A program made the translations under genes and the position numbers. Positions 1 through 64,000 of a stretch of DNA of 64,000 nucleotides are shown here, piece by piece (position 1 is the stretch's first letter; the number at the start of each line of letters is the position of its first letter). This DNA is from Minisyncoccia bacterium (GTDB lineage: Bacteria; Patescibacteriota; Minisyncoccia; Phycocordibacterales; CALRBL01). The stretch spans positions 9,632 through 73,631 of the forward strand of contig JBBRPW010000001.1 in assembly GCA_038227435.1 (NCBI GenBank), read 5' to 3'. Under the pieces are notes generated by a model that searched no databases, was not told the origin of the DNA, and was given only the letters and a program-made list of their open reading frames with translations.

Positions 1-292
1 TTCCAGTGTCATATAAGGTCTCTGTTCCAGGGCTAAACACTCCTGCAGTGCCTGAGTTTGAAGCGGTTAAAATCTCACGTTGTCCGTTAGTGGGAGTTAG
101 GATTAGTTGACCTGTTGAACTAATGAGTATTGCGTTTTGTGAATCTAGTCCGTTCGGTAAACTTCTCGGGTTTGATATAAATAGATTTGATCCTGTTGGA
201 ATCACGTTTGATGCGTTTGAAATTTGATACGTACCAAAAAATACACATACAGTAAATAAAACCGTTAAAGCGTATCTTTGTGCCCTATTCAT
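1..292 (-). CDS. Partial CDS (N-terminal part present, runs off the window start). Secreted hypothetical protein with a hydrophobic signal/anchor segment (MNRAQRYALTVLFTVCVFFG...).
   Basis: Manual translation of the minus strand from the ATG at 290-292 is open to position 1. It is absent from the ORF track because there is no stop codon in the window. Confidence 0.4.
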   Translation of the reverse strand, partial: MNRAQRYALTVLFTVCVFFGTYQISNASNVIPTGSNLFISNPRSLPNGLDSQNAILISSTGQLILTPTNGQREILTASNSGTAGVFSPGTETLYDTG

Positions 293-317
293 TTACAATA
301 TTGTATCATGCTTAAAA

Positions 318-350
318 ATAAAAACTGTGGTAAATCCACAGTTTTTATTT
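318..350. terminator. Hairpin AAAAACTGTGG-taaat-CCACAGTTTTT flanked by A and T runs; bidirectional rho-independent terminator downstream of the 402..1604 gene.
   Basis: Perfect 11-bp inverted repeat with a flanking T tract, seen directly in the sequence. Confidence 0.5.
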
Positions 351-401
351 AAATAAATTATTAAAATATTTTTTAAATAAACTATTTCAAGTTACTCTGT
401 A

Positions 402-1604
402 TTATTTTGAAAATGCTTTACTTAGTGCTGTTTTAACCAATTGATTTACCAAAGCACTAATTACTTGATCAAATTTTGTTGCAAGTATTGTTCTATCTAA
501 ACCAATTCCAGTTATCTTTGATGCAGCATCAGCAATTGTTTTTCCAGGAGTAACAACTTCACAATCTTTGCTTTCGCCGATTACTTTTCCACTCGCATCT
601 TTATCTTCCTTCCAATCTCCACATTTCTCATATGATAAGAAGCCGTTGTTTTGACCAATTCCAACCTGAATCGTGTTTTGTTTTTGTTTTACTGATAAAT
701 CAATTGAATCAACAGATAATATATAAAGCCCCTGCTTATTATTTTGAAGATTTTGACTAACTGAATAGAAATTAGACCAATTTGCAGCAGCAGGCGCTCC
801 TTTAACAAAAGCTTGAAATCCTTGTTGAGTTTTCATAATTTGGGAGAGCGTACACTGAGTGCCACTTCCTTTACTACCTCCTCCTCCGTATTGATTGGCC
901 AATCCTATTGCCACCTCTATTTTAATAGGTTGACATGCATTTACTCCCAAAGTGCCATTAACTAAGCTTCCAATGAAAGCACCAGCCTCTCGATCTGCTA
1001 AATTTTTAAAGAATGCTGTTGGATTTCTTAAAAATGCAGGATTTCCGTTAAAACCACCATTAATCCAGGCAATTGTTGAGTCAGCTATATATGCAATGAT
1101 TGCATTAATGAAACAATACCCAACTGAATCCCAACTAATTCCAACGGGTACTCCAAAAAAAGAAATTCCGGCTTGCGCCTGAGACTCAGTACTTGTAATC
1201 CCTACCTTTACGGCACTTTCAGCAATTGATCCGATTGCTCCTGTGATAGCCCGTGAAACTGCTTGTCCCAAGATTCCTCCGATACACGACCCAGCAACAC
1301 TGCTTGATTGTGAAGTAGAAGCTACACCACCATTCTGTACCCCGTATGAAGGTGGTTGAACATAACGAAAAGTTCCATCTGGGTTTTTGATGATGCCTGG
1401 AGCTAATTCTCGTGATCCAGGTGCATTTTGACCCGGACTGCCGGGGGTACTTTGCGCATCAACTCTATTTATTTGAAAAGGTACTGAAAAAACGAGCACT
1501 CCTATCACCAAAATCGAAGAAATAATTCTTACTCCGTGAATTCGAGCATTTTTTTTAATCATTCTGTAAAAATTTGAAAAAATCATTGCAATGTTGTTTA
1601 TCAA
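402..1604 (-). CDS. Hypothetical secreted/membrane-anchored protein (N-terminal TM helix, Gly/Ser-rich).
   Basis: 400-aa ORF with an N-terminal hydrophobic helix and low-complexity G/S/Q regions. No family recognised. Confidence 0.55.
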   Translation of the reverse strand: MINNIAMIFSNFYRMIKKNARIHGVRIISSILVIGVLVFSVPFQINRVDAQSTPGSPGQNAPGSRELAPGIIKNPDGTFRYVQPPSYGVQNGGVASTSQSSSVAGSCIGGILGQAVSRAITGAIGSIAESAVKVGITSTESQAQAGISFFGVPVGISWDSVGYCFINAIIAYIADSTIAWINGGFNGNPAFLRNPTAFFKNLADREAGAFIGSLVNGTLGVNACQPIKIEVAIGLANQYGGGGSKGSGTQCTLSQIMKTQQGFQAFVKGAPAAANWSNFYSVSQNLQNNKQGLYILSVDSIDLSVKQKQNTIQVGIGQNNGFLSYEKCGDWKEDKDASGKVIGESKDCEVVTPGKTIADAASKITGIGLDRTILATKFDQVISALVNQLVKTALSKAFSK

Positions 1605-1609
1605 CTTTA

Positions 1610-2461
1610 TTATTGTCCAACTGTTTTATACCAAAGCGCACCAGCATCATTAGTATTAAAAATTATACCATTTATTTTAAAATAATTTACAATTTTGTCA
1701 GTAATTGAAGCTCTGTTTGATTCAAGATCACTAAAACTTTTAATCGCCAGCACTCCTTTTGCAGGATCTTTTTTATATTGATTCACAACAATAAGTGCAC
1801 CATAAGATGCTGAAAAATTATTAATTAAATCAAGATGAGCCTGAGCAATTTCGGTGGGAACAGGAACCGATAATAATTTTTTTGCCAATGTATTATAAAA
1901 TAAAATTCCCTCTTCATTCGTTGGAAATGAATTTCGATTAGTTAAACTTTTTCCTTCATTAACGTAAATTTCTGCCGTCTTATTCGCATAATCCTTAATT
2001 TCATCTTTATTCTTAGGGCTAAATATGGAAATATTCGATTGGTTATATTGAACAACATCTATATTTACATTTAAGTTTTCAAGCGCCTTATTAATAATTT
2101 CTGTGTCATCACTTGATTCAAGACTTCCAGATTGACCTTTAGCTAAAATTTCCGTACTTAATCCTTGTGCGATTCTCGTAGTTAAATTATTAGGATCAAG
2201 TAATGCGGCTTGAGCTGGAGAAAGTGTGTCATCGGTAGTTGATGCACCCGCCCACAAGCCCGAAGGTAAATTACTTAATGAAGCACTGTTCTGACTCGGA
2301 TTATTCGTTCTATTATCCACAGTGATATGCGCTGTATCGGTTTTTTTTGAAAAAAACCTCTCTTTATTTGCGAGCACAAACTGAGCTCCAAAGAAAAGAA
2401 AAAAAGCAGTTAAAACCGAAATCATTCCATATAAAACTTTTTTTGATGGGAGCGAAACCAT
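1610..2461 (-). CDS. Hypothetical secreted protein (N-terminal TM/signal).
   Basis: 283-aa ORF with a hydrophobic N-terminus, packed tightly against its neighbour. Confidence 0.55.
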   Translation of the reverse strand: MVSLPSKKVLYGMISVLTAFFLFFGAQFVLANKERFFSKKTDTAHITVDNRTNNPSQNSASLSNLPSGLWAGASTTDDTLSPAQAALLDPNNLTTRIAQGLSTEILAKGQSGSLESSDDTEIINKALENLNVNIDVVQYNQSNISIFSPKNKDEIKDYANKTAEIYVNEGKSLTNRNSFPTNEEGILFYNTLAKKLLSVPVPTEIAQAHLDLINNFSASYGALIVVNQYKKDPAKGVLAIKSFSDLESNRASITDKIVNYFKINGIIFNTNDAGALWYKTVGQ

Positions 2462-2544
2462 GTCTATACTTTATCACAAAATTAAATCAAAAATTAAATA
2501 TCTTTGTTCTTATTTCGTATTCACGATTATGATATACTTTCGTC

Positions 2545-3453
2545 ATGAATCGTTCGTACTTTTTAGGTTTATTTGTTGGATTATGCATAATCGGTGCTTT
2601 TTTCTATGCATCACGTGTAATTGGAGAAACCACAATAACAAATGTATATACAAATCCGGCCGTTACACAAAATTTGTCTAACTCTCGCCCTGGGCAGCCT
2701 ATTCGTATTATTGAACCAGCGGAAGGCAATGATTATTCAGAATACCCCTATCTTTACCCCGTTACTTTGGGTTTACGTTTAGGAAATACGGGAAATCCAG
2801 TGAGATCGCTACAGGTAATATTAAATAATGACTCTGATACACAGGTTGGAGCGCGTGGAGCTGGGTCAGCCGGCTTCGAAACCACATCGTTTGGCTCAAA
2901 AACCAGACTTGCTTTATTGAAATTTCAACGAAAATACGCCTTATTTCAAACAGGATATGTAGATTTGGCAACATTTAATAAAATAAACCTTCTATTAAGT
3001 GGGGTAGATACTAATGCAACAAGTACCGCGGCGACACTGATTGGTCAAGCTGCAAATGCACCCCAAAGTGTATTCAGTAATTATTTTTCAAACTACCCCT
3101 CTAGTCTTAATGGACCCACAATTACAACTGTTACCCCTACAACTGTTCATGACGGAGACACTGTAACAATTACAGGCACTGGTTTTTTGGATTTAAATAA
3201 AATAACTACCGGATTCGATCATTTTGATGATGTTCCATCAACAGACGGTAGAACAATTACCTTTGTGTTTAGAAGTAGATTGCAGACTGATACGAACCGG
3301 CAAATCGCAGCATCAGGTAATTCAAGAAGACAATCTGAAGTAAGGGCGGCGTTCGAAAGATATACCGCAAATCGCCCATTTCCTTTTTTCCTTATGGTTA
3401 GTAATGGAAATGGAACAAGCAATACCTTTAGAGGTATATTTCAACTTAGATAA
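2545..3453 (+). CDS. Secreted protein with a putative peptidoglycan-binding (PG_binding_1-like) segment.
   Basis: N-terminal TM helix. The motif TRLALLKFQRKYALFQTGYVDLATFNKI resembles the PG-binding domain 1 consensus. Confidence 0.5.
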   Translation: MNRSYFLGLFVGLCIIGAFFYASRVIGETTITNVYTNPAVTQNLSNSRPGQPIRIIEPAEGNDYSEYPYLYPVTLGLRLGNTGNPVRSLQVILNNDSDTQVGARGAGSAGFETTSFGSKTRLALLKFQRKYALFQTGYVDLATFNKINLLLSGVDTNATSTAATLIGQAANAPQSVFSNYFSNYPSSLNGPTITTVTPTTVHDGDTVTITGTGFLDLNKITTGFDHFDDVPSTDGRTITFVFRSRLQTDTNRQIAASGNSRRQSEVRAAFERYTANRPFPFFLMVSNGNGTSNTFRGIFQLR

Positions 3454-3460
3454 TTAATAT

Positions 3461-3907
3461 ATGTCAAAAATAACCAAACAATTTTTTAGAGGATTAATTA
3501 CATCTGTTTCTTTGGGAATAATTTTCTGGGCACAAAGTATTGCAACAACTGCAACTGCTCAAACAATTATCATTCAACCCTATGGAGGAACAATTACAAG
3601 TGAAAATCCCGAAGTTTGTTGTAACGGAATTCTTTTTGAAGAAGAAAAGATAAGTGAAAATAGTATCGCCAACTTCTCGGAGGACAAAAAGTTATTTGAT
3701 ACTATTCAGATGGTTAATCAAGCTGAAGGGTCCGGACTTAAATCTGAATATTCAACAAGTAAGAAAACCATAACACTTCTAAATGAAATTCCTTTGATCG
3801 GTATATGTATTACTATTGATTCTGAATGTGAACAACCTAAAAAAGACACAGTTGCTTCTTATGTTTTAATGATGGGAACCACTTTACCAGATCAGGGGTT
3901 AATTTAA
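3461..3907 (+). CDS. Hypothetical secreted protein.
   Basis: 148-aa ORF with a signal-like N-terminus. Confidence 0.45.
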   Translation: MSKITKQFFRGLITSVSLGIIFWAQSIATTATAQTIIIQPYGGTITSENPEVCCNGILFEEEKISENSIANFSEDKKLFDTIQMVNQAEGSGLKSEYSTSKKTITLLNEIPLIGICITIDSECEQPKKDTVASYVLMMGTTLPDQGLI

Positions 3908-4824
3908 TTTCTAATTTCCATTCCTTCAAAAAGTTTTTTCCAATTTTCAATATTCATATCTTCAGCTCGACTTTTTAAATTTATAGAAAGTTCGCTAAAA
4001 GCTTTTTCCAATTCTAATTTATTATTGCCAGCCTGCACCAAATTATTTAAAAGCATTTTTCGCTTATATTTAAAGGCACTTTTTACAAATTTGAAAAATT
4101 CCTCTTCCTCGTTTTTGTTCGCAAAAGGATTTGAAATATCAAAAATATGAATGATTGCGGAATCAACTTTGGGAGCAGGTGAAAAATATTTCGCCTTTAC
4201 CGTTTCAACATACTTAGGTATTCCAAATATTTTAATGGATATTGAAAGAAGACTCTCCCCTATTTTTTTACCTCTTGATCTTGCAACAATTCTTTCCGCA
4301 ACCTCTTTTTGTACGAGCAGAGTTATTTCTTTAGGTTGGTGTTTTGTTGTTAAAAACTTTCGAATAATTTCGCCAGTAATATAGTAAGGGATATTTGCAA
4401 TAATTTTATATGTTCTTGATCCAATCTTTTCAAAAATTTCATCTGTTATTTTTTCTTCCAAAATATCACCGTGAATTAAAATAAAAATTCCATCTTTGAT
4501 TGCTTGTGCAAATTTTTCTTGTAAAAACAAAAATAAATTATCATCTTTTTCTACTCCAATATAAAAACCATCACTTTTTTTATTTTCCGCCGTAGTATTT
4601 TTATTAATTGCATTTTCACTTCGAATTTTTTCAATAATCCCTTCGGTAATGGCCCCTTTTCCTGGTCCAATCTCGAGAATAATATCTCCATATTGAATAT
4701 TTCCACTTGAAACAATTAATTTTTTAGCAGTTGAAGACGTCAAAAAATTTTGCCCCAAAGATTTTTTTGGTACGTGTTTTACTGGATATTGTTTTTCTTT
4801 TTTATTGTCATCAACGTGTTCCAT
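3904..4824 (-). CDS. rsmA: 16S rRNA (adenine1518/1519-N6)-dimethyltransferase RsmA/KsgA.
   Basis: KKSLGQNFL...LEIGPGKGAITEGI SAM-binding motif typical of KsgA/Dim1. Confidence 0.85.
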   Translation of the reverse strand: MEHVDDNKKEKQYPVKHVPKKSLGQNFLTSSTAKKLIVSSGNIQYGDIILEIGPGKGAITEGIIEKIRSENAINKNTTAENKKSDGFYIGVEKDDNLFLFLQEKFAQAIKDGIFILIHGDILEEKITDEIFEKIGSRTYKIIANIPYYITGEIIRKFLTTKHQPKEITLLVQKEVAERIVARSRGKKIGESLLSISIKIFGIPKYVETVKAKYFSPAPKVDSAIIHIFDISNPFANKNEEEEFFKFVKSAFKYKRKMLLNNLVQAGNNKLELEKAFSELSINLKSRAEDMNIENWKKLFEGMEIRN

Positions 4825-4859
4825 ATAGATATGTTTTTTATTTAAATTTTCCTTATCAT

Positions 4860-6845
4860 TTAAAAATCAATAAAGATTGATTTAATATTTGAAGTTCTTC
4901 CCCGTTCATCTCGAATAAATTTTAATCTATCTTCTTCAATATCAAAAATGAATTCCGACGGTATGTTAACTCTCCTTTCTCCATAAATTGTTCGTAAAGA
5001 TGAATGGGTTAGCCATAGTTTTTGCTCTGCTCGAGTAAGGGCCACATAGAATAATCTTCTCTCCTCCTCCCCTTCTTCGGGCGTGATATTTGTTTGAAAT
5101 GTTCGGCGATGTGGAAATAAATCGGCTTCGAGCCCTGTAATAAAAACAGTATCAAATTCAAGTCCTTTTGAGCCGTGAATTGTCATTAATTTCACTCCCT
5201 CTTTTCTGTCCATTATATCTAAATCACTAGCAAGTGCTGCTTCTTCTAATAATCCTAAAATCCCCTCTCCTCCCTCGAGTAAATCATACTTCGTAGCAAT
5301 TGTTACTAATTCTCTAATGTTCCCTAATTTGTCTTCGTCCTCGTCTTTCCCTTGTTCATACATGGTCTGTAATCCAGTAATATCTAAAACATATTTTAAT
5401 GCATCCGATGGTTTTTTTTGTGCGAGCGCCAATTTAATATTTAATAACATTCCAAAAAAAGTTTCAGCTTTTTGTTTGGGTCCTCCTGTTAACTTCTCTT
5501 CAATAATTTGTTTTGTAAGCGCTAAGCATTCTTCAATATTTTCTTTTTCAAAAGCGGCAATAATTCCGCTTTCAATTATTTTTTCTTCGGTCTGTGTTCC
5601 GATTCCTCGTGCTGGCACATTAATAATTCTTCGAACATCTCCTTCTCCTCCTAAAAGTGCTGCACGAATATACGAGAGAGTATCTTTCACCTCTTTTCGT
5701 TCGAAGTATCTTGTTCCAAAAATGTCATATGTAATTCCGTGTTTAATAAATGCATCTTCAATTACGCGCGATTGAAAGTTTGCTCGAAATAGTACTGCAA
5801 TTTGTTTTGGTTCGATTCCCTCTCTAATTAAATTAAAACAAGTTGATGCAATGTAGTCAGCCTCGTCATTTTCATCTACTGCTCCATATACATTAATTTT
5901 GTCTCCCCCATCTTTTTTGGTAAATAAGTTTTTATCTCGACGATGTTTATTTTTTTTAATTACATCATTTGCTGCTCCTAAAATAATTTGAGTTGAACGA
6001 TAGTTTTCTTCAAGTAAAACAACTGTTGCCTCCGGATAATCTTTTTCAAAATTTAAAATATTTCGAATGTCTGCTCCTCGCCAACTATAAATATTTTGAT
6101 CTACGTCTCCCACAACGCATAAATTTCGATGTGCTGCAGCTAAGTGTTTAGTAATTAGATATTGAACTCGGTTTGTATCTTGATATTCGTCAACATGAAT
6201 ATATTTCCATTGATCTTGATACAACTTCAAAATATCGGGTCGTCGCTCAAATAAAACTAAAGTTTTTAAAAGAAGGTCATCAAAATCAAGAGCTTTCTCA
6301 CGTTTTAAGCAATCTTCATATGCTTCCCATACTCGAAGTGCAATACTTTCTGAATAATCCTTACTCTTGGCTATTTCCTTAAATTGAGCAAGAGTTCTTC
6401 CCTCACTCTTTTCTTTACCGATGCGATGCATAATTACTCCAGGATCATTGGCTTTTGGATCTACTCCGATTCGTTCCATCGAAGATTTTATTGCTCTTTT
6501 GCAATCTGCTTTATCAAAAATCGAAAAATGACGAGGTAAATTGAAAACCTCAGCATGATTTCGAAGTATTTTTACTCCGAGTGCATGAAAAGTAGTAAGA
6601 AGAGGTAAAACTCCAAATTTAAGTCGTCCTTGTACCCGCTCTCGCATTTCTTTCGCTGCTTTATTGGTAAAGGTGATACCAATAATATGTTGGCCACCTA
6701 CTCCCCCTTCAATTAAAGAGATAATTCGCTCTGTAACAGTTTTAGTTTTACCAGCTCCTGCACCAGCTATAATTAGTAATGGTCCCTCGGTAGCCTTCAC
6801 CGCTTTTTGTTGCTCAGAGTTTAATTGTACAAGTCCTGTATTCAT
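4860..6845 (-). CDS. pcrA: ATP-dependent DNA helicase, UvrD/PcrA/Rep family.
   Basis: Walker A GAGAGKTKT, helicase motifs (DEYQDTN, VGDVDQNIYSWRGA) and C-terminal UvrD motifs (TIHGSKGLEFD). Confidence 0.9.
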   Translation of the reverse strand: MNTGLVQLNSEQQKAVKATEGPLLIIAGAGAGKTKTVTERIISLIEGGVGGQHIIGITFTNKAAKEMRERVQGRLKFGVLPLLTTFHALGVKILRNHAEVFNLPRHFSIFDKADCKRAIKSSMERIGVDPKANDPGVIMHRIGKEKSEGRTLAQFKEIAKSKDYSESIALRVWEAYEDCLKREKALDFDDLLLKTLVLFERRPDILKLYQDQWKYIHVDEYQDTNRVQYLITKHLAAAHRNLCVVGDVDQNIYSWRGADIRNILNFEKDYPEATVVLLEENYRSTQIILGAANDVIKKNKHRRDKNLFTKKDGGDKINVYGAVDENDEADYIASTCFNLIREGIEPKQIAVLFRANFQSRVIEDAFIKHGITYDIFGTRYFERKEVKDTLSYIRAALLGGEGDVRRIINVPARGIGTQTEEKIIESGIIAAFEKENIEECLALTKQIIEEKLTGGPKQKAETFFGMLLNIKLALAQKKPSDALKYVLDITGLQTMYEQGKDEDEDKLGNIRELVTIATKYDLLEGGEGILGLLEEAALASDLDIMDRKEGVKLMTIHGSKGLEFDTVFITGLEADLFPHRRTFQTNITPEEGEEERRLFYVALTRAEQKLWLTHSSLRTIYGERRVNIPSEFIFDIEEDRLKFIRDERGRTSNIKSIFIDF

Positions 6846-7108
6846 GAAAAAAGAGATGTTTGATTGAAATGCTAGTCAAAATAATCTAAAAGTACAAAAT
6901 ATTTTGAAATTATTTTATATAATTAGTTATAGCACAAAGCATACTTCAAACTAAGCTTTTTTAATTAGTTTTTCGGTTAAAAATTCATCAAGAAACCGTA
7001 GAGAAAATATAAAGAATTTCTCAAATTAAAGGTTTGACGAATGCTCCCTACTCGGTACAATTACTGATGCACTGAGGCTATTTCCAACCACTCCTCCTCA
7101 AGTGAATC

Positions 7109-8233
7109 ATGTCTCAACACAAATTTAAATTAAACCCTTTAAGTAAGCCACTTTTAAAGGATTCATCGACCGATTTTTTGACCCTTTCTTCGCTAAAAAC
7201 GAAGCAAAAAATACATCTAAACTTAGCCTATATAAAGCTCAGTTCTATTGTTATTACAGTGGTTATGTTGTCTAATTTTAACTACGCTTATGCCCAAGAC
7301 GCAGTGGTTAAAAAAAGTATTCAAACAATGCCTATTTTGCAGGGAATTTCTGTTCCTTCTTCTGAGAACTCAACCTCTTTAAAGCCAAAAGTGAAGGAAG
7401 TAGCTATTTTGGTAGACGGCAACTCTCTTTCCTCAAGACCTCAATCGATAGATAATGGTGAGGAAATTACACAGTCACTAACTGATCTTATCGCTACATA
7501 TGATGTTGAGGAGGGAGACACACTTTCTGAAATTGCTCAAAAATATGGAATTACAGCAAATACAATTGTTTGGGCAAACGACTTAGATTCGAACAAAGCA
7601 CTTAAAAAAGGACAAACTCTTATTATTTTGCCAGTTTCAGGTGTCAAATACGTTATTAAAAAAGGAGACAGTCTAAAAAAGGTAGCCGAAACGTTTAAGG
7701 GTGATGTCGATGAAATTATTTCATACAACAACCTTGCAAATGAAGCAGATATTCAAGTTGGACTCGAAATTATTATTCCAAAAGGAGAAATAACAAAACA
7801 AGTGAGTGTAAAAACATCAAATACTAAGCTTTCTAACATAGGAAAGGACACAAAATCTCTTATTACAGGCAAGGTAGCTAAAGATAACGTTACTGGATAT
7901 TTTATACGACCAACAAAAGGAGTTAAAACTCAAGGCCTCCACGGACACAACGGTATCGACTTCGCTAGCTCACTTAATTCCCCTATTTATGCTGCGGCTT
8001 CTGGAAAAGTAATCATTGTTAAAAATGGAGGATGGAATGGTGGATATGGAACTTATATCGTTATTGCACATAATAATGGAACTCAAACTATGTACGCCCA
8101 CTTAAATGGAGTAAACACCAATCAAGGGGATGTTGTAAATCAAGGCCAAGTAATTGGATTTATGGGAAGTACCGGAGATTCAACAGGGGTTCATATTCAC
8201 TTCGAGGTTCGAGGAGGAGTTAATCCTTTCTAA
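7109..8233 (+). CDS. Peptidoglycan DD-metalloendopeptidase with two LysM domains and a C-terminal M23 peptidase domain.
   Basis: Two LysM repeats (YDVEEGDTLSEIAQKYG..., YVIKKGDSLKKVAETFKG...). M23 motifs HNGIDF...GSTGDSTGVHIHFEV. Confidence 0.9.
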   Translation: MSQHKFKLNPLSKPLLKDSSTDFLTLSSLKTKQKIHLNLAYIKLSSIVITVVMLSNFNYAYAQDAVVKKSIQTMPILQGISVPSSENSTSLKPKVKEVAILVDGNSLSSRPQSIDNGEEITQSLTDLIATYDVEEGDTLSEIAQKYGITANTIVWANDLDSNKALKKGQTLIILPVSGVKYVIKKGDSLKKVAETFKGDVDEIISYNNLANEADIQVGLEIIIPKGEITKQVSVKTSNTKLSNIGKDTKSLITGKVAKDNVTGYFIRPTKGVKTQGLHGHNGIDFASSLNSPIYAAASGKVIIVKNGGWNGGYGTYIVIAHNNGTQTMYAHLNGVNTNQGDVVNQGQVIGFMGSTGDSTGVHIHFEVRGGVNPF

Positions 8234-8249
8234 TTAATTTCTATTAATT

Positions 8250-9779
8250 TTAGGCATTATAAATATGCGATCGATATTGCAAAGATTCTAAGACACAGTT
8301 GTCGTCTACCATTTCTTTATTATCGTAATACGCAATTGTTTCGGCTACTTTTTTAACATTTTCTCTTGATCTTTTAGATAAGGTCATTTTTTTGCACGCA
8401 GTATTCAATATACGTATTGCAGAATCACTAAATTGCAATGACACTCCATCTATTTCGTTTTGTATTTTTAATTTAGTTTTTCGAATATTCTCTTCTAATT
8501 CAGTTCCACATAAAACAGAATCATTTTTTTGAAATAAATTATTTTTTAACCCATTACTATCCCCTCCATCAAGATGTACCCAAATTGGTATTCGATCAAT
8601 TAACGGCTGTGAAATTTTTTTTTGATATTTTGCAATTAAAAATGGATGACACTCACATTTTTTAACTCTGCTTCCATTATTGCCACAAGGACATGGATTC
8701 ATTGTGGCTATGAGCAAAAAATCACAAGGAAGTATTATTGTCTCTTCTCCACGAGCAATACAAATTCTTTTTTCTTCAAGGGGTTGTCTTAGAGCGTTTA
8801 GAGATCTTGAGTCAAATTCGGCTATTTCATCTAATAGTAAAATTCCTTGATGAGCATTTGTTATCTCCCCTATTTTTTTTGATCCTCCAACCATCCCTGC
8901 ATACGAAGCTGTATGATGCGGTGTTCTTATTGGAACTTCCACTAAAGATTCAAGATTCTGAGAAGTGTTGATTGAATTACTTAAGAAATTTAAACGACAT
9001 TTCTCAACCACCTCTTTTTTATTTAAAGAACCAAACAATTCTTTAGCGCAGCTTGAAATCATCGTCTTTCCGCTTCCCGCAGGCCCCCAAAAAACAATAT
9101 GATGTTTTCCTGAAAGAGCTATTGCTAGAGCTCTCTTGGAGAAATTATTATCAGTAATAGTATCTATTTTATATGTGTCATTTCCATGCTGTTTAAATAG
9201 TTTTTCTCCGCTTTTTCCTACCTTAGTTAAAAAAATCTCCCCGTTTAGATTTTTAACCAGTTTTATTTTTTTGAGATGATCAACAATTTCTTTAATATTT
9301 TTTATTGGAAAAATAATAATTCCCTCAATTAATGCAGCTTCTAATTTATTTTCATAAGGAATGTATGCTTCATTTATTTTGTTTCTCACTGCCTCTGTTA
9401 ACATAGTCACAATACCTTTTACCGAACGAACCTCACCATTCATTGAAAGTTCGCCAATAAATATTTTATTTTGCGCCTCAAAATATACTTGTTTTGATGC
9501 AATCATATATCCAACAGCCATGGCTAGATCAAAATACACCCCCTCTTTTTTTAAGTGAGCCGGAGCCAACGCAAATGTTATTTTTTGATTTTGCGTTTTA
9601 GGAGATATAAAACCACTATTTTTTAAAGCTCCAGATATTCGTTCTCTCGCTTCGATAACAGACTTGTCAGTTAATCCAACAATTGTAAATGAATGAAATC
9701 CCCTACTTACATCTACTTCAACTTTTACGATATTACTATGTGGAATTGCCGGCTGTGCACTTAAAATCTCTGTAAACAT
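8250..9779 (-). CDS. comM: YifB/ComM family Mg-chelatase-like AAA+ ATPase.
   Basis: N-terminal Lon-like domain, Walker A FWGPAGSGKT, MCM/chelatase-like C-terminus. Confidence 0.85.
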   Translation of the reverse strand: MFTEILSAQPAIPHSNIVKVEVDVSRGFHSFTIVGLTDKSVIEARERISGALKNSGFISPKTQNQKITFALAPAHLKKEGVYFDLAMAVGYMIASKQVYFEAQNKIFIGELSMNGEVRSVKGIVTMLTEAVRNKINEAYIPYENKLEAALIEGIIIFPIKNIKEIVDHLKKIKLVKNLNGEIFLTKVGKSGEKLFKQHGNDTYKIDTITDNNFSKRALAIALSGKHHIVFWGPAGSGKTMISSCAKELFGSLNKKEVVEKCRLNFLSNSINTSQNLESLVEVPIRTPHHTASYAGMVGGSKKIGEITNAHQGILLLDEIAEFDSRSLNALRQPLEEKRICIARGEETIILPCDFLLIATMNPCPCGNNGSRVKKCECHPFLIAKYQKKISQPLIDRIPIWVHLDGGDSNGLKNNLFQKNDSVLCGTELEENIRKTKLKIQNEIDGVSLQFSDSAIRILNTACKKMTLSKRSRENVKKVAETIAYYDNKEMVDDNCVLESLQYRSHIYNA

Positions 9780-9842
9780 TCAATTAGTTTACGTGCGAGT
9801 GTATTAAATTTTACTTAAGAATAAATAAAGTTCTAACGAATT

Positions 9843-10211
9843 CTATTTGTCGTTCATGTGTTCAATACAGGTTCTTGCAGATGGGTTTGCATCAAGTCGA
9901 TCTTTTTCAATTTCATGTCCGCTTATCTCACATACTCCATAGGTTCCAGCCTCTATTTTCCCTAAGGCATCATTTACCTCATTTAATTGAATTTGAAGAT
10001 TACCAACAAGGCCGCTATTTGTTTCAAATTCTTCAATTTTATCGGCCGCTTCATTAGGATCTGCCACCATTTCTTCAGCATTTACATCTGCCTTAGTTTC
10101 CCATTCAACATGTTCTTGTCCATTACCTTTAACTGCCATACTATTAAGCTCTTTTTCAATCCGACTTTTTTCAATTTCTAATTTTTCTTTGTATATTTTA
10201 GTTTCAATCAT
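9843..10211 (-). CDS. DksA/TraR-family C4 zinc-finger protein.
   Basis: C-terminal CEISGHEIEKDRLDANPSARTC, a C-x2-C...C-x2-C arrangement preceded by a coiled-coil. Confidence 0.7.
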   Translation of the reverse strand: MIETKIYKEKLEIEKSRIEKELNSMAVKGNGQEHVEWETKADVNAEEMVADPNEAADKIEEFETNSGLVGNLQIQLNEVNDALGKIEAGTYGVCEISGHEIEKDRLDANPSARTCIEHMNDK

Positions 10212-10251
10212 TTCTGAATATTAGCACACAATAGAGTTAGTCTAGAGTAAC

Positions 10252-11169
10252 TTATTGCACCCTTTTAGACAGTAAGTATGCATCAGTTATATTTTGAAGT
10301 GCGATTTTATTATTTGTAATTAAAATAGTTTTTGAGTCTAAGAATACATATAAAAGAACAATATCAGTATTGCTCATTACCGCACGAACATCTCTATTTT
10401 TTATAACAATATCTTTAAAAAATGGGCTAAATGAATTTGTGTCAAAATATGGACCCAAATCTCTTAAAATGCTATTTTCCCACTCAAACATTCCAGCATA
10501 CGCTTGCTCATAAGAGTCGGTTTGTAAAACAATATAAGGGCTACTCGTAGACAATCCATTTTTAGTAAATCCTGCAAAATATGAGGGAGTTATGCTTCGA
10601 TACAAACTATTTGGAACCGAGGCTCCAATTTTTCCTAAAAATGCCTGTGCTGAAATTTCTGTTGAAGATGCTCCTCGAAGCGACAACTTATTAATTTGAA
10701 TTAAGCTTTGAAGATCAAAATCTTTTCTCGCGTTTTCAATATCTCTTAATATTTCTGTTGAAGTTTTTTTATCTACATCAAAAATATTGATAACCGAATT
10801 AGTTGCAATTACGGGCTTAGTAGTTTGAGGAAGTGCGGTTACTGGATTATTAGCACGATGTATAAAGTACCAAGTTCCGCCAGCTGCGATCAAAATACAG
10901 ATAACCGTAAGGGATATAAGAATAATACTTTTTGTTGTGGCAACACTGTTTTGCTGTTCAATATCTCCAATTCTATTTTCTCTGGCTTGTTCTGCTAACG
11001 CTATTTTAACAGCAGAAATATTATCCCGTTGAACAGCAACCGATACGTCGCTCTTATAGGTTTTAATATTTGGAAGGGGAATAGATAATTGTGCATCCAA
11101 AAAAGAATTCGATCCTAATTGATTTGAATCATCTCCCTTATTTTGTTTTTCATCTTTCAAAAAATCCAT
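10252..11169 (-). CDS. Hypothetical single-pass membrane protein.
   Basis: 305-aa ORF with one central TM helix. Confidence 0.5.
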   Translation of the reverse strand: MDFLKDEKQNKGDDSNQLGSNSFLDAQLSIPLPNIKTYKSDVSVAVQRDNISAVKIALAEQARENRIGDIEQQNSVATTKSIILISLTVICILIAAGGTWYFIHRANNPVTALPQTTKPVIATNSVINIFDVDKKTSTEILRDIENARKDFDLQSLIQINKLSLRGASSTEISAQAFLGKIGASVPNSLYRSITPSYFAGFTKNGLSTSSPYIVLQTDSYEQAYAGMFEWENSILRDLGPYFDTNSFSPFFKDIVIKNRDVRAVMSNTDIVLLYVFLDSKTILITNNKIALQNITDAYLLSKRVQ

Positions 11170-11173
11170 ATGT

Positions 11174-11842
11174 TTATTCTATATCATCATCGTCCCCTAC
11201 ATTCATTTTACTTTGTTCTGTTACTTCAATAATTTTTTTAGCCAAATCATTTTCTTTGCTGTCAGCTTTCGACATTCTTCGTTTTACTCTTCGTCCAGTA
11301 TGAGCTCCCCCATTGTCTCCTTTTCCATTTGCTTTATTTAACATTAAAAAAGTTTCAGGATCATCGCACATATCAATAAAATCGTCGGCAACCTCTTTAA
11401 GTTTTCCTGAAGATGATTTTCCAAATGCAATTACCTCAACTTGGCACCCTTCGTTAATTTTTAAATATTCTACAAGCGGAATAAAGTCACCGTCTCCCGA
11501 TGCAATAATTATCGTATCGAGTTTAGGAGCAAGTGTAATGGCATCAACTGCAAGCCCCACGTCCCAATCAGCTTTTTTAGCGCCACCCATAAAAATTTGA
11601 AGATTTTTTGTTTTTGCTTCGATACCAAGTTTTCCTAATGCATCAAAAAAATTTTGCTCATCACCACTTTCGGTTGTAATTACGTAAGCGATTGCTCTAA
11701 TTAAGGCTCGATCCCCTAGTGCCTCTGCCAGTACTGCTCCAAAGTTAACTCGTGCATGATATAGGTTTTTAGCACTGTGATAGAGATTTTGAGTATCGAT
11801 GAAAACACCTACTCGCTGCTCCTTGTGTTTAATAACTGTCAT
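11174..11842 (-). CDS. NYN-domain (LabA-like) protein.
   Basis: VGVFIDTQNLYHSAKNLYH ... IIASGDGDFIPLVEYL motifs of the NYN/LabA fold. Confidence 0.75.
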   Translation of the reverse strand: MTVIKHKEQRVGVFIDTQNLYHSAKNLYHARVNFGAVLAEALGDRALIRAIAYVITTESGDEQNFFDALGKLGIEAKTKNLQIFMGGAKKADWDVGLAVDAITLAPKLDTIIIASGDGDFIPLVEYLKINEGCQVEVIAFGKSSSGKLKEVADDFIDMCDDPETFLMLNKANGKGDNGGAHTGRRVKRRMSKADSKENDLAKKIIEVTEQSKMNVGDDDDIE

Positions 11843-11985
11843 ATATTGTGTTTTTATCTTCTATAAATTCGAAAATAAAGTTTTTTGTTTAATATTAAAA
11901 TAATTACCCTGTTATGTCTTATCTATGTATTGAAATCGTATGTAAATCAGTTCTCCTTCTATTATGAAGTCTATTTATATAAACA

Positions 11986-12012
11986 CAATGCCTCCATGTG
12001 GAGGCAGAAAGT
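11986..12012 (-). terminator. Hairpin TGCCTCCAcatgTGGAGGCA downstream of rpsO.
   Basis: 8-bp GC-rich stem with a T-rich tail on the minus strand. Confidence 0.45.
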
Positions 12013-12074
12013 GTTATTTTAAAACGTTTCTCTGTCGAAATCTGGGAAAATTAGCTGAAATCCTTAAAAGGATA

Positions 12075-12344
12075 TTACTTTACTTTAAGATCAAGTGTCC
12101 CCATGAGCTTTTTATATCGCGCAGGAGCATTTTTCTTTAAGTATTTCATGTGAGTTTGACGGTCGGCTACTAATTGTAGTAATCCTCGTCGTGAACTATT
12201 ATCCTTCTGATTCTTCTTGAGATGCTTTGTTAATTCCTCAATTCGTTTAGTAAGAAGGCTAATTTGAACGTCCGCTGAACCCGTATCAGTGTCGTGAACT
12301 CGGGTATCTTTGATGACTTTAGCTTTTTTCGTTTTCGTTAACAT
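12075..12344 (-). CDS. rpsO: 30S ribosomal protein S15.
   Basis: THDTDTGSADVQISLLTKRIEELTKHLKKNQKDNSSRRGLLQLV matches the S15 signature. Confidence 0.9.
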   Translation of the reverse strand: MLTKTKKAKVIKDTRVHDTDTGSADVQISLLTKRIEELTKHLKKNQKDNSSRRGLLQLVADRQTHMKYLKKNAPARYKKLMGTLDLKVK

Positions 12345-12350
12345 GGTAGG

Positions 12351-13412
12351 ATGACAATATCACGAAAGCTTAACTTTAGCAAGATGGCTGAATCTTCCCC
12401 CATTCATACATTAAAACGTCAATTTTTAGAGCATATTGAAATTGAAAAAGGCCGTAGCTTAAAGACGGTTATTAATTATGAGCGCTATCTTAATAGGTTT
12501 ATTGAGCATTCTCAAATTAAAGACCCTAAACAAATCACAGAAGAATTAGTTCGAACATACCGCCTTTGGCTTAATCGTCAGCCAGTAAAAAGGCTTATAG
12601 GAGCACAAACTAAATCGGCTATTTTAAGCGCCGAAAGAGGAGAAACACTTAAAAAGCGAACTCAAAACTACTATTTGATTGCTCTTCGGGCTTTTTTGAA
12701 ATATTTAGCAAAGCGAAAGGTGCCAAGTTTAGCTCCTGAAAGCATAGAATTAGCGAAAGTAGCAGAACGAACGATTGATTTGATTTCAAGTCAGGAACTA
12801 CAACGTTTACTCGAAGCTCCTATGTCGGAAAGCAATCAAGAACGAAAGTTCCGTGATAAGGCTATGCTCGAAATGTTTTTTTCAACCGGACTTCGAGTTT
12901 CAGAACTTTGCGCACTTAATCGCGATATTGATTTAAGCAAAGACGAGCTTAGTGTTCGTGGTAAAGGCGACAAAGTAAGGCTTGTTTTCATATCCGAAGA
13001 CGCAAAAAAAGCATTAAAAGATTATTTGTACATAAGAAAAGACCTGGAAGACGCATTGTTTGCACAAATTAAAGCTGAAAAGGGGGAAACAGCTGCAAAA
13101 AAAGGGAAATCAACAAAAATAACTAAAGACCCCATACAACTAAAGGGTAAAAGAGGACGACTCACTTCCCGATCGGTTGAGCGAATCATTAAAAAGTATG
13201 CAATTAAGGCTGGAATAATAAAAAAAGTGACGCCGCACGTCATCCGTCACAGTTTTGCAACCGATTTGCTTTCAAATGGTGCTGATTTGCGTTCCGTTCA
13301 AGTTTTACTCGGCCACGCAAACATTACTACTACTCAAATTTATACCCACGTAACAGACATCCATCTAAAGGAGATCCATAAAAAATTTCATGGAAAGCGG
13401 GGCAATAGATAG
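12351..13412 (+). CDS. xerC: Tyrosine site-specific recombinase, XerC/XerD-like (carries a Lys-rich internal insertion).
   Basis: C-terminal catalytic box HVIRHSFATDLLSNGADLRSVQVLLGHANITTTQIYTHV. N-terminal SAM-like domain. Confidence 0.85.
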   Translation: MTISRKLNFSKMAESSPIHTLKRQFLEHIEIEKGRSLKTVINYERYLNRFIEHSQIKDPKQITEELVRTYRLWLNRQPVKRLIGAQTKSAILSAERGETLKKRTQNYYLIALRAFLKYLAKRKVPSLAPESIELAKVAERTIDLISSQELQRLLEAPMSESNQERKFRDKAMLEMFFSTGLRVSELCALNRDIDLSKDELSVRGKGDKVRLVFISEDAKKALKDYLYIRKDLEDALFAQIKAEKGETAAKKGKSTKITKDPIQLKGKRGRLTSRSVERIIKKYAIKAGIIKKVTPHVIRHSFATDLLSNGADLRSVQVLLGHANITTTQIYTHVTDIHLKEIHKKFHGKRGNR

Positions 13413-13467
13413 TTTTTAAATTTTCCATAAAGAAACTCTAAAGTTTCGGGTATGATACAATTTTTCA

Positions 13468-14244
13468 ATGAAACTTATATCTTGGAACGTAAATGGTGTC
13501 CGTGCATGGCTTAAAAAAGATTGTGCAACATGGTTTAATGAACAAAGTCCAGATTTTTTTTGTATTCAGGAAACAAAAGCACACCCCGATCAAATTCCCG
13601 AAGAATTTAAGAATTCTAAAGGCTATTTTTCATATTTTGAGCATTCAAAAGGAAGAAAAGGATACAGTGGAGTTGGAATTTTAACTAAACACAAACCCTT
13701 AAAGGTGGTTGATGCTCTTGGAGTTCCCGAACTCGATCAAGAAGGCAGATTTCTAGCCTTATTTTATAAAGATACAATTATTATAAACACATACTTTCCA
13801 AATGGAGGTGGAGGTCCTATCCGTCTTGAATTCAAAATGGCTTATTACAAGGCTTTTTTAAAGTTTATTAATTTGAATCGTAAAAAAGGCTATTCAATTA
13901 TTTTTTGTGGAGACATTAACACTGCTCACAATGAGATCGATCTTGCTCGTCCAAAAGAAAACGAAAAAAATACTGGATTCTTACCTGAAGAACGAGCATG
14001 GCTTGATGACGTAATAAAAAATAAATTTATCGACACATTTAGGGATAAATACCCTACTCTAAAAGACGCATATACATATTGGGATATGAAAACATTTGCA
14101 CGTGATAGAAATGTTGGTTGGAGAATCGACTATTTTTTTGTGAGCGATAATTTAAAAGAAAAATTGACTGATGCATTTATTTGGAATGATGTGTATGGCT
14201 CAGATCACTGTCCTTTAGGGATCGATATTAAGATTACATTGTAA
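13468..14244 (+). CDS. xth: Exodeoxyribonuclease III (AP endonuclease).
   Basis: MKLISWNVNG...QETK...WRIDYFF...SDHCP signature of the Xth family. Confidence 0.9.
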   Translation: MKLISWNVNGVRAWLKKDCATWFNEQSPDFFCIQETKAHPDQIPEEFKNSKGYFSYFEHSKGRKGYSGVGILTKHKPLKVVDALGVPELDQEGRFLALFYKDTIIINTYFPNGGGGPIRLEFKMAYYKAFLKFINLNRKKGYSIIFCGDINTAHNEIDLARPKENEKNTGFLPEERAWLDDVIKNKFIDTFRDKYPTLKDAYTYWDMKTFARDRNVGWRIDYFFVSDNLKEKLTDAFIWNDVYGSDHCPLGIDIKITL

Positions 14245-14290
14245 TGTCTTTTACGAGGAGAAAATTCAAATAAAATTGTATAAAAGACAG

Positions 14291-14299
14291 TTATCCACA
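14291..14299 (+). promoter_or_regulatory. Perfect DnaA-box 9-mer TTATCCACA in a 415-nt AT-rich intergenic region.
   Basis: Exact match to the consensus DnaA box. An adjacent inverted repeat reads TGTCCTT...AAGGACA. Confidence 0.3.
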
Positions 14300-14659
14300 A
14301 TGTGTCCTTTACAATCTATTAAGGACATATAGAATAAAGGACAGATCAGATGACGCGCGATGTGCCCCGCAAATTGTCTACAGTTCATTCCATTTTTTGT
14401 TGGTGTCGGTTGATAATTAATATGAAGACTACGCAATCAAAAAGCTGACCGAGAATAACTTACGCGCAAGCGAAAAACCCAATACTTTTTTTAAAGTTAA
14501 TTCTCCTCACGGCTTTAGTTGTGTCGTCTCACTGCAATCAGGCGTTCTCTTTTTTTTATGTTTGGGAGCGCCTTTTGCTTTTCCCAATAATTCCTTATTT
14601 TAATATTGTAAGTGACGCTTCTTTTCTTACAAATCCTGTAAGGTGCTTCTATATATAGC

Positions 14660-16231
14660 TTATTCGACAAAATGTTTATTTCGAATCTTTTTTATTTCTT
14701 CTTGGTTTAATTCATCCATTTTACTCTTCCCTACTAAAGACAAAGCTTTTAATACCTCTATATCTAAATTATTATATTTTTTTACTAGTTCTGATAAGTC
14801 TTTTTTATTATTTAGATGTGGATTTTCAATCACTTCGTTGAAAATAGCTTGAAGAATATAGCCAATTTTGGGTCCTGGGGCTATTTCGAAATCTTTCATT
14901 AAAGTATTTCCGTCAATTTTAAGCATCGATAAGTCAATAGGATCAAGTAGCGCCTCTTCTATCATTGCTTTATATTTCCTTAATCTATAGGGGTTTTCTT
15001 TTGGGCGACCTGTCCCTACCCTATCGCAGATTCTTAGGTTTATAAGGTCCCATATTAGATCTTTTCCAACATTTACGATAATTCTACGTACTGCAGAAAG
15101 TGTAATCGTTTCTGTATCCGAGAAAAACATATGCCACCGCACAAGTTTTATAACCTTGTCAGATGTTTCGTGAGAAACCTTTAAATCTTCCAAAATCCTT
15201 GTTACTAGGCGTGCTCCAACAACTTCGTGCCCATAAAATGTCCAATCATTGTTTTCACGTGAAAATATAGCTGTTTTAGGCTTACCTATGTCATGAAATA
15301 AGGCAGAAAGTCTCACATGTAACATAAATTCTTTATCAGCAGCACACTGAAGACTCCGTAACAGGTGCTCAAATACATCATATGAGTGTGCTTGGTTTTG
15401 CTTAACACCAACAGATTGTTCAATCTCTTTAGAGATATAACTCAAAATACCCAACTTATGAGCCATAAATAGGCCTTGTGAGGGGTTTTTTGACATAATA
15501 ATTTTAAGAAATTCATCTCTAATTCTTTCACGTGAAATTTTTTCAAGTATTTTTGATCTAATCTGGATAGAATCCTGAGTTTCCTGGTTAATCATGAAAC
15601 CGAGCTGGCATGCAAAGCGAATAGCTCTTAAAATTCTTAAACCATCCTCTGCAAATCTTTCGTCAGGATTACCAACGCTTCTAATGACTTTAGCCTTAAT
15701 ATCAGCCATTCCATCGAACAGATCAATAATCTGAGCCGTTTTAAGATCATAAGCTAAGGCGTTAATCGTGAAATCTCTTCGAGACAAGTCTTCGTTAATA
15801 GTATTAGCAAATACTATATTTTCTGGGTGCCTTCCATCTATATAGTTTGTTTCAGATCGATAAGGAGTAATTTGAACAAATTTTGTTGTTTCATCTGAAA
15901 TGTTTTCATGAATAACAGTTACGGTTCCAAATTTCTCTTCAACAAGAGTCTTTGGAAATAAAGAAGCGATCTGAGAGGGAAGAGCATTGGTCGTAATATC
16001 CCAATCTTTAGGAGTTAATCCCAAAAGTAGGTCTCTAACACAGCCACCAACAATAAAAGCCTCGTACCCGGCATTGTACAGCGCAAGGATAGTGTCCTTA
16101 ACAACTTCTGGTATGTTTGAGCCAATATTAATATTAGGGTTGTCCTTTATGCCTGTAGAAGGAATCATGAAGCAAAGTCTAGTATATATTTTGATTATTA
16201 TCCAATCTAGAGTATTATCGGTATCGGACAT
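14660..16231 (-). CDS. cca: CCA-adding enzyme / tRNA nucleotidyltransferase with a C-terminal HD domain. The start is moved to the internal ATG (MSDTDN...) because the longer ORF would overlap tRNA-Arg.
   Basis: IVGGCVRDLLLG...DWDITTN head-domain motif. The HD motif reads LFHDIGK. Confidence 0.85.
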   Translation of the reverse strand: MSDTDNTLDWIIIKIYTRLCFMIPSTGIKDNPNINIGSNIPEVVKDTILALYNAGYEAFIVGGCVRDLLLGLTPKDWDITTNALPSQIASLFPKTLVEEKFGTVTVIHENISDETTKFVQITPYRSETNYIDGRHPENIVFANTINEDLSRRDFTINALAYDLKTAQIIDLFDGMADIKAKVIRSVGNPDERFAEDGLRILRAIRFACQLGFMINQETQDSIQIRSKILEKISRERIRDEFLKIIMSKNPSQGLFMAHKLGILSYISKEIEQSVGVKQNQAHSYDVFEHLLRSLQCAADKEFMLHVRLSALFHDIGKPKTAIFSRENNDWTFYGHEVVGARLVTRILEDLKVSHETSDKVIKLVRWHMFFSDTETITLSAVRRIIVNVGKDLIWDLINLRICDRVGTGRPKENPYRLRKYKAMIEEALLDPIDLSMLKIDGNTLMKDFEIAPGPKIGYILQAIFNEVIENPHLNNKKDLSELVKKYNNLDIEVLKALSLVGKSKMDELNQEEIKKIRNKHFVE

Positions 16232-16251
16232 ATAACAATTAAAAACAATAC

Positions 16252-16326
16252 GCACCCGTGGTGAAATGGATATCACAACAGTCTTCGGAACTGTTTTTGT
16301 AGGTTCGAGTCCTGCCGGGTGCACCA
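16252..16326 (+). tRNA. tRNA-Arg (anticodon TCG), CCA encoded.
   Basis: Manual fold: acceptor GCACCCG/CGGGTGC, D stem GTGA/TCAC, anticodon stem ACAGT/ACTGT with loop CTTCGGA, T arm GTAGG-TTCGAGT-CCTGC, 3' ACCA. Confidence 0.85.
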
Positions 16327-16341
16327 GATAGGGTAGAGTGA

Positions 16342-16412
16342 GCGGGTATGGTTTAGTGGTAGAACACGTCCTTGCCAAGGACGAGTCGAGGGTTCGATTC
16401 CCTCTACCCGCA
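16342..16412 (+). tRNA. tRNA-Gly (anticodon GCC); CCA not encoded.
   Basis: Acceptor GCGGGTA/TACCCGC, anticodon stem CGTCC/GGACG with loop TTGCCAA, T arm AGGGTTCGATTCCCT. Confidence 0.85.
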
Positions 16413-16567
16413 CTAGGAACGAGTATAAAACAAAACGAAGTTTTGTTTTATCGAGTGACGACGTACGGGGAAGACTGGCTCTCCTGAGCCAGGCTTACAA
16501 GCACTAGGAGTTTGTCAAAGACAAACTCCTCAAAATCCCCTAAACTAACGGACCAATATAAGACAAC

Positions 16568-16576
16568 TGTGGATAA
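16568..16576 (-). promoter_or_regulatory. Perfect DnaA-box 9-mer (TGTGGATAA on the + strand).
   Basis: Exact reverse complement of TTATCCACA, lying between tRNA-Gly and the yraN-like gene. Confidence 0.3.
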
Positions 16577-16747
16577 CTACGGGGATATGTGCTTAAAAGA
16601 CATTCTAAATATCCTTATTCTTAGCCAAATGACTTTTATAATCGACATTAAGGAGCACTTTATAAAACATCATTTTTACCCATATATTTATACCTTTTTT
16701 ATAATTTCTTAATTAAAATTTTACGTATAGTATTCCAAAATCGATGA

Positions 16748-17188
16748 ATGAAATTAAAAGACATTGGTAGATATGGGGAAGCTGTCGCTAAATACTATTT
16801 TAAAAATAAGGGATATACATTCCTATCCGCAAACTTTCAAATAAGTGAAGGGGAGATTGATTTAATTTTTAAAAAAGACAATGAAATCGTTGCGATTGAA
16901 GTAAAGGCCTCAGTTATTCCTGGGAATAATGTTTTTAGTTATGAATACAGCCCAATTCAGAAAATAAATAGATTAAAACTTCATAAAATCAAAATTACAT
17001 TGTGTCACTTCATTAAAAAGCATCACCAATATAGATATTTCAACAAAAGGGTAGATTTGATAGGGGTTAGAATTCTTTCACGAGTATCCTCAGAAGATTT
17101 TAAGAATTTGAAAACTATAAGTGAGGCAATTAAGTTAAATCTCTTTAAAAACATCTTTATTACGCATATTCCCAATGTAATTTGGTAA
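16748..17188 (+). CDS. yraN: YraN/UPF0102-family predicted endonuclease.
   Basis: GRYGEAVAKYYFKNKGYTFLSANFQISEGEIDLIF...IVAIEVKA matches the UPF0102 core. Confidence 0.7.
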   Translation: MKLKDIGRYGEAVAKYYFKNKGYTFLSANFQISEGEIDLIFKKDNEIVAIEVKASVIPGNNVFSYEYSPIQKINRLKLHKIKITLCHFIKKHHQYRYFNKRVDLIGVRILSRVSSEDFKNLKTISEAIKLNLFKNIFITHIPNVIW

Positions 17189-17232
17189 AAATTTCATGGC
17201 TTTTTTGAATCATTATGCTATGCTCCTTGTAC

Positions 17233-17305
17233 CGGAGTGTAGTGTAACGGCTAACATTCTTGATTTGGGATCAAGCGACTCAGGGTTCGAATCCCTGCAC
17301 TCCGA
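17233..17305 (+). tRNA. tRNA-Pro (anticodon TGG).
   Basis: Acceptor CGGAGTG/CACTCCG, anticodon stem CTTGA/TCAAG with loop TTTGGGA, T arm CAGGGTTCGAATCCCTG. Confidence 0.85.
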
Positions 17306-17336
17306 CAAGTTTAAGTACTAATAAAGATTCAAAAAT

Positions 17337-17642
17337 ATGGCTTTCATTAAAAATGTGGAAGATTTTAAGTGTGAAAAATGTGGAACCGATATAAAAGGCG
17401 ATGGTTTCACTAACCATTGTCCTAATTGTTTATATAGTAAGCACGTCGACAACGATCCGGGGGATAGGAAAAATACATGTGGTGGCTTAATGAAGCCAAT
17501 TGCCTATATTAAAATGAAAGAGAAGGAAAAAATTACTCATCAATGTTTAGTTTGCGGCGAAGAGAAAAATAATAAAGTTTGCCTAAATGATAGTAGGGAA
17601 GCAATGGTTACTATGATTAAAAATGGAATTGAAGAGAATTAA
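17337..17642 (+). CDS. Small Cys-rich zinc-ribbon protein, RNHCP-domain-like.
   Basis: CEKCG...FTNHCPNCLYSKHVD...CGG...CLVCG; the xNHCP motif resembles the RNHCP family. Confidence 0.5.
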   Translation: MAFIKNVEDFKCEKCGTDIKGDGFTNHCPNCLYSKHVDNDPGDRKNTCGGLMKPIAYIKMKEKEKITHQCLVCGEEKNNKVCLNDSREAMVTMIKNGIEEN

Positions 17643-17709
17643 TTCCAAATAAAGCTCTGGATTGAAATATCTCTAGTATTTGCTACTATCTTCATACAAA
17701 CAAATAAAT

Positions 17710-17780
17710 GCGGGATTGGTTTAGTGGTAGAATGACTGCCTTCCAAGCAGTAGACAAGGGTTCGATTCCCTTATCCCGCA
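17710..17780 (+). tRNA. tRNA-Gly (anticodon TCC).
   Basis: Acceptor GCGGGAT/ATCCCGC, anticodon stem ACTGC/GCAGT with loop CTTCCAA, T arm AGGGTTCGATTCCCT. Confidence 0.85.
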
Positions 17781-17904
17781 CAAGACATGAACAGTTTGAG
17801 ACGGCTCGCTGTCTCAAACTAGTGAATGGCGCAGTGCGGGGCAATGTCCGCACTAGGAGTGAAACTCCTTCTCCTTCTTTCCATATTTTTTAATTTATTA
17901 AATA

Positions 17905-17940
17905 AAAAAACCGCTGAGTTTTTAGGCTCAACGGTTCTTG
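17905..17940. terminator. Bidirectional hairpin CCGCTGAG-TTTTTAG-GCTCAACGG flanked by A7 and a T run. It terminates the M16 gene (minus) and the tRNA side (plus).
   Basis: Inverted repeat with flanking homopolymer tracts. Confidence 0.5.
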
Positions 17941-17953
17941 TTTAGTTCAACAT

Positions 17954-19069
17954 TTAAGGACAAGTCATAAATGTGAACTGACGCTCTGAACTTAATAGGG
18001 AAGCGGCTTCCTCCATTTGCTCAAAGGTAATTTTGTGCAAATCATCCCATACTTCCTGTATGGAAATAATTCGTTGTATAGAAGAAAGATTACTTCCCAC
18101 GTTACCGGCAAGACTACTTCCTGAAAGATCAATCATCATACACATTTGCTTCAGTGACTTTAATTTTCGATCAAACAAATCTCGTCTAGATGGAACAGCC
18201 TCAATACAATTTCGAACCAGTTCGTTAATGTAGGGAGTGGCGCTCGGACTAACCGTTCCAATAATTTCGTACACGTACAAATCTTGATATCCCACGTAGT
18301 CTGTTCCAACACTGTAAGCAAGCCCACGACTTTCGCGAATCTCATCACGTAGAATTTTTTCGAGCACCGAATCAAATACTCTACGTGCCTGAGATGGAAA
18401 GTCATAAGGAAATGCCCACGTTGCTTTGTACTTTGTTTGATCAACCTTGTAGCTAACGTGATCAGAAAGTTTTACTGTCAGTGCATGCTCTTTCGGAATC
18501 GGAAGTTGTTTGAGAGGTTGGGGAATTTTAGTTCTATTACCATTTTTTCCCATTCCGAATGGACTCTTTACTAATTCAGAAATCATTTTATTTGTCTCAA
18601 GTCCTCCGATAACTACGAGACTAATGTTCGCAGGAACATAGTGTTTATCGTAAAATCTCTGTAGATCGACACCAGTTGTCGAAAGAAAACCTTCTGGCCG
18701 CCCAATTGGACGATTATATGTTTGAAGTCGATGTCCTTGAAACAATGCATTTCGAACAGACATATCCCACCCTAAGGCGTCGGGATTAGGGTATCGTCCG
18801 CTAAATTCTTGGAAAATAACCTTACGCTCGCGCTCAATATCTTTTTCAATTTCGCTCTCGAGGAGCATTGAGCCAAAAATTTCCAATGCTTGGCGGAATA
18901 TAGGAAGATTGGTAGGGACTGTGAATCTATACCTCGTAGATAGGTAGTTTGTGACTCCAAATTCAGCCCTACCACCACATGTTTCAAAAAACTCTTTTAC
19001 TTGGTCGAATTCCCAGTTGGGAATGTTCTGGCTGATTATGTGTTCCACGAAATGGGCAAGCCCTGGCAT
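17954..19069 (-). CDS. M16 (insulinase/pitrilysin) family zinc peptidase, HxxEH motif present. The N-terminal 18 codons lie upstream in the same frame beyond an in-frame TAA at 19151-19153 (see finding).
   Basis: GLAHFVEH inverted zinc-binding motif followed by ETCGGRAEFGVTNYLSTRY. Upstream in the same frame reads MYDPYTKFTKRVFPNGL-TAA-VHSVFWDRPWIGVEIVVHSGAREDPLE. Confidence 0.75.
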   Translation of the reverse strand: MPGLAHFVEHIISQNIPNWEFDQVKEFFETCGGRAEFGVTNYLSTRYRFTVPTNLPIFRQALEIFGSMLLESEIEKDIERERKVIFQEFSGRYPNPDALGWDMSVRNALFQGHRLQTYNRPIGRPEGFLSTTGVDLQRFYDKHYVPANISLVVIGGLETNKMISELVKSPFGMGKNGNRTKIPQPLKQLPIPKEHALTVKLSDHVSYKVDQTKYKATWAFPYDFPSQARRVFDSVLEKILRDEIRESRGLAYSVGTDYVGYQDLYVYEIIGTVSPSATPYINELVRNCIEAVPSRRDLFDRKLKSLKQMCMMIDLSGSSLAGNVGSNLSSIQRIISIQEVWDDLHKITFEQMEEAASLLSSERQFTFMTCP

Positions 19070-19296
19070 TTCGAGAGGATCTTCTCGCGCACCACTATGA
19101 ACAACGATTTCTACTCCAATCCAGGGACGATCCCAGAATACGGAATGGACTTAGAGTCCGTTTGGAAAAACACGCTTCGTAAATTTTGTATACGGGTCGT
19201 ACATTTTTTGTCCTTTCTTGTGAATGTGCTTAGTTGTCTGAAATTCTCACAAACAATGACACATTTATTGTATGTTGGCAATTTTAAAACAAAAAA

Positions 19297-19330
19297 GACT
19301 CCACCTTATGGAGTCTTTTTTGTTATTACC
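19297..19330. terminator. Bidirectional terminator AAAAAAGACTCCAccttaTGGAGTCTTTTTTT between the M16 peptidase gene and hup.
   Basis: 8-bp perfect stem flanked by A6 and T7 runs. Confidence 0.6.
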
Positions 19331-19406
19331 AGAGCTACGCTCATCTGTAATTTTACTAGGATTTTAGTGCGTTATTTGCCTAATAAATGCCCTTTACCTA
19401 ACGTTA

Positions 19407-19679
19407 TTATTTAACTGCGTCTTTCAAAGCCTTTGCAGCTCGGAATTTTGGAACTCGCATAGCTGCAACTTGAATTGATTCTCCTGTTCGAGGGTTTCGA
19501 GCTGTTCTTGCTGCTCGCTGTTTAGCTGAGAAGATTCCCAATCCTGCGACTGAAACCTCTTCTCCCTTCTTTAGAGTCGAAACAATTGAATCAACTAGAA
19601 GATCTACTACTTGTTCAGCTTGAACTTTTGTACTTCCTAGTAGGCCGTGAACTGCTTCAACTAAATCTGCTTTATTCAT
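19407..19679 (-). CDS. hup: DNA-binding protein HU.
   Basis: MNKADLVEAV...RNPRTGESIQV...PKFRAAKALKDAV matches the HU/IHF fold. Confidence 0.9.
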   Translation of the reverse strand: MNKADLVEAVHGLLGSTKVQAEQVVDLLVDSIVSTLKKGEEVSVAGLGIFSAKQRAARTARNPRTGESIQVAAMRVPKFRAAKALKDAVK

Positions 19680-19843
19680 ATGATTTTGATTACGTAATCT
19701 AATAATAAAACCGTCAACCCAATACTGTTAATGAATTATATAGTAGGCCATCTTTTGTGCAAGAGCATAAAAGATAATCAAATAGATTATATAAGAGCGT
19801 GAATTTTGCTAAAAATTTCAGTTATTAAGTTAAATTTTCGCAA

Positions 19844-21376
19844 TTATCTTGCGTATTCAATCACTTTTGTTTCTCGAATTACTAAAATTTTGATTTCTCC
19901 TGGATATCTTAGTTCTGCTTCAATTTTAATTGCAATACTTCTGGCAAGTGTATGAGCTTCTAAATCATTTACTGCACCAGGTGTTACAAACACCCGTATT
20001 TCACGGCCGGCTGCAAGGGCATATGCTTTTTCAACTCCAGGGTAACCTGTTGCAATGTTTTCCAAATCACTTAATCGTTTCAAATAATTTTCGATAGAAT
20101 CTTTTCGTGCACCAGGTCGTCCTCCAGAAATTGCATCGGCAGTTTGTACAATAATAGATTCAATTGTCTCATATGGATATTCTTCATGATGAGCTTGCAT
20201 TGCTTTGATGACATCTTCATGTACTCCAAACTTTTGTAACACTTTTCGTCCAATTTCAACATGTGTCCCTTCAACTTCATGGTCGAGTGCTTTTCCAATG
20301 TCATGAAGTAATGCACCAGCAACTGCAATTTTAATGTTTGCACCAAGTTCTTCGGCGAGCATTCGTGCAATGTGAGCCATTTCAATTGAATGTTGTAAAA
20401 CATTGTGACCGTAACTTGTTCGGTAATGAAGTCGTCCTAAAATACTTATTAATCGTGGATCAAGATTGAGCACGCCCGTTTCGTACGCAGCTTTTTCTCC
20501 TTCCTCTTTAATAATTTTACTAATTGTTTCCTTGGCTAATTCTACCTCTTTTTCAATTTTGGCAGGTTGAATACGCCCATCTTTTATCAAGCTTTCTAGG
20601 GCTATTTTAGCAATTTGGCGCCTAATTGGATCATATGATGAAAGGGTGATTGATCCTGGATTGTCGTCGACAATTACTTCAACACCTGTTTCTCTTTCAA
20701 AAGCTTTAATATTTCTTCCTTCTTTTCCAATCACTTTTCCTTTCACTTCTTCGTTTTCAATTTGGACATAGCTTGTAAACATTTCTGAAGATACTGAAGA
20801 AGCGAGTCGTTGAATGACAATCGCTAAAATATCGTTTGCTCGTTTATCTAATGCATCTTCTCCAACTCGTTCTAATTTGAATAATCGGTTACTTAAATCG
20901 TCAGCCGATGTTTGCTCTATATATGTAATCAATTCTTGTTTAGCTTCAGAAATTGAAAGATTCGAAACTCGCTCGAGTTCCCTCATTTTTTCTGCATGCA
21001 TTCCGTCTACTTTTTCTTTGAGATTTTTAATCTCAACAACTTTCATTTTTAATCGTTCAACTTCTTTTTCAATTTCGTTTTGTTTTCGATCTAAATTTTC
21101 TTCTTTTTTTATTAATCTTTCTTCATTTCTTTTAATACCATCTTCTTTGTCTTTGGTGTCTTCTCGTGTTGTTTTTAAAAGTTGAGCAGCTTGTTGTTCG
21201 GCTTCAAGAGTAATTCGTTTGCTTTCTTCACGCGCATCCGTCAACATGCTTTTAATATTTTGTTCAATTGATCCTTTCTGAGCGAGGGAAATAAGGACTC
21301 TTAATACATATCCAAGAATGACGCCAACGACCCCTCCGGTAAGCCCGATGAGGAACGCTATTTTTAAGGCAATCAT
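19844..21376 (-). CDS. rny: Ribonuclease Y (N-terminal TM, coiled-coil, KH domain, HD domain).
   Basis: KH motif GKEGRNIKAFE and HD motif YGHNVLQHS...LLHDIGKA, with an N-terminal membrane anchor. Confidence 0.9.
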   Translation of the reverse strand: MIALKIAFLIGLTGGVVGVILGYVLRVLISLAQKGSIEQNIKSMLTDAREESKRITLEAEQQAAQLLKTTREDTKDKEDGIKRNEERLIKKEENLDRKQNEIEKEVERLKMKVVEIKNLKEKVDGMHAEKMRELERVSNLSISEAKQELITYIEQTSADDLSNRLFKLERVGEDALDKRANDILAIVIQRLASSVSSEMFTSYVQIENEEVKGKVIGKEGRNIKAFERETGVEVIVDDNPGSITLSSYDPIRRQIAKIALESLIKDGRIQPAKIEKEVELAKETISKIIKEEGEKAAYETGVLNLDPRLISILGRLHYRTSYGHNVLQHSIEMAHIARMLAEELGANIKIAVAGALLHDIGKALDHEVEGTHVEIGRKVLQKFGVHEDVIKAMQAHHEEYPYETIESIIVQTADAISGGRPGARKDSIENYLKRLSDLENIATGYPGVEKAYALAAGREIRVFVTPGAVNDLEAHTLARSIAIKIEAELRYPGEIKILVIRETKVIEYAR

Positions 21377-21415
21377 AAACCGATACTAGCAAGATTCGGC
21401 GTTTTGTCTACACAA

Positions 21416-21988
21416 TTAAGAGAGTACCTTGTCAATAATTCCGTATTTCTTAGCTTCATCTGATGTCATATAGTAATCACGGTCTCCATCTTTAGTAACT
21501 TGGTCAACAGATTTACCTGTATTTTTGGCAAGGATTTTATTTAAGACTTCTCGCATTTTTACAATTTGTTTAACACTAATTTCCATGTCGGCTGCTTTGC
21601 CTTCAGTTCCACCCCAAGGTTGATGGATCATAACTTCAGAGTTTGGAAGTGCAAATCGTTTTCCTTTTGCTCCAGCTGATAATATAACAGCACCCATCGA
21701 AGCGGCGAGGCCAACACAAAAGGTAGCAACTTCAGGTTTGATATGTCCCATAGTATCAACAATAGCGAGCCCCGCAGTTACTGATCCTCCTGGTGAATTG
21801 ATGTATATAGTAATGTCTTTTTTAGGATCTTCAGATTGAAGAAAAAGAAGCTGTGCAATAACAAGGTTTGCAACGTTGTCATCAATTGCTCCACCAAGAA
21901 AAATAATTCTTTCTTTCAAAAGCCGTGAATAAATATCGTATGCTCGTTCTCCGAATTGTGACTTTTCAATAACTGTTGGGATTAACAT
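21416..21988 (-). CDS. clpP: ATP-dependent Clp protease proteolytic subunit. The start is moved to the internal ATG ([10 protein letters not shown]...).
   Basis: [22 protein letters not shown]...[18 protein letters not shown]...GLAASMGAV with a catalytic Ser context. Confidence 0.9.
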
Positions 21989-22136
21989 GTTTTTATAGTT
22001 TATTTTTAAATTTATTCTAGTATGGCGTGTCTTTAATGATATCAGGAAAGGATGCCTGGCATGTTTTGTATTTTCAGAATTTGTTAAAGACATCTCAAAC
22101 CCAGTCGTCATCGTACGATGGGGCGTGACCATATTT

Positions 22137-22145
22137 TGTGGATAA
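22137..22145 (-). promoter_or_regulatory. Perfect DnaA-box 9-mer (TGTGGATAA on the + strand) upstream of clpP.
   Basis: Exact reverse complement of TTATCCACA. Confidence 0.25.
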
Positions 22146-22252
22146 ACTGTGTGTAACTTTTTGATTAAATTACTTTTTTACTTACCCACGCCGTGAGTGT
22201 ACATCTCTATTTATTTGAATGCAATATCCAATAAATATGGTATCTTCATGTC

Positions 22253-23146
22253 ATGAAAAGTGACTTAAAAACAAATAAAAAAGTACACCGATTTTATGTT
22301 TCAAACAGTAACCTCATAGATATGTGGGCGGGTCTTATCGATTATCCAAGTTTAATAGAACAAACCTTCACCTACTCCGGGGAACACTCACAGCAGTTTG
22401 TTCATGTACTACGGTTTCAACCTGGAAATGTGATTATCTTGTTTAACGAAGTGGATGGAGAAATTAAGTGTGAGTTTACTGTGTGTAACAAGAAGGGGAT
22501 TGTGCTTAAGGTACTTGAAAACAGTGGATATCTCTCAAAAAAGTTCTGTGAAATATATGCCTACGTCCCTCTTTTAAAAAAAGAATCTTTTGATTTAATG
22601 CTTGAAAAACTAACAGAACTAGGTGTTTCAACAATTATTCCAACTGTTTCAACCCACACTCAAATATCCGACATAAACAACAAGCGAGCACAAAAAATAA
22701 TTATCGAAGCAACTGAACAGAGTGGGCAAATCGTCCCGTTGAAAATAGAAGAGATTATTTACCTTGATAAAAAAGAAATCTTGATCAATTCTTTATCAAA
22801 TCTTGATTATATCTTCATTCTACATCCATATTCGATTGAAATACCTACTGTTAATCATGGTGAAACAGTAAAAAAACCACAAAACAAAAGCTTATTTAGC
22901 CAAGTTACAAAATTAGTAGGGGATTATCAAAACAAAAAGACAAAATTAAAAGACCAAGTTTTAATTGGTCTTTTAATTGGCCCTGAGGGAGGCTTTAGTG
23001 ATTTGGATCTTAAAAATATTTTGTCCTTTATACCGGCTTCAAAAATTTCAGTGGTGTCTATAGGACAAAGTATTCTTCGTGCCGAAACGGCAGCTATTGT
23101 TTCATGCTCTCTTGTCCTTCAAGGATTTGCCACACTTTCTCATTAA
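22253..23146 (+). CDS. rsmE: 16S rRNA (uracil1498-N3)-methyltransferase RsmE.
   Basis: HRFYV...FVHVLRFQPGNVIILFN and C-terminal GPEGGFS...ILRAETAAI (SPOUT knot). Confidence 0.8.
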   Translation: MKSDLKTNKKVHRFYVSNSNLIDMWAGLIDYPSLIEQTFTYSGEHSQQFVHVLRFQPGNVIILFNEVDGEIKCEFTVCNKKGIVLKVLENSGYLSKKFCEIYAYVPLLKKESFDLMLEKLTELGVSTIIPTVSTHTQISDINNKRAQKIIIEATEQSGQIVPLKIEEIIYLDKKEILINSLSNLDYIFILHPYSIEIPTVNHGETVKKPQNKSLFSQVTKLVGDYQNKKTKLKDQVLIGLLIGPEGGFSDLDLKNILSFIPASKISVVSIGQSILRAETAAIVSCSLVLQGFATLSH

Positions 23147-24152
23147 TAAGCATTGTTTCAACATAAGAACGTGCTCGCTCTGGATCTGCGTCTTTAATTT
23201 CGTTAATAATTAAATTAACTTCGTGATCAACCTGTGCTTTCTCAGGAATAATTTTTTGTTCGGCCGCAATCTTATTTAAAATAAGTTGAATTTTTGAACG
23301 TTTGATTGCATCTGGCCCGAGCTCAGTTCGAAGGCTTTCTTCGGTCTTATTAATGTGCTTTAAATAGTCAGGATATGACAGACCCATATTATTAATATTG
23401 TCTTTCATTGAAACAAGCATCCTTTCTGTTTCGTTTTGAATCATAACTTTTGGAACATCAATTTCAGATTTATCGATAACAGCATCCATTACTTCCAATC
23501 TTCGTTTTTCACGATCCCGAACTCCCTTTTCATGAAGAATACTCCCTTTAATTTTTTCACGGAATTCGGCAACATCTTTGAAAGTTCCATATGCTTTAAT
23601 AAATTCTTCATCAACTTTGGGAAGTTCTTCATCAGAGTGATTATGATCATCTCCCATTTCAGAACCGTGGTTTTTATGAAGTGCCATGTGCCTTAGTCGA
23701 TCAATTGATTCTTCAATTTCTTTTTCTTCAACCACAACATCAGTTTCCTTTTTTTCTAACGTTTTTGATATTGCAATATAATCAGGAAGCGTAAATTCAG
23801 GAAGTGTTGCAACTAAGACCGTTACTTCAACAGGATTTCCTTTTGCTAATTTTGTAATACTTATTTCTGGTCGAGTAATCGACATTATTTTTGATTCCTG
23901 AATAATTTCCATGTAGGACTGATCAATTGCAATCATTGCAGCTTCTTCGAAAATTGAATGATCTCCAACTCGTTCTTTAATCATTTTTGATGGAACTTTT
24001 CCTTCCCGAAATCCATCAATCTTTATATTTTTTTGTAGGCTCTCAATTGCTTTTGCTTCAAAAGATTCTACATATGTAGAATCAAAAGTAACAAATAATT
24101 TTATTTCTGAGTTGGGAAGCTTTTCTGTTTTTGTGATTGTAAAATTAGACAT
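23094..24152 (-). CDS. tig: Trigger factor, shorter than typical.
   Basis: N-terminal ribosome-binding signature GFREGKVP. The gene lies immediately upstream of clpP, as in the tig-clpP arrangement. Confidence 0.75.
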   Translation of the reverse strand: MSNFTITKTEKLPNSEIKLFVTFDSTYVESFEAKAIESLQKNIKIDGFREGKVPSKMIKERVGDHSIFEEAAMIAIDQSYMEIIQESKIMSITRPEISITKLAKGNPVEVTVLVATLPEFTLPDYIAISKTLEKKETDVVVEEKEIEESIDRLRHMALHKNHGSEMGDDHNHSDEELPKVDEEFIKAYGTFKDVAEFREKIKGSILHEKGVRDREKRRLEVMDAVIDKSEIDVPKVMIQNETERMLVSMKDNINNMGLSYPDYLKHINKTEESLRTELGPDAIKRSKIQLILNKIAAEQKIIPEKAQVDHEVNLIINEIKDADPERARSYVETMLINEKVWQILEGQESMKQ

Positions 24153-24190
24153 AAGAAATAACTTAACTTTTAATTAATTCGCTAACCGAT

Positions 24191-24715
24191 TTATTTAGGA
24201 AGGGCATCTTTGTAGAGTTGAAGAGAAATATTGAATGCTTCAATCGCTTTATCTTTTCCTTCAATACTTTCAATTGTTACTATTTTATTTTGTAGTTGCT
24301 TATATGTAAGGAAAAAATGTTCAATCTCTTTTAGTGTGTGAGGATTGATGTCGGCTTTATCGTTTACATTTTTCCATCTTGGATCTCCGGTGGGAACACA
24401 AATAATTTTTGCATCAGATTCTCCATCATCAATCATGTTAACAATTGCAACAGGACGAACCGCAACTAAAATTCCAGGAAGAAGTGGATATGTTGTGAGA
24501 ACAACCATATCGAGTGCATCACCGTCGTACCATAACGTTTGAGGAACAAATCCGTAGTCGAAAGGATAATCTTGTGCAGTGTAAAGAGTTCGATCAAGAG
24601 CAATTACCCCTGTTTTTTTATCGATCTCATATTTATTTTTTGATCCTTTATTAATTTCAATAATTGTATTGATCGCCTCAGATGTTCCTGGTTCAATGTC
24701 ATGCAATAAATTCAT
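24191..24715 (-). CDS. ppa: Inorganic pyrophosphatase (family I).
   Basis: DYPFDYGFVPQTLWYDGDALDMVVL active-site region. Confidence 0.9.
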   Translation of the reverse strand: MNLLHDIEPGTSEAINTIIEINKGSKNKYEIDKKTGVIALDRTLYTAQDYPFDYGFVPQTLWYDGDALDMVVLTTYPLLPGILVAVRPVAIVNMIDDGESDAKIICVPTGDPRWKNVNDKADINPHTLKEIEHFFLTYKQLQNKIVTIESIEGKDKAIEAFNISLQLYKDALPK

Positions 24716-24741
24716 ATTTTTTTAGTGAACTAATAATAAAA

Positions 24742-26064
24742 CTATTCTGTTGGAGTTTCTTTTGTTTCAATCACAACATCAGTTGTAGCCTCTGCTATTG
24801 CATCAGTTAATGCTTCATTTTTAATTTCATCTTTTTTAACAATTTCAACTTGAACTTCATTACCATCTTCTGTAGGTGTTGGCTTTCCACTTGATTGAAT
24901 ATCAATTTTCCATCCAGTAAGTTTTGCGGCAAGTCGAACATTTTGTCCTCCTTTTCCAATCGCAAGTGATTGTTGGTCATCATTAACAATAACGTGAGCT
25001 ACCATAGTTTCTGGTTCCAATTTAATTTCATTAACTTTTGCTGGAGACAGCGCCTCTTTAATAAATTCTGAAGCATCTTCTTTCCAATCAATGATGTCGA
25101 TTTTTTCTCCTCCAAGTTCGCTTGAAACAGTATTTACTCGAACTCCTCGTTGTCCTACCATAGATCCAACTGGATCCACGTGTGGGTCGTTTGAAAATAC
25201 AGCAATTTTACTTCGAGCTCCTGCCTCACGCGCAACTGACTTAACAACAACCGTTCCGGCTTGGATTTCAGGTACTTCTACCTCAAAAAGCTTAGCTAAA
25301 AACTTAGGATGAGATCGTGAAAGCCGTAAAAAGATTCCTCGAGGAGTTTCCTCCACTCGTGTTAGGTACATCCGAACACGTTCTCCTTGTTTATAGCGCT
25401 CTCCTGGAATTTGTTCTTCATATGGAAGCATTCCTTGTGCTCGTCCCATATCGAAGAAAATATTACCTCTTTCCATTCGCTGAACAGTTCCTGATAAGAT
25501 TTCTCCTTCTCTTTTTCCAAATTCGGCTAAAACACTCACTTTTTCAGCTTCTCGAATTTTTTGGATGATTACTTGTTTGGCTGTTTGAGCGGCAATTCGT
25601 CCGAAATCGTCCTTATTTTCCAACGGAAATACCATTTCTTCGCCTACGGCGATACCCTTTTTAATTTTTTTAGCATCTTCTATTAAAATATGATGTTCAG
25701 GGTTAAATCTTGGTTTGATTTCTTGCCCATCTTCACCAACCTGCTTAGTTTCAAAGTTTTGATCAAAATTATGATTACTGTGGCCTTGTTGAGAGTTATT
25801 TTGATTTGATCCGTCAGCGTTTTCAGTGTCATCTGTGTCAAAAATAACTGAATTTTCATCAACAACTACCTTTATTTGAGAAAAATCTGTCTTTCCAGTT
25901 CCCAAGTCAAAATGAGCCCGTATAAACTGGCCACGTTTTCCAAATTCTTTTTTATATGCTGTTGCGAGGGCTAATTCTATGGTTTCCATCACTTTTTCCC
26001 GTGGAACTCCTCGTTCTTCTTCTAGTTGTTCTAATACTGAGTTAATTACTTTTAGGTCAAACAT
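24742..26064 (-). CDS. nusA: Transcription termination/antitermination factor NusA (with an N/Q-rich insertion).
   Basis: N-terminal NusA domain (MFDLKVINSVLEQL...), S1 domain (GTVQRMERGNIFFDMG), KH domains (IAVFSNDPHVDPVGSMVGQRGVRV). Confidence 0.9.
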   Translation of the reverse strand: MFDLKVINSVLEQLEEERGVPREKVMETIELALATAYKKEFGKRGQFIRAHFDLGTGKTDFSQIKVVVDENSVIFDTDDTENADGSNQNNSQQGHSNHNFDQNFETKQVGEDGQEIKPRFNPEHHILIEDAKKIKKGIAVGEEMVFPLENKDDFGRIAAQTAKQVIIQKIREAEKVSVLAEFGKREGEILSGTVQRMERGNIFFDMGRAQGMLPYEEQIPGERYKQGERVRMYLTRVEETPRGIFLRLSRSHPKFLAKLFEVEVPEIQAGTVVVKSVAREAGARSKIAVFSNDPHVDPVGSMVGQRGVRVNTVSSELGGEKIDIIDWKEDASEFIKEALSPAKVNEIKLEPETMVAHVIVNDDQQSLAIGKGGQNVRLAAKLTGWKIDIQSSGKPTPTEDGNEVQVEIVKKDEIKNEALTDAIAEATTDVVIETKETPTE

Positions 26065-26145
26065 GTTTTTATATTTAATTGTACCGACATTTGTAAGGTT
26101 GGAGCCCTATATATAGTGTTTTTAGCCATTTTCATTACTTTTCTT

Positions 26146-26175
26146 GTAAATCACTCTATATATAGAGTGATTTAC
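26146..26175. promoter_or_regulatory. Perfect 30-nt palindrome GTAAATCACTCTATATATAGAGTGATTTAC in the divergent nusA / surface-protein promoter region. Candidate operator.
   Basis: Exact dyad symmetry. Its core CTATATATAG recurs at about 26106 and about 57010. Confidence 0.35.
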
Positions 26176-26537
26176 AGAATTCATTAATAAAACGAGCTTT
26201 TTGAAGATAGAATCTTCTAAACACTGATTTTGGTAAAAAAATTGCCCGATCTCTCGATCCGGGGCACTCTGGATACCGTCCTTTATTGCTACCAACACAC
26301 GCACTATAATAATTTTATCTTCTTTAGTCAAATTTATAAAATTCAAGCTAAAAAGTTGATTTAATGTTTATCAACTCTTAATTAATAATTTTTCAAAACA
26401 ATTATTTTATTTGAAGTGAATAAATTATTTTCTTCACTAAATGTTACAAAGGTTAAATTCAAAAATAGTAAAGATATACACAGTTAAATTCAAATTTACC
26501 TGTACGGAATAGCCTCACAAGATATAATAAAAAGAGT

Positions 26538-27863
26538 ATGAAAAAATATATAAGCAAACTTCTTATCGTTGCTGCTATTTTTTTAATCTCTTTAGGAATT
26601 TATTCTAACTATTTTTCTCACAATAAAAATATTGTGCATGCCCAAGCACTCGATTCATTACAAACTTCTGGACTAAGATTTTTTGATGGATTTGCCTGGT
26701 CTTCAAATATTGGATGGGTTCATTTTAAAGGAACAGCAACAAATGGAACTACATACGGTGTAACAGTCGATGCTGCTACAGGCGCAATGTATGGAAATGC
26801 GTGGTCAACTAATCTTGGTTGGCTTTCATTTGATAGTAGCCTAACAGCTTCGTGTGGATCTAATGTTACATATGATAAAAATGCAGGAACATTTAGTGGA
26901 TACGCAAAGTTTGTTTCCGTAGACGCTGCTCCTGGAAATACTGGAGATTGGACAGGATGCGTAAAATTTTCTGGAAATACTAAAAGTGGCTCATCTTACG
27001 GAGTAACTGCTGTTGAAGGAACTACTCAAGCAGTACTTAGTAATACAGCTTGGGGAAGCGAAGTTGTTGGCTGGTTAAAAATGAGTGGAAATGGTTATGC
27101 TGTGACGATTACAGACACAGCTACACCTCCTCCTAGTTGTTTGCCCCCATCAACTCTTATTGAGGGTAAAGGAGCTAATGCAGGACTGTGTCAGTGTCCT
27201 CCACCAGGAAATGAGGTTATTGCTCCTGGCGCATCTTGTCCTGGACCTACATCGGCTCCTGTAATTAGTGCATCGTCAGGAGCGGGATGTAATCAAATTA
27301 ATATTACTTGGTCAGTTGTTCCTGGAGCCGATCACTATATTCTGTATGAAAGTACATCAGCAAACAGCGGATTTACTCAAGTTGCAAATAATATTGCAGG
27401 AAACATTACAAGCTATAACAGAACTACGGCTATTGTTGGAACGGCATACTATAAATTGGTTGCATCAGCAGATAGTTCAAATACTGTACTTAGTCCAGAT
27501 TCAAATGTAGCTTCAGCTCAAGTTCCTACAACGGGTTGTGTGGTACCTCCTTCATCATCAATCGGAACATTTGTAGGATCACCAACATCAATTGCTAAGG
27601 GAAGCGCATGCACACTTAATTGGACTGGAGTATCTGGAAATACATCATGTAAAATTTACCGGTCTTCAATTGGAGGAATTGCAGTATTTACTGTTCCTGC
27701 AGTTAAAGGACAAGCACAAGATGGAAGCACTGTAATCGATCCATCACTTCAAGCAACAACAAGATATTGGTTACAATGTGAAGCTGATTCTGCAACATTT
27801 CCACCAGTATTTAGCCAACAACAAACACAGTGTACGCTTGCTCCTAAATACGATGAATTTTAA
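26538..27863 (+). CDS. Secreted cell-surface protein (signal/TM, Cys-containing repeats).
   Basis: 441-aa ORF with an N-terminal TM helix and repeated W/G/S-rich segments. Confidence 0.55.
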   Translation: MKKYISKLLIVAAIFLISLGIYSNYFSHNKNIVHAQALDSLQTSGLRFFDGFAWSSNIGWVHFKGTATNGTTYGVTVDAATGAMYGNAWSTNLGWLSFDSSLTASCGSNVTYDKNAGTFSGYAKFVSVDAAPGNTGDWTGCVKFSGNTKSGSSYGVTAVEGTTQAVLSNTAWGSEVVGWLKMSGNGYAVTITDTATPPPSCLPPSTLIEGKGANAGLCQCPPPGNEVIAPGASCPGPTSAPVISASSGAGCNQINITWSVVPGADHYILYESTSANSGFTQVANNIAGNITSYNRTTAIVGTAYYKLVASADSSNTVLSPDSNVASAQVPTTGCVVPPSSSIGTFVGSPTSIAKGSACTLNWTGVSGNTSCKIYRSSIGGIAVFTVPAVKGQAQDGSTVIDPSLQATTRYWLQCEADSATFPPVFSQQQTQCTLAPKYDEF

Positions 27864-27874
27864 ATAGAAAAAAT

Positions 27875-28285
27875 ATGGCAACTTTTATAAACAACAATTT
27901 AGGAACAGAATTTCATCAAGATGAAAAAAGGAGAAAAATGTATACAGCCATGTTTATTGTTGTAGGAATATTAGTTGTAATTGGAGTTGTTATTTTATTT
28001 AAACAATACGAAACAGCTAAAAATGAAATTAAAAAAAGCACAGAAATAGTACTTACTCCAGAACAACAAAAACAACTTCTACTTTCACTTAATGCACAAA
28101 GTACATCAAGTGCAAAAACTACTCAACAAAATAATCTGCTACTAAAAAAATTATCAAATTCTACTTCGTCGCCACCGAGTGGAGGCAGTACAGTTGGGAC
28201 ATCGAGCAATAATCAAATAACGAAAGCACAAGAACAAAAACAACAACAACAAATAAATATGCTCCAGACACTGAAAGCAAAATAA
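27875..28285 (+). CDS. Small membrane protein with a Q/S-rich tail.
   Basis: TM helix IVVGILVVIGVVILF followed by low-complexity sequence. Confidence 0.4.
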   Translation: MATFINNNLGTEFHQDEKRRKMYTAMFIVVGILVVIGVVILFKQYETAKNEIKKSTEIVLTPEQQKQLLLSLNAQSTSSAKTTQQNNLLLKKLSNSTSSPPSGGSTVGTSSNNQITKAQEQKQQQQINMLQTLKAK

Positions 28286-28326
28286 AATTATTAACACATT
28301 ATTAAATTATTAAAACCATCAAATTT

Positions 28327-30735
28327 ATGAAAAAGTCATTTAAGCAAATAGCAGTCATCATTGGAGCCCTTATTTTAGGATTAGGGTCGACATACATTTA
28401 CGCTGCTACGTTTACGGAACCAGCTTGTGCGCCAACAGGATGTAATACATCAGCACCAATTGATGTCAGTGCTGCAGCCCAGTCAAAAACTGGTGGTTTA
28501 ACGCTCTCAGACCCTACAACTGGAATACTGACTGCCAACGGAGGAGCAATAACCGGGGCTTTAGTGAATAATGGAGGTTCGGTACTTGTTGGAAATGTGG
28601 GAGTTGGAACAACAAGTGTTGCTCAAAAAATGACAGTTGATGGAAATCTAAATTTTACAGGTGCCTTAATGACACGTAATAGTGCTGGTGCTCTTGGAAC
28701 AGTGATGTTATCTCAAGGAGCTAAACAATCTCCGATATGGGTGGCAACATCTTCTCTAGGCTTTTCAAATGGAGGGAGCGGTGGAAACGGTGGAGTAAGT
28801 GGAACAGTGGGTACACTTTCTAAATTTATCACGGCATCTTCAGTAGGAAACTCAATTGTTACAGAAGTAGGTCCAAACGTAATTGTAGGATCAGGAGCGG
28901 GAGCAATTCAAATTGGAGGAAGCGACGCAACTCCTCAAGGAATGTGGATTCGAAACGATACAGCAAATCCGGTAATTAGTACAAAAACTGGAGATATGTT
29001 TATGGGATATCAAGGACGTGCTGGGATGACATGGAGGTTTGGTAGTGGAGGAACAGGGGCTTTATTTGCAAATGATATGCCGGCTAACTCATTTACAATA
29101 AATTCTTCCGGATATATTGGTGTCGGAAAAGCTTCAGGATCGATGGCTGGAATTGATGTGAGCGGTCAAGTGCGAGTTGACGGACCAAGTGCTGGAATCA
29201 TATACGCAGACCGATCAACAAACAGACAGTGGCAACTATATGGAACTAGTGATTCTTTCAGATTGTATAATGGAGGAGGAGATGCACTTACTATTGACCC
29301 AAGTGGAAATATTACTGCAGGCGCAATTGGAACAGCAGGATCTTTACCAAGTGATAAACCAGCAGGATGGGCAGGAGGAGTTTCTACATACGACGTAGTC
29401 GCTAAAGCATCGGTACGTGCAAATCAGTTTTGTATAGGAGGCGGAGTAAATTCAACAACACCGGGATCATGTATTACTGCATGGCCCACAGGTGGAAGTG
29501 GTGGAGTAAGTGGAACACTAAATTATCTTGCTAAATTTACACCAAACGGAACGACAGCAGGAAACTCTCAAATTTACGATGATGGAACAAATGTTGGAGT
29601 TGGGAACACAATTCCTGGAGCAAAACTTGATGTTACTGGTAATGTAAAAGCTACTCAATTTTGTTTACCGGGAACTAATCCAACAGGGGGATGTATTTCT
29701 ACTTGGCCTGTAAGTGGAGGATCTGGAACAGTTGGACCTGGAACGGTAAATAAAGTTGCTAAATTTACACCAAATGGAGCAACAGTGGGAGATTCGATCA
29801 TCACGGATAACGGAACAAATGTTAACATTGGAACAGTTGGATCTGCCAAAGCCACACTAACAGTTAATGGTCAAAATGGAGACGCGGTAAATATTTATGC
29901 ACCGTCTGATAATCATCTCGCTATTCAAACCACACTAGATGACAATCCTTTAGGAGTATATGGAGGCGGTCAAAATCAATTATCTCTTCAACCGCTTGTA
30001 GGAAATGTAGGAATCGGAACACTTAACCCAATACGAACATTGGATGTGAAGGGTATTATTCGAACAACAGATGGTAGTCCAACAGGATGGAACTTCTGGG
30101 GTGGGACAAACTTACATATTGGTAATGATGCAAACTATCAAGGATCACCAGCAATCTTTATTCAAGGATCAGATCAAAATGTTGGAATTAACATAACAAA
30201 TCCGGATGAGAAACTAACCGTAACTGGAAACATTAAAGCATCTGGGCAAATGATTTCACAAGGCATTGACGTAGGCGCAGGGCTTGTAGCAGCTGGTTTT
30301 AACGCTAAAAATACAGGAGTATTTAATATGGCAATGACAGGAGGAGCACTTAGTATGTACAATCCAGCAGATGCGGTTCCTGGAGGAAACTTTAGTTTAA
30401 CAATTCTTGGAAGTGCAAATGCGTCAGCTTATTATTACAACTCAGATAAACGACTTAAAAATAATATTAATAATATTGACTCAACAGACGCTCTATCGAA
30501 AATCATAAAACTTCAAGGAGTAACATTTAATTGGAATGCTGATAATCGAAAAGATGTTGGACTTATCGCTCAAGATGTTGAAAAAGTATTTCCAGATGTT
30601 GTAAAAACAAACTCTGATGGATATAAGAGTGTTGAATACGGAAACTTGATAGCACCATTAATTGAATCTGTTAAAGCACAACAGAAAGAAATTGATGCGT
30701 TGAAAAAAGAGATTCAGTCATTAAAAAATAAATAA
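28327..30735 (+). CDS. Large Gly-rich secreted fibre-like protein with a C-terminal peptidase-S74-type intramolecular chaperone (endosialidase / tail-fibre chaperone) domain.
   Basis: C-terminal ...SDKRLKNNINNIDSTDALSKIIKLQGVTFNWNADNRKDVGLIAQDVEKVFPDVV...VEYGNLIAPLIESVKAQQKEIDAL matches the S74 auto-cleaving chaperone consensus. N-terminal signal present. Confidence 0.7.
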   Translation: MKKSFKQIAVIIGALILGLGSTYIYAATFTEPACAPTGCNTSAPIDVSAAAQSKTGGLTLSDPTTGILTANGGAITGALVNNGGSVLVGNVGVGTTSVAQKMTVDGNLNFTGALMTRNSAGALGTVMLSQGAKQSPIWVATSSLGFSNGGSGGNGGVSGTVGTLSKFITASSVGNSIVTEVGPNVIVGSGAGAIQIGGSDATPQGMWIRNDTANPVISTKTGDMFMGYQGRAGMTWRFGSGGTGALFANDMPANSFTINSSGYIGVGKASGSMAGIDVSGQVRVDGPSAGIIYADRSTNRQWQLYGTSDSFRLYNGGGDALTIDPSGNITAGAIGTAGSLPSDKPAGWAGGVSTYDVVAKASVRANQFCIGGGVNSTTPGSCITAWPTGGSGGVSGTLNYLAKFTPNGTTAGNSQIYDDGTNVGVGNTIPGAKLDVTGNVKATQFCLPGTNPTGGCISTWPVSGGSGTVGPGTVNKVAKFTPNGATVGDSIITDNGTNVNIGTVGSAKATLTVNGQNGDAVNIYAPSDNHLAIQTTLDDNPLGVYGGGQNQLSLQPLVGNVGIGTLNPIRTLDVKGIIRTTDGSPTGWNFWGGTNLHIGNDANYQGSPAIFIQGSDQNVGINITNPDEKLTVTGNIKASGQMISQGIDVGAGLVAAGFNAKNTGVFNMAMTGGALSMYNPADAVPGGNFSLTILGSANASAYYYNSDKRLKNNINNIDSTDALSKIIKLQGVTFNWNADNRKDVGLIAQDVEKVFPDVVKTNSDGYKSVEYGNLIAPLIESVKAQQKEIDALKKEIQSLKNK

Positions 30736-30736
30736 T

Positions 30737-31378
30737 ATGTCGACATTGTTTCGAAAAAAAATACCATTCTTTTACGCCGCCGTCATTATCGCCTTAATAG
30801 GTAGTTATATTTCGAGTAGTTTGGTTTTTGCAATTAATACAATCGCAGAAGGATACCGAGTAGATTATCATCAAAGTCCAGCACCAACAATAGATGCACA
30901 TAATATTTGTAAAATAGTAAATAATAATTCAACAGTAAGTAAGGGTGTGTTCGTCCCAACTAAATCAAATAACGAATGGACAACGTTTATTAATAGTAGT
31001 GAGTCTGGATATTTATTGGCTCATGGTGTAACTGTTTCAAACTGTTCACTTCCTTCAAATTGTTATTTATTTGAAGCATATGGTCGTTGCGCTGTTTCTC
31101 AAAGTAGTTGGGCACCAGTTTGTAGTGCAGAAGCTGTAGCAACTACACAAGCTAATGCATGGACAAATATTTCAGCTAGTGACCGAACAGATGGGAAGGC
31201 AGCGATTCAGTACGCAGGTAGTCATTTGCCTTCTGGACCAGGTTCTTGGGACTCTAATTCAGGAATTACTGCATCTGGATGGAATTGGGTTACATCAAAA
31301 GAAATTGAATACTCAAACCAAAAAAATAACCAAGGTCCGGTATATGAAGTTTCCGTATATAAACAAATTTGTTATTAA
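30737..31378 (+). CDS. Hypothetical secreted/membrane protein.
   Basis: N-terminal TM helix. Translationally coupled to the upstream gene (ATAATATG). Confidence 0.5.
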   Translation: MSTLFRKKIPFFYAAVIIALIGSYISSSLVFAINTIAEGYRVDYHQSPAPTIDAHNICKIVNNNSTVSKGVFVPTKSNNEWTTFINSSESGYLLAHGVTVSNCSLPSNCYLFEAYGRCAVSQSSWAPVCSAEAVATTQANAWTNISASDRTDGKAAIQYAGSHLPSGPGSWDSNSGITASGWNWVTSKEIEYSNQKNNQGPVYEVSVYKQICY

Positions 31379-31521
31379 TTCGATATAAGTAGTTAAAATT
31401 TTTAATGAATTAAAATAAAAACTTCTGAAGATTTCAGAAGTTTTTATTTTTCTAATTACGATTACAATTTTGTTAATAATTTGCATTAATTTTTGGCTGA
31501 TCATGATATAATTCGAGTAAC

Positions 31522-33276
31522 ATGTTCATCAATGAACCGCAGTTGCGAAAGTTTATGCTCGACTCTGGATTAGTAAACCAGGAAGATTTAGATGCGGCTC
31601 AAGCAAAAGCTGATGAAAAGAAAATTTCTGTAGGGCAAATTTTGGTGAGCGAGGGAAAATTAAAAGAGGATGATCTTCGTCGCATGCAGGCATATGTTTT
31701 AGGGTTGCCTTTCGTAGAACTTAAAAATATTAAAATTGATTTCAGTATTCTTTCTCTTATTCCAGAGCCAATTGCACGAAATAACAATATTGTGGCATAT
31801 AAACGTTCTGGAGACGCCCTTGAAGTAGCCATGCTTGATGGTGATGACTTAGGTGCAATCGATTTTGTACGTAAAAAAGTAGGACTTCGAATTTTACCCC
31901 GTTTAACAGACGTTGAATCAATGAAGGCGGTCCTCATTCAGTATCAAAAAAGTTTGAAGGCGGATTTTGGCGATATTATTCAAAAAGAAACAGTAAATAT
32001 TAAAGCTATTGCTGACGCAGTAGGGGAAAGTGGTGCGAGCGAATCTGATTTGAAGAAAATGGCCGAGGATTTGCCGGTAATTCGAATTGTAGATACTTTG
32101 TTAAAGCACGCTGTGCTTCAAGATGCATCTGATATTCATATTGAACCCATGGAAACTGAGGTAATTGTTCGATATCGAATCGACGGAATGCTTCATGAGG
32201 CCATGATTTTGCCCAAAACTGCTGGCGATTCTATTACCGCGCGCCTTAAAGTACTTTCTAACCTTAAACTCGACGAAAAACGATTACCGCAAGACGGGCG
32301 GTTTAAGATTGATATGAATGGCGAAAAAGTAGCCTTTCGAGTTTCAATGTTGCCCACATACTATGGCGAAAAAACAGTAATGCGACTTTTGCGAGAAAAT
32401 GTATCTGGATTTACCCTTGAAGGCCTTGGTTTTCATGGAGATGGTTTAGAGCGAATTTATGATGCGACAAAGCTGGCAAACGGACTTATTCTAACTACCG
32501 GGCCAACAGGATCCGGAAAAACAACAACTCTTTACACGGTTTTAGACATTTTAAATACGCCAGATGTAAACATTTCAACTATTGAAGACCCGGTTGAATA
32601 TCAAATGAAGCGAATTAATCAAAGTCAGGTTAAGCCTGAAATTGGATTTACGTTTGCAGCGGGACTTCGTTCATTAGTGCGACAAGACCCGGATATTATT
32701 ATGGTGGGGGAGATTCGAGATACCGAAACGGCATCCTTGGCCATTAATGCTGCGCTTACGGGGCACTTAGTGCTCTCAACTCTCCACACAAACTCTGCAG
32801 CAGGTGCCATCCCGCGTTTGATTGATATGCATTCGGAGCCTTTCTTAATTGTTTCAACTGTTTCTATTATCGTTGCTCAACGACTTATTCGAAAATTAAC
32901 TCCAAATAAAGAAGAATACAATTTAAATGCAGACGAATTAAAACAATTACAAAAATATATCGATTTAGACAAAATGATGGGATTTTTGAAGGCTGAAAAA
33001 CTTGTAAAACCAGCAGCTACTTGGAAAGATGTACCGTTTTTTAGACCAGTAAAATCAGCAGAATCAGAAGACGGGTACGCCGGACGACTTGGAATTCACG
33101 AAGTACTCAAAATGAGTACAGCAATTAAAGAATTGATTATGAAAGGGGGAACAGGAGACCAAATTGAAGCACAGGCTAAGAAAGAGGGAATGATGACGAT
33201 GATTGAAGACGGAATTTTTAAATGTGTCCAGGGAGTTACAACAATTGAAGAGGTACTCCGAGTAGTAACGGAATAA
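31522..33276 (+). CDS. pilB: Type IV pilus assembly ATPase PilB (GspE family).
   Basis: N-terminal GSPII_E_N domain, Walker A GPTGSGKTTTL, Asp box and His box motifs. Confidence 0.9.
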   Translation: MFINEPQLRKFMLDSGLVNQEDLDAAQAKADEKKISVGQILVSEGKLKEDDLRRMQAYVLGLPFVELKNIKIDFSILSLIPEPIARNNNIVAYKRSGDALEVAMLDGDDLGAIDFVRKKVGLRILPRLTDVESMKAVLIQYQKSLKADFGDIIQKETVNIKAIADAVGESGASESDLKKMAEDLPVIRIVDTLLKHAVLQDASDIHIEPMETEVIVRYRIDGMLHEAMILPKTAGDSITARLKVLSNLKLDEKRLPQDGRFKIDMNGEKVAFRVSMLPTYYGEKTVMRLLRENVSGFTLEGLGFHGDGLERIYDATKLANGLILTTGPTGSGKTTTLYTVLDILNTPDVNISTIEDPVEYQMKRINQSQVKPEIGFTFAAGLRSLVRQDPDIIMVGEIRDTETASLAINAALTGHLVLSTLHTNSAAGAIPRLIDMHSEPFLIVSTVSIIVAQRLIRKLTPNKEEYNLNADELKQLQKYIDLDKMMGFLKAEKLVKPAATWKDVPFFRPVKSAESEDGYAGRLGIHEVLKMSTAIKELIMKGGTGDQIEAQAKKEGMMTMIEDGIFKCVQGVTTIEEVLRVVTE

Positions 33277-33333
33277 TAAATTATGTTTTAGAAAATTTGC
33301 GCGCACAGATTTTCTTTGTGATATAATTTTGTT

Positions 33334-34557
33334 ATGAAGTTCTCTTTCACCGCGAAACATGCCGACGGAAAAACATTTAAAGATACTCGCGAATACGCAG
33401 ATAAATTTGCACTGTTCCACGATATTAAAAAAGGCGGAGATGTTTTAATTGAATTTAAAGAGAGCGGCAATGATGATGCCTGGTGGAACCACGTTGATGT
33501 TATTTTTTCAAAAATTTTCGGCTCTGTTAAAATGCAGGAGAAAATTGGTTTTGCTCGTAATTTAAGCAACATGCTAGATGCGGGATTAGCCCTGTCTCGC
33601 TCACTTAACGTGATGGAAAGACAGACTAAAAATAAGAAGATAAAAGCTATTTATTCCCATTTAAACGAGCTAATTAGCCAAGGAAAAACATTTCATGAGG
33701 CTCTCGCAGAATATCCACGTGTATTTAATCAATTATTTGTGTCGATGGTACGTGCTGGAGAAGAATCAGGAACGTTAGCTGCATCACTTAAAGAGGTGAG
33801 TGAGCAGATGGAAAAAACCTACATGCTTAAGAAAAAAATTAAGGGAGCAATGATGTACCCCGGAGTTATTTTTACTGTAATGATTATTATTGGAATTTTG
33901 ATGATGATTTTAGTGGTGCCTCGTCTTACAGCAACTTTTGAAGATTTAAAAGTAGAACTCCCAACCTCAACCAAGGTAATTATTTTTATGAGCCATGTAT
34001 GTAAAGATTATTGGCCGCAAGGAATTGGCGTCCTAATTATTCTAGGATCACTTTTATATGCAGCAGCTCGAACACCTGCAGGAAAAAAAACATTTGATTT
34101 TATTTTTCTCCATCTTCCAATTGTTGGTGAACTTGTTAAACAAACAAATACGGCTCAAACGGCCCGAACTCTCTCGTCATTGCTTCATTCTGGGGTAGAT
34201 GTGATGCTTGCTTCCCAAATTACAGGTGATGTTGTTGGAAATTCATTTTATAAAAAAGTTTTGTATGACATGAAAGAAAAAATTGAGAAAGGGGCGCCAA
34301 TGTCTGAATCGTTTTTAGAAAATGAACATTTATACCCCGTATTCGTGGGTGAAATGGTTTCGGTAGGAGAGGAAACAGGCCGATTGGCAATTATGCTTCA
34401 AGGGGTGGCTGTGTTTTATGAAGGTGAAGTAGAACAAAAAACAAAAGACATGTCGACACTTATTGAGCCTCTTTTAATGGTAGTTATTGGAGGCGCTGTA
34501 GGATTCTTTGCGGTAGCCATGATTACTCCTACATATTCAGTATTAAATAATATTTAG
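33334..34557 (+). CDS. pilC: Type IV pilus inner-membrane platform protein PilC (GspF family).
   Basis: Two T2SSF repeats and three TM segments. Confidence 0.9.
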   Translation: MKFSFTAKHADGKTFKDTREYADKFALFHDIKKGGDVLIEFKESGNDDAWWNHVDVIFSKIFGSVKMQEKIGFARNLSNMLDAGLALSRSLNVMERQTKNKKIKAIYSHLNELISQGKTFHEALAEYPRVFNQLFVSMVRAGEESGTLAASLKEVSEQMEKTYMLKKKIKGAMMYPGVIFTVMIIIGILMMILVVPRLTATFEDLKVELPTSTKVIIFMSHVCKDYWPQGIGVLIILGSLLYAAARTPAGKKTFDFIFLHLPIVGELVKQTNTAQTARTLSSLLHSGVDVMLASQITGDVVGNSFYKKVLYDMKEKIEKGAPMSESFLENEHLYPVFVGEMVSVGEETGRLAIMLQGVAVFYEGEVEQKTKDMSTLIEPLLMVVIGGAVGFFAVAMITPTYSVLNNI

Positions 34558-34563
34558 TTTTCA

Positions 34564-36387
34564 ATGGTATCTTTTAAAAATAATAAATTTAAAGGTGCGC
34601 ACTCTGGTTTTACCCTAATCGAAATTTTAGTGGTAACAGCTATTTTTTTGGTAATCACTCTAGCTATTAGCTATACCTATAACAGAACTATCATGGTTTT
34701 GTCGCTCAATAAGATGAAGATAGATGCGATTGATTTAGCAAATGAACAAATTGAAATTATTCACAATCTTCCTTATGCAGACGTTGGAATTGTTGGAGGA
34801 ATTCCAAATGGAAAAATTGATAATGAAATTATTACTCAACGTGACGGGTCGGCCTATCTACTTAAAACAACGATTCGAAATACAGATGACCCAGCAGACG
34901 GAACCGTTGGAGGAACTCCGAACGATTTGTCTCCTGCCGACTATAAATTAGTAGAAGTTGAAGTGAGTTGTGATACAGCAAAAATAGTTGCTCAATCAAC
35001 TACTACTTCGAGGTGTAGTCAATTTCACCCTGTTGTTCTAACAACAATTATAGCTCCAAAGGCACTCGAAACTGCGTCAACAAACGGAGCTCTTTTCGTA
35101 AAAGTTTTTGATGCAAATGGAATAGCGGTGTCCGGAGCAGATGTGCATATTGTTAATCCATATGGAACTAGCACAATTACGATTGACGATGTAACAGATG
35201 TAAACGGACTTCTTCAAATTATTGATGCACCACCAGGAACTAATGCTTATACAATCAGTGTTACGAAAAGTGGATTTTCAACCGATCAAACCTCTGCAAC
35301 AAGTATGAGTCCGTATAAGCCGCCAGCAACAGTTATCACTCAGCAAGTAACTCAAATAAGTTTTGCCATCGATAGACTTTCAACAGTTACGTATAATACG
35401 GTGAATGCTCAATGTTTACCTCAAGGAAATGTGCCGCTTAAAATTACTAGCTCAAAGTTAATTGCTGCAGGAAAACCAAAATCAACATCAACAATTACTA
35501 CAAATGCTGGGGGAGTGTATACAGCAAACAACATTGAATGGGACACATATGCAATTACACCTGGTAGCTCTACATATGACATTTTAGGAATTAATCCAAT
35601 TTCACCCATTAATGTCCTTCCTGGAAGTACTCAATCGGTAACCGTTATTACTGCGCTTCAAAACCCTAATACAGTGCTTATGGTAGTTAAAGATGCAGGA
35701 ACTGGATTACCTTTATCCGATGCGGTTGTTGATATTACTGGGCCATCAGGAAGCTTTAGTTTACAAACAGGACGAGGGTTTGTACGACAAACAGATTGGT
35801 CGGGAGGTGGTGGGCAAACAGATTGGACATCACAAAATCAATTCTATTCGTCAGCGGGAATCAATTATTCAGGAACTCCTGGCCAAATTAAATTACAAAC
35901 GAGCCTTACATCTGGAAATTTAATTTCTTCGGTAATCGACATGAGTACTTCAACCGACTTCAAACAGATTTTATGGAATCCAACAAATCAGCCAGTTCAA
36001 ACAGGAACTTCGAGTGTTCAAATGCAAATTGCTACTTCGGATACTAATAATGGAACCACAACTTGGAACTATGTAGGACCCGATGGCACTGCGGGAACTT
36101 ATTTTATGGTTGGAACTAACGATATTAATGCTGCACAAAGTGGAAAACAATATTTCAGATATAAGGTATTTCTATCGAGCAATTCATCATCATATACTCC
36201 AAATGTTGCCGATATTTCCGTTACATTTACTTCGGCTTGTGTTCCACCGGGGCAGGTGTTATTTGATGGGCTTACTGCGGGTACTTATTCGTATACAATT
36301 ACACGAAGCGGTTACACCACACAATCAGGAAGTATGACCGTCTCAAGTGGATGGCAAACAATAAGTGTGCCTGTGGCTAGTTTGTAA
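34564..36387 (+). CDS. Large pilin-like protein with a class III signal peptide (prepilin cleavage/methylation motif).
   Basis: N-terminus KGAHSGFTLIEILVVTAIFLV is the canonical G|FTLIE prepilin motif. The large C-terminal part is beta-rich. Confidence 0.7.
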   Translation: MVSFKNNKFKGAHSGFTLIEILVVTAIFLVITLAISYTYNRTIMVLSLNKMKIDAIDLANEQIEIIHNLPYADVGIVGGIPNGKIDNEIITQRDGSAYLLKTTIRNTDDPADGTVGGTPNDLSPADYKLVEVEVSCDTAKIVAQSTTTSRCSQFHPVVLTTIIAPKALETASTNGALFVKVFDANGIAVSGADVHIVNPYGTSTITIDDVTDVNGLLQIIDAPPGTNAYTISVTKSGFSTDQTSATSMSPYKPPATVITQQVTQISFAIDRLSTVTYNTVNAQCLPQGNVPLKITSSKLIAAGKPKSTSTITTNAGGVYTANNIEWDTYAITPGSSTYDILGINPISPINVLPGSTQSVTVITALQNPNTVLMVVKDAGTGLPLSDAVVDITGPSGSFSLQTGRGFVRQTDWSGGGGQTDWTSQNQFYSSAGINYSGTPGQIKLQTSLTSGNLISSVIDMSTSTDFKQILWNPTNQPVQTGTSSVQMQIATSDTNNGTTTWNYVGPDGTAGTYFMVGTNDINAAQSGKQYFRYKVFLSSNSSSYTPNVADISVTFTSACVPPGQVLFDGLTAGTYSYTITRSGYTTQSGSMTVSSGWQTISVPVASL

Positions 36388-36391
36388 CTAT

Positions 36392-37066
36392 ATGAATCTT
36401 TTTAACTTGTTTACAATAAAAAAATATTCTTCAAAACGAAAAAAAGCAGCACAGGCTGGTTTTACCTTAGTTGAATTACTTATAGTACTCTTCATCATTT
36501 CAATTTTGAGTGTAGTAATTGGTGAATTTCAAAGTAAGGTATTTACATATAATCGAATTTTAACTACAGGAAACAATGCACGTTTCGAAGGAACGAAAGT
36601 AGTAAAACAAATTGCGGCCGAAATGAGGGCAATGGGACCATCAAGTGCAGGAGGGTATCCGATTGAAGCGGCAGGAACCAGTTCAATCATTTTTTATAAC
36701 GATGTAGACGATGATGGAATTAAAGAAAGAATTAGATACTACATTTCAGGAAAAACTCTATACAAGGCTTCAATGAAGCCCATCATCGATCAGAACGGTC
36801 AAACACTTACCACTGAAACGATTACAACGGTAATTACAAACGTAATTAACACTTCAGCCGACCCTATATTTAGTTATTTCGATACGAATTATAATGGAGC
36901 TGAATCATCTGCCACAAGTACAGCAGCACTTCCTTTGCCTATAAACATTTCAAAAATTCGGTTAATTCAAATTAGAGTATTAACTGACAACAGTAATAAT
37001 GAACCGCTTGCTCCACTTGAACTTCGCACCCAAACATCAATTCGAAATTTAAAAGACAATTTATAG
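36392..37066 (+). CDS. Type IV pilin / pseudopilin. The start is moved to the internal ATG MNLFN...
   Basis: AQAGFTLVELLIVLFIISILSVVIG prepilin N-terminal domain. Confidence 0.7.
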   Translation: MNLFNLFTIKKYSSKRKKAAQAGFTLVELLIVLFIISILSVVIGEFQSKVFTYNRILTTGNNARFEGTKVVKQIAAEMRAMGPSSAGGYPIEAAGTSSIIFYNDVDDDGIKERIRYYISGKTLYKASMKPIIDQNGQTLTTETITTVITNVINTSADPIFSYFDTNYNGAESSATSTAALPLPINISKIRLIQIRVLTDNSNNEPLAPLELRTQTSIRNLKDNL

Positions 37067-37095
37067 TTACACGTGCCAGTGATATACTTATTACA

Positions 37096-38592
37096 ATGTC
37101 CTTTGTTTTTAAAATAAATAAAAAACAACAAGCCTCTAAAGGATTCTTTTTACTTGGAATTTTAATTTTTGCTTCAATTTCAGCCCTCATGCTTGCGGCA
37201 GTAGTTCAAGGAGCAATCATAAACGTTAAATTAGCAAACAATGCAGTAGATAGAGAGCAGGCTTTTCATATTGCTGAATCGGGAGTTGAATACTATAGAT
37301 GGCATTTAGCGCACTATGCCACCGATTACAATGATGGAAATGGTTCTACATCAACCGGCCCCTATAATCACATTTTTTACAATAAAGTAGGAAAAGCAAT
37401 TGGCGTATACACATTAAATATTACTCCTCCTGTTTCGGGTTCAACTTTAGTTAATATTCAATCAAATGGCATATTAGAAAATGGCGCAAGTACAACGAGA
37501 AAAGTAAAAACTCAATTAGCTATTCCATCTTTGGCGAAATTTGCCGTAGCAGCAAATGATGATATGCGATTTGGAGAAGGAACTGTCGTATATGGTCCCA
37601 TTCACTCAAATCAAGGAATTCGATTCGATGGATTAACATATAATATTATTTCTAGTTCACTTTCTTCTTATAATGACCCAGATCACTCGGGAGCAGTTGA
37701 GTTCGGAGTTCACACTCACGTTATAGCACCGCCCGGCTCTGGTACATATTCAAATTTCGTTGCGGCCGAAGCGCCTGCTAGTAGTGTCCCATCTCGTACC
37801 GATGTTTTTAAAGCCGGTCGAATTTTTCCCGTTTCTTCAATTGATTTTACGGGTTTTACCACAGATCTCTCATCAATGAAGTCAAAAGCGCAAGCAAGCA
37901 GTTCATATTATGCCGCATCAGGAGGTCTTGGATATCGAATTGTACTCAAAATAAATGGGACGTATGACCTGTATAAAGTAAATACCCTAGTTAGTGCAAA
38001 TGCTAGTTGTAGTAATGGAGGTTCGGGTGATGCTACATGGGGAACATGGTCTATTGCAGCGAGTGGAGGAAGTCAAACTTACATAGGTAATTATAGTATT
38101 CCAAATAACAACGTGATCTTCCTAGAAGATAATTTATGGGTAGAGGGGCAAATTAGTAATAAGAGAATTACAATTGCTGCGGGTAAATTTCCAGATAATG
38201 TTGCAACAAGGCCATCAATTACGATAAATAATAATCTGCTCTATACGCTTTATGATGGGAGTGATGCTCTAGCTCTTGTTTCTCAGGGAGATGTGAACGC
38301 TGGACTAAATAGTTTAGATACACTACGAATAGACGGGGCGTTAATCGCTCAAAATGGCCGTGTTGGGCGCCATTATTACAATTCAAGTTGTGGAGCAGCA
38401 TATGTTCGAAACACCCTTACTTTATATGGAATGATTGCCACAAATCAACGATATGGATTTGCTTATACTGATGGAACTGGATATGACACTCGAGTAATTA
38501 CATACGACGGACATTTTTTATATGGCCCTCCTCCAAGTTTTCCTCTTACTTCAAATCAGTATCAAATTATTTCGTGGGAAGAGCTAAAATAG
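37096..38592 (+). CDS. Pilus-associated protein (PilX-like minor pilin candidate).
   Basis: N-terminal hydrophobic segment KGFFLLGILIFASISALMLAAV and its position in the pilus operon; weak. Confidence 0.4.
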   Translation: MSFVFKINKKQQASKGFFLLGILIFASISALMLAAVVQGAIINVKLANNAVDREQAFHIAESGVEYYRWHLAHYATDYNDGNGSTSTGPYNHIFYNKVGKAIGVYTLNITPPVSGSTLVNIQSNGILENGASTTRKVKTQLAIPSLAKFAVAANDDMRFGEGTVVYGPIHSNQGIRFDGLTYNIISSSLSSYNDPDHSGAVEFGVHTHVIAPPGSGTYSNFVAAEAPASSVPSRTDVFKAGRIFPVSSIDFTGFTTDLSSMKSKAQASSSYYAASGGLGYRIVLKINGTYDLYKVNTLVSANASCSNGGSGDATWGTWSIAASGGSQTYIGNYSIPNNNVIFLEDNLWVEGQISNKRITIAAGKFPDNVATRPSITINNNLLYTLYDGSDALALVSQGDVNAGLNSLDTLRIDGALIAQNGRVGRHYYNSSCGAAYVRNTLTLYGMIATNQRYGFAYTDGTGYDTRVITYDGHFLYGPPPSFPLTSNQYQIISWEELK

Positions 38593-38605
38593 GTATAATA
38601 GAAAG

Positions 38606-39589
38606 ATGAAGAAATCACCTAAACGATTAAAAAAGAAAACAGTTTCTCGTTCTAAAAATAAACCGAATAGGCGAAATAAAAAAAGTGAGCCGAAGAAGCA
38701 AAATAAGAAATCAAAAGTAAAGTCACCCGCAAAATCTATAAAAAAAGTTGTACAAACAAAAAATAAAGGAAAGTTATCGATTGAAACAAAAATTCCAGAA
38801 CTTTTAGTTGTTGCCAATTGGAAAATGAACCCAGCAACACTTGATGAAGCTAAAATGATTTTAAATACGACAAAACGAACTATCGCAACTCTTAAAAAGG
38901 AGCGGAAAGGAAATAATATGGGAATAGTACTTTGCCCACCGGCTGTTTTTTTTGGAGATATGAGAGGAAAAGTTGAAAATTCGAGGAATCAAAAAAATAA
39001 CAGTTCAATTTCATTTGGAGTACAAAATATTGGAATAGGAGAAACAGGATCATTTACGGGAGAAGTTTCAGCTGCTATCTCAAAGAGCGCCGGGGCACAA
39101 TATTCTATTGTGGGCCATTCTGAAAGACGAGCAATGGGGGAAACTAACGAAGCCGTTGCATTAAAAGTTGAGGCTGCATTAAGAGCTGAACTCATTCCAA
39201 TTATTTGTGTTGGAGAAGCAAAAAAAGATGAACAGGGATTATTTTTAATTGATTTTGAAAAACAAATTCGTATTGCTGTGTCACGAATTAAGCCAATTGA
39301 TATTGAAAGAATTGTTTTTGCATATGAGCCGCTCTATGCAATTGGCGCAGCACAGGCAGTAACTGCACATCAAATTTACGAGCGAAACGTGCTTATAAAA
39401 AAGATTTTGACCGACATGTACGGTAAAGAAAGAGCATTTAAAGTAAAGATTTTGTATGGAGGCTCAGTCGATGCATCAAATGCAATAGACATTGTATTTA
39501 ATGGAAATGCCGGAGGGCTTTTAATTGGTAGAGCTAGTATTAAACCTGAGGAATTCTCACAATTATTGAAAAATTTGAGTTCAAGATAG
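38606..39589 (+). CDS. tpiA: Triosephosphate isomerase with a roughly 65-aa Lys-rich N-terminal extension.
   Basis: LVVANWKMN...IVGHSERR...YEPLYAIG...GGSV core motifs. The extension MKKSPKRLKKKTVSRSKNKPNRRNKKSEPKKQNKKSKVK... is in the same frame with no stop. Confidence 0.85.
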   Translation: MKKSPKRLKKKTVSRSKNKPNRRNKKSEPKKQNKKSKVKSPAKSIKKVVQTKNKGKLSIETKIPELLVVANWKMNPATLDEAKMILNTTKRTIATLKKERKGNNMGIVLCPPAVFFGDMRGKVENSRNQKNNSSISFGVQNIGIGETGSFTGEVSAAISKSAGAQYSIVGHSERRAMGETNEAVALKVEAALRAELIPIICVGEAKKDEQGLFLIDFEKQIRIAVSRIKPIDIERIVFAYEPLYAIGAAQAVTAHQIYERNVLIKKILTDMYGKERAFKVKILYGGSVDASNAIDIVFNGNAGGLLIGRASIKPEEFSQLLKNLSSR

Positions 39590-39649
39590 AATAAGGAAGC
39601 AATAAAGAACCCATCAAGTTAAACTAAATTTAATCAAAACAATATTTAC

Positions 39650-40873
39650 ATGCCCGTTTCAATTAATGAAGCAATAGAGAAGAAATATATTACGATTGGA
39701 ACATACGTGTTGGTACGTGTTGATTTTAACGTATCGATGGATGGAAATACGGTTCGTGATGATTACCGAATTGCGCGGGCACTTCCCACTATTTTAGCCC
39801 TCACGAGTGCTGGCGCAAAAGTAATTTTAATAAGTCATATTGAATTAAGCGAATCTAAAAAACATGGATTAACTGCGGGGAAAAACGATGCCGATAAAAG
39901 TGCGGTGCCAAGCCTACAACCCGTATACGATTATATTAAAACAACATATCCAAAAGAGTTTAATCGATGTTATTTTGTACCTGATTTATTAAGTGAACAA
40001 GGTAAAAAACAAGTGTCACTGTTAAAAGAAGGCGAAATTATTTTAGCCGAAAATATTCGAATGTATGAAGGAGAAAAAAAGAACGACACTGATTTTGCAG
40101 CTGCGCTCGCTAGTTTAGCTACAGTATATGTGAATGATGCCTTCGCTGTGTCTCATCGAGCGCACGCTTCAGTGGTTGGAGTGCCAGCGCTTAAAGCATC
40201 AAATGAACGCTTTGCTGGTCTTTTACTTCAATCTGAAATTGAAGCACTTGACCCTTCAATTCAAAAACCTCGTCCATTTATATTTATCTTAGGAGGAGCG
40301 AAGTTTGAAACAAAACTCCCACTCATTACAAAATATTTAGATGTGGCCGACCATGTTTTTGTGGGAGGAGCACTTGCCAACGACTTATTTAAACTACAAG
40401 GAAATAACGTAGGAAATTCATTAGTATCAACAGATAAAAATATTGAAGAAAGCCTTCGTGAAATTTTAAAAAATAAAAAATTAATTATTCCTGAAGATGT
40501 TTTTGTACTATGCGGACAACATATCGAAATTAAACATCCGGAAGATGTTAAAGATGGTGAAAATATTTTAGATATTGGCCCCGAAAGTTTAGTGAAGTTC
40601 GAATCTTTATGTGAGAATGCTGGATACATTGTATGGAATGGCCCACTTGGTGATTACGAACGCGGTTTTGAATTTGGAACATTAATGCTTGCAAAAATTT
40701 TAGCAAATCTTAATCACAACAAAACACGGACAGTGGTTGGAGGAGGCGACACATTAGCGGCCATCAAAAAAGCCAACGTTTTCGATAAATTCGGCTTCGT
40801 TTCAACAGGAGGAGGAGCAATGCTCGAATACTTAGAGAAGGGAACCCTCGTGGGAGTTGAGGTGTTGAAATAG
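39650..40873 (+). CDS. pgk: Phosphoglycerate kinase.
   Basis: N- and C-terminal PGK motifs (ILISH..., GGGDTLAAI..., STGGGAMLEYLEG). Confidence 0.9.
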   Translation: MPVSINEAIEKKYITIGTYVLVRVDFNVSMDGNTVRDDYRIARALPTILALTSAGAKVILISHIELSESKKHGLTAGKNDADKSAVPSLQPVYDYIKTTYPKEFNRCYFVPDLLSEQGKKQVSLLKEGEIILAENIRMYEGEKKNDTDFAAALASLATVYVNDAFAVSHRAHASVVGVPALKASNERFAGLLLQSEIEALDPSIQKPRPFIFILGGAKFETKLPLITKYLDVADHVFVGGALANDLFKLQGNNVGNSLVSTDKNIEESLREILKNKKLIIPEDVFVLCGQHIEIKHPEDVKDGENILDIGPESLVKFESLCENAGYIVWNGPLGDYERGFEFGTLMLAKILANLNHNKTRTVVGGGDTLAAIKKANVFDKFGFVSTGGGAMLEYLEKGTLVGVEVLK

Positions 40874-40926
40874 GTGATTTAAAATCTATTTTTCTTTTTT
40901 GGGTAGGTGTGTAGTATTATTGATAT

Positions 40927-41676
40927 ATGTTTGAAAAATATCTTCAAGAATTAGGATTATCCGATAAGGAGGCAAGTGTATATATTTCACTTCTCCAGGT
41001 AGATAACGACTCAGTACTCGATTTGTCTAAAAAAACAAAAATTAATAGAACCACTATCTACCCAGTCCTTGAAAGCTTGGCCAAAAAAGGTCTTATTAGC
41101 GAAGCACAAGTTGATAAAAAGATTAGATATCACGCCGAACCACCCGAACGATTAGAAACATATGTTGAGCGGCAAAAAACAATGCTTCAAGAGCATTCAA
41201 ATCGATTAAAAGATGTAATTCCTCAGTTAAAAAGTATTCAGAGGGAAACTGGGGAAAAACCAATGGTTAAGTATTTTGAAGGTAGACAGGGTGCGATCAG
41301 TTCTCTTGAAGAGTTTTATAATTCAATCGGAAAAGGTGGCACTGCATATTTAATTTATCCAAAAGATGCAATAAAAAATATCTTCAATGAAAAAGAAATT
41401 GAAAAATATCGATCAATACGCCTTAAAAGGGAAATAAAGACAAAAGTAATAAGTACTTCGTCAAAAAACGACATAATTTCTGATTCAACAGGTAATCGAA
41501 TACAAATTGACGGAGAAAAGTATCCCATCACTTCGGATATTGCTATTTACGAAGATAAAGTAAGGGTTACTATTTTGGGGAAGTCTTTAGCAGCATTTTC
41601 AATAAAGAGTCAGGATCTTGCTGATACACTTCGTAGTTTATTTGATTTGGTATTTGATCTATCAAAAAATAAATAA
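40927..41676 (+). CDS. TrmB-family HTH transcriptional regulator.
   Basis: N-terminal LGLSDKEASVYISLL...INRTTIYPVLESLAKKGLI winged-helix region typical of TrmB. Confidence 0.6.
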   Translation: MFEKYLQELGLSDKEASVYISLLQVDNDSVLDLSKKTKINRTTIYPVLESLAKKGLISEAQVDKKIRYHAEPPERLETYVERQKTMLQEHSNRLKDVIPQLKSIQRETGEKPMVKYFEGRQGAISSLEEFYNSIGKGGTAYLIYPKDAIKNIFNEKEIEKYRSIRLKREIKTKVISTSSKNDIISDSTGNRIQIDGEKYPITSDIAIYEDKVRVTILGKSLAAFSIKSQDLADTLRSLFDLVFDLSKNK

Positions 41677-41696
41677 GAGACTTATATAATAAAAGA

Positions 41697-41738
41697 TACC
41701 CCGATCGCACAACGTGCTGCGATCGGGGTATTTGGTTT
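41697..41738 (+). terminator. Rho-independent terminator ACCCCGATCGCAcaacgtgcTGCGATCGGGGT + TTTGGTTT.
   Basis: 12-bp perfect GC-rich stem followed by a T-rich tail. Confidence 0.6.
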
Positions 41739-42326
41739 AGACCCCGTGGTCTTTTACTCCGAGAACGATAAGGTATTGCCCTTCGCGTTCTCGAACGATT
41801 TCATTGGCCTACCCCTCGGGGTAGAAAATAAGGTGTGTTTACTAGTCAGACATACTATTTTTCCTTCGGTCGGGGTTCTCTCTAACAAGGTTTGGATTTT
41901 GAGGACAGCTTTTAGCTACTAGTCCCAGCCAACAGCCGATTCGGGCGCTGTTGGCTGGGACTTTCACTTTCGGCTAGTCGCCCATATTACCTCCTTGTTA
42001 AGGTTCGGGAATCGTTCATAAGCAAGAGCGCTAATGAATTTCCAAATAAAATTTAGCATAATAAAATTGGTCTGTCAACATGTTTTAACTAAATTGAGTA
42101 TATTTGATCAATTTTATATAAAATAAGGCTATGAATATAGCTTCAATAGTGTTTTTACTTGTTATTGTCGGTTTTTGTGTTTTGACACCTGAAAAATACT
42201 ACAAAACAAATATTTTTTAATGCAATTAATGTAGTTTTATGTCATATCTAATTTACATATATTGTATATAATATCCTTATTTATCAATACTATAATGGAA
42301 TATTAAATTTAATCTGTCATAAACAC

Positions 42327-42354
42327 TTGACAAAAATATAAATATCCGTATTAT
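42327..42354 (+). promoter_or_regulatory. Sigma70-like promoter TTGACA-16 nt-TATTAT driving the island's + strand transcription.
   Basis: Consensus -35 and near-consensus -10 with 16-nt spacing, about 200 nt upstream of the first island ORF. Confidence 0.4.
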
Positions 42355-42478
42355 CTTTCTCAGTTAGAACTTTTCACCTCAACCCCCAAAGAACAATGCG
42401 TTACTACGTGCTCCCCGACGGGACCGTGGTGATCAACCCCTCTGACGCCTACTAAGGCGTTACGGGATGATCCCACTT

Positions 42479-42530
42479 CTGCGGCTTAGGCACGCGGGGG
42501 AATAATGCACCCTGGCAACAGAATCGCATC
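42479..42530 (+). repeat. Repeat family R1, copy a (CTGCGGCTTAGGCACGCGGGG...CCTGGCAACAGAAT), in the 5' leader of island ORF-A.
   Basis: A 21/21 identical block plus a 14-nt block shared with copy b at 43777-43828. Confidence 0.55.
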
Positions 42531-42561
42531 CACTAAAACATCACCCTAATTTTTTACAACT

Positions 42562-42843
42562 ATGAAAAAGATCGTGATCGGAATGATGGTCGTTCTCGCT
42601 CTACTCTTGTCGTTTGTTGCAGGTGTCTTCTACGGCACCAACGCAACTATCGCCAAGATGGAATTGCTGGAAACCCCCAGAGGCCGCATTCTTTACTACT
42701 TCATTCCGAATACATCTGCTTCGACAGAAATTTATTCGCTTGATAGTGGAGAAGATGCTGATCTCTACGAGGATTCAACACAAATTCCTGACGAAGACGT
42801 GACTGAGAGGAAAGACTCTCTGAAGGACGACACTAACCTTTAA
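42562..42843 (+). CDS. Island ORF-A: small membrane-anchored protein with an acidic C-terminal tail.
   Basis: 93-aa ORF. TM helix IVIGMMVVLALLLSFVAGVFYG. The last 14 codons and the stop lie inside repeat R2a. Confidence 0.4.
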   Translation: MKKIVIGMMVVLALLLSFVAGVFYGTNATIAKMELLETPRGRILYYFIPNTSASTEIYSLDSGEDADLYEDSTQIPDEDVTERKDSLKDDTNL

Positions 42844-42897
42844 TTCAAAAGTGTTTATTTTTGCGACCGTTTTAAATGGTTGGTTGGCGTGCAGCGC
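42801..42897 (+). repeat. Repeat family R2, copy a (97 nt), immediately upstream of HHR1.
   Basis: 94 of 97 positions identical to copy b at 45769-45866. Contains hairpin GAGAG-gaaaga-CTCTC. Confidence 0.7.
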
Positions 42898-42935
42898 TAA
42901 GAGAAAACTTTAAATCCTAACTATAAAAAGTTAGA

Positions 42936-42987
42936 TCTGTCTCGAAATGTAATTTCGACTGATGAGCTCTAGAGAGCGAAACAGAAA
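42936..42987 (+). ncRNA. Hammerhead ribozyme, type III topology (HHR1).
   Basis: TCTGTC|TCGAAATgtaATTTCGA-CTGATGA-GCTCtagaGAGC-GAAA-CAGA. All core nucleotides present (C3-A9, G12-A14, A15.1-U16.1, GUC cleavage triplet). Three stems fold as required. Confidence 0.75.
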
Positions 42988-43436
42988 GTACTTTAAAACC
43001 AAGAAAAATAATAAAAGTTAAATTCGTCTGCACTTGAGAGTGTTTTTAAAAATATTCTCACGTGCAGGCGAAAGTAGCGCCAAAGCATGTGATCGGTAGT
43101 ACACATTTAAATCTTGAGTGAGTGTCTCGGATTTAAGTGGAGTTGTACTACGTATTAATTCATCACCAAAAAAATGATTAGTGGGATGTTCTGATTGTTC
43201 TCGTACGCCTCGCGAGAGACCAACAGTCAAAATGTCACATCATTTGAGTAGGGACAAGCAGTTCGTTGCTGTGCACCGAACTTTGATGAATTATGGCTGT
43301 GAACGATCTGAGGTGAGTACCGCAAGGTAACTCAGTTTGATCTAGTAATAGTTATGGGGAAAGCGCATAAGGCTTGGTCGCCAAGTGTGTATTACCTGCT
43401 ACAAAATTTCTAAACCTCAACCAAAAAAGAATTACT

Positions 43437-43772
43437 ATGGCACATTACAGTACTTTTATTTTTCAGTTGCCAGGATGTCCCGAGATTTATATGAGTACTC
43501 GGTACAACATTATTCAGGACTTTGATTGCATTCGAAATAAGTTTGGAAAGGGGTTGATTAAGTTCAAACCTTTCTACAAGCCTGATCGAGTGCAATTTAC
43601 TCCTCCGAGTAATGGAGAAAAGCATCCTTGGGTATTGCTGACTAAATATCAGCGTAGGAAGATTCAAACCTTCCTCAATGTGGTCTACCGAAAGGGAAAC
43701 CACAGGGTACCTCGGAGATGGCGCAAGTTCGTAAAGAACGACGGCGTCTTTCCAAAGGAGTGTCTCGACTGA
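43437..43772 (+). CDS. Island ORF-B: small basic protein (R/K-rich C-terminus).
   Basis: 111-aa ORF from ATGGCACATTAC; no homologue recognised. Confidence 0.35.
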   Translation: MAHYSTFIFQLPGCPEIYMSTRYNIIQDFDCIRNKFGKGLIKFKPFYKPDRVQFTPPSNGEKHPWVLLTKYQRRKIQTFLNVVYRKGNHRVPRRWRKFVKNDGVFPKECLD

Positions 43773-43776
43773 GCAA

Positions 43777-43828
43777 CTGCGGCTTAGGCACGCGGGGTAC
43801 ACATACTACCTGGCAACAGAATTGTATG
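43777..43828 (+). repeat. Repeat family R1, copy b. It follows the ORF-B stop and precedes HHR2.
   Basis: Shares CTGCGGCTTAGGCACGCGGGG and CCTGGCAACAGAAT blocks with R1a. Confidence 0.55.
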
Positions 43829-43857
43829 AAACTGACTAGTAATTATTTACTAGTCAC

Positions 43858-43909
43858 TCTGTCTCGAAATGTAATTTCGACTGATGAGCTCTAGAGAGCG
43901 AAACAGAAA
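43858..43909 (+). ncRNA. Hammerhead ribozyme, type III (HHR2), 52/52 identical to HHR1.
   Basis: Same sequence as HHR1, preceded by the 9-bp palindrome GACTAGTAA-ttat-TTACTAGTC. Confidence 0.75.
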
Positions 43910-44304
43910 TACATTAAAAATAAAATAATTTCTTTACACCTCATCCGGCGTTTATTTGCGGCACGAAAATAACCACGCAAACAAAAAATGTGGAAACCCG
44001 CTAGACGCTGGTTGAGGTGTAATGAACAAAAAATATAGGTTGCTAGTTAACCTGATCCGAGGAGCTCTGGTTTTCCATAAGGAAAACTAAAACTTTCGGG
44101 CTTTAGTGGGGCAAGCAACGTAACGCCGGATGCGTACGTGTGAGGCCAAAAGCACAAAAACTACTTGTTTGCCCAGCTATCGGGGAATAAGCGTCGTTCG
44201 TGGTACGGCGTTATGAGCATAAGTATCAAAATCTCCGAAGCCATTCGCCCTTAAGGGTGAAATGGTTCTAGTGAGGAATTTTGAGAACGTTCTCTAACAA
44301 CCAC
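43910..44304 (+). ncRNA. Roughly 395-nt ORF-free, highly structured spacer between HHR2 and HHR4. Candidate large structured RNA of unknown class.
   Basis: Long-range inverted repeats TTACACCTCA/TGAGGTGTAA and CATCCGGCGTT/AACGCCGGATG. Local hairpins GTTTTCC-ataa-GGAAAAC and CCATTCGCCC-ttaa-GGGTGAAATGG. No ORF over 40 codons on the + strand. Confidence 0.35.
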
Positions 44305-44357
44305 TTTGTTTATCGATGTGTTTCGATACTGAAGAGCTCAAAAGAGCGAAACAGAAG
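44305..44357 (+). ncRNA. Hammerhead-like ribozyme variant (HHR4): CTGAAGA core (position 7 = A), GUU cleavage triplet, short stem III.
   Basis: TTTGTT|TATCGAtgtgttTCGATA-CTGAAGA-GCTCaaaaGAGC-GAAA-CAGAAG. Position 7 is tolerant and U17 is permitted but weaker. Confidence 0.5.
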
Positions 44358-44393
44358 ATCTTTAAATTTCAGCAACTTCAACCCCCTAAAAAA

Positions 44394-44699
44394 ATGCAAA
44401 ACCCATATGGTTCGGAGAAGCAGTTGGAAACCACCGAACAGCAGATCGACCGCCGTGTCGCGCTCAGTGTCCTCGAAGTGAGCTACCATTTTTGGGGCGC
44501 ACTTCGGGGTGGTGGCGAACGGGCCGCTGCGAACCTTTTGAACAGTTTGAAAGGTGCAGCACCACGCGGCTACTACTTCACTGTCTCGGCAGATAGGGAG
44601 TGGCGTCCGCGTGCAAACAAAGACGGAACGTTCGAGTTCCGCCGCCTGTTTCAGCCCCGAACCAACACTGTCGCCATCATCGGATTGGCAAGACGATAG
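44394..44699 (+). CDS. Island ORF-C: hypothetical protein.
   Basis: 101-aa ORF starting at ATGCAAAACCCA, directly downstream of HHR4. Confidence 0.35.
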   Translation: MQNPYGSEKQLETTEQQIDRRVALSVLEVSYHFWGALRGGGERAAANLLNSLKGAAPRGYYFTVSADREWRPRANKDGTFEFRRLFQPRTNTVAIIGLARR

Positions 44700-44719
44700 T
44701 GCCGGAAGGGTTGAAACAC

Positions 44720-44830
44720 ACGTTAAGAGTCACCGTAAAAAACTCTGGTCTGATCCACTAACAACGATCACTCGTTTATCGTATGCGAGCTTCAAAAAAC
44801 GTTCGGGTCCGCCCGTGATAGCGGCGTCGG
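44720..44830 (+). repeat. Repeat family R3, copy a (about 110 nt), followed by hairpin GGGGAAtttatTTCCCC.
   Basis: About 93% identical to copy b at 46431-46540. Some differences are compatible with conserved pairing (AACGA/TCGTT versus AATGA/TTGTT). Confidence 0.65.
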
Positions 44831-44916
44831 TAGGGGAATTTATTTCCCCACTTTATTGAGCCTGTCACATTCGGTGATTGGTTCATCAAGTTCGTTCTTT
44901 TCAAAAAAATAAAAAT

Positions 44917-45330
44917 ATGAAACTTAACGTCAAGGCTATCCGTAGTTTTGTGCTTAGTCAGGTAGTGGACAAGGAAGAGTCAGAAGCACTCATCTTTTAT
45001 TTGGCTGGCATCAATGCCGAATTCTATCTCGTAGATCCTCACACCTGCGGAGAAGAAGCAGGAGAGATTGGCTTCATGGGTTTCAACTTCACCGACAAGG
45101 TGAATGATGCAATGAATGCTGGTCTTTGGGCTGTGATTTACGACGATGGGCGCGATTATGCTTACCATAAGTACTTCCTTTTCGAGGAAGACGCTAAAAG
45201 TTTTGCAAATCGGGTTGGTGGAGGCTTATTGAAGTACACCAACACTGCAAATCGGCTGAAAGTTATTGCCCACTTTAGAAAGTTGGGCTTAATCGAAGAA
45301 GTTCCTGAAGAAGAAGGAATTCTCGAATAA
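44917..45330 (+). CDS. Island ORF-D: hypothetical acidic protein.
   Basis: 137-aa ORF from ATGAAACTTAAC. Confidence 0.4.
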   Translation: MKLNVKAIRSFVLSQVVDKEESEALIFYLAGINAEFYLVDPHTCGEEAGEIGFMGFNFTDKVNDAMNAGLWAVIYDDGRDYAYHKYFLFEEDAKSFANRVGGGLLKYTNTANRLKVIAHFRKLGLIEEVPEEEGILE

Positions 45331-45463
45331 CTTTAAGTCAATTCATATACGTTCTGCATAACGTAAAAAATGTAGCTGTTTTGCTCAATATGCGTGCAAG
45401 AAATTGCATGTCGACATATTGGCTTCTTCAGTGAAAAAAGAAGGTAAGAAAGGAGGATCAACA

Positions 45464-45760
45464 ATGATCATCGACCTTTCTCTTCGTAATGAGCGCCTGT
45501 ACAAGGGTTGCGAAATTACGGAGGTGGCAGGCCGGCTGAACTTGGTTACTCCAGTTGCTGATGCAGTTAATATCGTTGGCCGCAACGCCAATGGGTTGAT
45601 TGCAGAAGTTGCTGCGAGTGATCGGAGCGAAGTCGAGCTTACGGGTCCGATGGCGGTTTGGTCTTACTTGATCGTTTTCCACGCTGTGGTTCACGCCTTT
45701 TCGAAGGTGTACTACAACGATGGGAAAGGTCGGGTACTGATCGCCGCCCACGGCGCCTGA
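45464..45760 (+). CDS. Island ORF-E: hypothetical protein preceded by a strong Shine-Dalgarno.
   Basis: AAAGGAGGatcaacaATG gives a canonical SD at optimal spacing. 98-aa ORF (MIIDLSLRNERLYKG...). Native genes in this window generally lack an SD. Confidence 0.5.
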   Translation: MIIDLSLRNERLYKGCEITEVAGRLNLVTPVADAVNIVGRNANGLIAEVAASDRSEVELTGPMAVWSYLIVFHAVVHAFSKVYYNDGKGRVLIAAHGA

Positions 45761-45768
45761 TGCCATCT

Positions 45769-45866
45769 GACTGAGAGGAAAGACTCTCTGAAGGACGACA
45801 CTAACCTTTAATTCAGAAGTGTCTATTTTTGCGACCGTTTTAAATGGTTGGTTGGCGTGCATCGCT
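45769..45866 (+). repeat. Repeat family R2, copy b, non-coding here, immediately upstream of HHR3.
   Basis: Near-identical to R2a. Confidence 0.7.
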
Positions 45867-45890
45867 GACGGATAGATGTTCTATCCGTCA

Positions 45891-45942
45891 TCTGTCACAG
45901 GGTATTACCTTGTCTGATGAGTTCAAAAGAACGAAACAGAAG
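45891..45942 (+). ncRNA. Hammerhead ribozyme, type III (HHR3), a sequence variant of HHR1/2.
   Basis: TCTGTC|ACAGGGTattACCTTGT-CTGATGA-GTTCaaaaGAAC-GAAA-CAGAAG. Full conserved core. Preceded by hairpin GACGGATAG-atgtt-CTATCCGTC. Confidence 0.7.
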
Positions 45943-45970
45943 ATCTTTCAAAACTCCACAAATAATTTTT

Positions 45971-46204
45971 ATGAATAATCATTCGAAAGAATTGGTATGT
46001 GTTCGAGTGATTAATGTATGCGCATCCATTAAAGGCTCTTTTGGATTAGGTCACTTTATAAAAGTCGATCTGTCTGGAGTCAGTGATTGGTATATATACT
46101 GCTCAAAAACTAAACCAATTGTCGGACAAGAAATTTCCATGTTTCTTACTATGTACGGCAAATGGACATGTCTCGATGACAGAGACAATGTCGAATCATT
46201 TTAG
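45971..46204 (+). CDS. Island ORF-F: small Cys-containing hypothetical protein directly downstream of HHR3.
   Basis: 77-aa ORF from ATGAATAATCAT. Confidence 0.3.
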   Translation: MNNHSKELVCVRVINVCASIKGSFGLGHFIKVDLSGVSDWYIYCSKTKPIVGQEISMFLTMYGKWTCLDDRDNVESF

Positions 46205-46430
46205 TCGAATTAAAACCCTATGATCAACATCATCAAATCTACTCGCTATAAGGTGAGTGGCTTCATTCGTAACTGCGTTAAAAACCCTCGCACGAGCTGG
46301 AAGCTGCGGAAGCAATTGGCTTCTCGCAGCATGCGTCGCCTCGATCGAAAGGTGATCGCTGCAACGGATGTTGAGGAGCATTCGTCGTGTGTCGTATACA
46401 ATAACTTCCTGGGCTATCCGTAGCAAGGAA

Positions 46431-46540
46431 ACGTTAAGAGTCAACGTAAAAAACTCTGGTCTGATCCACCAACAATGATCACTTGTTTATCGTATGCGAG
46501 CAACAAAAAACGTTCGGGTCCGCCCGTAATAGCGGCGTGG
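46431..46540 (+). repeat. Repeat family R3, copy b, ending at the island's terminal terminator.
   Basis: See R3a. Confidence 0.65.
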
Positions 46541-46542
46541 TT

Positions 46543-46570
46543 AAGAGGAACATCAGTTCCTCTTTTTTTA
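46543..46570 (+). terminator. Rho-independent terminator AAGAGGAAcatcagTTCCTCTT + T8.
   Basis: 8-bp stem followed by a T run. Confidence 0.6.
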
Positions 46571-46615
46571 TTTCTAAATCAAATTAAGTTAAAATTTATA
46601 AACCTACTTATTAAT

Positions 46616-47053
46616 TTATTTATCGAGCTCTGAAATTATTTTTTGAGCAATATCTTCTTTTTCTCCATCTTTATAAATAATATGTTCACCATATCTCATA
46701 CTCACTCCTTTATAACGAGGGATTAAATGTGCGTGTATATGTAATATTTCCTGGCCTCCATATGAGCGATTGTTAATGAGTAGATTTACTCCATCAAGTT
46801 TAAGAGCATTCTCTAAAACGTTTGCCACCCTTTTAACTCCTTTCATCATTGTTCCAAAAAGTTCTGTGTCGATCTGAAATATGTCGTCAGCATGTGTTTT
46901 TGGAATAATAATTGTATGTCCTAAGGCAAGAGGATTAATATCGAGGAATACAAAGACATCTGCGTCTTCATAAAGCTTTGTTGTGTTAACTTCTCCTGTA
47001 ATCATTTTGCAAAAGATGCAATCTTTATGGGTTAATTCGTTATTCATGGCCAT
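46616..47053 (-). CDS. HIT-family (histidine triad) nucleotide hydrolase.
   Basis: HIHAHLIP histidine triad motif. Confidence 0.85.
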   Translation of the reverse strand: MAMNNELTHKDCIFCKMITGEVNTTKLYEDADVFVFLDINPLALGHTIIIPKTHADDIFQIDTELFGTMMKGVKRVANVLENALKLDGVNLLINNRSYGGQEILHIHAHLIPRYKGVSMRYGEHIIYKDGEKEDIAQKIISELDK

Positions 47054-47093
47054 ATTTTAACACGTATACGGGCTAGCATGATACAATCTTTTC

Positions 47094-48995
47094 ATGTTTT
47101 CAGTACTACCTGGTATTCCAGAACAAGATTCTGCACGAAATGAATTAGCAAAATATAGCGATAGAATAAAACACCTGCTTTATCATAGAGGCATTAAAAC
47201 TGCCAAAGAGGCACAACATTTTTTGGACCCGGTATATGAGCATAATCATGATCCGATGTTGATGTCGGGCATGAAAAAAGCTACTGAACGTTTTTTACAC
47301 TCAATTGATACAAACGAACATATTGTAATTTATAGTGATTACGATGCTGATGGAATTCCTGGTGCAGTTGTGCTCGCCAGTTTCTTAAAGAGAATTGGTT
47401 ACACTAATTTTTCACACTATATACCTGACAGACACCTTGAAGGATTTGGTGTAAACATGGGAGCGATCGATGAAATAATTTATAGAGCAAAAATACATGA
47501 AATTCCGCATACTTTTTTATTAATTACCATCGACTGTGGAATATCAGATGTCGAACCAATTCAAAAAGCTAAAGATTTGGGAATCGATGTAATTATCACT
47601 GATCATCATATGCCTGGGAGTATTTTTCCTGCTGCATATGCCATTGTTAATCCCAAAATAAGTATTCAAGAGCAACAGGTATCTCCAAAAAAAGCAAAAA
47701 ATACAGAAGAATTAATTTATCCCTTCAATATGCTTTCAGGATCCGGTGTAATTTTTAAGTTTGTTCAAGGATTAATGTTACTCCGTGATTTTAGTGATAA
47801 AGGTTTTAAACCTGGCCATGAAAAATGGTTACTTGATATGGTGGGTATTGCAACAATGTCTGACATGGTTCCTTTAATTGGAGAAAACCGAATTTTTGCT
47901 CACTTCGGTTTGAAAGTATTGCGTAAATCTCCTCGAATTGGTTTGCAAACACTTCTTTCAAAACAGAAAATTGATCAACGCTACATTAACGAAGAAGATA
48001 TTGGATTTAGTATTTCTCCTCGTATAAATGCTGCGTCAAGAATGGGAAAAGCCGATAAAGCCCTTGAATTATTTTTGACCGATGATGAGTCGAAGGCATT
48101 AGAACTTTCAATTTATTTGCAGAAGTTAAACGATGAGCGTAAGGGATATGTTGCAGCTATTGTGAAAGATTTGAAAAAGCACCTAGAGGATGACCTTCTA
48201 GCTTCCGATAATTCAGACATTCCAAAATGTATTATTGTAAAAGGAAATCCCGATTGGAGACCATCACTTTTAGGACTAGCAGCAAATAGTTTAATTGAGC
48301 AATATAAATGCCCAGTATTTTTATGGGGGCGTGGAGAAGGAGGGACTATTATTAAGGGTTCTTGTAGAACTTATGTAACTGAAGGCATGAATGGGCATAT
48401 GAGTTTGGTTAATTTGATGCATAAAGCTGAAGAAATTTATAGCACTGAGCAGATTAAGAAAATCAAAAAAATAGATAAAGAAAAAATAGAAGAAATTAAA
48501 AAATTATTTCTTCATTGTGGAGGTCATGCAATGTCTGGGGGATTTGCTGTCGACCATGAACACATTCATCTCCTTCCTGAATATTTAGAAAAAGCAGTTA
48601 AATTTTATGCAAAAGATTTTTTAAATGAAAAAAACAATATTTCGAATGTACTCAAAGCCGATCTTGAATTAACACTCGATGAAATCGATATGCGTCTTTA
48701 TAATGAAATTTCGCAACTTGCACCATTTGGGGTAGGGAATCAAAAACCACTTTTACTCATTAGAAATGTGATTCCACAAGAAGTTCGTCAATTTGGTAAA
48801 GCTAAGGAACACTTTGAAATGAGTGCTCGAAATGGAAAAGGTCGCACGATAAAAATGCTTTGTTTTTTTGCGAAACCTGAAGATTTTCATGTTGTACCCG
48901 ATGTATTAAAACCTGTTTCAATTGTCGGGCACATTGAGCACTCTCGTTTTTTGGGAAAAAGTGAAATTAGGCTTAGATTGGTCGAAGTCTTCTAA
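47094..48995 (+). CDS. recJ: Single-stranded-DNA-specific exonuclease RecJ.
   Basis: DHH motifs (YSDYDADGI, ITDHH) and DHHA1 domain (GGGHAMSGG). Confidence 0.9.
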   Translation: MFSVLPGIPEQDSARNELAKYSDRIKHLLYHRGIKTAKEAQHFLDPVYEHNHDPMLMSGMKKATERFLHSIDTNEHIVIYSDYDADGIPGAVVLASFLKRIGYTNFSHYIPDRHLEGFGVNMGAIDEIIYRAKIHEIPHTFLLITIDCGISDVEPIQKAKDLGIDVIITDHHMPGSIFPAAYAIVNPKISIQEQQVSPKKAKNTEELIYPFNMLSGSGVIFKFVQGLMLLRDFSDKGFKPGHEKWLLDMVGIATMSDMVPLIGENRIFAHFGLKVLRKSPRIGLQTLLSKQKIDQRYINEEDIGFSISPRINAASRMGKADKALELFLTDDESKALELSIYLQKLNDERKGYVAAIVKDLKKHLEDDLLASDNSDIPKCIIVKGNPDWRPSLLGLAANSLIEQYKCPVFLWGRGEGGTIIKGSCRTYVTEGMNGHMSLVNLMHKAEEIYSTEQIKKIKKIDKEKIEEIKKLFLHCGGHAMSGGFAVDHEHIHLLPEYLEKAVKFYAKDFLNEKNNISNVLKADLELTLDEIDMRLYNEISQLAPFGVGNQKPLLLIRNVIPQEVRQFGKAKEHFEMSARNGKGRTIKMLCFFAKPEDFHVVPDVLKPVSIVGHIEHSRFLGKSEIRLRLVEVF

Positions 48996-49028
48996 ATTCG
49001 CTAGAATAAGCCTATAAACAATTATTAT

Positions 49029-49853
49029 ATGGCACACGTTATAATTTTTACGGATGGATCAGCTCGAGGAAATCCAGGAAACGGTGGATGGGGCGCTGTT
49101 TGCGTCTATCCAAAATCAAGTGGAGAATTGCGTGTAGATGAGCTCGGCGGGGCTTCAGCATATACGACTAATAATCAAATGGAGCTCACCGCAGCAATTG
49201 AAGGCTTAAAAAACTTCAACAATTTTTATAATGATAACAAACTTAATACCACTAATGACGCCGAATCAGTTTTTTACACAATTTATACAGATTCTGCCTA
49301 TGTAATTAATGGAATTACAAAGTGGGTCTATGGTTGGCAGCAAAATGGCTGGATAACAAGCACAAAGCAAGAAGTTTCTAATCGCGATTTGTGGGAAGCA
49401 CTGCTCGAGCAAATTTCAAATAAAGAAGTTGATTGGAAATATGTAGGAGGCCATATTGGAATTGCTGGAAACGAAAGATGCGATCAAATTGCCACAGAAT
49501 TTGCCGACACAATTTTAAAAGGAGAGGCTGACTTAGCTCTTATTCAACTGTATAAAGGATCGTTGGTTGGTTATCCTATTAAAGTGTTAAATACAGAAAC
49601 CGGAGAATTAATTTTGGATGAAGACGGAGGAAGTAAAAGCGGTGGGAGCGCTGAAAAGAAAGCTAAAGCAAAGGAACGATCAAAAATTGCTGCATATTCA
49701 TATGTAAGTATGGTCAATGGAAAAATTGAGACTCATAAAACATGGGCAGAATGCGAAAAGAGGGTAAAAGGAGTAAAGGGGACACGTTTTAAGAAAGCGA
49801 TTTCAAAAAATGATGAGGATGAAATAAAGAAAGACTTTAGTTCAAATAATTAA
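49029..49853 (+). CDS. rnhA: Ribonuclease HI with a C-terminal extension resembling the RNase H1 / caulimovirus-VI hybrid-binding domain.
   Basis: RNase H core TDGSARGNPG...ELTAAIEGL...YTDSAY...GHIGIAGNERCDQ. The tail AAYSYVSMVNGKIETHKTWAECEKRVKGVKGTRFKKAISKNDEDE fits the HBD consensus. Confidence 0.85.
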   Translation: MAHVIIFTDGSARGNPGNGGWGAVCVYPKSSGELRVDELGGASAYTTNNQMELTAAIEGLKNFNNFYNDNKLNTTNDAESVFYTIYTDSAYVINGITKWVYGWQQNGWITSTKQEVSNRDLWEALLEQISNKEVDWKYVGGHIGIAGNERCDQIATEFADTILKGEADLALIQLYKGSLVGYPIKVLNTETGELILDEDGGSKSGGSAEKKAKAKERSKIAAYSYVSMVNGKIETHKTWAECEKRVKGVKGTRFKKAISKNDEDEIKKDFSSNN

Positions 49854-49910
49854 TCAGTACTTTATCTGTTCTTAAGTAAAATATAACCTTCCTTATTTCA
49901 TAATCTCTAT

Positions 49911-51557
49911 ATGAGAAGTGAAATATTTGCGTATGTTAATTATAAGAGCACTCCTCTTGTCTCATATTATGTATTTATTTTTTGTATCAGTATTATTTTA
50001 GTTGAGTATGTAGCCTGGTTTTCTAAAAATATTTATGTAGTAAATGGTTTCTTAACCATATTATTAGCCTTTTTGATAGGTTTTAGGTTTTTATTAAAAG
50101 GAGGTAAAAAGTTTCTCATTAAATTTGTATTGAACATTGGTATCGTAACTATACTAGTTAGCGTAGTTGGCCTCAGTAGAACTTCTATTGTTCTTAAACA
50201 AGCTTCACCCGAATTATTCAGTAATCAAGTTGGAATTATTAAGTCGCATGGCGGTGTAATTCAAAGTGAAATTGAAAGAAGGAAGAACAAACAACGTTTT
50301 GTAGTCGAATTACACGAAAAGAATAGTTCCACTAAAGCATTAGTAACCACTTCTCCTTATCCCGAATTTCAATATGGAGACAATGTTCAAGTAAATGGAG
50401 CATTGCTCGTTCCACACGATTTTAAAACCGAAACAGGAAACTTATTTGATTACGATACATACCTTGCTAAAGACCAAATATTTTTTCTGATTAAAAATGG
50501 AAAAGTAGAAAAAGCTACGTTTCAACAAAATATGAGTTTTTTCGAAAAAATAAATTCAAAACTATATAAACTAAAAAACTACCTCGTTAATTTAATTGAT
50601 CACTCGTTACCTAGTCCTCAAAGTTCACTTTTAGCCGGCCTTTTAATAGCAGGGAAGAAAGCAATTCCTGAAAACATTATGAATGAGTTCAAAATAGCTG
50701 GAGTTGTTCATGTTGTTGTGTTGTCTGGCTATAATTTAACAATTGTTGCTGTGGCTGTGATGGCAATTCTTAAAAAAATTCCCCGAACTTTTCGTTTGGT
50801 TATTGGAGCCATATTAATTATTTTATTTTCACTGATGGTGGGTGAAACAGCTACGGTTGTTCGTTCTGTAATTATGGCAATAATCGCTTTATTTGCCGAA
50901 GGTATATACGAAAATTATAAGGCAATTCGTGCATTAGTTTTTACAGCTTTTGCCATGCTTTTTTATAATCCATTATATTTATTACATGATCCATCGTTTC
51001 AACTTAGCTTTCTTGCCACCTTTGGGCTCATGCTTGTATCGCCAATTTTAAACACTTTTTTAAGTAAATATGCTGCGTGGTTTCCAACTGCATTTGGCAT
51101 AAAAGAGCTATTTATAGGCACGGTTTCTACCCAAGTATTCGTTACTCCATTTCTCATATATGGAAGCGGACTCATTTCATTAGTGGCATTGCCCGTAAAT
51201 ATATTAATTTTATCTATTGTCCCAACTGTAATGCTTATAGGTGCAATCTACATGTGCATGTATTGGGTCAGTCATATATTACATTCGGGATTTATTTTGC
51301 TCATATTAAATAACGTCTCACTATTTATATCTTTCATCACATATCTCTTACTCAGTTATCAATTGTTCATCGTTCACTTCTTTGTTTCACTGCCAAATGC
51401 AGCAATATACATAAAACACGTTCCTGTTTGGAACGTGCTCATGGTTTATTTCATTGAATTGTCAGTTATTTTTTTCTATTTCAAAAAAGAATTGTTTAAA
51501 TCACTCTTTAGGCTAGGTTTCCAGATTGAAAACGTTTCTCTGACACCTCCCAGTTAA
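49911..51557 (+). CDS. comEC: ComEC/Rec2-family DNA-uptake channel (competence domain only; no C-terminal metallo-beta-lactamase domain).
   Basis: Polytopic membrane protein with the competence-domain motif LLAGLLIAGKKAIPENIMNEFKIAGVVHVVVLSGYNLTIV. Confidence 0.8.
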   Translation: MRSEIFAYVNYKSTPLVSYYVFIFCISIILVEYVAWFSKNIYVVNGFLTILLAFLIGFRFLLKGGKKFLIKFVLNIGIVTILVSVVGLSRTSIVLKQASPELFSNQVGIIKSHGGVIQSEIERRKNKQRFVVELHEKNSSTKALVTTSPYPEFQYGDNVQVNGALLVPHDFKTETGNLFDYDTYLAKDQIFFLIKNGKVEKATFQQNMSFFEKINSKLYKLKNYLVNLIDHSLPSPQSSLLAGLLIAGKKAIPENIMNEFKIAGVVHVVVLSGYNLTIVAVAVMAILKKIPRTFRLVIGAILIILFSLMVGETATVVRSVIMAIIALFAEGIYENYKAIRALVFTAFAMLFYNPLYLLHDPSFQLSFLATFGLMLVSPILNTFLSKYAAWFPTAFGIKELFIGTVSTQVFVTPFLIYGSGLISLVALPVNILILSIVPTVMLIGAIYMCMYWVSHILHSGFILLILNNVSLFISFITYLLLSYQLFIVHFFVSLPNAAIYIKHVPVWNVLMVYFIELSVIFFYFKKELFKSLFRLGFQIENVSLTPPS

Positions 51558-52119
51558 GATTTTCAAAAAAAGCTTCAACATATTTCTTTTTTTCTGAAGG
51601 AACGAAGTCGAGCATGTATGAATGTTCCCACATATCAATTCCTAAAACAAAAGTTAGTCCATTTAATTGTCCTTCGTGCTGTTCTCCAATCCAATTATTT
51701 ACAAGTTTTTTCTGAATAGGATCATAACAAAGCACAGCCCATCCAATTCCTCTCGTCATTGCAATTGCTTTAAACCGAGTAAACCAAGCATCAAATGATC
51801 CCCACTCTGCCACAATTGCTGCATGCAGTGAATGTGCTTCTGTAAGCATATTCGCTCCACCTTCTAAGTTCTCAAAGTAATATTCATGATTTCGCATTCC
51901 ATCGAATTCAAATCCAAATCGTCTTTGTAGTTCTCCAAGTACATACATATTTTTTTCTGCACTTTCAGCGTCAGCAGATAATTCCTTAATCTTTTCAAGA
52001 ATTAAGTTTGTATGTTTTACGTATCCTCCATACAGTTTTGTATGTTCATCTATTGTCTTAGTGCTAATTCCTTTTAATTCTAGAATATTAAATTTTTTTT
52101 GTTCGTATGGTGTTGTCAT
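51508..52119 (-). CDS. sodA: Fe/Mn superoxide dismutase.
   Basis: HHxxHH-type N-terminal region and C-terminal DMWEHSYMLDF motif. Confidence 0.9.
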   Translation of the reverse strand: MTTPYEQKKFNILELKGISTKTIDEHTKLYGGYVKHTNLILEKIKELSADAESAEKNMYVLGELQRRFGFEFDGMRNHEYYFENLEGGANMLTEAHSLHAAIVAEWGSFDAWFTRFKAIAMTRGIGWAVLCYDPIQKKLVNNWIGEQHEGQLNGLTFVLGIDMWEHSYMLDFVPSEKKKYVEAFFENLNWEVSEKRFQSGNLA

Positions 52120-52168
52120 ATACGTAGTATGCGCTATATATAAAAACTTTCAATTATTCGTTTTATTT

Positions 52169-53128
52169 ATGTTTAAAATTCCCAATAAAAGCATAATCTT
52201 AGGCTTATTTTTAATACTGGTGTTAGTTCTGATGCTTTTTTACTATATACATTTCAAAAAACACGAATGTGATAATCCATGCATCACTATGTTCAACAAT
52301 AAAAATGTACCAGTTCTCATTGAATGGAAAGGATACACCTTACTCATTGGGGCGGGGGATGTAAATAGCACCCTAATTAATCAAATCGGAAAGGTACTTC
52401 CTTTCTTTACTTCATCATTAAACACTTTAATAACAGTAGATAATTCAACAAGTTCGAATATTGCCACTATTGATTTTTTAAAAAAATATAATGTTGAAAA
52501 ATTATTTGATTTAAATAAAAGTTTTATGAATTCAACAAGTTCAATTTTTTCAACGTCTACTGGCGGAATTAATTTAATAATTAGTAAGGAACTTTATGTA
52601 AGTAAATCAAAAAAAGTAGAACCTAAATTTGTATATCGAATTGAATTAGTAAATTCAGAAGATGACTCGAATAAAAAAGAGAATTTAATTTTTAAGTTCG
52701 ATGTAAACACCACAGTAGCTCAAAAAAAAGTTGGTTTCGGCAAAGCTGATTTTGTTTTTCTTAAAAATGTACCAGTTGGAAAGAAACAAGAGCATCACAT
52801 TACTGATTTTTTCAAAAATACTCGAGCTGAATATTTTGTTTCAATGTCGGGTGAATCAAAAATGCAAAGTAAAAATAATACAATATTTGAAATTGCCAAT
52901 TTTAGAACAAGTTCTACTCCAGAAAGTTCTAATCTGGGAAATAGTAAAATTTTATTTCCTCTTCTTATTCATCTCAATATGGAAAAACAGAATGAAAATA
53001 AAAATGTAAATGATGGCTCAATATTTTGCCGCCTTAATTATAATGAAAAAACAAACCACCGAATGGAGTGCGGTGGTAAGAGGGAATCGTTCTTTGGTTA
53101 TTTACTAATCAAGTTTGGGATTAAATAA
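52169..53128 (+). CDS. Hypothetical membrane-anchored protein; start moved to the internal ATG (MFKIPNKSII...).
   Basis: N-terminal TM helix LGLFLILVLVLMLFYY followed by an N/S-rich domain. Confidence 0.45.
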   Translation: MFKIPNKSIILGLFLILVLVLMLFYYIHFKKHECDNPCITMFNNKNVPVLIEWKGYTLLIGAGDVNSTLINQIGKVLPFFTSSLNTLITVDNSTSSNIATIDFLKKYNVEKLFDLNKSFMNSTSSIFSTSTGGINLIISKELYVSKSKKVEPKFVYRIELVNSEDDSNKKENLIFKFDVNTTVAQKKVGFGKADFVFLKNVPVGKKQEHHITDFFKNTRAEYFVSMSGESKMQSKNNTIFEIANFRTSSTPESSNLGNSKILFPLLIHLNMEKQNENKNVNDGSIFCRLNYNEKTNHRMECGGKRESFFGYLLIKFGIK

Positions 53129-53363
53129 CCCCTGCGTCTTTAAGTGCTCGGTACGCACCTTTTTTGTGAATTGTTTTGATTGCATTAGTTGAAAGAGTCA
53201 TAGGAACAGTAATTCCTAATTCAGCAATAAAAATCCGCTTCTTTTGTAAGTTAGCGTATCTTCGTCGTGCGCCTGTAGGGTTGAATTGAGTAGCACGAGT
53301 TCGGTTTGAGTAACCTCCTCCATTGATACTGCTTTTTCCTGAAATTGGACAAACTTTAGCCAT
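53121..53363 (-). CDS. rpmB: 50S ribosomal protein L28.
   Basis: MAKVCPISGKSSINGGGYSNRTRATQ...QKKRIFIAELG matches the L28 pattern. Confidence 0.8.
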   Translation of the reverse strand: MAKVCPISGKSSINGGGYSNRTRATQFNPTGARRRYANLQKKRIFIAELGITVPMTLSTNAIKTIHKKGAYRALKDAGVI

Positions 53364-53474
53364 AAAAATATTTATAAATGTTTAGTCCTACGATAGTACC
53401 AGCTCTTTAGGCCTAAGGCAAGTGGTTTAATAGCTATAAATTTAAACATTTAAACAATAAAATTCCTTGCAATA

Positions 53475-53912
53475 TTGCCTCAATATAGTAATTTGAGTCC
53501 GGAAAGACACATCAACCCCAACTCTCATTTCATGGCAAGTAAAACCGATCCTTTAACGTCACTCATTGAAACCATATTTCACCAAGACGGCTACACCCTT
53601 TATCAACTAGGAGAGGGTATGTATGTCGTGGCAAAGCTGCCACTTCGTATTCGAGATACGTACCGTCCGGAGCCCACAACGATTCATATCACTTGGAACC
53701 CTCTTCTTTGGAAATATGGAAATAACAATCCTGAAAATTGTTATCTCCGAACTGCGGTGACCTATATAAGACCAGATCACCTCGAGCAAGATGATACTCT
53801 CATTAATTTCCTTCGGAGAACTTTTACCCCACTTAAGCCCGGACTAGAGTTTTTTACGGCTCAACCGGAGTTAACAATAACCTCCGTTGTTGCGCCGAAT
53901 TCTCTTGGGTAA
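53475..53912 (+). CDS. Hypothetical protein; ORF has higher G+C than the surrounding genome.
   Basis: 145-aa ORF. Composition clearly differs from flanking genes. No family recognised. Confidence 0.3.
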   Translation: MPQYSNLSPERHINPNSHFMASKTDPLTSLIETIFHQDGYTLYQLGEGMYVVAKLPLRIRDTYRPEPTTIHITWNPLLWKYGNNNPENCYLRTAVTYIRPDHLEQDDTLINFLRRTFTPLKPGLEFFTAQPELTITSVVAPNSLG

Positions 53913-53968
53913 ACATAGATAAAAAACCACAAACCACTGACCCCAACGATAACTTCAAGGGGTCTGTT

Positions 53969-54469
53969 TTATTGTAATTGTTGTAATTGAAGTTTCTCTT
54001 CAATTTGCTTCAAAAGGGCTTGTTCAACTTCCGGATTAACGTCTTGAGCAGCAATGTACTGTGTCACTAGTTCAGGATTGTCACGCAAGCATCTGTAAAT
54101 GTCTTCTTTATGAGCCTGGTGCCAAACTTTAAATTCCTCCATTTTCTCTTGAGGGATATGGGCCAAGGTGTGTTCAAGTGCATGAAGTCTATCGAGCTTG
54201 TCTTCAATTATATCGAGAATTATATCAGGGTTGGCATTGTACAAATCTTCAAAATGTTCATCTGTATTTGTAAGTGCTCGAAGTATGATTCGAAATTCAG
54301 TCGAATTAAAATCAACCCAGTCCATTGTAATTTCATCTTTGTTTGCATTAGTATCCGAACTGAGACGGCGCTGCATTAATTTTATCTGTATTTGATTCAC
54401 AAATCTCGCGCTCATTTCAACAGACGCTTTCTTCACACTGTTTTCTATTGGAGGGGTGTCTATACTCAT
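53969..54469 (-). CDS. Hypothetical acidic protein; G+C somewhat elevated.
   Basis: 166-aa ORF with a coiled-coil-like C-terminus. Confidence 0.4.
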   Translation of the reverse strand: MSIDTPPIENSVKKASVEMSARFVNQIQIKLMQRRLSSDTNANKDEITMDWVDFNSTEFRIILRALTNTDEHFEDLYNANPDIILDIIEDKLDRLHALEHTLAHIPQEKMEEFKVWHQAHKEDIYRCLRDNPELVTQYIAAQDVNPEVEQALLKQIEEKLQLQQLQ

Positions 54470-54581
54470 ATAATTTTTATATATAGAATAAGTATAATCA
54501 ATTTACTATTTGCCGCTACCAGTCTGTTATATTATTTTTTAGCATTATTGACTTTTATTTATACTGAGACAACATGTAGAT

Positions 54582-55235
54582 ATGATTATTTTTGGAATTA
54601 TTGTATTGCTGATGTCGGTTGTGATTCATGAAGTTTCTCACGGCCTAGCCGCAAGAGCTTTGGGGGATAAGACTGCAGAATATGAGGGACGTTTAACATT
54701 AAATCCTTTAAAACATCTTGATCCTTTCGGTTCTATTATTCTTCCTCTCATTCTATTTCTAACACATGCAGGCTTTATTATTGGATGGGCAAAGCCAGTT
54801 CCATATAATCCGTATAACTTTGATATTAAATGGCGAAAGTGGGGTGACGCATTTGTGGCAATAGCGGGGCCACTCTCAAATATTTTACTTGCTCTTATTT
54901 TTGGATTGCTATTACGTTTTAGTCCAATGCTCATTGGTTTATTTGGATATGATTTAATTAATACAGAGGCAACAGTTCGAATACTTCAAACAATCATTCC
55001 ACTTTTTCAAACAATTGTAATTACAAACTTAAGTTTAGCTATTTTCAACTTGGTTCCAATTCCGCCACTCGATGGATCAAAAATTGTTTCTGCTCTTATC
55101 CCTTATCAATATAGAAATATCACCTATAAAATAGAGCGATACGCACTCCCACTGGCTGTTGTTGGAATGTTTATAATTTGGCCATTTCTTTCACCGGTGG
55201 TTTTTCGTTTGTATGATTTGATTGTCGGAATTTAA
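54582..55235 (+). CDS. Site-2 protease family (M50) zinc metalloprotease.
   Basis: HEVSHGLAA (HExxH) in the first TM helix and a downstream LDG motif (PPLDGSK). Confidence 0.75.
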   Translation: MIIFGIIVLLMSVVIHEVSHGLAARALGDKTAEYEGRLTLNPLKHLDPFGSIILPLILFLTHAGFIIGWAKPVPYNPYNFDIKWRKWGDAFVAIAGPLSNILLALIFGLLLRFSPMLIGLFGYDLINTEATVRILQTIIPLFQTIVITNLSLAIFNLVPIPPLDGSKIVSALIPYQYRNITYKIERYALPLAVVGMFIIWPFLSPVVFRLYDLIVGI

Positions 55236-55264
55236 TTCTTGTAGATGTTTGAGACTTTATCACT

Positions 55265-56353
55265 ATGAAAAAACACTTCGTTATCTTATCTTTTTTCTTG
55301 GTATGTTTAACAATCTTGCTTTCAGCGATATTAATTATCGTTACAAAAGAAAATCAAAAATCAGCTGAGTCAGAAAACAAGTATACGAATAAAGTGATTG
55401 AATATGAATATATAAATGCACAACCAGTTATTCAGCAGAAAATAGTCAGTTCAAGTTCGCTTCTGTTTGTCGGGGATGTAATGCTCGACAGAGGATCTGC
55501 TATCCATGCGAAAAAATATGGAAAAGATTCACTCGTTAAAAAATTAGACAATTTATTATTTGAAAGTGACGTGGTCGTAGCAAATCTAGAGGGTACTGTG
55601 ACAAATAATCCCTCTGTGTCACTACAAGATAATTCAATTTTACATTTTACGTTCGATCCATCATTTGTTCCGTTTTTAAAATCGAATAATATTTCTGTTG
55701 TTAGTTTGAGTAATAATCATGCACTCGATTTTGGAAATGATGGATATGTTGAAACTAAAAAGTATTTAACAGATTCAGATATTAAATCATTTGGCTCGCC
55801 ATTAAATAACATCAACCTGTCTACTTCAATAGAATTAAAAAATCAAAAAGTTTGTTTCGTTGGTTATCATGAATTATATAATTCAGACGACACTAAAGTA
55901 GTTAATGAAATTAAAACAATTAAAATTGAATGTAATAAAGTAATTGTGACTATGCATGGGGGAGTAGAATATACTCACAAGCCAACTGATTCTCAAATGT
56001 TTCATGCTCATAATTTTATTGATGCCGGAGCTGATGTGGTGATAGGAACTCATCCACATGTTGTACAGCCTGTGGAAATCTACAAAAACAAAGCTATTTT
56101 TTACTCGCTCGGAAATTTTATATTCGATCAAGATTTTTCATTCGATACGACGCATGGGTTAACTGTACAAGTTGTATTTGAGGGAAATAAAACAACATTT
56201 AATTTAGTTCCAATCGATATTATTCGAGCACAAGCAGGTATATCAAATAAAGGGGATGGCGAAAAAACCTTACAAGTACTTATAAATGGAAACCTTCCTC
56301 CAGAAATTGTCTCACAGATCATGTCTGATCAAGCCTTTAGTCTTAGTTTTTAA
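55265..56353 (+). CDS. capA: CapA/PgsA-family metallophosphatase (poly-gamma-glutamate capsule synthesis-like).
   Basis: LLFVGDVMLDRG ... GTHPHVVQP ... SLGNFIFDQ motifs of the PGA_cap family. Confidence 0.8.
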   Translation: MKKHFVILSFFLVCLTILLSAILIIVTKENQKSAESENKYTNKVIEYEYINAQPVIQQKIVSSSSLLFVGDVMLDRGSAIHAKKYGKDSLVKKLDNLLFESDVVVANLEGTVTNNPSVSLQDNSILHFTFDPSFVPFLKSNNISVVSLSNNHALDFGNDGYVETKKYLTDSDIKSFGSPLNNINLSTSIELKNQKVCFVGYHELYNSDDTKVVNEIKTIKIECNKVIVTMHGGVEYTHKPTDSQMFHAHNFIDAGADVVIGTHPHVVQPVEIYKNKAIFYSLGNFIFDQDFSFDTTHGLTVQVVFEGNKTTFNLVPIDIIRAQAGISNKGDGEKTLQVLINGNLPPEIVSQIMSDQAFSLSF

Positions 56354-56447
56354 CCTTTCCTTTTGCAGTATATCTGCTAAGTTAGTGGCAGACATTCAAT
56401 CTCTTTTAAGGGGTTGGATTAAACTTGAAACTTGAAAACTCATACGT

Positions 56448-56903
56448 ATGAATCATGTACATGTAAGAAAAGTATGGTGCGAACTGTTTTACGCACTATT
56501 TGCACTCCTCGCGTCTCTGCTACTCATAAGTTCGTTATTTATGAGAAACAGTCTTAATTTCCATGGCTACTTTACCATTGGATTGATGTGTGCGCTTTTG
56601 AGCGCAACATTCAACTGGTTCAGTCAGTTTCGAAGAAACTACTATGAGCTCGACTATATGTCCCAAGCATACAACACGCTTTTTTACACGACCTTCGGTT
56701 ATGTAATAGGTTCTGTCCACATGGCGTGCCTCGATATAGGTGTTGGTCTGAAAGATGATTGTGGTTATGAAACGGCAATCATTCTTGCAGTTTTTATTTC
56801 GGTGTACTTTTTATTAATGACGAAGTACTGCGAAACTCGGAGGAGTTGCCCCCGTGGCACACCTCTCGATCGTGTATTACTAAGAATGATTAACTCAGAC
56901 TAG
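56448..56903 (+). CDS. Hypothetical membrane protein; ORF has higher G+C.
   Basis: Four hydrophobic segments and a Cys/Arg-rich tail. Composition differs from flanks. Confidence 0.4.
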   Translation: MNHVHVRKVWCELFYALFALLASLLLISSLFMRNSLNFHGYFTIGLMCALLSATFNWFSQFRRNYYELDYMSQAYNTLFYTTFGYVIGSVHMACLDIGVGLKDDCGYETAIILAVFISVYFLLMTKYCETRRSCPRGTPLDRVLLRMINSD

Positions 56904-57122
56904 ACTGCGTCCTCGGTTCAAAAGCTCTTCGAAAGGAGGGCTTTTTCTTTTACTTGAATCTATTCTATATATATGGTATTTTCTCTCTACGTCCTCTGTA
57001 TAGACCCTTATATATAGAGCATCGTATTTAATAGCGATAAGCTCAGTAGCCAAACAAGGTACTACATCTTGTAAGGCGAACAACGAGCCTTATCACCCGT
57101 AACAAATAAATAAATAATATTT

Positions 57123-57542
57123 ATGCCGACAATTAATCAGTTGGTGAAGAGAAGTCGAAAGAAAATTGCACGAAAGCCAAAAGCTGTCGCGCTTCTTCGA
57201 TCTTTCAACTCACTAAAAAATAAGCCAAAGTTTTTCCCATCTCCATTTAAACGAGGTGTATGTGTGAAAGTAACAACTAAAACTCCTAAGAAACCTAACT
57301 CAGCTATTCGAAAGATTGCCCGAGTTCGACTTACAAATGGAATGGAAGTTACTGCGTACATCCCAGGAGAAGGACACAATTTACAAGAACACTCAGTGGT
57401 AATGCTCCGAGGTGGAAAAGTAAAAGACGTAGGACTTCGATACACAATTGTTCGAGGACGATTGGATGCAGCCGGAGTAGAGAAACGAAGAAAAGGTCGA
57501 AGTATGTACGGAAACAAACGTCCAAAAGCAGCGAAGAAATAA
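57123..57542 (+). CDS. rpsL: 30S ribosomal protein S12.
   Basis: MPTINQLVK...PKKPNSA(I)RK signature. Confidence 0.95.
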
Positions 57543-57577
57543 AAGTTTCGCTTACTTAAATAACTAATTAAAATATC

Positions 57578-58048
57578 ATGAGACGAAAAGTAAAAAAGCC
57601 AGCACAGCCAACAGCTGAAGCAAAATATAATTCAGAAAAAGTAGCGAAGTTTATTAACTACGTGATGCTTTGTGGAAAAAAAGAAGTTGCTCGAAAAATT
57701 GTATACCAAGCTTTCGATGTAATTAAGGAAAAAGAAAAAGTAGAAGATCCTATTGTTGTTTTCAACAATGCGCTTCAAAATACAGCCCCTATGATGGAAG
57801 TACGATCACGACGAGTGGGAGGTGCTAACTATCAGGTTCCTAGAGAAGTACGAGAAACACGACGAAACTTTCTTTCAATGAAATGGATTATCGACGCCGC
57901 TCGTTCTAAAAAAGGAATGGCAATGCACAAGAAGCTTGCCGATGAAATTATTGCAGCTTCAAAAAATGAAGGTGCAGCAGTTACAAAGCGAGAAAATACA
58001 CACAAAATGGCAGAAGCCAACAAGGCCTTTGCTCACTTTGCTTGGTAG
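57578..58048 (+). CDS. rpsG: 30S ribosomal protein S7.
   Basis: MRRKVKK...VMLCGKKEVARKIVY...ANYQVP matches S7. Confidence 0.95.
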   Translation: MRRKVKKPAQPTAEAKYNSEKVAKFINYVMLCGKKEVARKIVYQAFDVIKEKEKVEDPIVVFNNALQNTAPMMEVRSRRVGGANYQVPREVRETRRNFLSMKWIIDAARSKKGMAMHKKLADEIIAASKNEGAAVTKRENTHKMAEANKAFAHFAW

Positions 58049-58128
58049 TAACAAAAGACTTATTCATTTGTTATTAAAAAAACACCCTCATGGGTGTTTT
58101 TTTAAACCGTATAGGTTTTTATAAATTA

Positions 58129-58767
58129 TTAATTTTTAGTTACCGTAAGAACTCCGTTTTCAGTTGTCACTATAAAGCTCTGTAAGTTCTGTGTATTTTG
58201 TCCGTCAGTTGCCCGAACTATTTGGATCGTAATTCGTGCGTCGTTTTTATTATCTCCAACAAATTGAGCAATTCGATATGAATTGATCCATGCTAAATAT
58301 TCTTTTCCAGCATCTGTTTTAAATAGTACTGATGAACCAGATCCAATTCTTTCAAATTTAACTGATTTTGTTTCTCCATCGATTGAAAGAGGAAAAGCTA
58401 CTTTAAATAAATCGTTATAGCTAACTCCAGCTTCTCCACTCATTACAGGTGTATTGTCATGCATCATTGATGGATTATTTTCTCCAAACACATTTCCGTG
58501 TTTCATCATTGTTGTGCTCCCGGTTTCTGAACTTGAACTCACCATATTTTCGCCATTACTTGAAGAATTCGGGAATCCAGCTTGTTTTGGCTTAGCGAGA
58601 ACGTACACTACCCCTAAGATAATAAGAAGGCCTACTACAATGCTAATAATCAGTGTTGTCTGTTTTTCGTTGGTCATAGGGTAATAATACTTTTTTTGAG
58701 GGGTGGGAGTCAACAACGGTATATTTCTTAAAATTTTGCTAAAATAAAGTATGAAATTTTCGCCCAA
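58129..58767 (-). CDS. Hypothetical secreted protein (TM anchor; a likely internal start at MTNEKQ... would shorten it).
   Basis: ORF with an alternative TTG start. TM helix LIISIVVGLLIILGVVYVLA. Confidence 0.45.
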   Translation of the reverse strand: MGENFILYFSKILRNIPLLTPTPQKKYYYPMTNEKQTTLIISIVVGLLIILGVVYVLAKPKQAGFPNSSSNGENMVSSSSETGSTTMMKHGNVFGENNPSMMHDNTPVMSGEAGVSYNDLFKVAFPLSIDGETKSVKFERIGSGSSVLFKTDAGKEYLAWINSYRIAQFVGDNKNDARITIQIVRATDGQNTQNLQSFIVTTENGVLTVTKN

Positions 58768-60028
58768 AGCATATCCTCCAAGTTTTTTTGATTTAACTCA
58801 AGATATCAGTAAAGATTTACCAGTTGATATTATTAAAGCGTGGACAAATAGTGATCAGTCAGGCGACATTGCAAAAAGTATTTTAGAAAAAACAAAAGTA
58901 CGCGGCACTTTAATTTCTTCAGACTCATCTGGTCTTACAAAAATGTCGCAGCATATGGGATTGATTGAGTTACTTGCAAAAATTAATCAACCAAAAGAAT
59001 TAGTGTATTCATTTGGAACTCATATTGGTGGGGAAGGTGTTGGAATTTGGGCAGCAGACAATACTGAAATGTTTTATCCCGAATCTGTTTCAACTGAATC
59101 GATTATTAACATGCTAAATAGCATTAAGAAAGAGTTATTACATACATGCGATGTAAAAATAAGTTTAGCTGCTCACTTCGGTGAATTCTACTCATTAGGA
59201 GGGGGAATGTATGGAAATGAGGCAGATTGGATTGAAAATATAGCCGAAGATCAAACAGAAGGAGGTGAAATCGTAATTTCCGAACATTTGCTCGAGAAGT
59301 TCAAAAGTTCTGATAATAACGTAAATGGCGCGTCTCTGTCATTAATAGAAAGAGAAGACTTACAATCTAAATACGGAAAAATATTTCGATTAGAAGATGG
59401 ACAAATGCTAGCTGATATTCCAAAAAATGATCCGTATTATCCAATTCCATACTCGAAAGATTTCTATGAAGATTTAATTAAGTTCAATACAAATACCGAT
59501 GAAGTACTTCTAAAGAATATGTATGAGAAGTATGTTGAAAAGTTAACTGTCGTGTTAATTGAACGTGAACGTGAAGAGGAGATTGAAACTGAGGATAAAT
59601 ATATTCATGAGGTTCGATTACTTAATGATTTAGCACTTTCAGTGGTAATGAAAAAAGCAGCTGATGCAGTTCTTTCTAAATATAATGGAACTGAAATTAA
59701 AACTGCAGGACCACTAGGAATTTATGTATTTAAAGAAAGTCAAAAAGCACTCGATTTTGCCAAAGAGCTTAAAAACAACTTGTTGAAAGATGGAGTAAGT
59801 TCAAAAACAGGTATTGATTATGGTGAGCTTTTGGTATTTACAACGCCAGACGGGCATAAAGACATTGCAGGCATGCCTGTGAATCAAGCTTCAAAGATGG
59901 CCCAGGACAAGGGTGAGTTCGGACACATATATATGAGTGCCGAGGTGGCGAAGCAAGTGAATACCGAAGGTTTCTCTAAAACTACGATTGAAGTCTCACG
60001 AGTAACAATTGATCAGTTTGTAATGTAA
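58751..60028 (+). CDS. Protein with two divergent class-III nucleotidyl-cyclase-homology (CHD-like) domains; predicted degenerate / non-canonical active site.
   Basis: Segment 1: RGTLISSDSSGLTKMS...FGTHIGGEGVGIWAA...VKISLAAHFGEFYSLGG...YGNEADW. Segment 2: LGIYVFKESQKALDFAKEL...TGIDYGELLVF...IAGMPVNQASKMAQ. Both follow the beta1-alpha-beta2/3...G.xVNxASR order of CHDs. Confidence 0.45.
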   Translation: MKFSPKAYPPSFFDLTQDISKDLPVDIIKAWTNSDQSGDIAKSILEKTKVRGTLISSDSSGLTKMSQHMGLIELLAKINQPKELVYSFGTHIGGEGVGIWAADNTEMFYPESVSTESIINMLNSIKKELLHTCDVKISLAAHFGEFYSLGGGMYGNEADWIENIAEDQTEGGEIVISEHLLEKFKSSDNNVNGASLSLIEREDLQSKYGKIFRLEDGQMLADIPKNDPYYPIPYSKDFYEDLIKFNTNTDEVLLKNMYEKYVEKLTVVLIEREREEEIETEDKYIHEVRLLNDLALSVVMKKAADAVLSKYNGTEIKTAGPLGIYVFKESQKALDFAKELKNNLLKDGVSSKTGIDYGELLVFTTPDGHKDIAGMPVNQASKMAQDKGEFGHIYMSAEVAKQVNTEGFSKTTIEVSRVTIDQFVM

Positions 60029-60172
60029 TATTCGACTTATTTTTGTTGCTAAAGCGGTATTTTAATGTTACTTTACCTCTACAAACACGAGCAGCTTTTT
60101 AGTTTGTTTCGCCTGTTGTATTTAACAAAATCAGTTTCAAACCACACAATTAATTAACAATTATAATATTTT

Positions 60173-62320
60173 ATGAATCGAGATTATCCATTAGACAAAG
60201 TACGTAACATCGGAATTATTGCGCACATCGACGCCGGAAAGACTACAACTTCTGAGCGAATTTTGTATTACACAGGAATGTCACACAAAATCGGTGAAGT
60301 TCACGATGGAGAAGCAACAACAGATTGGATGGAACAAGAAAAAGAGCGAGGTATTACAATTACCGCAGCTGCTATTACATGTTTCTGGAATCCTACGTAC
60401 CATGCGGCAGTTGGAGACAAAACTCACATGCATCGATTCAATATTATCGACACTCCTGGTCACGTAGATTTTACAGTGGAAGTAGAGCGATCTCTTAAAG
60501 TTCTCGATGGAGGAGTGGTGGTATTCGACGGAGTGGCAGGTGTGGAGCCACAATCTGAAACTGTATGGCGACAAGCTGATAAATATCACGTACCCCGAGT
60601 ATGTTTTATTAATAAACTCGATCGAACCGGAGGATCATTTGAACGATCATTCCAATCTATTGTTGACCGACTCAATAAAAGTGCAGTTCGAATGCAGCTT
60701 CCCGTAGGAGAAGAATCAAACTTTGAGGAGATCATCGATCTTCTTAAAATGAAGTGCTATGCCTTCGAAGGAGAAATGGGAGATAAAATTATCGAAAAAG
60801 ATATTCCTGAATCTCACATGGCTGATGCTGTTAAATTTCGAGCTTTACTTGTAGAAAAAATTGTTGAACACGATGACGATGCTATGACAGAATTTCTAGA
60901 TGGGAAAGAAATTTCAATTGAACGATTAAAGGCAATTCTTCGAAAGGCAACAATTGCAAATAAAATCTTTCCAGTGTTTACTGGTTCTGCCCTTAAAAAC
61001 AGAGGAGTACAGCTTGTACTTGATGCGGTGGTTGAATACCTTCCATCACCACTTGATATTCCACCAGTAAAAGGAATTGATCCAAATACAGGAGATGAAA
61101 TTACTCGAGCACCTTCTGACGAAGCTCCTTTTGCTGCTCTTGCTTTTAAACTTCAAACCGACCCATTCGTAGGACAATTAACCTTCTTCCGAGTGTATTC
61201 AGGAACAATTGAAGCTGGTTCATATATTTACAACTCAACAACAGGAAATAAAGAACGATTAGGGCGAATTGTACGACTTCAAGCTAATAAAAGAGAAGAA
61301 GTTAAAAAAGTGTTTGCCGGAGAAATTGCTGCGGCCGTAGGATTGAAAGAAGCAAAAACATCTCATACATTTTGTGACGAAAATTCTCCAATTATTTTAG
61401 ATCCTATTAAATTTGCTGAGCCGGTGGTATCGCTTCGAATTGAACCTGCAACAAAAGCCGATCAAGAAAAAATGGGTATGGCTCTTAAAAAACTTTCTGA
61501 TGAAGATCCAACTTTCCGAATTAGTTCAAACCAAGAAACAGGGGAGACAATTATTTCAGGAATGGGAGAGCTTCATCTTGAAATTATGATCGATCGGATG
61601 AAACGAGAATTTGCAGTTACTGCAAATGTTGGTAAGCCACAAGTAGCCTACCGAGAAACTATTTTAGGAACTGCTGAGGCTGAAGAAAAATATGTTAAGC
61701 AATCAGGAGGAAAAGGACAGTACGGTCACGTTAAACTGACAATCAAACCTTTAGAACCATTAGTTGAAGGAGCAAAAATTCCTAAAAACGTTAAGCGATA
61801 CGAAGATTTCGAATTCATCGACAGTATTAAAGGAGGAGTTATTCCACAAGAATTTATTCCTGCTGTTGAAAAAGGAGTTCGAGAAGCAATGGAACGAGGA
61901 ATTTCAGCTGGATTTAAAATGGTGAACATTTCATGTGATCTTACCTACGGTTCATATCACGATGTGGACTCATCTGAAATCGCCTACAAAATTGCTGCAT
62001 CAAAAGCATTTCAAGATGCCGCAAGACAAGCGAAACCAGTTATCCTTGAACCTATCATGAAGCTAGAAGTAGTTGTTCCTGAAAAATTTATGGGAGACAT
62101 TACAGGAAATTTGAACTCAAAACGAGCTCAAATTGAAGGAATGGAGGAACGAGGAATGCTTAAAGTAATTCGAGCAATGGTTCCTCTATCTGAAATGTTT
62201 GGATACACAACAACACTTCGATCGATGACAGAAGGACGAGGATCATCAACTATGGAGTTTGATCACTACGATGTAGTGCCTTCACACGTTGCAACAACAA
62301 TTGCAGAATCAAGAAAATAA
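60173..62320 (+). CDS. fusA: Elongation factor G.
   Basis: GIIAHIDAGKTTTSERILYYTG G-domain and full-length EF-G architecture. Confidence 0.95.
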   Translation: MNRDYPLDKVRNIGIIAHIDAGKTTTSERILYYTGMSHKIGEVHDGEATTDWMEQEKERGITITAAAITCFWNPTYHAAVGDKTHMHRFNIIDTPGHVDFTVEVERSLKVLDGGVVVFDGVAGVEPQSETVWRQADKYHVPRVCFINKLDRTGGSFERSFQSIVDRLNKSAVRMQLPVGEESNFEEIIDLLKMKCYAFEGEMGDKIIEKDIPESHMADAVKFRALLVEKIVEHDDDAMTEFLDGKEISIERLKAILRKATIANKIFPVFTGSALKNRGVQLVLDAVVEYLPSPLDIPPVKGIDPNTGDEITRAPSDEAPFAALAFKLQTDPFVGQLTFFRVYSGTIEAGSYIYNSTTGNKERLGRIVRLQANKREEVKKVFAGEIAAAVGLKEAKTSHTFCDENSPIILDPIKFAEPVVSLRIEPATKADQEKMGMALKKLSDEDPTFRISSNQETGETIISGMGELHLEIMIDRMKREFAVTANVGKPQVAYRETILGTAEAEEKYVKQSGGKGQYGHVKLTIKPLEPLVEGAKIPKNVKRYEDFEFIDSIKGGVIPQEFIPAVEKGVREAMERGISAGFKMVNISCDLTYGSYHDVDSSEIAYKIAASKAFQDAARQAKPVILEPIMKLEVVVPEKFMGDITGNLNSKRAQIEGMEERGMLKVIRAMVPLSEMFGYTTTLRSMTEGRGSSTMEFDHYDVVPSHVATTIAESRK

Positions 62321-62355
62321 TTAAACAAAGTTTTCTTCACTTAGTTATATAAAAT

Positions 62356-62380
62356 AGCCCCACCTGGGGCTGTTTTATTT
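62356..62380 (+). terminator. Terminator AGCCCCacctGGGGCT + GTTTTATTTT after fusA.
   Basis: 6-bp GC stem and a T-rich tail. Confidence 0.55.
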
Positions 62381-62393
62381 TCTCTCAAGTGTA

Positions 62394-62951
62394 TTGCTTG
62401 AATTTTCAGTAATTAATGATAGTTTAGAGCAGGTCAAGAACTACCCAAGTTCTTTGAGAAAAGTCAGTTTCACCCCAACCCTAGTCATTATGAAGACATC
62501 CGTTACGTCGGTTACGCCAGTGAACCTTCATCGTTCTAATATTCAAGAACGTACTATCCGGTACTTCTTGGATTCGATCTATGAAAACAATCTTCGCCTT
62601 GGTGTGGAGTCATCGCCATTCATGCTCGGTGTGCAACATATCGGAACTGCTGTGGTTGTATCTGTGCCAAACACTGAATCCGTTCGAGTGGAATTTTCTC
62701 GAACCTCCACTCCATATCCAAAGACAGGAAGTGTCCAGTATGAGGTGGAAACTCTATACACCCCAAGCGTCTTTACGGACGAAAAGTTTGTCCATTCTTT
62801 GGCACAGGATGGATATCTGTTGGAGTTTGTTGCAGCAGTTGAGATTCATCTTCTGTGGGAAGTTCATTGCGGACGCCTGCTTTCTGAAGAAGCAGAAGGT
62901 CGTGGAAGGGAAATCATGGGTGGATGGCCCTCCACCGATTGGTGTAATTGA
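62394..62951 (+). CDS. Uncertain ORF in a patch of higher G+C (two overlapping + frames and one - frame are open); possibly acquired gene, pseudogene or non-coding.
   Basis: Composition differs from flanks. No family recognised. Competing ORFs 62581..62970 (+) and 62579..62761 (-). Confidence 0.2.
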   Translation: MLEFSVINDSLEQVKNYPSSLRKVSFTPTLVIMKTSVTSVTPVNLHRSNIQERTIRYFLDSIYENNLRLGVESSPFMLGVQHIGTAVVVSVPNTESVRVEFSRTSTPYPKTGSVQYEVETLYTPSVFTDEKFVHSLAQDGYLLEFVAAVEIHLLWEVHCGRLLSEEAEGRGREIMGGWPSTDWCN

Positions 62952-63052
62952 GTCGATCCGCTCTTGTTAGGGTGTAGTTCCTAACCCCAAATGCCGTTTA
63001 AGAATGCGAAAGCAAACTTGAACGGTGTTTTTTTATTTCTAATATTTTTGTT

Positions 63053-63454
63053 GTGTTACAATATTTTAATATGTTAGAGGTTGTTTCTGATTATTTTAGT
63101 TGGCATTATTCTCAATCGTTTAAAGATTTGAGTGCTCTTATTTCTCGTTTCGGTTCATTTATTTTAAAATTTTTTTCAATAAAAATTTTAATCAAAACTT
63201 TTTTTACTCCTTGGAAATTAATTATCGATCACTCTCATAATCGAAAGTTATACGAAATAACTTCAGCTTTTGTTATTACCAATATAATGAGGTTAATTGG
63301 AGTAATTATTCGAACATTTGTAATTATTATGGGTTTAATTAGCTATTTAATATTTAATCTCATTTCAATTTTTATATATATTATCTGGTTTCTAATCCCT
63401 CTTATTTTACTAGGAATTGTATTTCTTTTATTTCAAAAGCTCGTAAATATATGA
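63053..63454 (+). CDS. Hypothetical polytopic small membrane protein.
   Basis: 133-aa ORF with three hydrophobic helices. Confidence 0.45.
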   Translation: MLQYFNMLEVVSDYFSWHYSQSFKDLSALISRFGSFILKFFSIKILIKTFFTPWKLIIDHSHNRKLYEITSAFVITNIMRLIGVIIRTFVIIMGLISYLIFNLISIFIYIIWFLIPLILLGIVFLLFQKLVNI

Positions 63455-64000
63455 TTAACCGAGATATTTTAAAAAAATATGGTGCTTTGCTTAAGCTTGA
63501 AAAGCATTTTCCACATCGAAACAGGCGTAAAATTAAGCGCTTTCTGTCATATGTTTTAGCACTTTCTGCTCTAAGTCTTATTTTACCCAGCCTTAAGTTA
63601 ATTGGTGTAATTATAACCGCAGCTCTCTTAATTAGTTGGATCAAACTTGCATTATTAGAGCTCTATTTCTATTCAAAATATGATTTATTAAAAAATGAAG
63701 GTCTCTCCTTCTCACTACTGTCTCTCGAATATGACATTCAAACTTCAACCAAAAGTAAGCTAAACGCACTAATTAATAACGAAATTGGAATCGTTCTCCT
63801 TGCAAGGTTGGGTGTCCTTATCGATTTAAAAATATTAGATAAAGAAACTCTAAATCAAACAGTGACTAACTCAACTAAATATGAAGATGAGGATAAAAAT
63901 GTTGCAAACTTCATCTTTAATATTTCTTTAGGAAATGATGCGACAAAAGAGATCTTTAGAAAACATGCGGTGAGTGAAAAACAAATTAAACGCTCATTTA
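63451..64000 (+). CDS. Partial CDS (5' part), hypothetical membrane-associated protein, overlapping the previous stop (ATGA).
   Basis: Open frame from ATG 63451 to the window end by manual translation (MINRDILKKYGALLKLEKHF...). Absent from the ORF track because no stop is present in the window. Confidence 0.4.
   Translation, partial: MINRDILKKYGALLKLEKHFPHRNRRKIKRFLSYVLALSALSLILPSLKLIGVIITAALLISWIKLALLELYFYSKYDLLKNEGLSFSLLSLEYDIQTSTKSKLNALINNEIGIVLLARLGVLIDLKILDKETLNQTVTNSTKYEDEDKNVANFIFNISLGNDATKEIFRKHAVSEKQIKRSF

Follow-up and report, generated by a model that had tools for sequence, protein, structure and literature searches.

A folded RNA element not listed before, present twice in a hammerhead-containing island

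The window, by which we mean the whole 64 kb stretch of DNA that was analysed, contains an island (42327..46564, + strand) that is probably a single transcription unit, starting with a promoter-like site (TTGACA-16-TATTAT) and ending with an intrinsic terminator at 46543-46564. Its GC content is 41-47% compared to ~35% in the surroundings, and it holds four hammerheads, about seven small ORFs and a number of RNA modules present in more than one copy. The island is a mosaic of shuffled modules in which R2, D3 and D5 each occur twice and hammerhead HHR1 is close to HHR2. The first ORF considered here, ORF-A (42562..42843, + strand; 93 aa), has a hydrophobic N-terminal segment and is an orphan, with no homologue but itself among 5.8 billion proteins. 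The second, ORF-E (45464..45760, + strand; 98 aa), starts at an ATG at 45464 with GGAGG ahead of it, stops at a TGA at 45758-45760, and belongs to a family of more than 700 proteins of ~98 aa. ORF-E matched the PADLOC model of Csx3 weakly (E 3.4e-4), and its best Foldseek match was 6yud (Csx3/Crn3), with a probability of 0.98 but an E-value of 0.012 and a TM-score of 0.41; no sequence match was found in Pfam or the PDB.

A repeat finder run on the window identified a direct repeat of 99 nt, with R2a at 42800-42898 and R2b at 45768-45866, that is 97% identical. An earlier note on this DNA had described a near-identical repeat with three differences, and this holds with a length of 99 nt rather than 97. 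The mismatches are A/G at 42848, T/C at 42855 and G/T at 42894. Identity between the copies starts and ends sharply, with flanks that cannot be aligned, and the 64 kb window contains exactly two occurrences of a 31-nt core of R2, where shuffles gave an expectation of 0.

Motif copies were delimited by the repeat and a covariance model at 42799..42898 for R2a (96.5 bits) and 45767..45866 for R2b (99.1 bits), both on the + strand, and their helices were checked base by base. Across 17 copies the fold comprises four helical elements: P1, an H-type pseudoknot (S1 of 6 bp, S2 of 5 bp and an A-rich third loop), P3 and P4. In R2a these are P1 (42805-42809/42816-42820, loop GAAAGA), S1 (42821-42826/42837-42842), S2 (42829-42833/42851-42855), P3 (42864-42868/42878-42882) and P4 (42886-42889/42895-42898, loop UGCAG), and in R2b they are P1 (45773-45777/45784-45788), S1 (45789-45794/45805-45810), S2 (45797-45801/45819-45823), P3 (45832-45836/45846-45850) and P4 (45854-45857/45863-45866). 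All three mismatches between the copies are neutral to this structure, falling in L3, in a pair of S2 (G-U versus G-C) and in the P4 loop, and on the 3' side their identity stops precisely with the final pair of P4. D5, the other 3' module of the island, has a conserved loop, UGGCAACAGAAU, to which the P4 loop (GGCAGAA) is similar.

The 17 copies come from the window, one Parcubacteria genome and metagenomes, the majority from short contigs, and a search of the viral contigs of IMG/VR returned 0 copies. A pattern scan of metagenomes gave 29 loci, and ~15 further copies were confirmed by nhmmer and the covariance model; the search pattern held 21 bases fixed and thus makes the 5' part look more conserved than it is. 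Compensatory changes are present in every helix. For the 5' domain of 15 sequences, 97.8% of cells were paired compared to 83.0% in shuffles and 31-48% in slid controls, 8 pairs had changed on both sides, and 0 of 500 shuffles were as high as the observed value on any measure, a significance that is overstated by the shuffle test since the sequences are interrelated. S1 (columns 23-28/39-44) was 100% paired with two pairs changed on both sides, and S2 (columns 31-35/53-57) was 96% paired with four of its five pairs so changed; 0 of 500 shuffles matched the observed values for S1 and S2. Thus, two interleaved helices each carry compensatory changes, as an H-type pseudoknot should. RNAalifold independently recovered P1, S1 and P3, with S1 pair 23-44 being C-G in 7 sequences and U-A in 6, and P3 pair 73-93 being C-G in 8 and U-A in 7. 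Compensatory variants of S1 include GGAGG/CCUCC in L001b and AAAGG/CCUUU in L070, where pair 24-43 is A-U; P3 and P4 also covary, with P3 occurring as CCGAC/GUCGG and UCACC/GGUGA. The hairpin GAGAG-GAAAGA-CUCUC of the earlier note proved to be helix P1 of the family, which is GAUG/CAUC in most relatives. Its proposed long-range pairing of ACUAACC with GGUUGGU did not survive: ACUAACC sits in S2, L2 and S1 of the pseudoknot, and GGUUG partners CGACC in P3, covarying while the ACUAACC region stays unchanged. Because of its G-U pairs, the fold is specific to the + strand. About 15 unpaired nucleotides are conserved as well, in L3 (CAGAAG), the AUUGUUG joint, the P3 loop (GUAAAU) and the P4 loop (GCAG).

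Comparison with Rfam 15 gave no family at gathering score anywhere in the window and no model overlapping R2 at E<=1 within 38000-52000. When R2 was used as a 161-nt query the best matches were noise (MAT2A_C, 16.6 bits with 47 required; SAM, 13.8 bits with 44.4 required), and the long-form relative L058 likewise had no Rfam match. At one motif locus, L071, a DUF3800 gene and a DUF3800-IX RNA lie 1.7 kb downstream. R2a and R2b represent a folded RNA element that had not been listed before, and R2 constitutes a new RNA family, although its general kind is known.

We also considered if the repeat is maintained as protein or as DNA. ORF-A enters R2a in the sole frame left open by the UGAs and ends within it, as VTERKDSLKDDTNL*, so that its last 14 codons and its stop (UAA, 42841-42843) come from R2a, whereas the TGA of ORF-E lies 7 nt before R2b; the ORF coordinates thus bear out what had been claimed for both copies. 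The ORF-E family ends in ...AAHG(A)*, with an HG(A) end in 32 of 32 aligned members, so ORF-E ends where its family natively ends and R2b is its 3' UTR. This matches the Parcubacteria genome L001, where an ORF-E homologue (79% identical) is followed directly behind its stop by an R2 homologue (65-75% identical), then a hairpin, then a hammerhead. Among R2 homologues, indels of +2 nt in P1 and +1 nt in L2 break every reading frame and keep the pairing, and substitutions in S2 alter the amino acid and preserve the pair. The kept frame and synonymous bias of a protein-coding C-terminal module are not seen in R2, and the frame open past the UGA is anywhere between 6 and 64 codons long. Together, the family end, the frame-breaking indels and the compensatory changes confirm that conservation of R2 is at the RNA level and is not protein-driven. 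We give next to no credence to the alternative that R2 encodes a C-terminal module of which R2b is a pseudogenised or read-through extension of ORF-E: the R2b peptide frame is in line with that of ORF-E past TGA TGC CAT, and L056 and L058 have long open frames across the motif (53 and 64 codons), but frames vary among homologues and UGA is a stop in the source genome, where the standard code gives 83% coding density. The frame-breaking indels refute this reading.

A DNA-level or neutral origin, as an attC-like cassette site, a DGR TR/VR pair or a functionless recent duplication, would fit the mosaic of shuffled modules, the exact coincidence of repeat and module boundaries, and the presence of one copy in a C-terminus and the other in non-coding sequence, as in a VR/TR pair. 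However, neutrality is ruled out by compensatory changes over at least 12 distinct loci, and strand-specific G-U pairs and conserved loops argue for RNA. The mismatches (A/G, T/C, G/T) are not the adenine-specific changes of a DGR, no YxDD reverse-transcriptase motif is present in ORFs of at least 150 aa in the 64 kb window, and R2a and R2b do not qualify as a TR/VR pair; moreover, a Pfam scan of the neighbouring genes revealed no integrase adjoining the island. This reading is largely refuted, and we regard it as extremely improbable.

The 5' edge of the motif is conserved as C-UGA-C-UGA, which closes two reading frames together, and the third frame closes 27-54 nt deeper into the motif. In 8 copies the first UGA is the exact end of long ORFs, which come from five unrelated protein families. 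ORF-E, its L001 homologue and the L049 and L061 genes stop 5-17 nt ahead of the motif, and L001b, the only copy behind a non-coding RNA, has no upstream ORF and lacks the CUGACUGA edge. Most copies read UGAcUGAUGG, placing an AUG 4 nt past the stop, and a spacer of ~18 nt that holds a hairpin separates the UGA from S1. An arrangement of UGA-C, hairpin and H-type pseudoknot could suggest read-through, stalling or coupled re-initiation, for which the use of the motif's UGA and following C by eight upstream genes, the AUG behind it and an A-rich L3 like that of viral recoding pseudoknots would speak. Yet the frame past the UGA is unconserved, indel-shifted and soon shut, the AUG is missing from the window copies, UGA and S1 are ~18 rather than ~8 nt apart, and the genes that stop early, together with L001b, do not use the embedded UGA. 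R2 thus lacks the conserved extension ORF and short fixed spacer of programmed read-through, and control of recoding or termination appears highly unlikely as its role.

Downstream of R2a lies a type III hammerhead, HHR1 (42934..42987, + strand; Rfam 40.3 bits, E 6e-6), with predicted cleavage after C42941, and downstream of R2b lies hammerhead 4 (45889..45942, + strand; 40.1 bits, E 7e-6), with predicted cleavage after C45896. The pattern CTGANGAG-N(8-30)-CGAAAC matched four times in the island against 0.04 expected, so that the three hammerheads counted earlier become four with the addition of a CUGAAGA/GUU variant at 44303-44357 (23.8 bits). In all four the type III core is intact, the cleavage triplet is GUC (or GUU) and loops close stems I and II; stem II is short, stem III is 4 bp, and their scores (40.3, 41.9, 40.1 and 23.8 bits; E 2e-6 to 2e-3) lie below the RF00008 gathering score of 48.5 bits. 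A hairpin, CUAACU-AUAAAA-AGUUAG (42917..42934, + strand), stands between R2a and its hammerhead, and a 10-bp hairpin, GACGGAUAGA-UGU-UCUAUCCGUC (45867..45889, + strand), abuts both P4 of R2b and hammerhead stem III; such direct contact with P4 is found in R2b, L001a and L001b. From the end of R2 it is 35 nt (R2a) or 22 nt (R2b) to the hammerhead and 43 or 30 nt to the predicted cleavage site.

The earlier note had placed R2 on a processed 3' end, in keeping with its position upstream of predicted hammerhead cleavage both here and in the Parcubacteria relative. Other parts of that picture need revision. The distance to the hammerhead, taken to be fixed at ~40 nt, is 22-35 nt in the window and ~90 nt in L058 and L042 (core ~190 nt past the motif start). 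Further copies are not always followed by a hammerhead: a hairpin and type III hammerhead lie within 200 nt downstream in 7 of 17, and in most of the remaining copies a conserved long hairpin (Unit U) fills the hammerhead's place. Nor does R2 appear to be a module that carries a hammerhead along, since identity stops at P4, the two intervening hairpins are unrelated in sequence, and the hammerheads behind R2a and R2b are 68% alike over 63 nt, compared to 92% for HHR1 and HHR2. That hammerhead and long hairpin share one slot hints that they do the same job.

Conserved motifs in hammerhead-rich settings have repeatedly proved to be ribozymes (PMC6765202, PMC5737381), and R2 could be a new self-cleaving or otherwise catalytic class like twister-sister, pistol or hatchet. 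In its size, pseudoknot and ~25 conserved nucleotides it is like a typical small ribozyme, its home is a set of hammerhead-rich islands, and over half of the copies lack a hammerhead in their vicinity. A second cutter would, however, be redundant in the seven copies with an intact-looking hammerhead no more than 200 nt downstream, other complex motifs of the same search type did not cleave (PMC5737381), and no Rfam ribozyme model matched; we consider catalysis quite improbable.

From the sequence we propose, as a reading about equally apt to be right or wrong, that R2 is a conserved ~100-nt pseudoknotted cis-acting 3'-end domain, acting on the + strand, that closes a cistron in a ribozyme-punctuated operon. 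R2b would be the older copy, behind ORF-E as in the Parcubacteria homologue, and R2a a recent copy or gene-conversion product into which the orphan ORF-A runs; R2a would then seem to supply a protein C-terminus because of where it was placed. With ribosomes ending at the edge of the domain, pseudoknot and downstream processing element might fold undisturbed. The predicted cuts after C42941 and C45896 would leave R2 and the clamp hairpin as the 3' end of the upstream RNA, bearing a 2',3'-cyclic phosphate, and the retained R2 may shield it against 3' exonucleases and/or serve as a landing site for a factor that recognises the conserved loops. This protective or insulating role is one that we infer solely from position. 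Ribosomes translating ORF-A would open P1 and the 5' strands of S1 and S2, and so R2a may work differently.

A simple stabiliser needs no ~15 conserved unpaired nucleotides, which points to a more specific partner or activity. Such nucleotides, within a complex pseudoknot fold that always has a processing or termination element right behind it, would also suit a riboswitch-like or protein-binding domain controlling that element (hammerhead folding, long hairpin, termination) or the next cistron, and the likeness of the P4 loop to the D5 loop would fit a shared binding partner. We judge such a sensor or binding platform rather unlikely: no protein family common to all motif-bearing loci was found, the motif lies outside 5' UTRs, alternative pairing with the hammerhead is not evident, and two unrelated kinds of element lie downstream. 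Bolder still, and distinctly unlikely, would be an R2 that is no passive 3' end but an active RNA, be it a new self-cleaving class or a switch coupling termination at the embedded UGA to processing, and that forms with hammerheads and Unit U a modular RNA-processing grammar of Patescibacteria anti-defence islands; as all hammerheads share one stem III, such a grammar might even yield circular RNAs.

The purpose of bacterial hammerhead islands has been a standing question since 2011 (PMC3088659, PMC6765202), and the literature searched contained no report of hammerhead biology in Patescibacteria. R2 adds a new piece to this still unexplained biology, as a covariation-backed partner element that ties together three testable things: the upstream gene's stop codon, a pseudoknotted domain and a cleavage site. 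The motif can be used to locate such islands in Patescibacteria, and S1 and S2 offer clear disruptive and compensatory mutants, ready for assays of stability, processing or cleavage.

In viral recoding pseudoknots, e.g. that of MuLV gag-pol read-through, the pseudoknot lies behind a stop codon, is of the H type and has an A-rich loop 3. R2 is alike in these features and in its UGA-C context, but differs in its ~18 nt hairpin-holding spacer, lack of a conserved downstream frame and bacterial host. At phage T7 RNase III sites and in REP-type 3' stabilisers, which are plain hairpins, the upstream message keeps the structure at its 3' end. A structure left there after intercistronic cleavage is what we propose for R2, which in contrast is pseudoknotted, with four helices and conserved loops, and would have a ribozyme as its cutter.

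The closest setting is that of Perreault et al. 2011 (PMC3088659), in which multiple hammerheads flank single genes in bacterial prophage-like regions. Common to both are several hammerheads in the same orientation that cut a polycistronic RNA into gene-length pieces (predicted here) and small variable genes, sometimes anti-defence (ardA there, a Csx3-like gene here). That study reports no conserved structured domain ahead of its hammerheads. The hammerheads here are of type III, have a stem III that is short and uniform (CUG/CAG) and always have a hairpin ahead, and the host is a Patescibacteria-type chromosome, with no motif copy in IMG/VR. The orphan motifs DUF3800-I to XI, drum and skipping-rope of Weinberg et al. 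2017 (PMC5737381), which came out of searches around ribozyme- or DUF3800-associated genes, are likewise highly conserved, pseudoknotted or multi-stem RNAs, often with a terminator on the 3' side and some tied to upstream genes. None of their models matched R2, which is set apart by abutting a same-strand stop codon and being followed by a hammerhead or long hairpin.

The window is bacterial chromosome, encoding triosephosphate isomerase, phosphoglycerate kinase, a TrmB-type regulator, a HIT protein, RecJ, RNase H and ComEC together with four tRNAs, at a GC content of about 35%. Between the TrmB and HIT genes lies an island of 41-47% GC with all features on the + strand, a strong promoter-like site (42327-42354, +) and a terminator (46543-46564, +). 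It contains four hammerhead ribozymes (HHRs), each with a hairpin directly 5' of it, about seven small ORFs with no match in Pfam, two non-coding stretches of about 400 nt between hammerheads, and the repeats R2, D3 and D5. Two of the small ORFs, 43437-43772 and 46220-46423, code for basic proteins. A phage origin was rejected: blastn gave no match among 50,697 phage records, two pattern scans of IMG/VR for the R2 motif returned chance matches only, and no island ORF had a match in PHROG. We also observed a GC-rich, hairpin-rich segment of 250 nt (41740-41990) that separates the TrmB-gene terminator from the AT-rich island promoter region; a 20-bp hairpin (~41923-41963) lies within it, and it has no match in Rfam.

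R2 is a direct repeat of 99 nt (R2a, 42800-42898; R2b, 45768-45866) with 97% identity in the repeat finder, the copies differing at three positions (42848 A/G, 42855 T/C and 42894 G/T). A core of 31 nt is present at exactly two places in the window compared to zero expected from shuffles, and pairwise alignment of the two contexts showed a sharp start and end of identity, with unrelated flanks. Type III hammerheads follow R2a (HHR1, 42934-42987, +) and R2b (45889-45942, +); both score 40 bits (E near 1e-6), below the Rfam gathering score of 48.5, and have an intact core. Cleavage is predicted after C42941 in HHR1 and after C45896 in the hammerhead behind R2b. The fourth hammerhead (44303-44357, +) combines a CUGAAGA core with a GUU cleavage triplet and has one G-U pair in stem III; its Rfam score is as low as 23.8 bits, and wider scans did not pick it up. 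The earlier note had described a fixed spacing of about 40 nt from R2 to the hammerhead; the measured gaps are 35 nt and 22 nt and are filled by two unrelated hairpins. Nor is there support for R2 as a module that carries a hammerhead along, as had been suggested: the hairpins and hammerheads 3' of R2 were not copied with it, and HHR1 shares 92% identity with HHR2 but only 68% with the hammerhead behind R2b.

R2a is entered by ORF-A (42562-42843, +), a 93-aa orphan that found no relative besides itself in the protein search and whose C-terminus, ...VTERKDSLKDDTNL followed by the stop, lies within the repeat. R2b follows the 98-aa ORF-E (ATG at 45464 with a GGAGG Shine-Dalgarno, TGA at 45758-45760, +), which stops 7 nt 5' of the repeat. 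Over 700 proteins in the collection belong to the ORF-E family, nearly all of them 96-100 aa long, and because 32 of the 32 aligned members end in ...AAHG or ...AAHGA, we judge the ORF-E stop to be native and R2b to be 3' UTR. The peptide frame of R2b is in register with ORF-E beyond the TGA, most simply a one-in-three coincidence since the standard genetic code fits the window, with 50 ORFs of at least 150 aa giving 83% coverage and four of the 50 stopping at TGA. That coverage and the HG(A) ends of the family led us to reject TGA as a sense codon extending ORF-E into R2b. Furthermore, R2 homologues are separated by indels of 2 nt (in helix P1) and 1 nt (in pseudoknot loop L2), which break all reading frames. 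These indels, and an ORF-E family that ends before R2, bear out the earlier proposal that conservation of R2 is not protein-driven. A DGR TR/VR pair was also rejected for R2a and R2b.

A Parcubacteria contig (L001/L002) encodes an ORF-E homologue, 79% identical, in a homologous island with four hammerheads; straight after the stop of the homologue comes a diverged R2 copy, then a hairpin and a hammerhead. We take R2b to be the older window copy because it occupies the same place as this one. A search pattern from blocks common to both species (CTGACTGA...GAAAGAC...GAAGGA), whose 21 fixed bases are conserved by construction, found at least 29 metagenome loci, about half of them true homologues according to nhmmer and a covariance model. 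With the covariance model a further copy came to light on the Parcubacteria contig (L001b, 1207-1313); it has diverged more than the first, sits at the tail of a non-coding RNA and again has a hairpin and a hammerhead behind it. Only two proteins were recruited through ORFs spuriously predicted over the motif, and one of them yielded a new copy (L070). We counted 17 R2 copies in at least 12 distinct loci. The motif has no match in Rfam 15, lax filters on short inputs included. R2 as a general companion of ORF-E was rejected: among 30 ORF-E loci checked in a genome scan, only the Parcubacteria contig has R2 downstream of the homologue, and L034 and L039 have a D5-type module. A shared protein partner was likewise rejected, as all-against-all BLAST of the ORFs from 13 loci gave no family common to all.

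One fold is found in all copies. It opens with P1, a hairpin of 4-5 bp with the loop GGAAAGAC, and S1 (YGAAGG/CCUUYR) begins immediately 3' of it. Because S2 (5 bp) has its 5' strand within the S1 loop and its 3' strand beyond an A-rich linker (..CAGAA), S1 and S2 form an H-type pseudoknot. In R2a, S1 corresponds to 42821-42826/42837-42842 and S2 to 42829-42833/42851-42855. After S2 come a conserved joint (AUUGUUG), P3 (5 bp, with a loop ending in GUAAAU and an inserted hairpin in some copies) and P4 (4 bp, loop UGCAG or GGCAGAA). Variable inserted hairpins were cut by hand before MAFFT alignment of the cores. Across 15 distinct 5' domains, standard pairs fill 97.8% of pair cells compared to 83.0% when shuffled, and 8 of 15 pairs show two-sided changes. 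None of 500 shuffles reached the observed value on any measure, a significance inflated by the mutual relatedness of the aligned sequences; with partners slid by 1-3 columns as a control, 31-48% were paired. RNAalifold, run without input structure, recovered P1, S1 and P3, including an extra S1 pair, 23-44 (C-G in 7, U-A in 6 and U-G in 2 sequences), and the P3 pair 73-93 (C-G in 8, U-A in 7). Covariation across the set is also seen in P3 and P4. In L001b both strands of S1 change together, to GGAGG/CCUCC, as they do in L070, to AAAGG/CCUUU; the pseudoknot is therefore favoured over an alternative CUUC/GAAG pairing, which is broken in L001b. Every helix can form in both window copies, the G-U pairs among them being possible on the + strand only. 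Their three mismatches fall in loop L3, in an S2 pair (G-U vs G-C) and in the P4 loop, which is consistent with the fold, three sites alone being no proof. Folding z-scores of R2 alone are only -1.3 to -1.4, and the pseudoknot is invisible to minimum-free-energy folding. Mainly because R2 has conserved unpaired nucleotides, we retain other readings of this fold: that it is a sensor or binding platform, which we consider unlikely, or a new ribozyme, which is distinctly more doubtful.

We also noted that pseudoknot loop L3 (..ACAGAAG) is, in all copies, identical in sequence to the 3' strand of hammerhead stem III (GAAACAGAAG; 45839-45866 against 45937-45945), and that the D5 loop likewise contains ACAGAA. 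A released 3' tail ..UCUGUC could pair with an ACAGAA-type loop; the match may be fortuitous, ACAGAAG being present in copies that lack a hammerhead as well.

An unusual feature of R2 is that the stop codon of the upstream gene lies inside the motif. The conserved 5' start, C-UGA-C-UGA, places a stop in two frames, and in eight copies the first UGA is itself the stop codon of a long ORF (60-175 codons), with five unrelated protein families represented among the eight. The ORF ends 5-17 nt short of the motif in four more copies: R2b, the first Parcubacteria copy, L049 and L061. The third frame is open for 27-54 nt, and because ORF-A enters R2a in this frame it gains 14 extra residues. In L001b, the only copy behind a non-coding RNA, this edge is absent and the P1 loop differs. 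The unpaired nucleotides also keep in view a recoding signal at this boundary, which we regard as the least probable of these three readings. The limits of the repeat coincide with the first UGA at the 5' side and the last P4 pair at the 3' side, and R2a and R2b are 97% identical compared to about 70% across species; this identifies the RNA domain itself as what was copied or homogenised.

At the 3' side, a hairpin and then a hammerhead follow at most 200 nt downstream in 7 of the 17 copies: two in the window, two on the Parcubacteria contig, and those of L058/L071, L042 and L043, a contig that ends inside the ribozyme. Most other copies have in the hammerhead slot Unit U, a conserved hairpin pair of the form GGAGAAG...CUUCUCC, then ACUUUAUUSAG-hairpin-UUS'AUAGAG, in which S and S' covary, being C-G or G-C about equally often. 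The first hairpin is often GGAGAAG..UUGGUUA..CUUCUCC, and S/S' pairing produces a long hairpin, irregular and of about 17-20 bp. Unit U is found at 44833-44900 in the window, at L001:1783-1870 and 3516-3590, L039:~2455-2530, L050:6245-6330 and L070:~421-495, and in L049, L054, L056, L059, L060 and L061. It lies 3' of a 3' module and 5' of the next-cistron leader, and has no Rfam match; candidates for its role are an RNase III-type site, a terminator and a ribozyme of a new sort. Hammerhead and Unit U alike are followed by a similar leader, first U-rich and then A-rich, and by the next cistron. The leader, RWUCUUUMAAAA (GUUCUUUCAAAAA in L001), precedes an ORF or non-coding RNA at 42988-43000, 44358-44395, 45943-45973 and 44891-44916, and after every hammerhead in L001; several ORFs have a CAACYUCAACCCCC-A-rich leader upstream in place of a Shine-Dalgarno.

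D5 (51 nt; 42479-42529 and 43777-43827 in the window, L039:~2420-2450, L034:~2390-2425) is a hairpin with a conserved 17-nt loop, UGGCAACAGAAU (..YUGGCAACAGAAU..), and without a match in Rfam. Its stem covaries among four loci (AUGC/GCAU, CAUAC/GUAUG, GCGAC/GUCGC and CGCAU/AUGCG). At 43777-43863 D5 stands between a stop codon and a hairpin with hammerhead, and a D5-type module follows the close ORF-E homologues of L034 and L039. Because D5 thus occupies R2's place, we read R2 as one of several interchangeable 3' modules. D5 also precedes Unit U at some sites, behind stop codons. D3, a non-coding repeat of 113 nt (44720-44832 and 46431-46543, 92% identical), is followed by Unit U in one copy and by the island terminator in the other; among the fetched loci it has no homologue except on the same organism's contig L040.

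With the fold of R2, its strand, its position between stop codon and processing element and the predicted cleavage sites established, we give an even chance to R2 being a structured 3' end left by cleavage. Ribosomes would stop at its edge, where a UGA in the ribosomal A site would open P1 and not S1; the pseudoknot, P3, P4, the clamp hairpin and the ribozyme would then be free to fold. After cleavage, the upstream RNA would keep R2 as a structured 3' end, which would either protect that RNA or be recognised by a factor.

The non-coding stretches bracketed by hammerheads are 330-500 nt long (42988-43437 and 43910-44300; L001:821-1330, 2328-2660 and 2723-3190), and each opens with a long near-perfect hairpin (43023-43072 in the window, UCUGCAC...GUGCAGG). 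One stem III (UCUG/CAGA) is common to all hammerheads of both islands; therefore cleaved 3' and 5' ends could pair in any combination, and circular or re-ligated RNAs are conceivable.

The ORF-E family (loci L003-L031) spans Patescibacteria, Acidobacteriota, Deltaproteobacteria and others. The best fold match to the AlphaFold model of ORF-E (pLDDT 95.6), a weak one, is the cA4 ring nuclease Csx3/Crn3; E is 3.4e-4 with the PADLOC model for Csx3, and in L021 and L029 the next gene is CRISPR-associated in appearance, its translation judged by eye. ORF-E is possibly an anti-defence ring nuclease. If it is Csx3/Crn3-like, the island would be an anti-defence island, like the hammerhead region with the anti-defence gene ardA (PMC3088659), which we offer only as a lead.

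Several hammerheads flanking single genes are known from prophage-like regions (PMC3088659), and the purpose of this arrangement is still unexplained (PMC6765202); our literature search found no report of hammerheads in Patescibacteria. Thus the hammerhead arrangement is already known, and the R2 domain is absent from Rfam. R2 is similar in character to the orphan complex motifs known from the vicinity of ribozyme- or DUF3800-associated genes (PMC5737381), and one R2 locus has a DUF3800 gene and a DUF3800-IX RNA. In L071, a longer version of L058, the DUF3800 gene is followed by this RNA on the other strand (2173-2921; 46.2 bits vs a gathering score of 36.8), 1.7 kb downstream of the motif copy and hammerhead. 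We accordingly file R2 as a structured RNA of ribozyme-rich islands, kin in general kind to those orphan motifs.

Follow-up and report, generated by a model that had tools for sequence, protein, structure and literature searches.

A conserved RNA-plus-protein cassette delimited by two predicted type III hammerhead ribozymes in a candidate-phyla genome island

Clusters of hammerhead ribozymes that flank genes have been described in prophages, and transcripts of ~2 kb from these clusters cleave at every site in vitro (PMC3088659). As at the locus described here, several hammerheads with a canonical core share one orientation there and flank individual genes or short runs of mostly hypothetical genes, and the role proposed for them is the processing of a long transcript to gene-length RNAs (PMC3088659). 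A first-pass annotation of the window (the whole 64-kb stretch of DNA that was analyzed) had called a cluster of this kind unusual, a view that does not fit the description in 2011 of multiple hammerheads flanking genes and cleaving (PMC3088659). The Rfam family RF00008 (Hammerhead_3) covers type III hammerheads from viroids, satellites, plants and bacteria. Retrozymes (Cervera and de la Pena 2016; PMC7761336) resemble the locus in that two direct type III hammerheads bound a unit of several hundred nucleotides whose ends can be ligated to a circle; they are eukaryotic and non-coding, and have their hammerheads inside ~350-bp LTRs, target-site duplications and primer-binding sites (PMC7761336). 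A search of the literature on hammerheads together with Patescibacteria, the candidate phyla radiation or tmRNA found nothing relevant in the collection of papers that it covered.

Anatomy and family of the hammerheads

The hammerhead candidates of the window were as follows.
42936..42987, + strand: HHR1, predicted type III hammerhead (RF00008 40.3 bits, E = 3.1e-6, model positions 1-54/54; passes the core and helix descriptor)
43858..43909, + strand: HHR2, identical to HHR1 (RF00008 41.9 bits, E = 1.1e-6; 52/52 against HHR1)
44305..44357, + strand: third hammerhead candidate in line (CUGAAGA core, GUU site; RF00008 54/54 positions, 23.8 bits)
45891..45942, + strand: fourth hammerhead candidate (RF00008 40.1 bits, E = 3.6e-6)

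The 52-nt sequence TCTGTCTCGAAATGTAATTTCGACTGATGAGCTCTAGAGAGCGAAACAGAAA occurs in two exact copies in the window, HHR1 and HHR2, as the first-pass annotation had noticed, and no further copy with three or fewer mismatches was found in the 64 kb (0 expected, 100 shuffles). The block of identity is exactly 52 nt long and the flanks diverge at once on both sides (upstream of HHR2, …CTAGTCAC / …TTTACTAGTCAC; downstream of HHR1, GTACTTTAAAACC… / GTACTTTAAAACCAAG…). Both copies had been described as canonical type III hammerheads with a GUC cleavage triplet, a CUGAUGA core and a 4-bp stem II with a UAGA loop, and their anatomy agrees: all core positions are in place with type III connectivity, GAA is followed by A15.1, stem II is GCUC/GAGC, position H17 is not G, the closing pair G10.1-C11.1 is present, and stems I and II are closed by loops while stem III is open. 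Stem III, given earlier as 4 bp (TCTG with CAGA), is 5 bp long (UCUGU/ACAGA) when the U16.1-A15.1 pair is counted, and stem I, given as a 7-bp hairpin with loop GUA (UCGAAAU/AUUUCGA), is indeed a hairpin that is better read, by comparison with relatives, as 6 bp with a UGUAA loop. The predicted cuts fall between 42941 and 42942, after C42941, in HHR1 and between 43863 and 43864, after C43863, in HHR2.

The earlier count of two hammerheads holds for this pair and understates the set, which has four members, all on the + strand, head to tail, each bracketing 0-3 ORFs; also missed was a conserved RNA-plus-protein cassette that has the pair as its borders. The cleavage site is GUC in three of the four and GUU in one, and the U16.1-A15.1 pair is present in all. 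Position N7 is variable, the core being CUGAAGA at 44305 versus CUGAUGA in HHR1, HHR2 and the 45891 copy, all three of which have GAA. The fourth copy, with a predicted cut between 45896 and 45897, differs from HHR1 and HHR2 in stems I and II by compensatory changes and has the same stem III. The copy at 44305-44357 (E = 0.002 in a 101-nt search; predicted cut between 44310 and 44311) passes the descriptor with allowed nucleotides at all core positions, and its assignment as a hammerhead is supported mainly by context and family resemblance.

A search with RF00008, proposed in the first-pass annotation, aligned HHR1 and HHR2 over the full model with E-values near 1e-6 (from a 7-kb search), and the scores of all four window copies (40.3, 41.9, 23.8 and 40.1 bits) lie under the curated gathering score of 48.5 bits, which is an operational cut-off and not a structural feature. 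HHR1 and HHR2 are for this reason missing from the default whole-window Rfam scan, in which four tRNAs were the only RNAs found. Their 40-42 bits fall short because the stem II loop (4 nt versus the model's 8) and the stem I hairpin (6 bp, with a UGUAA or UGUGU loop) depart from RF00008; the core is identical to that of the family, and the open stem III and the G10.1-C11.1 and A15.1-U16.1 pairs are shared. Same-subtype copies in related islands score above the cut-off (L040, 49.7 bits; L248, 55.2 bits; L246, 48.6 bits).

A pattern that fixed the core and the 3′ half only, drawn against viral contigs, retrieved 35 of these, and the subtype was also found in several candidate-phyla genomes. All but one of the viral contigs had a matching (C/U)UGU(C/A) 5′ strand together with a 6-bp stem I whose arms are complementary, the exception (L018) having ambiguous bases in its 5′ half. 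As a separate observation, the phage hammerheads are preceded by terminator-like hairpins. Among 29 distinct hammerheads, 14 of 14 pairs were kept, with changes on both sides in 10; the covariation score was 0.71, compared with 0.22 on shuffling and no more than 0.15 with slid partners, in a set picked partly with a pairing descriptor, a choice that raises the percentage paired. The stems vary only by compensatory changes and the loops and core are fixed across phage and candidate-phyla copies, a pattern that is, at the level of sequence, the signature of selection on an RNA fold. By anatomy and family covariation, HHR1 and HHR2 look like type III hammerhead self-cleaving ribozymes.

The same data bear on whether the copies might be inactive relics, or DNA-level repeats that serve recombination between cassettes, with RNA cleavage having no role. 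The scores below the Rfam threshold would fit such a reading, as would a U inserted after A9 in two variants (L051, L250) and the ability of a non-ribozyme hairpin, M6 (listed below), to fill the same positions, as in L244, where M6 occupies the places held by hammerheads in other genomes. However, none of the four window copies has lost a catalytic position, and variation confined to compensatory changes in the stems also argues against this reading, which we regard as highly improbable.

The cassette between HHR1 and HHR2

The predicted cuts of HHR1 and HHR2 delimit 922 nt, holding a structured RNA of ~400 nt, a gene for a 111-aa protein and a tmRNA-like 3′ hairpin.
42988..43436, + strand: X1, structured RNA domain upstream of ORF3, alignable across six genomes, with a 21-bp hairpin at 43024-43071
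43437..43772, + strand: ORF3, 111-aa basic protein of a small conserved family (15 homologs)
43777..43827, + strand: D5b, second copy of a tmRNA-like 3′ element (direct repeat), beginning 5 nt past the ORF3 stop
43834..43855, + strand: perfect hairpin GACUAGUAAUUAUUUACUAGUC, read from the sequence, just upstream of the HHR2 cleavage site
42479..42529, + strand: D5a, first copy of the two-hairpin 3′ element, with loop CCUGGCAACAGAA; direct repeat, 82% identical to D5b

The RNAalifold consensus of X1 has 68 pairs, with compensatory changes in 24, and matches no Rfam family. ORF3 homologs are 52-70% identical and all ~100-115 aa long; no Pfam or PHROG match and no PDB fold match was found for ORF3, its AlphaFold model is moderate (pLDDT 66), and a profile search gave no convincing remote relative and one weak match (E = 8e-5). 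D5b is 92-94% identical to the copies in L040 and L048, and the position of the GACUAGUAAUUAUUUACUAGUC hairpin is taken by other hairpins in L040, L048, L051 and L105. The 922-nt RNA folds far better than shuffled controls (z = -7.4), and in its minimum-energy fold the 5′ and 3′ ends stay paired as stem III.

A cassette bounded by hammerheads recurs in at least five other contigs, the flanking pair being identical or nearly so in two. In L246, L248/L249, L250 and L252 an ORF3 homolog lies between type III hammerheads spaced by 830-925 nt, with X1 and D5 likewise conserved. The flanking hammerheads are not the same from genome to genome, and in L252 the two copies are unlike each other. In L244 the same cassette is present and no hammerhead was detected; the cassette can thus exist without the ribozyme.

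These comparisons raise the possibility of a circular RNA or a mobile cassette, in which the 922-nt RNA would be ligated, by hammerhead self-ligation or an RtcB-type ligase, or a circular DNA or RNA intermediate would re-enter genomes; an intermediate with one hammerhead that recombined at a resident hammerhead would account for identical bounding copies. The ends of the cleaved unit would pair, adjacent, as stem III, and a compatible stem III is common to all four window hammerheads. In the window, the flanking copies are identical right up to the borders of the hammerhead and no further, and in L246 (56 nt) and L248 (one mismatch) the identity stops in a similarly sharp way; the neighbors of the cassette differ from genome to genome, small-ORF families are shuffled between islands, and the chromosomal sites of the islands differ between related genomes. 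Circular products were also raised as a possibility by Perreault et al. (PMC3088659), who sought circular or spliced products of the prophage clusters and found none. Against mobility, no reverse transcriptase, integrase or replication gene was found in or near the island and no target-site duplication or LTR-like repeat past the ribozyme, the bounding hammerheads of L252 differ and L244 has none, and gene conversion could also make short functional repeats 0.9 kb apart identical. Logan contigs with the cassette end at repeated elements (with a 15-nt terminal repeat in L253), which is not evidence for circles because ordinary repeats produce the same breaks. Taken together, we consider a circular or mobile cassette unlikely. 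Its fullest form, in which ~0.9-kb hammerhead-delimited cassettes of a folded RNA, a small basic protein and a tmRNA-derived 3′ element are excised, circularized and moved by recombination at the hammerhead, is decidedly speculative and quite unlikely; if true, it would give bacteria a protein-coding equivalent of retrozymes or viroid-like RNAs, and movement at the hammerhead would explain ribozyme-sized identical repeats in three genomes.

The D5 motif is shared with tmRNAs and with other candidate-phyla islands. Like the 3′ region of permuted (two-piece) tmRNA (RF01849; PMC11915505), D5 has CGGGGU followed by a variable stem around the loop (N)CCUGGCAACAGAA and stands right after a stop codon; D5b aligns weakly to the 3′ end of RF01849 (E = 0.4), and D5a and D5b differ by a compensatory change in the second stem. 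Unlike permuted tmRNA, the window has no tRNA-like domain, resume codon or tag frame, no tmRNA was found in it by ARAGORN or Rfam, and D5 follows small ORFs and precedes a ribozyme; only the hairpin following the tag is common to the two. A two-piece tmRNA gene cut by hammerheads was considered and rejected, because a tRNA-like domain is missing and each island has several copies of D5. In relatives, D5 follows ordinary ORFs of 68-129 aa. An origin of D5 as a leftover phage attachment site fits most viral matches, in which tag-coding sequence is present, but not the internal repeated copies beside ribozymes. A D5-type hairpin was also seen upstream of a pistol ribozyme in an unrelated metagenome contig, which suggests that 3′-end elements and self-cleaving ribozymes are a general pairing.

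The D5 loop also contains AACAGAAU, the 3′ strand of stem III, and might draw away the UCUGU substrate strand that lies 30 nt downstream. A conditional switch may thus be envisaged, in which competing pairings restrain the hammerheads and cleavage regulates upstream or downstream genes instead of processing the transcript constitutively. The minimum-energy folds of isolated HHR1 and of the third hammerhead lack stem III, and regulated cleavage has been proposed for phage hammerheads (PMC3088659). The D5 loop is, however, conserved in tmRNAs, which lack a hammerhead, so decoy pairing does not explain its sequence, and there is no sign of a ligand-binding domain. Most natural hammerheads have a short stem III whose formation draws on tertiary support; this also speaks against a switch, a reading that we judge very unlikely.

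The island and the proposed processing of its transcript

The four hammerheads lie in one predicted promoter-to-terminator unit of ~4.2 kb that is GC-richer than its surroundings and includes, or adjoins, the following.
40927..41676, + strand: TrmB-family transcription regulator (Pfam PF01978, E = 4e-16), directly upstream of the island
42327..42354, + strand: predicted sigma-70 promoter of the island (TTGACA, 16 nt, TATTAT; 11/12 of consensus)
42562..42843, + strand: ORF2 (ORF list), 93 aa, hydrophobic N-terminus, no significant Pfam/PHROG match
42800..42898, + strand: D4a, 99-nt structured repeat before HHR1, 97% identical to D4b
43910..44304, + strand: X2, strongly structured RNA devoid of ORFs (none >29 aa on the + strand), reaching from HHR2 to the third hammerhead candidate
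44394..44699, + strand: ORF4, 101 aa, orphan (self-match only among 5.8 billion proteins)
44720..44849, + strand: D2a structured repeat, 92% identical to D2b (46431-46543), and terminator-like hairpin (44833-44849)
44850..44896, + strand: M6, long bulged hairpin with conserved arms ACUUUAUUGAG ... UUCAUNNAGUUC, recurring in relatives
44917..45330, + strand: ORF5, 137 aa, orphan (self-match only)
45464..45760, + strand: ORF6, 98 aa, orphan, no Pfam/PHROG match
45768..45866, + strand: D4b, repeat of D4a, before the fourth hammerhead
45971..46204, + strand: ORF7 (ORF list), small, no family in Pfam or PHROG
46220..46423, + strand: ORF8 (ORF list), small, no family in Pfam or PHROG
46431..46564, + strand: D2b repeat (of the pair D2a/D2b) and predicted intrinsic terminator closing the island (46543-46564, then a T run)

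The promoter and terminator are consensus matches only; the promoter is the best such site in 41500-47200 and lies in a stretch of 21-28% GC. The unit sits among housekeeping genes of a candidate-phyla (Patescibacteria-type) chromosome, beside the TrmB-family regulator, its flanking genes encoding pilin-like proteins, TIM, PGK, TrmB, HIT, RecJ, RNase H, ComEC, SOD and ribosomal proteins. Along its full length the regulator shares 65% identity with the TrmB upstream of the L246 island, where position and orientation are the same, and TrmB paralogs adjoin the islands of L040, L048 and L051 as well. No integrase or phage gene was found within ~8 kb upstream or ~11 kb downstream of the island, and its seven ORFs had no significant match in Pfam or PHROG. 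Permissive Rfam scans of 40000-47000, 43730-43860 and 44700-44920 detected no twister, pistol, hatchet, hairpin, group II intron or tmRNA, and the last of these assigned no Rfam family to D2a or M6.

Other parts of the island also recur. M6 is found in L040, L062, L077, L143, L244 (four copies) and L253. A diverged D4 copy with compensatory stem changes stands before a hammerhead in L040 (4950-5063); viral contigs contained neither the D4 motif nor the strict D5 motif. The 3′ part of X2 is conserved in L250, there also between two hammerheads, and for the 447-nt fragment 43864-44310 the folding z-score against shuffled sequences is -5.8.

These results suggest, with a probability of roughly 0.7, that functional hammerheads in one unit cut an operon transcript into discrete, strongly folded RNAs. 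Each hammerhead would cut after GUC or GUU during RNA synthesis, and with a promoter near 42330 and a terminator near 46560 the cuts would yield five RNAs of ~580, 922, 447, 1586 and ~675 nt. HHR1 and HHR2 would free the 922-nt RNA, with a 5′-OH end on the folded hammerhead body, followed by X1 and ORF3, and with a 3′ part made up of D5, a further hairpin and an ...UCUGUC end bearing a 2′,3′-cyclic phosphate. The benefit, we infer, would be separate RNAs with ends buried in structure, each with its own stability and translation, in which X1, D5 and the ORF3 protein would have presumptive roles.

Comparison with known systems

Unlike retrozymes, the repeat here is the 52-nt ribozyme alone, with unrelated flanks beyond the block of identity, and the unit is protein-coding, with the conserved ORF3 and no evident reverse transcriptase partner. 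Here the hammerheads bracket a conserved unit rather than arbitrary phage genes; its recurrence across several candidate-phyla genomes, at times with identical bounding ribozymes, makes it a defined and testable substrate. It poses the questions of whether the 922-nt RNA is discrete or circular, whether it is bound by the ORF3 protein, and whether the tmRNA-like hairpin shields a ribozyme-made 3′ end. Unlike the prophage clusters, the island is non-phage, belongs to a candidate-phyla host and adjoins a TrmB regulator, one of its units is a conserved cassette made up of a structured RNA and a protein, another is ORF-less, and units end in a tmRNA-like hairpin. What the locus adds to the known prophage clusters is a conserved cassette, a tmRNA-like 3′ element and a non-phage setting.

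Four hammerheads in a promoter-to-terminator island

The first-pass annotation reported two identical canonical type III hammerhead ribozymes, and analysis of the window bore this out. The 52-nt sequence was found exactly twice, at 42936-42987 (HHR1) and 43858-43909 (HHR2), both on the + strand, and no further near-copy with up to 3 mismatches was present in the window (none is expected by chance). Identity spans exactly 52 nt, the flanking bases diverging immediately on both sides. The anatomy was likewise as described, comprising stem III (UCUGU/ACAGA, including the U16.1-A15.1 pair), the predicted cleavage nucleotide C17, stem I (UCGAAAU-GUA-AUUUCGA) and then the core CUGAUGA, stem II (GCUC-UAGA-GAGC, with the G10.1-C11.1 pair) and GAA. 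The Hammerhead_3 search proposed as a check, run as a permissive Rfam scan of 40000-47000, aligned both copies over 54/54 model positions (HHR1, 40.3 bits, E = 3e-6; HHR2, 41.9 bits, E = 1e-6), in agreement with the type III call, yet both scored below the gathering score of 48.5 bits, mostly because their stem II loop has 4 nt versus 8 in the model. A default Rfam scan reported four tRNAs only and no hammerhead.

A descriptor search of both strands of the whole window identified exactly four hammerheads, namely HHR1, HHR2 and two located downstream. Other features of the island, with D2, D4 and D5 identified by direct-repeat analysis, are as follows.

42327-42354, + strand: promoter-like site, near-consensus TTGACA-16-TATTAT, at the start of the ribozyme stretch
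42479-42529 and 43777-43827: D5, direct repeat
42800-42898 and 45768-45866: D4, direct repeat, each copy just 5′ of a hammerhead
43437-43772, + strand: ORF3, 111 aa, 15 homologs
44305-44357, + strand: third-in-line hammerhead, read from the sequence, with CUGAAGA core and GUU site
44720-44832 and 46431-46543: D2, direct repeat
44850-44896: M6, bulged hairpin
45889-45942, + strand: fourth-in-line hammerhead, Hammerhead_3, 40.1 bits in the permissive scan
46543-46564, + strand: intrinsic terminator at the end of the ribozyme stretch

Relative to HHR1/HHR2, the fourth hammerhead has compensatory differences in stems I and II and an unchanged stem III; the third aligned at full length in Rfam, but with just 23.8 bits. 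Cuts are predicted after 42941, 43863, 44310 and 45896. The ribozyme stretch is ORF-poor with ~45-58% GC, versus ~35% in the rest of the window. It is set among housekeeping genes, which encode pilin-like proteins, triosephosphate isomerase, phosphoglycerate kinase and a TrmB regulator on the upstream side and HIT, RecJ, RNase H, ComEC, superoxide dismutase and ribosomal proteins on the downstream side; there is no integrase or phage gene. Seven island ORFs matched no Pfam or PHROG family, and no homologs of ORF4 or ORF5 were found among 5.8 billion proteins. A repeated leader, ACYUCAACC(C/A)nAAAGAA, was observed at 42376-42393, 43414-43431 and 44375-44392, just 5′ of three start codons, those of a possible 19-aa ORF, ORF3 and ORF4, respectively; it looks less like a Shine-Dalgarno site than like the 16S anti-Shine-Dalgarno sequence (CACCUC). 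Divergent from the island, the minus strand at 41696-42078 holds a possible independent small RNA of ~350 nt (48% GC), with a promoter-like site at 42078-42050 (10/12 matches, with TG), a strong 14-bp terminator at 41731-41696 and no Rfam match.

The unit between HHR1 and HHR2

The 15 homologs of ORF3 are of similar length and 52-70% identical, with strongly conserved N- and C-terminal blocks, and their contigs resemble the island in having many small same-strand ORFs with long gaps between them. ORF3 had no match in Pfam or PHROG, no remote homolog and no matching fold in the PDB (structure model pLDDT 66). The ~400 nt that separate ORF3 from the upstream hammerhead (X1) could be aligned in six genomes, giving a consensus structure of 68 pairs, 24 with compensatory changes, that includes a hairpin of 21 bp (window 43024-43071) as well as a long-range closing helix. 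The 922-nt unit as a whole has a predicted fold of -309 kcal/mol (z = -7.4 vs shuffles) in which stems I and II are intact and the 5′ ACAGA is base-paired to the 3′ UCUGU. The following unit, 43864-44310, folds at z = -5.8 and contains no ORF longer than 29 aa; conservation of its 3′ part extends to contig L250, where that part also lies between two hammerheads and directly after the ORF3 cassette. X1 (42988-43436) and X2 (43910-44304) are conserved, strongly folded non-coding domains that the flanking hammerheads would release, and neither had an Rfam match. The X1 hairpin CGCCUGCAC…GUGCAGGCG was also observed, with a covarying inner stem, after another, different hammerhead in L248 (3803-3852).

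Taken as a whole, the best-supported reading of the sequence is constitutive co-transcriptional self-cleavage at the four hammerheads, whereby one operon transcript would become five RNAs with structured ends and the cuts at HHR1 and HHR2 would set free a conserved RNA-plus-mRNA unit. Alternatively, the HHR1-HHR2 unit may circularise or move as a cassette, which would fit the geometry of its ends, the stem III common to the hammerheads and the ribozyme-sized identity blocks in three genomes: besides the 52-nt block of the window, in contig L246 the ORF3 homolog lies between two hammerheads identical over 56 nt and 830 nt apart, and in L248 and L249 the flanking copies differ by one base and are ~921 nt apart (922 in the window). 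This alternative is weakened, however, by L252, which like L250 has non-identical hammerheads flanking the ORF3 homolog, by L244, in which no hammerhead was detectable, and by the absence of reverse transcriptase and integrase genes.

D5, tmRNA and the M6 hairpin

D5 consists of two hairpins, the second containing the loop (N)CCUGGCAACAGAA; the D5 hairpin has CGGGGU, then a stem of variable sequence and the loop NCCUGGCAACAGAA. A search of one genome per species gave 14 matches, ten of them in two-piece tmRNA genes of alphaproteobacteria, where they lie at the 3′ end, and all five of these ten loci that were scanned with Rfam matched RF01849 at its last positions. Three further matches were in candidate-phyla genomes (L040, L048 and L051), where D5 follows a small ORF; a type III hammerhead lies 30-60 nt 3′ of it in L040, L051 and one of two L048 copies, comparable to D5b before HHR2. 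A relaxed pattern matched at least 120 places in metagenomes, with extensive stem covariation, and the matches listed include verified permuted tmRNAs with the hairpin directly after the tag stop codon (…ALAA*) and at least one standard one-piece tmRNA (L080). Nearly all hits in viral contigs include sequence coding for the tag, and their best reading is as fragments of tmRNA located at attachment sites. D5b itself aligned weakly to the RF01849 end (E = 0.4), so the link to tmRNA rests on the database scans and not on that score.

Many two-piece tmRNAs have this same hairpin immediately 3′ of the stop codon of the tag. In the candidate-phyla islands, D5 comes after ordinary small ORFs and ahead of a hammerhead. 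Candidate-phyla copies lie 0-25 nt from a stop codon, and in L040 the UAG of the first D5 loop is the stop codon itself. By analogy with the coding piece of two-piece tmRNA, we infer that D5 may be a 3′-end element of RNAs that acquire their 3′ ends through processing. Metagenome contig Ga0105099_10038067 (L079; 2497 nt) contains three pistol ribozymes, two type II hammerheads and a D5-like hairpin (1364-1393) 12 nt 5′ of the pistol at 1406-1476. Because the same type II hammerhead is at both of its ends (1-75 and 2375-2449), the contig may represent a tandem or circular unit of ~2.37 kb.

M6, a long hairpin with bulges, has outer arms of conserved sequence (ACUUUAUUGAG … UUCAUAGAGUUC) and an inner stem that is variable, with covariation. 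It recurs in L040 (5260-5304), L062, L077, L143, L253 and L244 (1463, 2378, 4218 and 5553), where it occupies positions held by hammerheads in other genomes; a GUUCUUUAAA-like box lies 3′ of M6, as of hammerheads. No Rfam family matched M6; candidates for its identity are a processing site of the RNase III type, a degenerate hammerhead and a new ribozyme.

Related islands and prophage clusters

The relatives syntenic with the window, all metagenome-assembled genomes, carry the labels Paceibacteria or Saccharibacteria. RNA modules of the window are 80-95% identical to those of L040, L048 and L051, against ~67-81% for shared host genes; most island ORFs are not common to the window and its relatives, the few small-protein families that recur doing so in different order. 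The islands have TrmB-family regulators next to them: the window's TrmB shares 65% identity with the one in the same place in L246, and the L040, L048 and L051 islands have paralogs beside them. In L051 the island separates an HU gene from a downstream gene; the orthologs of these two in the window (77% and 67% identical) have only ~170 nt and no island between them, indicating that islands occupy different sites in related genomes. A four-tRNA cluster (Arg-TCG, Gly-GCC, Pro-TGG, Gly-TCC; window 16252-17781), syntenic with L048 and L051, is a few kb from the ribozyme island in those genomes and 25 kb from it in the window. The L248 island holds four type III hammerheads together with a twister-P1-like element (1088-1147; 53.8 bits, E = 1e-9, short of the gathering score of 67.2 bits), and candidate-phyla islands thus mix ribozyme classes.

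The hammerhead subfamily was also found in phages. A pattern, CTGANGAGNTCNANAGANCGAAACAGAA, fixing only the core, stem II frame and stem III 3′ strand matched 35 IMG/VR contigs, and in 34 of them the unspecified 5′ half proved to be (C/U)UGU(C/A), a 6-bp stem I and a UGUGU, UGAGU or UGUAA loop; the sole exception, L018, has ambiguous bases there. Several phage contigs have two or three copies. The typical order around the ribozyme is terminator-like hairpin, ribozyme, ribosome-binding site. Across 29 distinct hammerheads from the window, candidate phyla and phages, a set whose preselection by a pairing descriptor inflates the percentage paired, 14/14 pairs were maintained, ten with both-sided changes, and the covariation score was 0.71 (0.22 in shuffles; ≤0.15 with slid partners). 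Putative hammerhead variants in which one additional U separates A9 from stem II were observed in L051 (7055-7113) and L250 (659-712), reading CUGAUGA-U-GACUC… and CUGAUGA-U-GAUCC….

As a hammerhead cluster, the window locus belongs to a known kind. Prophage clusters flank genes, and every site was cleaved in transcripts of ~2 kb; circular or spliced products were considered by the authors and none detected (2011, PMC3088659). New relative to those clusters are the conserved cassette enclosed by hammerheads, the enclosed RNA that has no ORF, the 3′ element resembling that of tmRNAs and the location in candidate-phyla genomes, which is linked to TrmB and not to phage; these features merit experimental follow-up.

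Follow-up and report, generated by a model that had tools for sequence, protein, structure and literature searches.

The spacer at positions 43910-44304 (+ strand) of the 64-kb stretch of DNA analysed here, referred to below as the window, probably serves as the non-coding cargo of a cassette within an operon punctuated by hammerheads, and would be released as a self-processed, stand-alone RNA. Two modules that can occur separately are fused in the spacer, a leader hairpin (module A) and an eight-helix, pseudoknotted domain of about 275 nt (module B, 44030-44304, + strand). Module B is a conserved, non-coding structured RNA whose homologues in three other metagenomic lineages keep the structure by compensatory changes, and the spacer lies between two type III hammerhead ribozymes. 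The initial annotation had suggested a new class of non-coding RNA or a ribozyme-delimited RNA cargo, a reading that is supported by the folding of the spacer, by its homologues, by the bounding hammerheads and by the lack of a matching Rfam family.

The boundaries of the spacer were examined with a clade covariance model (R2) built from 26 hammerheads that came only from related contigs, the sites of the window being left out. Against the 64-kb window this model returned exactly four sites with E-values of 2e-14 to 3.5e-13, all of type III and on the + strand. These are hammerhead 1 at 42933-42988 (57.9 bits, E 3.5e-13), hammerhead 2 at 43855-43910 (62.1 bits, E 2.5e-14), hammerhead 3 at 44302-44358 (60.9 bits, E 5.4e-14), which was also located by pattern scan, and hammerhead 4 at 45888-45943 (62.4 bits, E 2.1e-14). 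The hammerheads previously proposed for both ends of the spacer, with hammerhead 2 as the upstream and hammerhead 3 as the downstream boundary, are thus recovered at E about 1e-14 each by a model trained without them. With the Rfam model RF00008, searched over 40000-48000, hammerheads 1, 2 and 4 scored 40.3 bits (E 3.5e-6), 41.9 bits (E 1.2e-6) and 40.1 bits, respectively, below the gathering score of 48.5 bits. Hammerhead 3 was not reported by RF00008, the only match at 44302-44358 being one to HH9 with 13.7 bits. The sub-threshold scores are explained by the short stem II and its loop and not by a defect in the core; hammerheads of the related lineage L042 reach 48.6 bits with the same model.

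In the alignment of the 26 hammerheads, 90.1% of cells are paired, compared with 32-50% for slid partners. Changes on both sides are seen in 14 of the 16 pairs, and stem I is 100% paired. Stem III (CUGU/ACAG) is near-invariant in all 30 array hammerheads, and stems I and II covary freely. Both bounding hammerheads show the defining features of type III, with A15.1-U16.1 and an H17 other than G in the core, loops on stems I and II and an open stem III. The core of hammerhead 2 reads CUGAUGA...GAAA with C17, its stems I-III being legible in the sequence, and that of hammerhead 3 reads CUGAAGA...GAAA with U17 and one G-U pair in stem III. U17 and A17 are also present in other hammerheads of the arrays.

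On the basis of this reading of the cores, cleavage is predicted after C42941, C43863, U44310 and C45896. A type III hammerhead cuts near the 5' end of its motif, so the RNA released between hammerheads 2 and 3 would span 43864-44310 on the + strand and start with the body of hammerhead 2. The precise release of an RNA of about 400 nt, as originally envisaged, has the two bounding hammerheads in its favour, but the size needs correction: the product predicted from the two cleavage sites includes the hammerhead 2 body and would be 447 nt long.

The + strand of the spacer had been described as free of open reading frames, and this holds: the longest open stretch in 43864-44310 is 36 codons, and the three frames contain 13, 9 and 8 stops. 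Hidden coding under alternative genetic codes 4 and 25 was considered and rejected, as a reassigned TGA opens no ORF and at least six stops remain in each + frame of 43864-44310. Translation had been named as evidence that would speak against a structured RNA; there is no conserved reading frame among the copies of module B, indels between them are mostly not multiples of three, and each homologue has multiple stops in every + frame. The spacer had also been called G+C-rich, which is correct relative to the host (43.0% in the spacer, 35.8% in the window outside the island described below) but not relative to the operon (44.1%).

Comparison with 100 dinucleotide shuffles, the control that had been recommended, showed a minimum free energy of -130.9 kcal/mol for the + strand of the spacer against -97.3 +/- 5.9 kcal/mol for the shuffles (z = -5.68), none of the 100 reaching the value of the spacer; the minus strand gave z = -3.73. 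Folding is strong throughout the surrounding island at 41550-46650, where successive segments of 300 nt have z-scores between -2 and -9 compared with -1.4 to +1.4 for the flanking genes, and the same array-wide strong folding is seen in L042 and L065. Because of this island-wide signal, the z-score of the spacer is a property of the array transcript and is not specific to the spacer.

Two long-range inverted repeats are present in the spacer. The first, I1, pairs TTCTTTACACCTCATCCGGCGTTTA (43930-43954) with 44002-44026 over 25 nt at 84% complementarity, and the second pairs CATCCGGCGTTTATTTGC (43942-43959) with 44115-44132 over 18 nt at 83% complementarity. Both had been noted with the right 3' arms but with 5' arms placed about 10 nt too far upstream. 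Their interpretation as nested long-range helices is borne out in so far as the pairings exist, but the helix 43942/44115 (11-18 nt) is absent as a conserved pairing in the homologues. It was rejected because the homologues use both of its arms in conserved local helices, which compete with it. The local hairpins GTTTTCC-ATAA-GGAAAAC and CCATTCGCCC-TTAA-GGGTGAAATGG were found as described, at 44069-44086 and 44241-44266, respectively. GNRA loops had been claimed as well and are not seen in the spacer, the loops of which are UUAA, AUAA and similar.

Module A (43930-44026, + strand) corresponds to inverted repeat I1. It forms a long hairpin, CUUUACACCUCA.../...UGAGGUGUAAUG, that acts as a leader and encloses a smaller CCAC/GUGG hairpin. 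Hairpins homologous to module A come after hammerheads in L039, L044, L046 and L065, which gives five lineages with the window, and RNAalifold assigned 22 pairs across them, 12 of which are kept by two-sided changes. The contents behind the hairpin vary, with an ORF of 90 codons 3' of module A in L039, one of 76 codons in L044 and only a doubtful 50-codon ORF in L065. These different contents identify module A as a reusable leader and the segment that follows it as the payload.

The first helix of module B is the P1 hairpin (44037-44053), in which RGGUUG and UAACCY are separated by 5 nt, followed by the long variable hairpin P2 (44057-44099) and by P3 (44100-44153), which is also long and has internal loops rich in G and A. 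The J3/4 junction at 44154-44161, ACAAAAAC in the window and ACAAAA(A)C in the consensus, leads to the P4 hairpin (44164-44191) and to the P5 hairpin (44192-44210). P6 (44214-44220/44289-44295), P7 (44228-44235/44273-44282) and P8 (44240-44266) form one long arm with invariant CGAA (44236-44239) and GAAA junctions. The loop of P5 is engaged in a pseudoknot, in which the 5' strand GUGGU (44200-44204) pairs with the 3' strand ACCAC (44300-44304). All of these elements are on the + strand, and the 3' strand of the pseudoknot abuts the 5' strand of stem III of hammerhead 3.

The initial annotation had proposed to look for conservation in metagenomes, and homologues of module B were identified in three other metagenomic lineages. 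The copy in L046 (1916-2200) was found by nhmmer with the spacer as query (E 8e-16, spacer positions 125-393), the copy in L042 (2041-2330) was found through a match of the L046 unit to L042 and L043 (E 1.9e-5), and the copy in L065 (229-512) matches an HMM of three sequences with E 3.5e-43. L043 carries a module B that is 99% identical to that of L042. The module B of the window shares 43-54% pairwise identity with the other copies, and the blocks ACGGCGUUA, CGAAnCCAU and ACAAAA are invariant. The pseudoknot is GUGGU/ACCAC in the window, GCGG/CCGC in L046 and GCAGU/ACUGC in both L042 and L065.

The structure of module B was evaluated in three comparisons of these four independent lineages, a number that limits the statistical power. 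On a plain MAFFT alignment, RNAalifold gave 51 pairs, 18 of them compensatory, with the pseudoknot helix included. When the consensus structure mapped from L042 was placed on this same sequence-only alignment, 82.8% of cells were paired, compared with 34-46% for slid partners, and 12 compensatory pairs were counted compared with 2-5 after sliding. Pairing was 95-100% complete in P1, P4, P8 and the pseudoknot, the pseudoknot itself reaching 96% with two compensatory pairs. A hand alignment gave 66 pairs, 95% of them standard and 32 compensatory, against 3-8 compensatory pairs in slid controls, although it was fitted to the structure and is biased towards it. The hand alignment was used because the model-fitted alignment left the MAFFT misalignment of P4 and P7 in place, and it brings P2, P3 and P7 into register. 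In single-sequence minimum free energy folds, P7 and P8 formed in all four copies, and P4, P5 and P6 in most of them.

No Rfam family matches the spacer, a comparison that had been suggested with the large-RNA families and tmRNA in particular. With Rfam 15, nothing in the 64-kb window reached the gathering score except four tRNAs, and a search of 43850-44370 with E-values up to 10 gave only chance-level matches. GOLLD, ROOL, OLE, raiA, RNase P, group I/II introns and riboswitches are thus all without a match, and ARAGORN detected no tmRNA. RAGATH-11 (RF03148) was considered as a candidate family and rejected as a chance match, since the window copy scored 17.9 bits where 79.4 are required for gathering, with E 0.29-0.85 (the lower value when 176 nt were searched), and no match was obtained in the L042 copy or in the whole of L042, L046 and L065. 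A covariance model of the 3' domain of module B found no further copies in 21 related sources, and its sole match, at 9.6 bits and E 0.85, fell on the repeat D2 described below.

Related arrays carry several hammerheads on the same strand, namely seven in L039 (within 6.2 kb), five in L042, four each in L046 and L065 and three in L043. In L046, module B lies between two hammerheads in a 640-nt unit without a called gene. The copies of L042 and L065 are placed after the promoter (a consensus match at 1950-1977 and 145-172, respectively), about 60 nt past the predicted start, and before the first hammerhead. Module B is promoter-proximal in two of the four lineages, the usual position of a cis-regulatory leader, which is a point against a stand-alone RNA. 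A hammerhead is present 3' of module B in every lineage and divides module B from the downstream part. The 3' strand of the pseudoknot directly abuts this hammerhead in three of the four lineages (the window, L042 and L065), and a gap of about 65 nt is found in L046. Cassettes are reshuffled between the arrays, and module B is not strictly tied to one array protein; L065 has module B without the protein 2 discussed below, and many protein-2 loci lack module B.

The hosts of these arrays appear to be ultra-small bacteria of the CPR type, and no paper linking hammerheads with CPR groups was found in the literature searched. A BLASTN search of the region against phage and plasmid collections gave no match, and a hammerhead-core scan of viral contigs returned 35 loci with the ribozyme as their only common element. 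For metagenomes, a first pattern derived from P5 was too strict and returned zero loci. A second pattern, based on gapped blocks conserved in three copies, returned 20 loci from the metagenome collection, of which L065 was real and 19 were chance. A scan of the genome collection with the protein-2 family identified a single Saccharibacteria MAG, which lacks module B.

The operon that contains the spacer is about 4.2 kb long, with one predicted promoter and the four type III hammerheads. The promoter is of the sigma-70 type (TTGACA-16-TATTAT, 42327-42354, + strand), has 11 of 12 consensus matches, the best in 41600-46800, and predicts a start near 42361. A terminator-like site at 46543-46564 (+ strand) is predicted to be the intrinsic terminator that ends the operon, and a weaker one is predicted at 44833-44849 (+ strand); one copy of the 113-nt repeat D2 precedes each of them. 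The G+C content of the island exceeds that of the DNA around it. TGA is the stop codon in two of the five island ORFs read, while TAA and TAG are the only stops among 28 long ORFs in the flanks. The G+C content and the TGA stops hint at a foreign origin or a different constraint. On both sides the island is flanked by genes of an ordinary chromosome (PGK, TIM, type IV pilus genes, TrmB, HIT, RecJ, RNase H and ComEC), and no RtcB, reverse transcriptase or replicase was found among those tested. No CRISPR array was detected in the 64-kb window, and no integrase or phage structural genes were found near the loci tested.

The cassettes encode small proteins, and for most ORFs of the arrays neither Pfam nor PHROG offers a family. 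The cassette preceding the spacer encodes a conserved protein of 111 aa, named protein 2 (43438-43772, + strand), behind a structured leader of 450 nt (42988-43437, z = -6.85). Fifteen homologues of protein 2 were found with 52-70% identity, one from a Candidatus Taylorbacteria MAG and another from a Saccharibacteria MAG, and the protein has no Pfam, PHROG or defence-family match. The contigs that encode these homologues include L039, L042, L043 and L046, with the hammerhead arrays listed above. Identification of protein 2 by its fold was tried and did not succeed, the AF2 model being moderate and matching no PDB fold. The 101-aa ORF at 44395-44699 is an orphan that occurs only in this genome and was useless as a search anchor.

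The block after hammerhead 3 contains a gene for a Csx3-like protein of 98 aa (45464-45760, + strand; PADLOC Csx3, E 3.4e-4), which has no Pfam match and no PDB sequence match. Its AF2 model has a pLDDT of 95.6, and the best PDB fold is the cA4-bound Csx3/Crn3 structure 6yud (probability 0.97, E 0.016), although with a TM of only 0.41. The family has at least 700 homologues, and all 36 relatives sampled match PADLOC Csx3 profiles, the best with 4e-8. Twelve viral contigs carry Csx3-like relatives, without hammerheads. In L065, a cassette protein of 130 aa matches Csx20 over its full length (E 1.6e-7), and its L042 homologue carries PF27247. Crn3/Csx3 and Csx20 are cA4 ring nucleases; cells and viruses switch off type III CRISPR signalling with ring nucleases, which phages deploy as anti-CRISPRs (PMC12409355). 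These moderate ring-nuclease-like matches suggest that the arrays may be accessory or counter-defence gene sets.

From the architecture observed, we infer transcription of the operon, cleavage in vivo, stability of the product and its action in trans. A highly structured transcript of about 4.2 kb would start from the single promoter near 42340 and would be divided into five pieces by the four type III hammerheads, probably during transcription. Of these, the third (43864-44310, 447 nt) would consist of what remains of hammerhead 2 after cleavage, a linker rich in A and U, module A and module B. The pseudoknot would tie the 3' tail of module B to the P5 loop, and hammerhead 3 would cleave six nucleotides past it. 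Hammerhead cleavage leaves 5'-OH and 2',3'-cyclic phosphate ends, and the product is expected to be a compact RNA with such termini. It most likely persists and acts alone, as a trans-acting RNA or an RNA-protein particle, and not as the untranslated region of a neighbouring mRNA. Given the ring-nuclease-like proteins nearby, the module B RNA may be one payload of an array that has an accessory or counter-defence role.

A more specific function can be sketched as well, although we consider it unlikely. Module B might be the functional RNA payload of a counter-defence or signalling array, binding a cyclic-oligonucleotide signal or a defence protein as a sponge or decoy. It might also act as the sensing half of a naturally allosteric hammerhead, timing the release of the downstream ring-nuclease-like cassettes, or the units might circularise through their compatible hammerhead ends. 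Any of these, whether RNA payload, allosteric sensor or circular unit, would mean that bacteria put self-cleaving ribozymes to a new use.

Three other explanations were weighed against a released, stand-alone RNA. Module B could be a cis-acting leader that senses a ligand, a protein or a physical signal and controls the downstream cassette without being a free RNA, for instance by regulating how the abutting hammerhead folds or cleaves, or whether transcription proceeds into the array; we judge this to be rather improbable. Its position in L042 and L065, about 60 nt past a strong promoter and ahead of everything else, is what such a leader would have, but in the window and L046 module B is internal and bounded by ribozymes on both sides. 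Similarly, the contact between the 3' strand of the pseudoknot and stem III of the next hammerhead, made without a linker in the window, L042 and L065, is consistent with control of the ribozyme, whereas about 65 nt separate the two in L046. In the window, ACAAAAAC is perfectly complementary to UUUGU, the 5' strand of stem III of hammerhead 3, and could compete with the 3' strand of the ribozyme; in L042 and L046, however, this complementarity is interrupted by a mismatch at its centre. In favour of a leader, the block after hammerhead 3 in the window holds the Csx3-like gene. No terminator/antiterminator or platform for sequestering a ribosome-binding site is visible between module B and the hammerhead, which speaks against one. 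We know of no natural allosteric hammerhead.

It is quite doubtful that the cassette is instead a circular or RNA-level mobile element, in which the excised unit would be ligated by RtcB or by reversal of the hammerhead and the structured cargo would help the circle to persist. The units of the window and L046 have hammerhead-made ends that are RtcB substrates, and the near-invariant stem III allows every unit to restore a nicked ribozyme by pairing its 3' tail with the hammerhead body at its own 5' end. The unusual structure of the whole island and the swapping of cassettes between arrays would also fit a mobile RNA. However, module B of L042 and L065 has no upstream hammerhead and cannot circularise by that route, the flanking genes tested lack RtcB, reverse transcriptase and replicase, and the loci lie in chromosomal DNA, their promoters and terminators being of the ordinary kind. 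Circular or spliced products of clustered bacterial hammerheads were also sought by Perreault et al., who found none (PMC3088659). A decayed protein-coding cassette or an incidental spacer, with structure that merely reflects the composition of the island, is very improbable. Small ORFs do occupy the equivalent position in other module A cassettes (90 aa in L039 and 76 aa in L044), the neighbouring 101-aa ORF is an orphan and strong structure is island-wide. A pseudogene would lose pairing along with sequence, so this explanation is disfavoured by the compensatory changes that keep P1, P4, P8 and the pseudoknot at only 43-54% identity; the invariance of ACGGCGUUA, CGAAnCCAU and ACAAAA and the multiple stops in all + frames of every homologue also speak against it. 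The self-processed, stand-alone RNA is the explanation that we retain as probable.

The role of hundreds of bacterial hammerheads is largely unexplained, and this family of loci, with interchangeable cassettes in dense arrays, offers a tractable case. Provided that the RNA is indeed released and stable, hammerheads would be a general route to non-coding RNAs with defined ends in bacteria, and the locus would add a new class of structured RNA from the poorly studied CPR bacteria.

Several known systems share features with the locus. Like viroid-like RNAs and retrozymes, it comprises a highly structured and mostly non-coding RNA that is bounded on either side by type III hammerheads, with ligation-compatible ends in the window and L046. 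Unlike them, it belongs to a bacterial chromosome, is one of several different units under one promoter and has only the downstream ribozyme in some copies. With ROOL, GOLLD, OLE and raiA, which are large, elaborate RNAs of bacteria or phages, it shares a conserved, multi-helix, pseudoknotted RNA in an accessory genomic region, but the module B RNA is smaller, its ends would be set by ribozymes and not by a promoter and a terminator, and it has no Rfam match. In glmS, a self-cleaving element that decides what becomes of the mRNA behind it, self-cleavage within an mRNA leader leaves a downstream RNA with a 5'-OH, which makes it a possible model for a cis-regulatory role of module B; the ribozyme here is an ordinary hammerhead, however, with no sequence or structure relation to glmS. 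RAGATH motifs are candidate structured RNAs near genes associated with twister and hammerhead ribozymes. Module B is likewise a structured non-coding RNA near self-cleaving ribozymes, and the order of hairpins in the window copy loosely resembles that of RAGATH-11, but at about 275 nt compared with 116 it is not a member of that family.

Finally, the arrays most closely recall the clustered hammerheads that flank single genes in prophage-like regions of bacteria. Perreault et al. (2011) showed that these cleave, both in vitro and in E. coli, and proposed that they process polycistronic transcripts into single-gene RNAs (PMC3088659). In both cases, several hammerheads on the same strand within a few kilobases split, or here would split, a polycistronic transcript into short blocks. 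Unlike in those clusters, one block here is a conserved non-coding structured RNA and not a gene. The present arrays are also denser (up to seven hammerheads in 6.2 kb), are all of type III and apparently belong to CPR-type hosts; the loci tested lack integrase and phage structural genes nearby, and the cassettes include ring-nuclease-like genes. Clustered bacterial hammerheads as such are thus already known, and the novelty lies in a conserved RNA as cargo, in hosts of the CPR type and in cassettes with ring-nuclease-like genes, together with the 3' end at which a pseudoknot is followed by the cleavage site and the density and host range of the arrays. The conserved RNA cassette suggests that bacterial hammerheads excise structured RNAs as well as mRNAs.

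Folding far better than expected from composition is a property of the whole array transcript, including its putative coding parts. Across 41550-46650, 300-nt windows gave minimum free energies with z-scores of -2 to -9 against dinucleotide shuffles, reaching -8.9 at 45450-45749, and the 450-nt leader of protein 2 (42988-43437) gave -6.85, while the genes flanking the array were near 0. Folding far better than that of shuffles was also seen in the arrays of two metagenomic loci that carry module B, L042 (1126-4575) and L065 (226-2775). Three families of internal direct repeats were identified within the window's array. The first, with copies at 42800-42898 and 45768-45866 (97% identity), lies upstream of hammerheads 1 and 4, and in both L042 and L065 a similar element is located before hammerheads; the second, at 44720-44832 and 46431-46543 (92%), lies upstream of both terminators; and the third is found at 42479-42529 and 43777-43827 (82%). 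These repeats look like reusable 3' modules of the cassettes.

Comparison of 30 distinct array hammerheads from the window and the related loci L036-L065 revealed free covariation in stems I and II and a nearly invariant stem III (CUGU/ACAG), so that the 3' tail of any cassette would be able to pair with the 5' hammerhead body of any cassette. Hammerhead 3 has an unusual stem III 5' strand, UUUGU (44305-44310), to which the conserved module B junction ACAAAAAC (44154-44161) is a perfect complement, matching it better than the ribozyme's own ACAGA strand. The equivalent pairing in L042 and in a further related locus, L046, contains a central mismatch.

A second candidate non-coding RNA gene, divergent from the array, was observed on the minus strand at 41694-42043 (z = -8.6), accompanied by a 14-bp terminator (41731-41696) and by a promoter-like site of its own at 42078-42050, which reads TTGACA-17-TAAATT and includes TG. 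Neither Rfam nor ARAGORN returned a match for this candidate. Its counterpart in L042 (approximately 1338-1700) adjoins a TrmB gene, has a 12/12 promoter and shares sequence blocks with the window copy, such as AUAUGnnCGACUAGCC.

Directly after hammerhead 3, a 101-aa open reading frame (ORF; 44395-44699), for which no homologue was found beyond this genome, may not be a real gene, because its sequence is 57% G+C and folds with a z-score of about -3 to -4. Mini-ORFs with a common YY..V..DG.V motif are present in the window (42396-42455; MRYYVLPDGTVV...) and in L042 (2462-2539) and L065 (837-914; both MYYTYVIYDGEVY...), with a strong Shine-Dalgarno site for the latter two and not for the window copy. 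All 28 ORFs of at least 300 aa in the window end in TAA (21) or TAG (seven) and none in TGA, the stop codon of two ORFs in the island, protein 2 and the Csx3-like gene.

Elsewhere in the window, four clustered tRNA genes (Arg-TCG, Gly-GCC, Pro-TGG and Gly-TCC) with small ORFs in between occupy 16252-17781. An 802-aa protein encoded at 28327-30735, adjoining type IV pilus genes (T2SSE, T2SSF), carries at its C terminus a Peptidase_S74 (endosialidase chaperone) domain, which is typical of phage tail fibres.

The 98-aa Csx3-like ORF (45464-45760) belongs to a highly conserved family of at least 700 members (approximately 70% identity) without a Pfam domain, and its relatives occur on viral contigs as well, 12 of them from IMG/VR and ranging in G+C from 23% to 60%. 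In profile searches and in its best fold hit, this family matches Csx3/Crn3 ring nucleases. An array cassette protein of approximately 130 aa in L065 (1128-1520) gave a full-length match to Csx20 (E 1.6e-7), and its homologue in L042 (2750-3148) has the PF27247 (MJ1673) domain.
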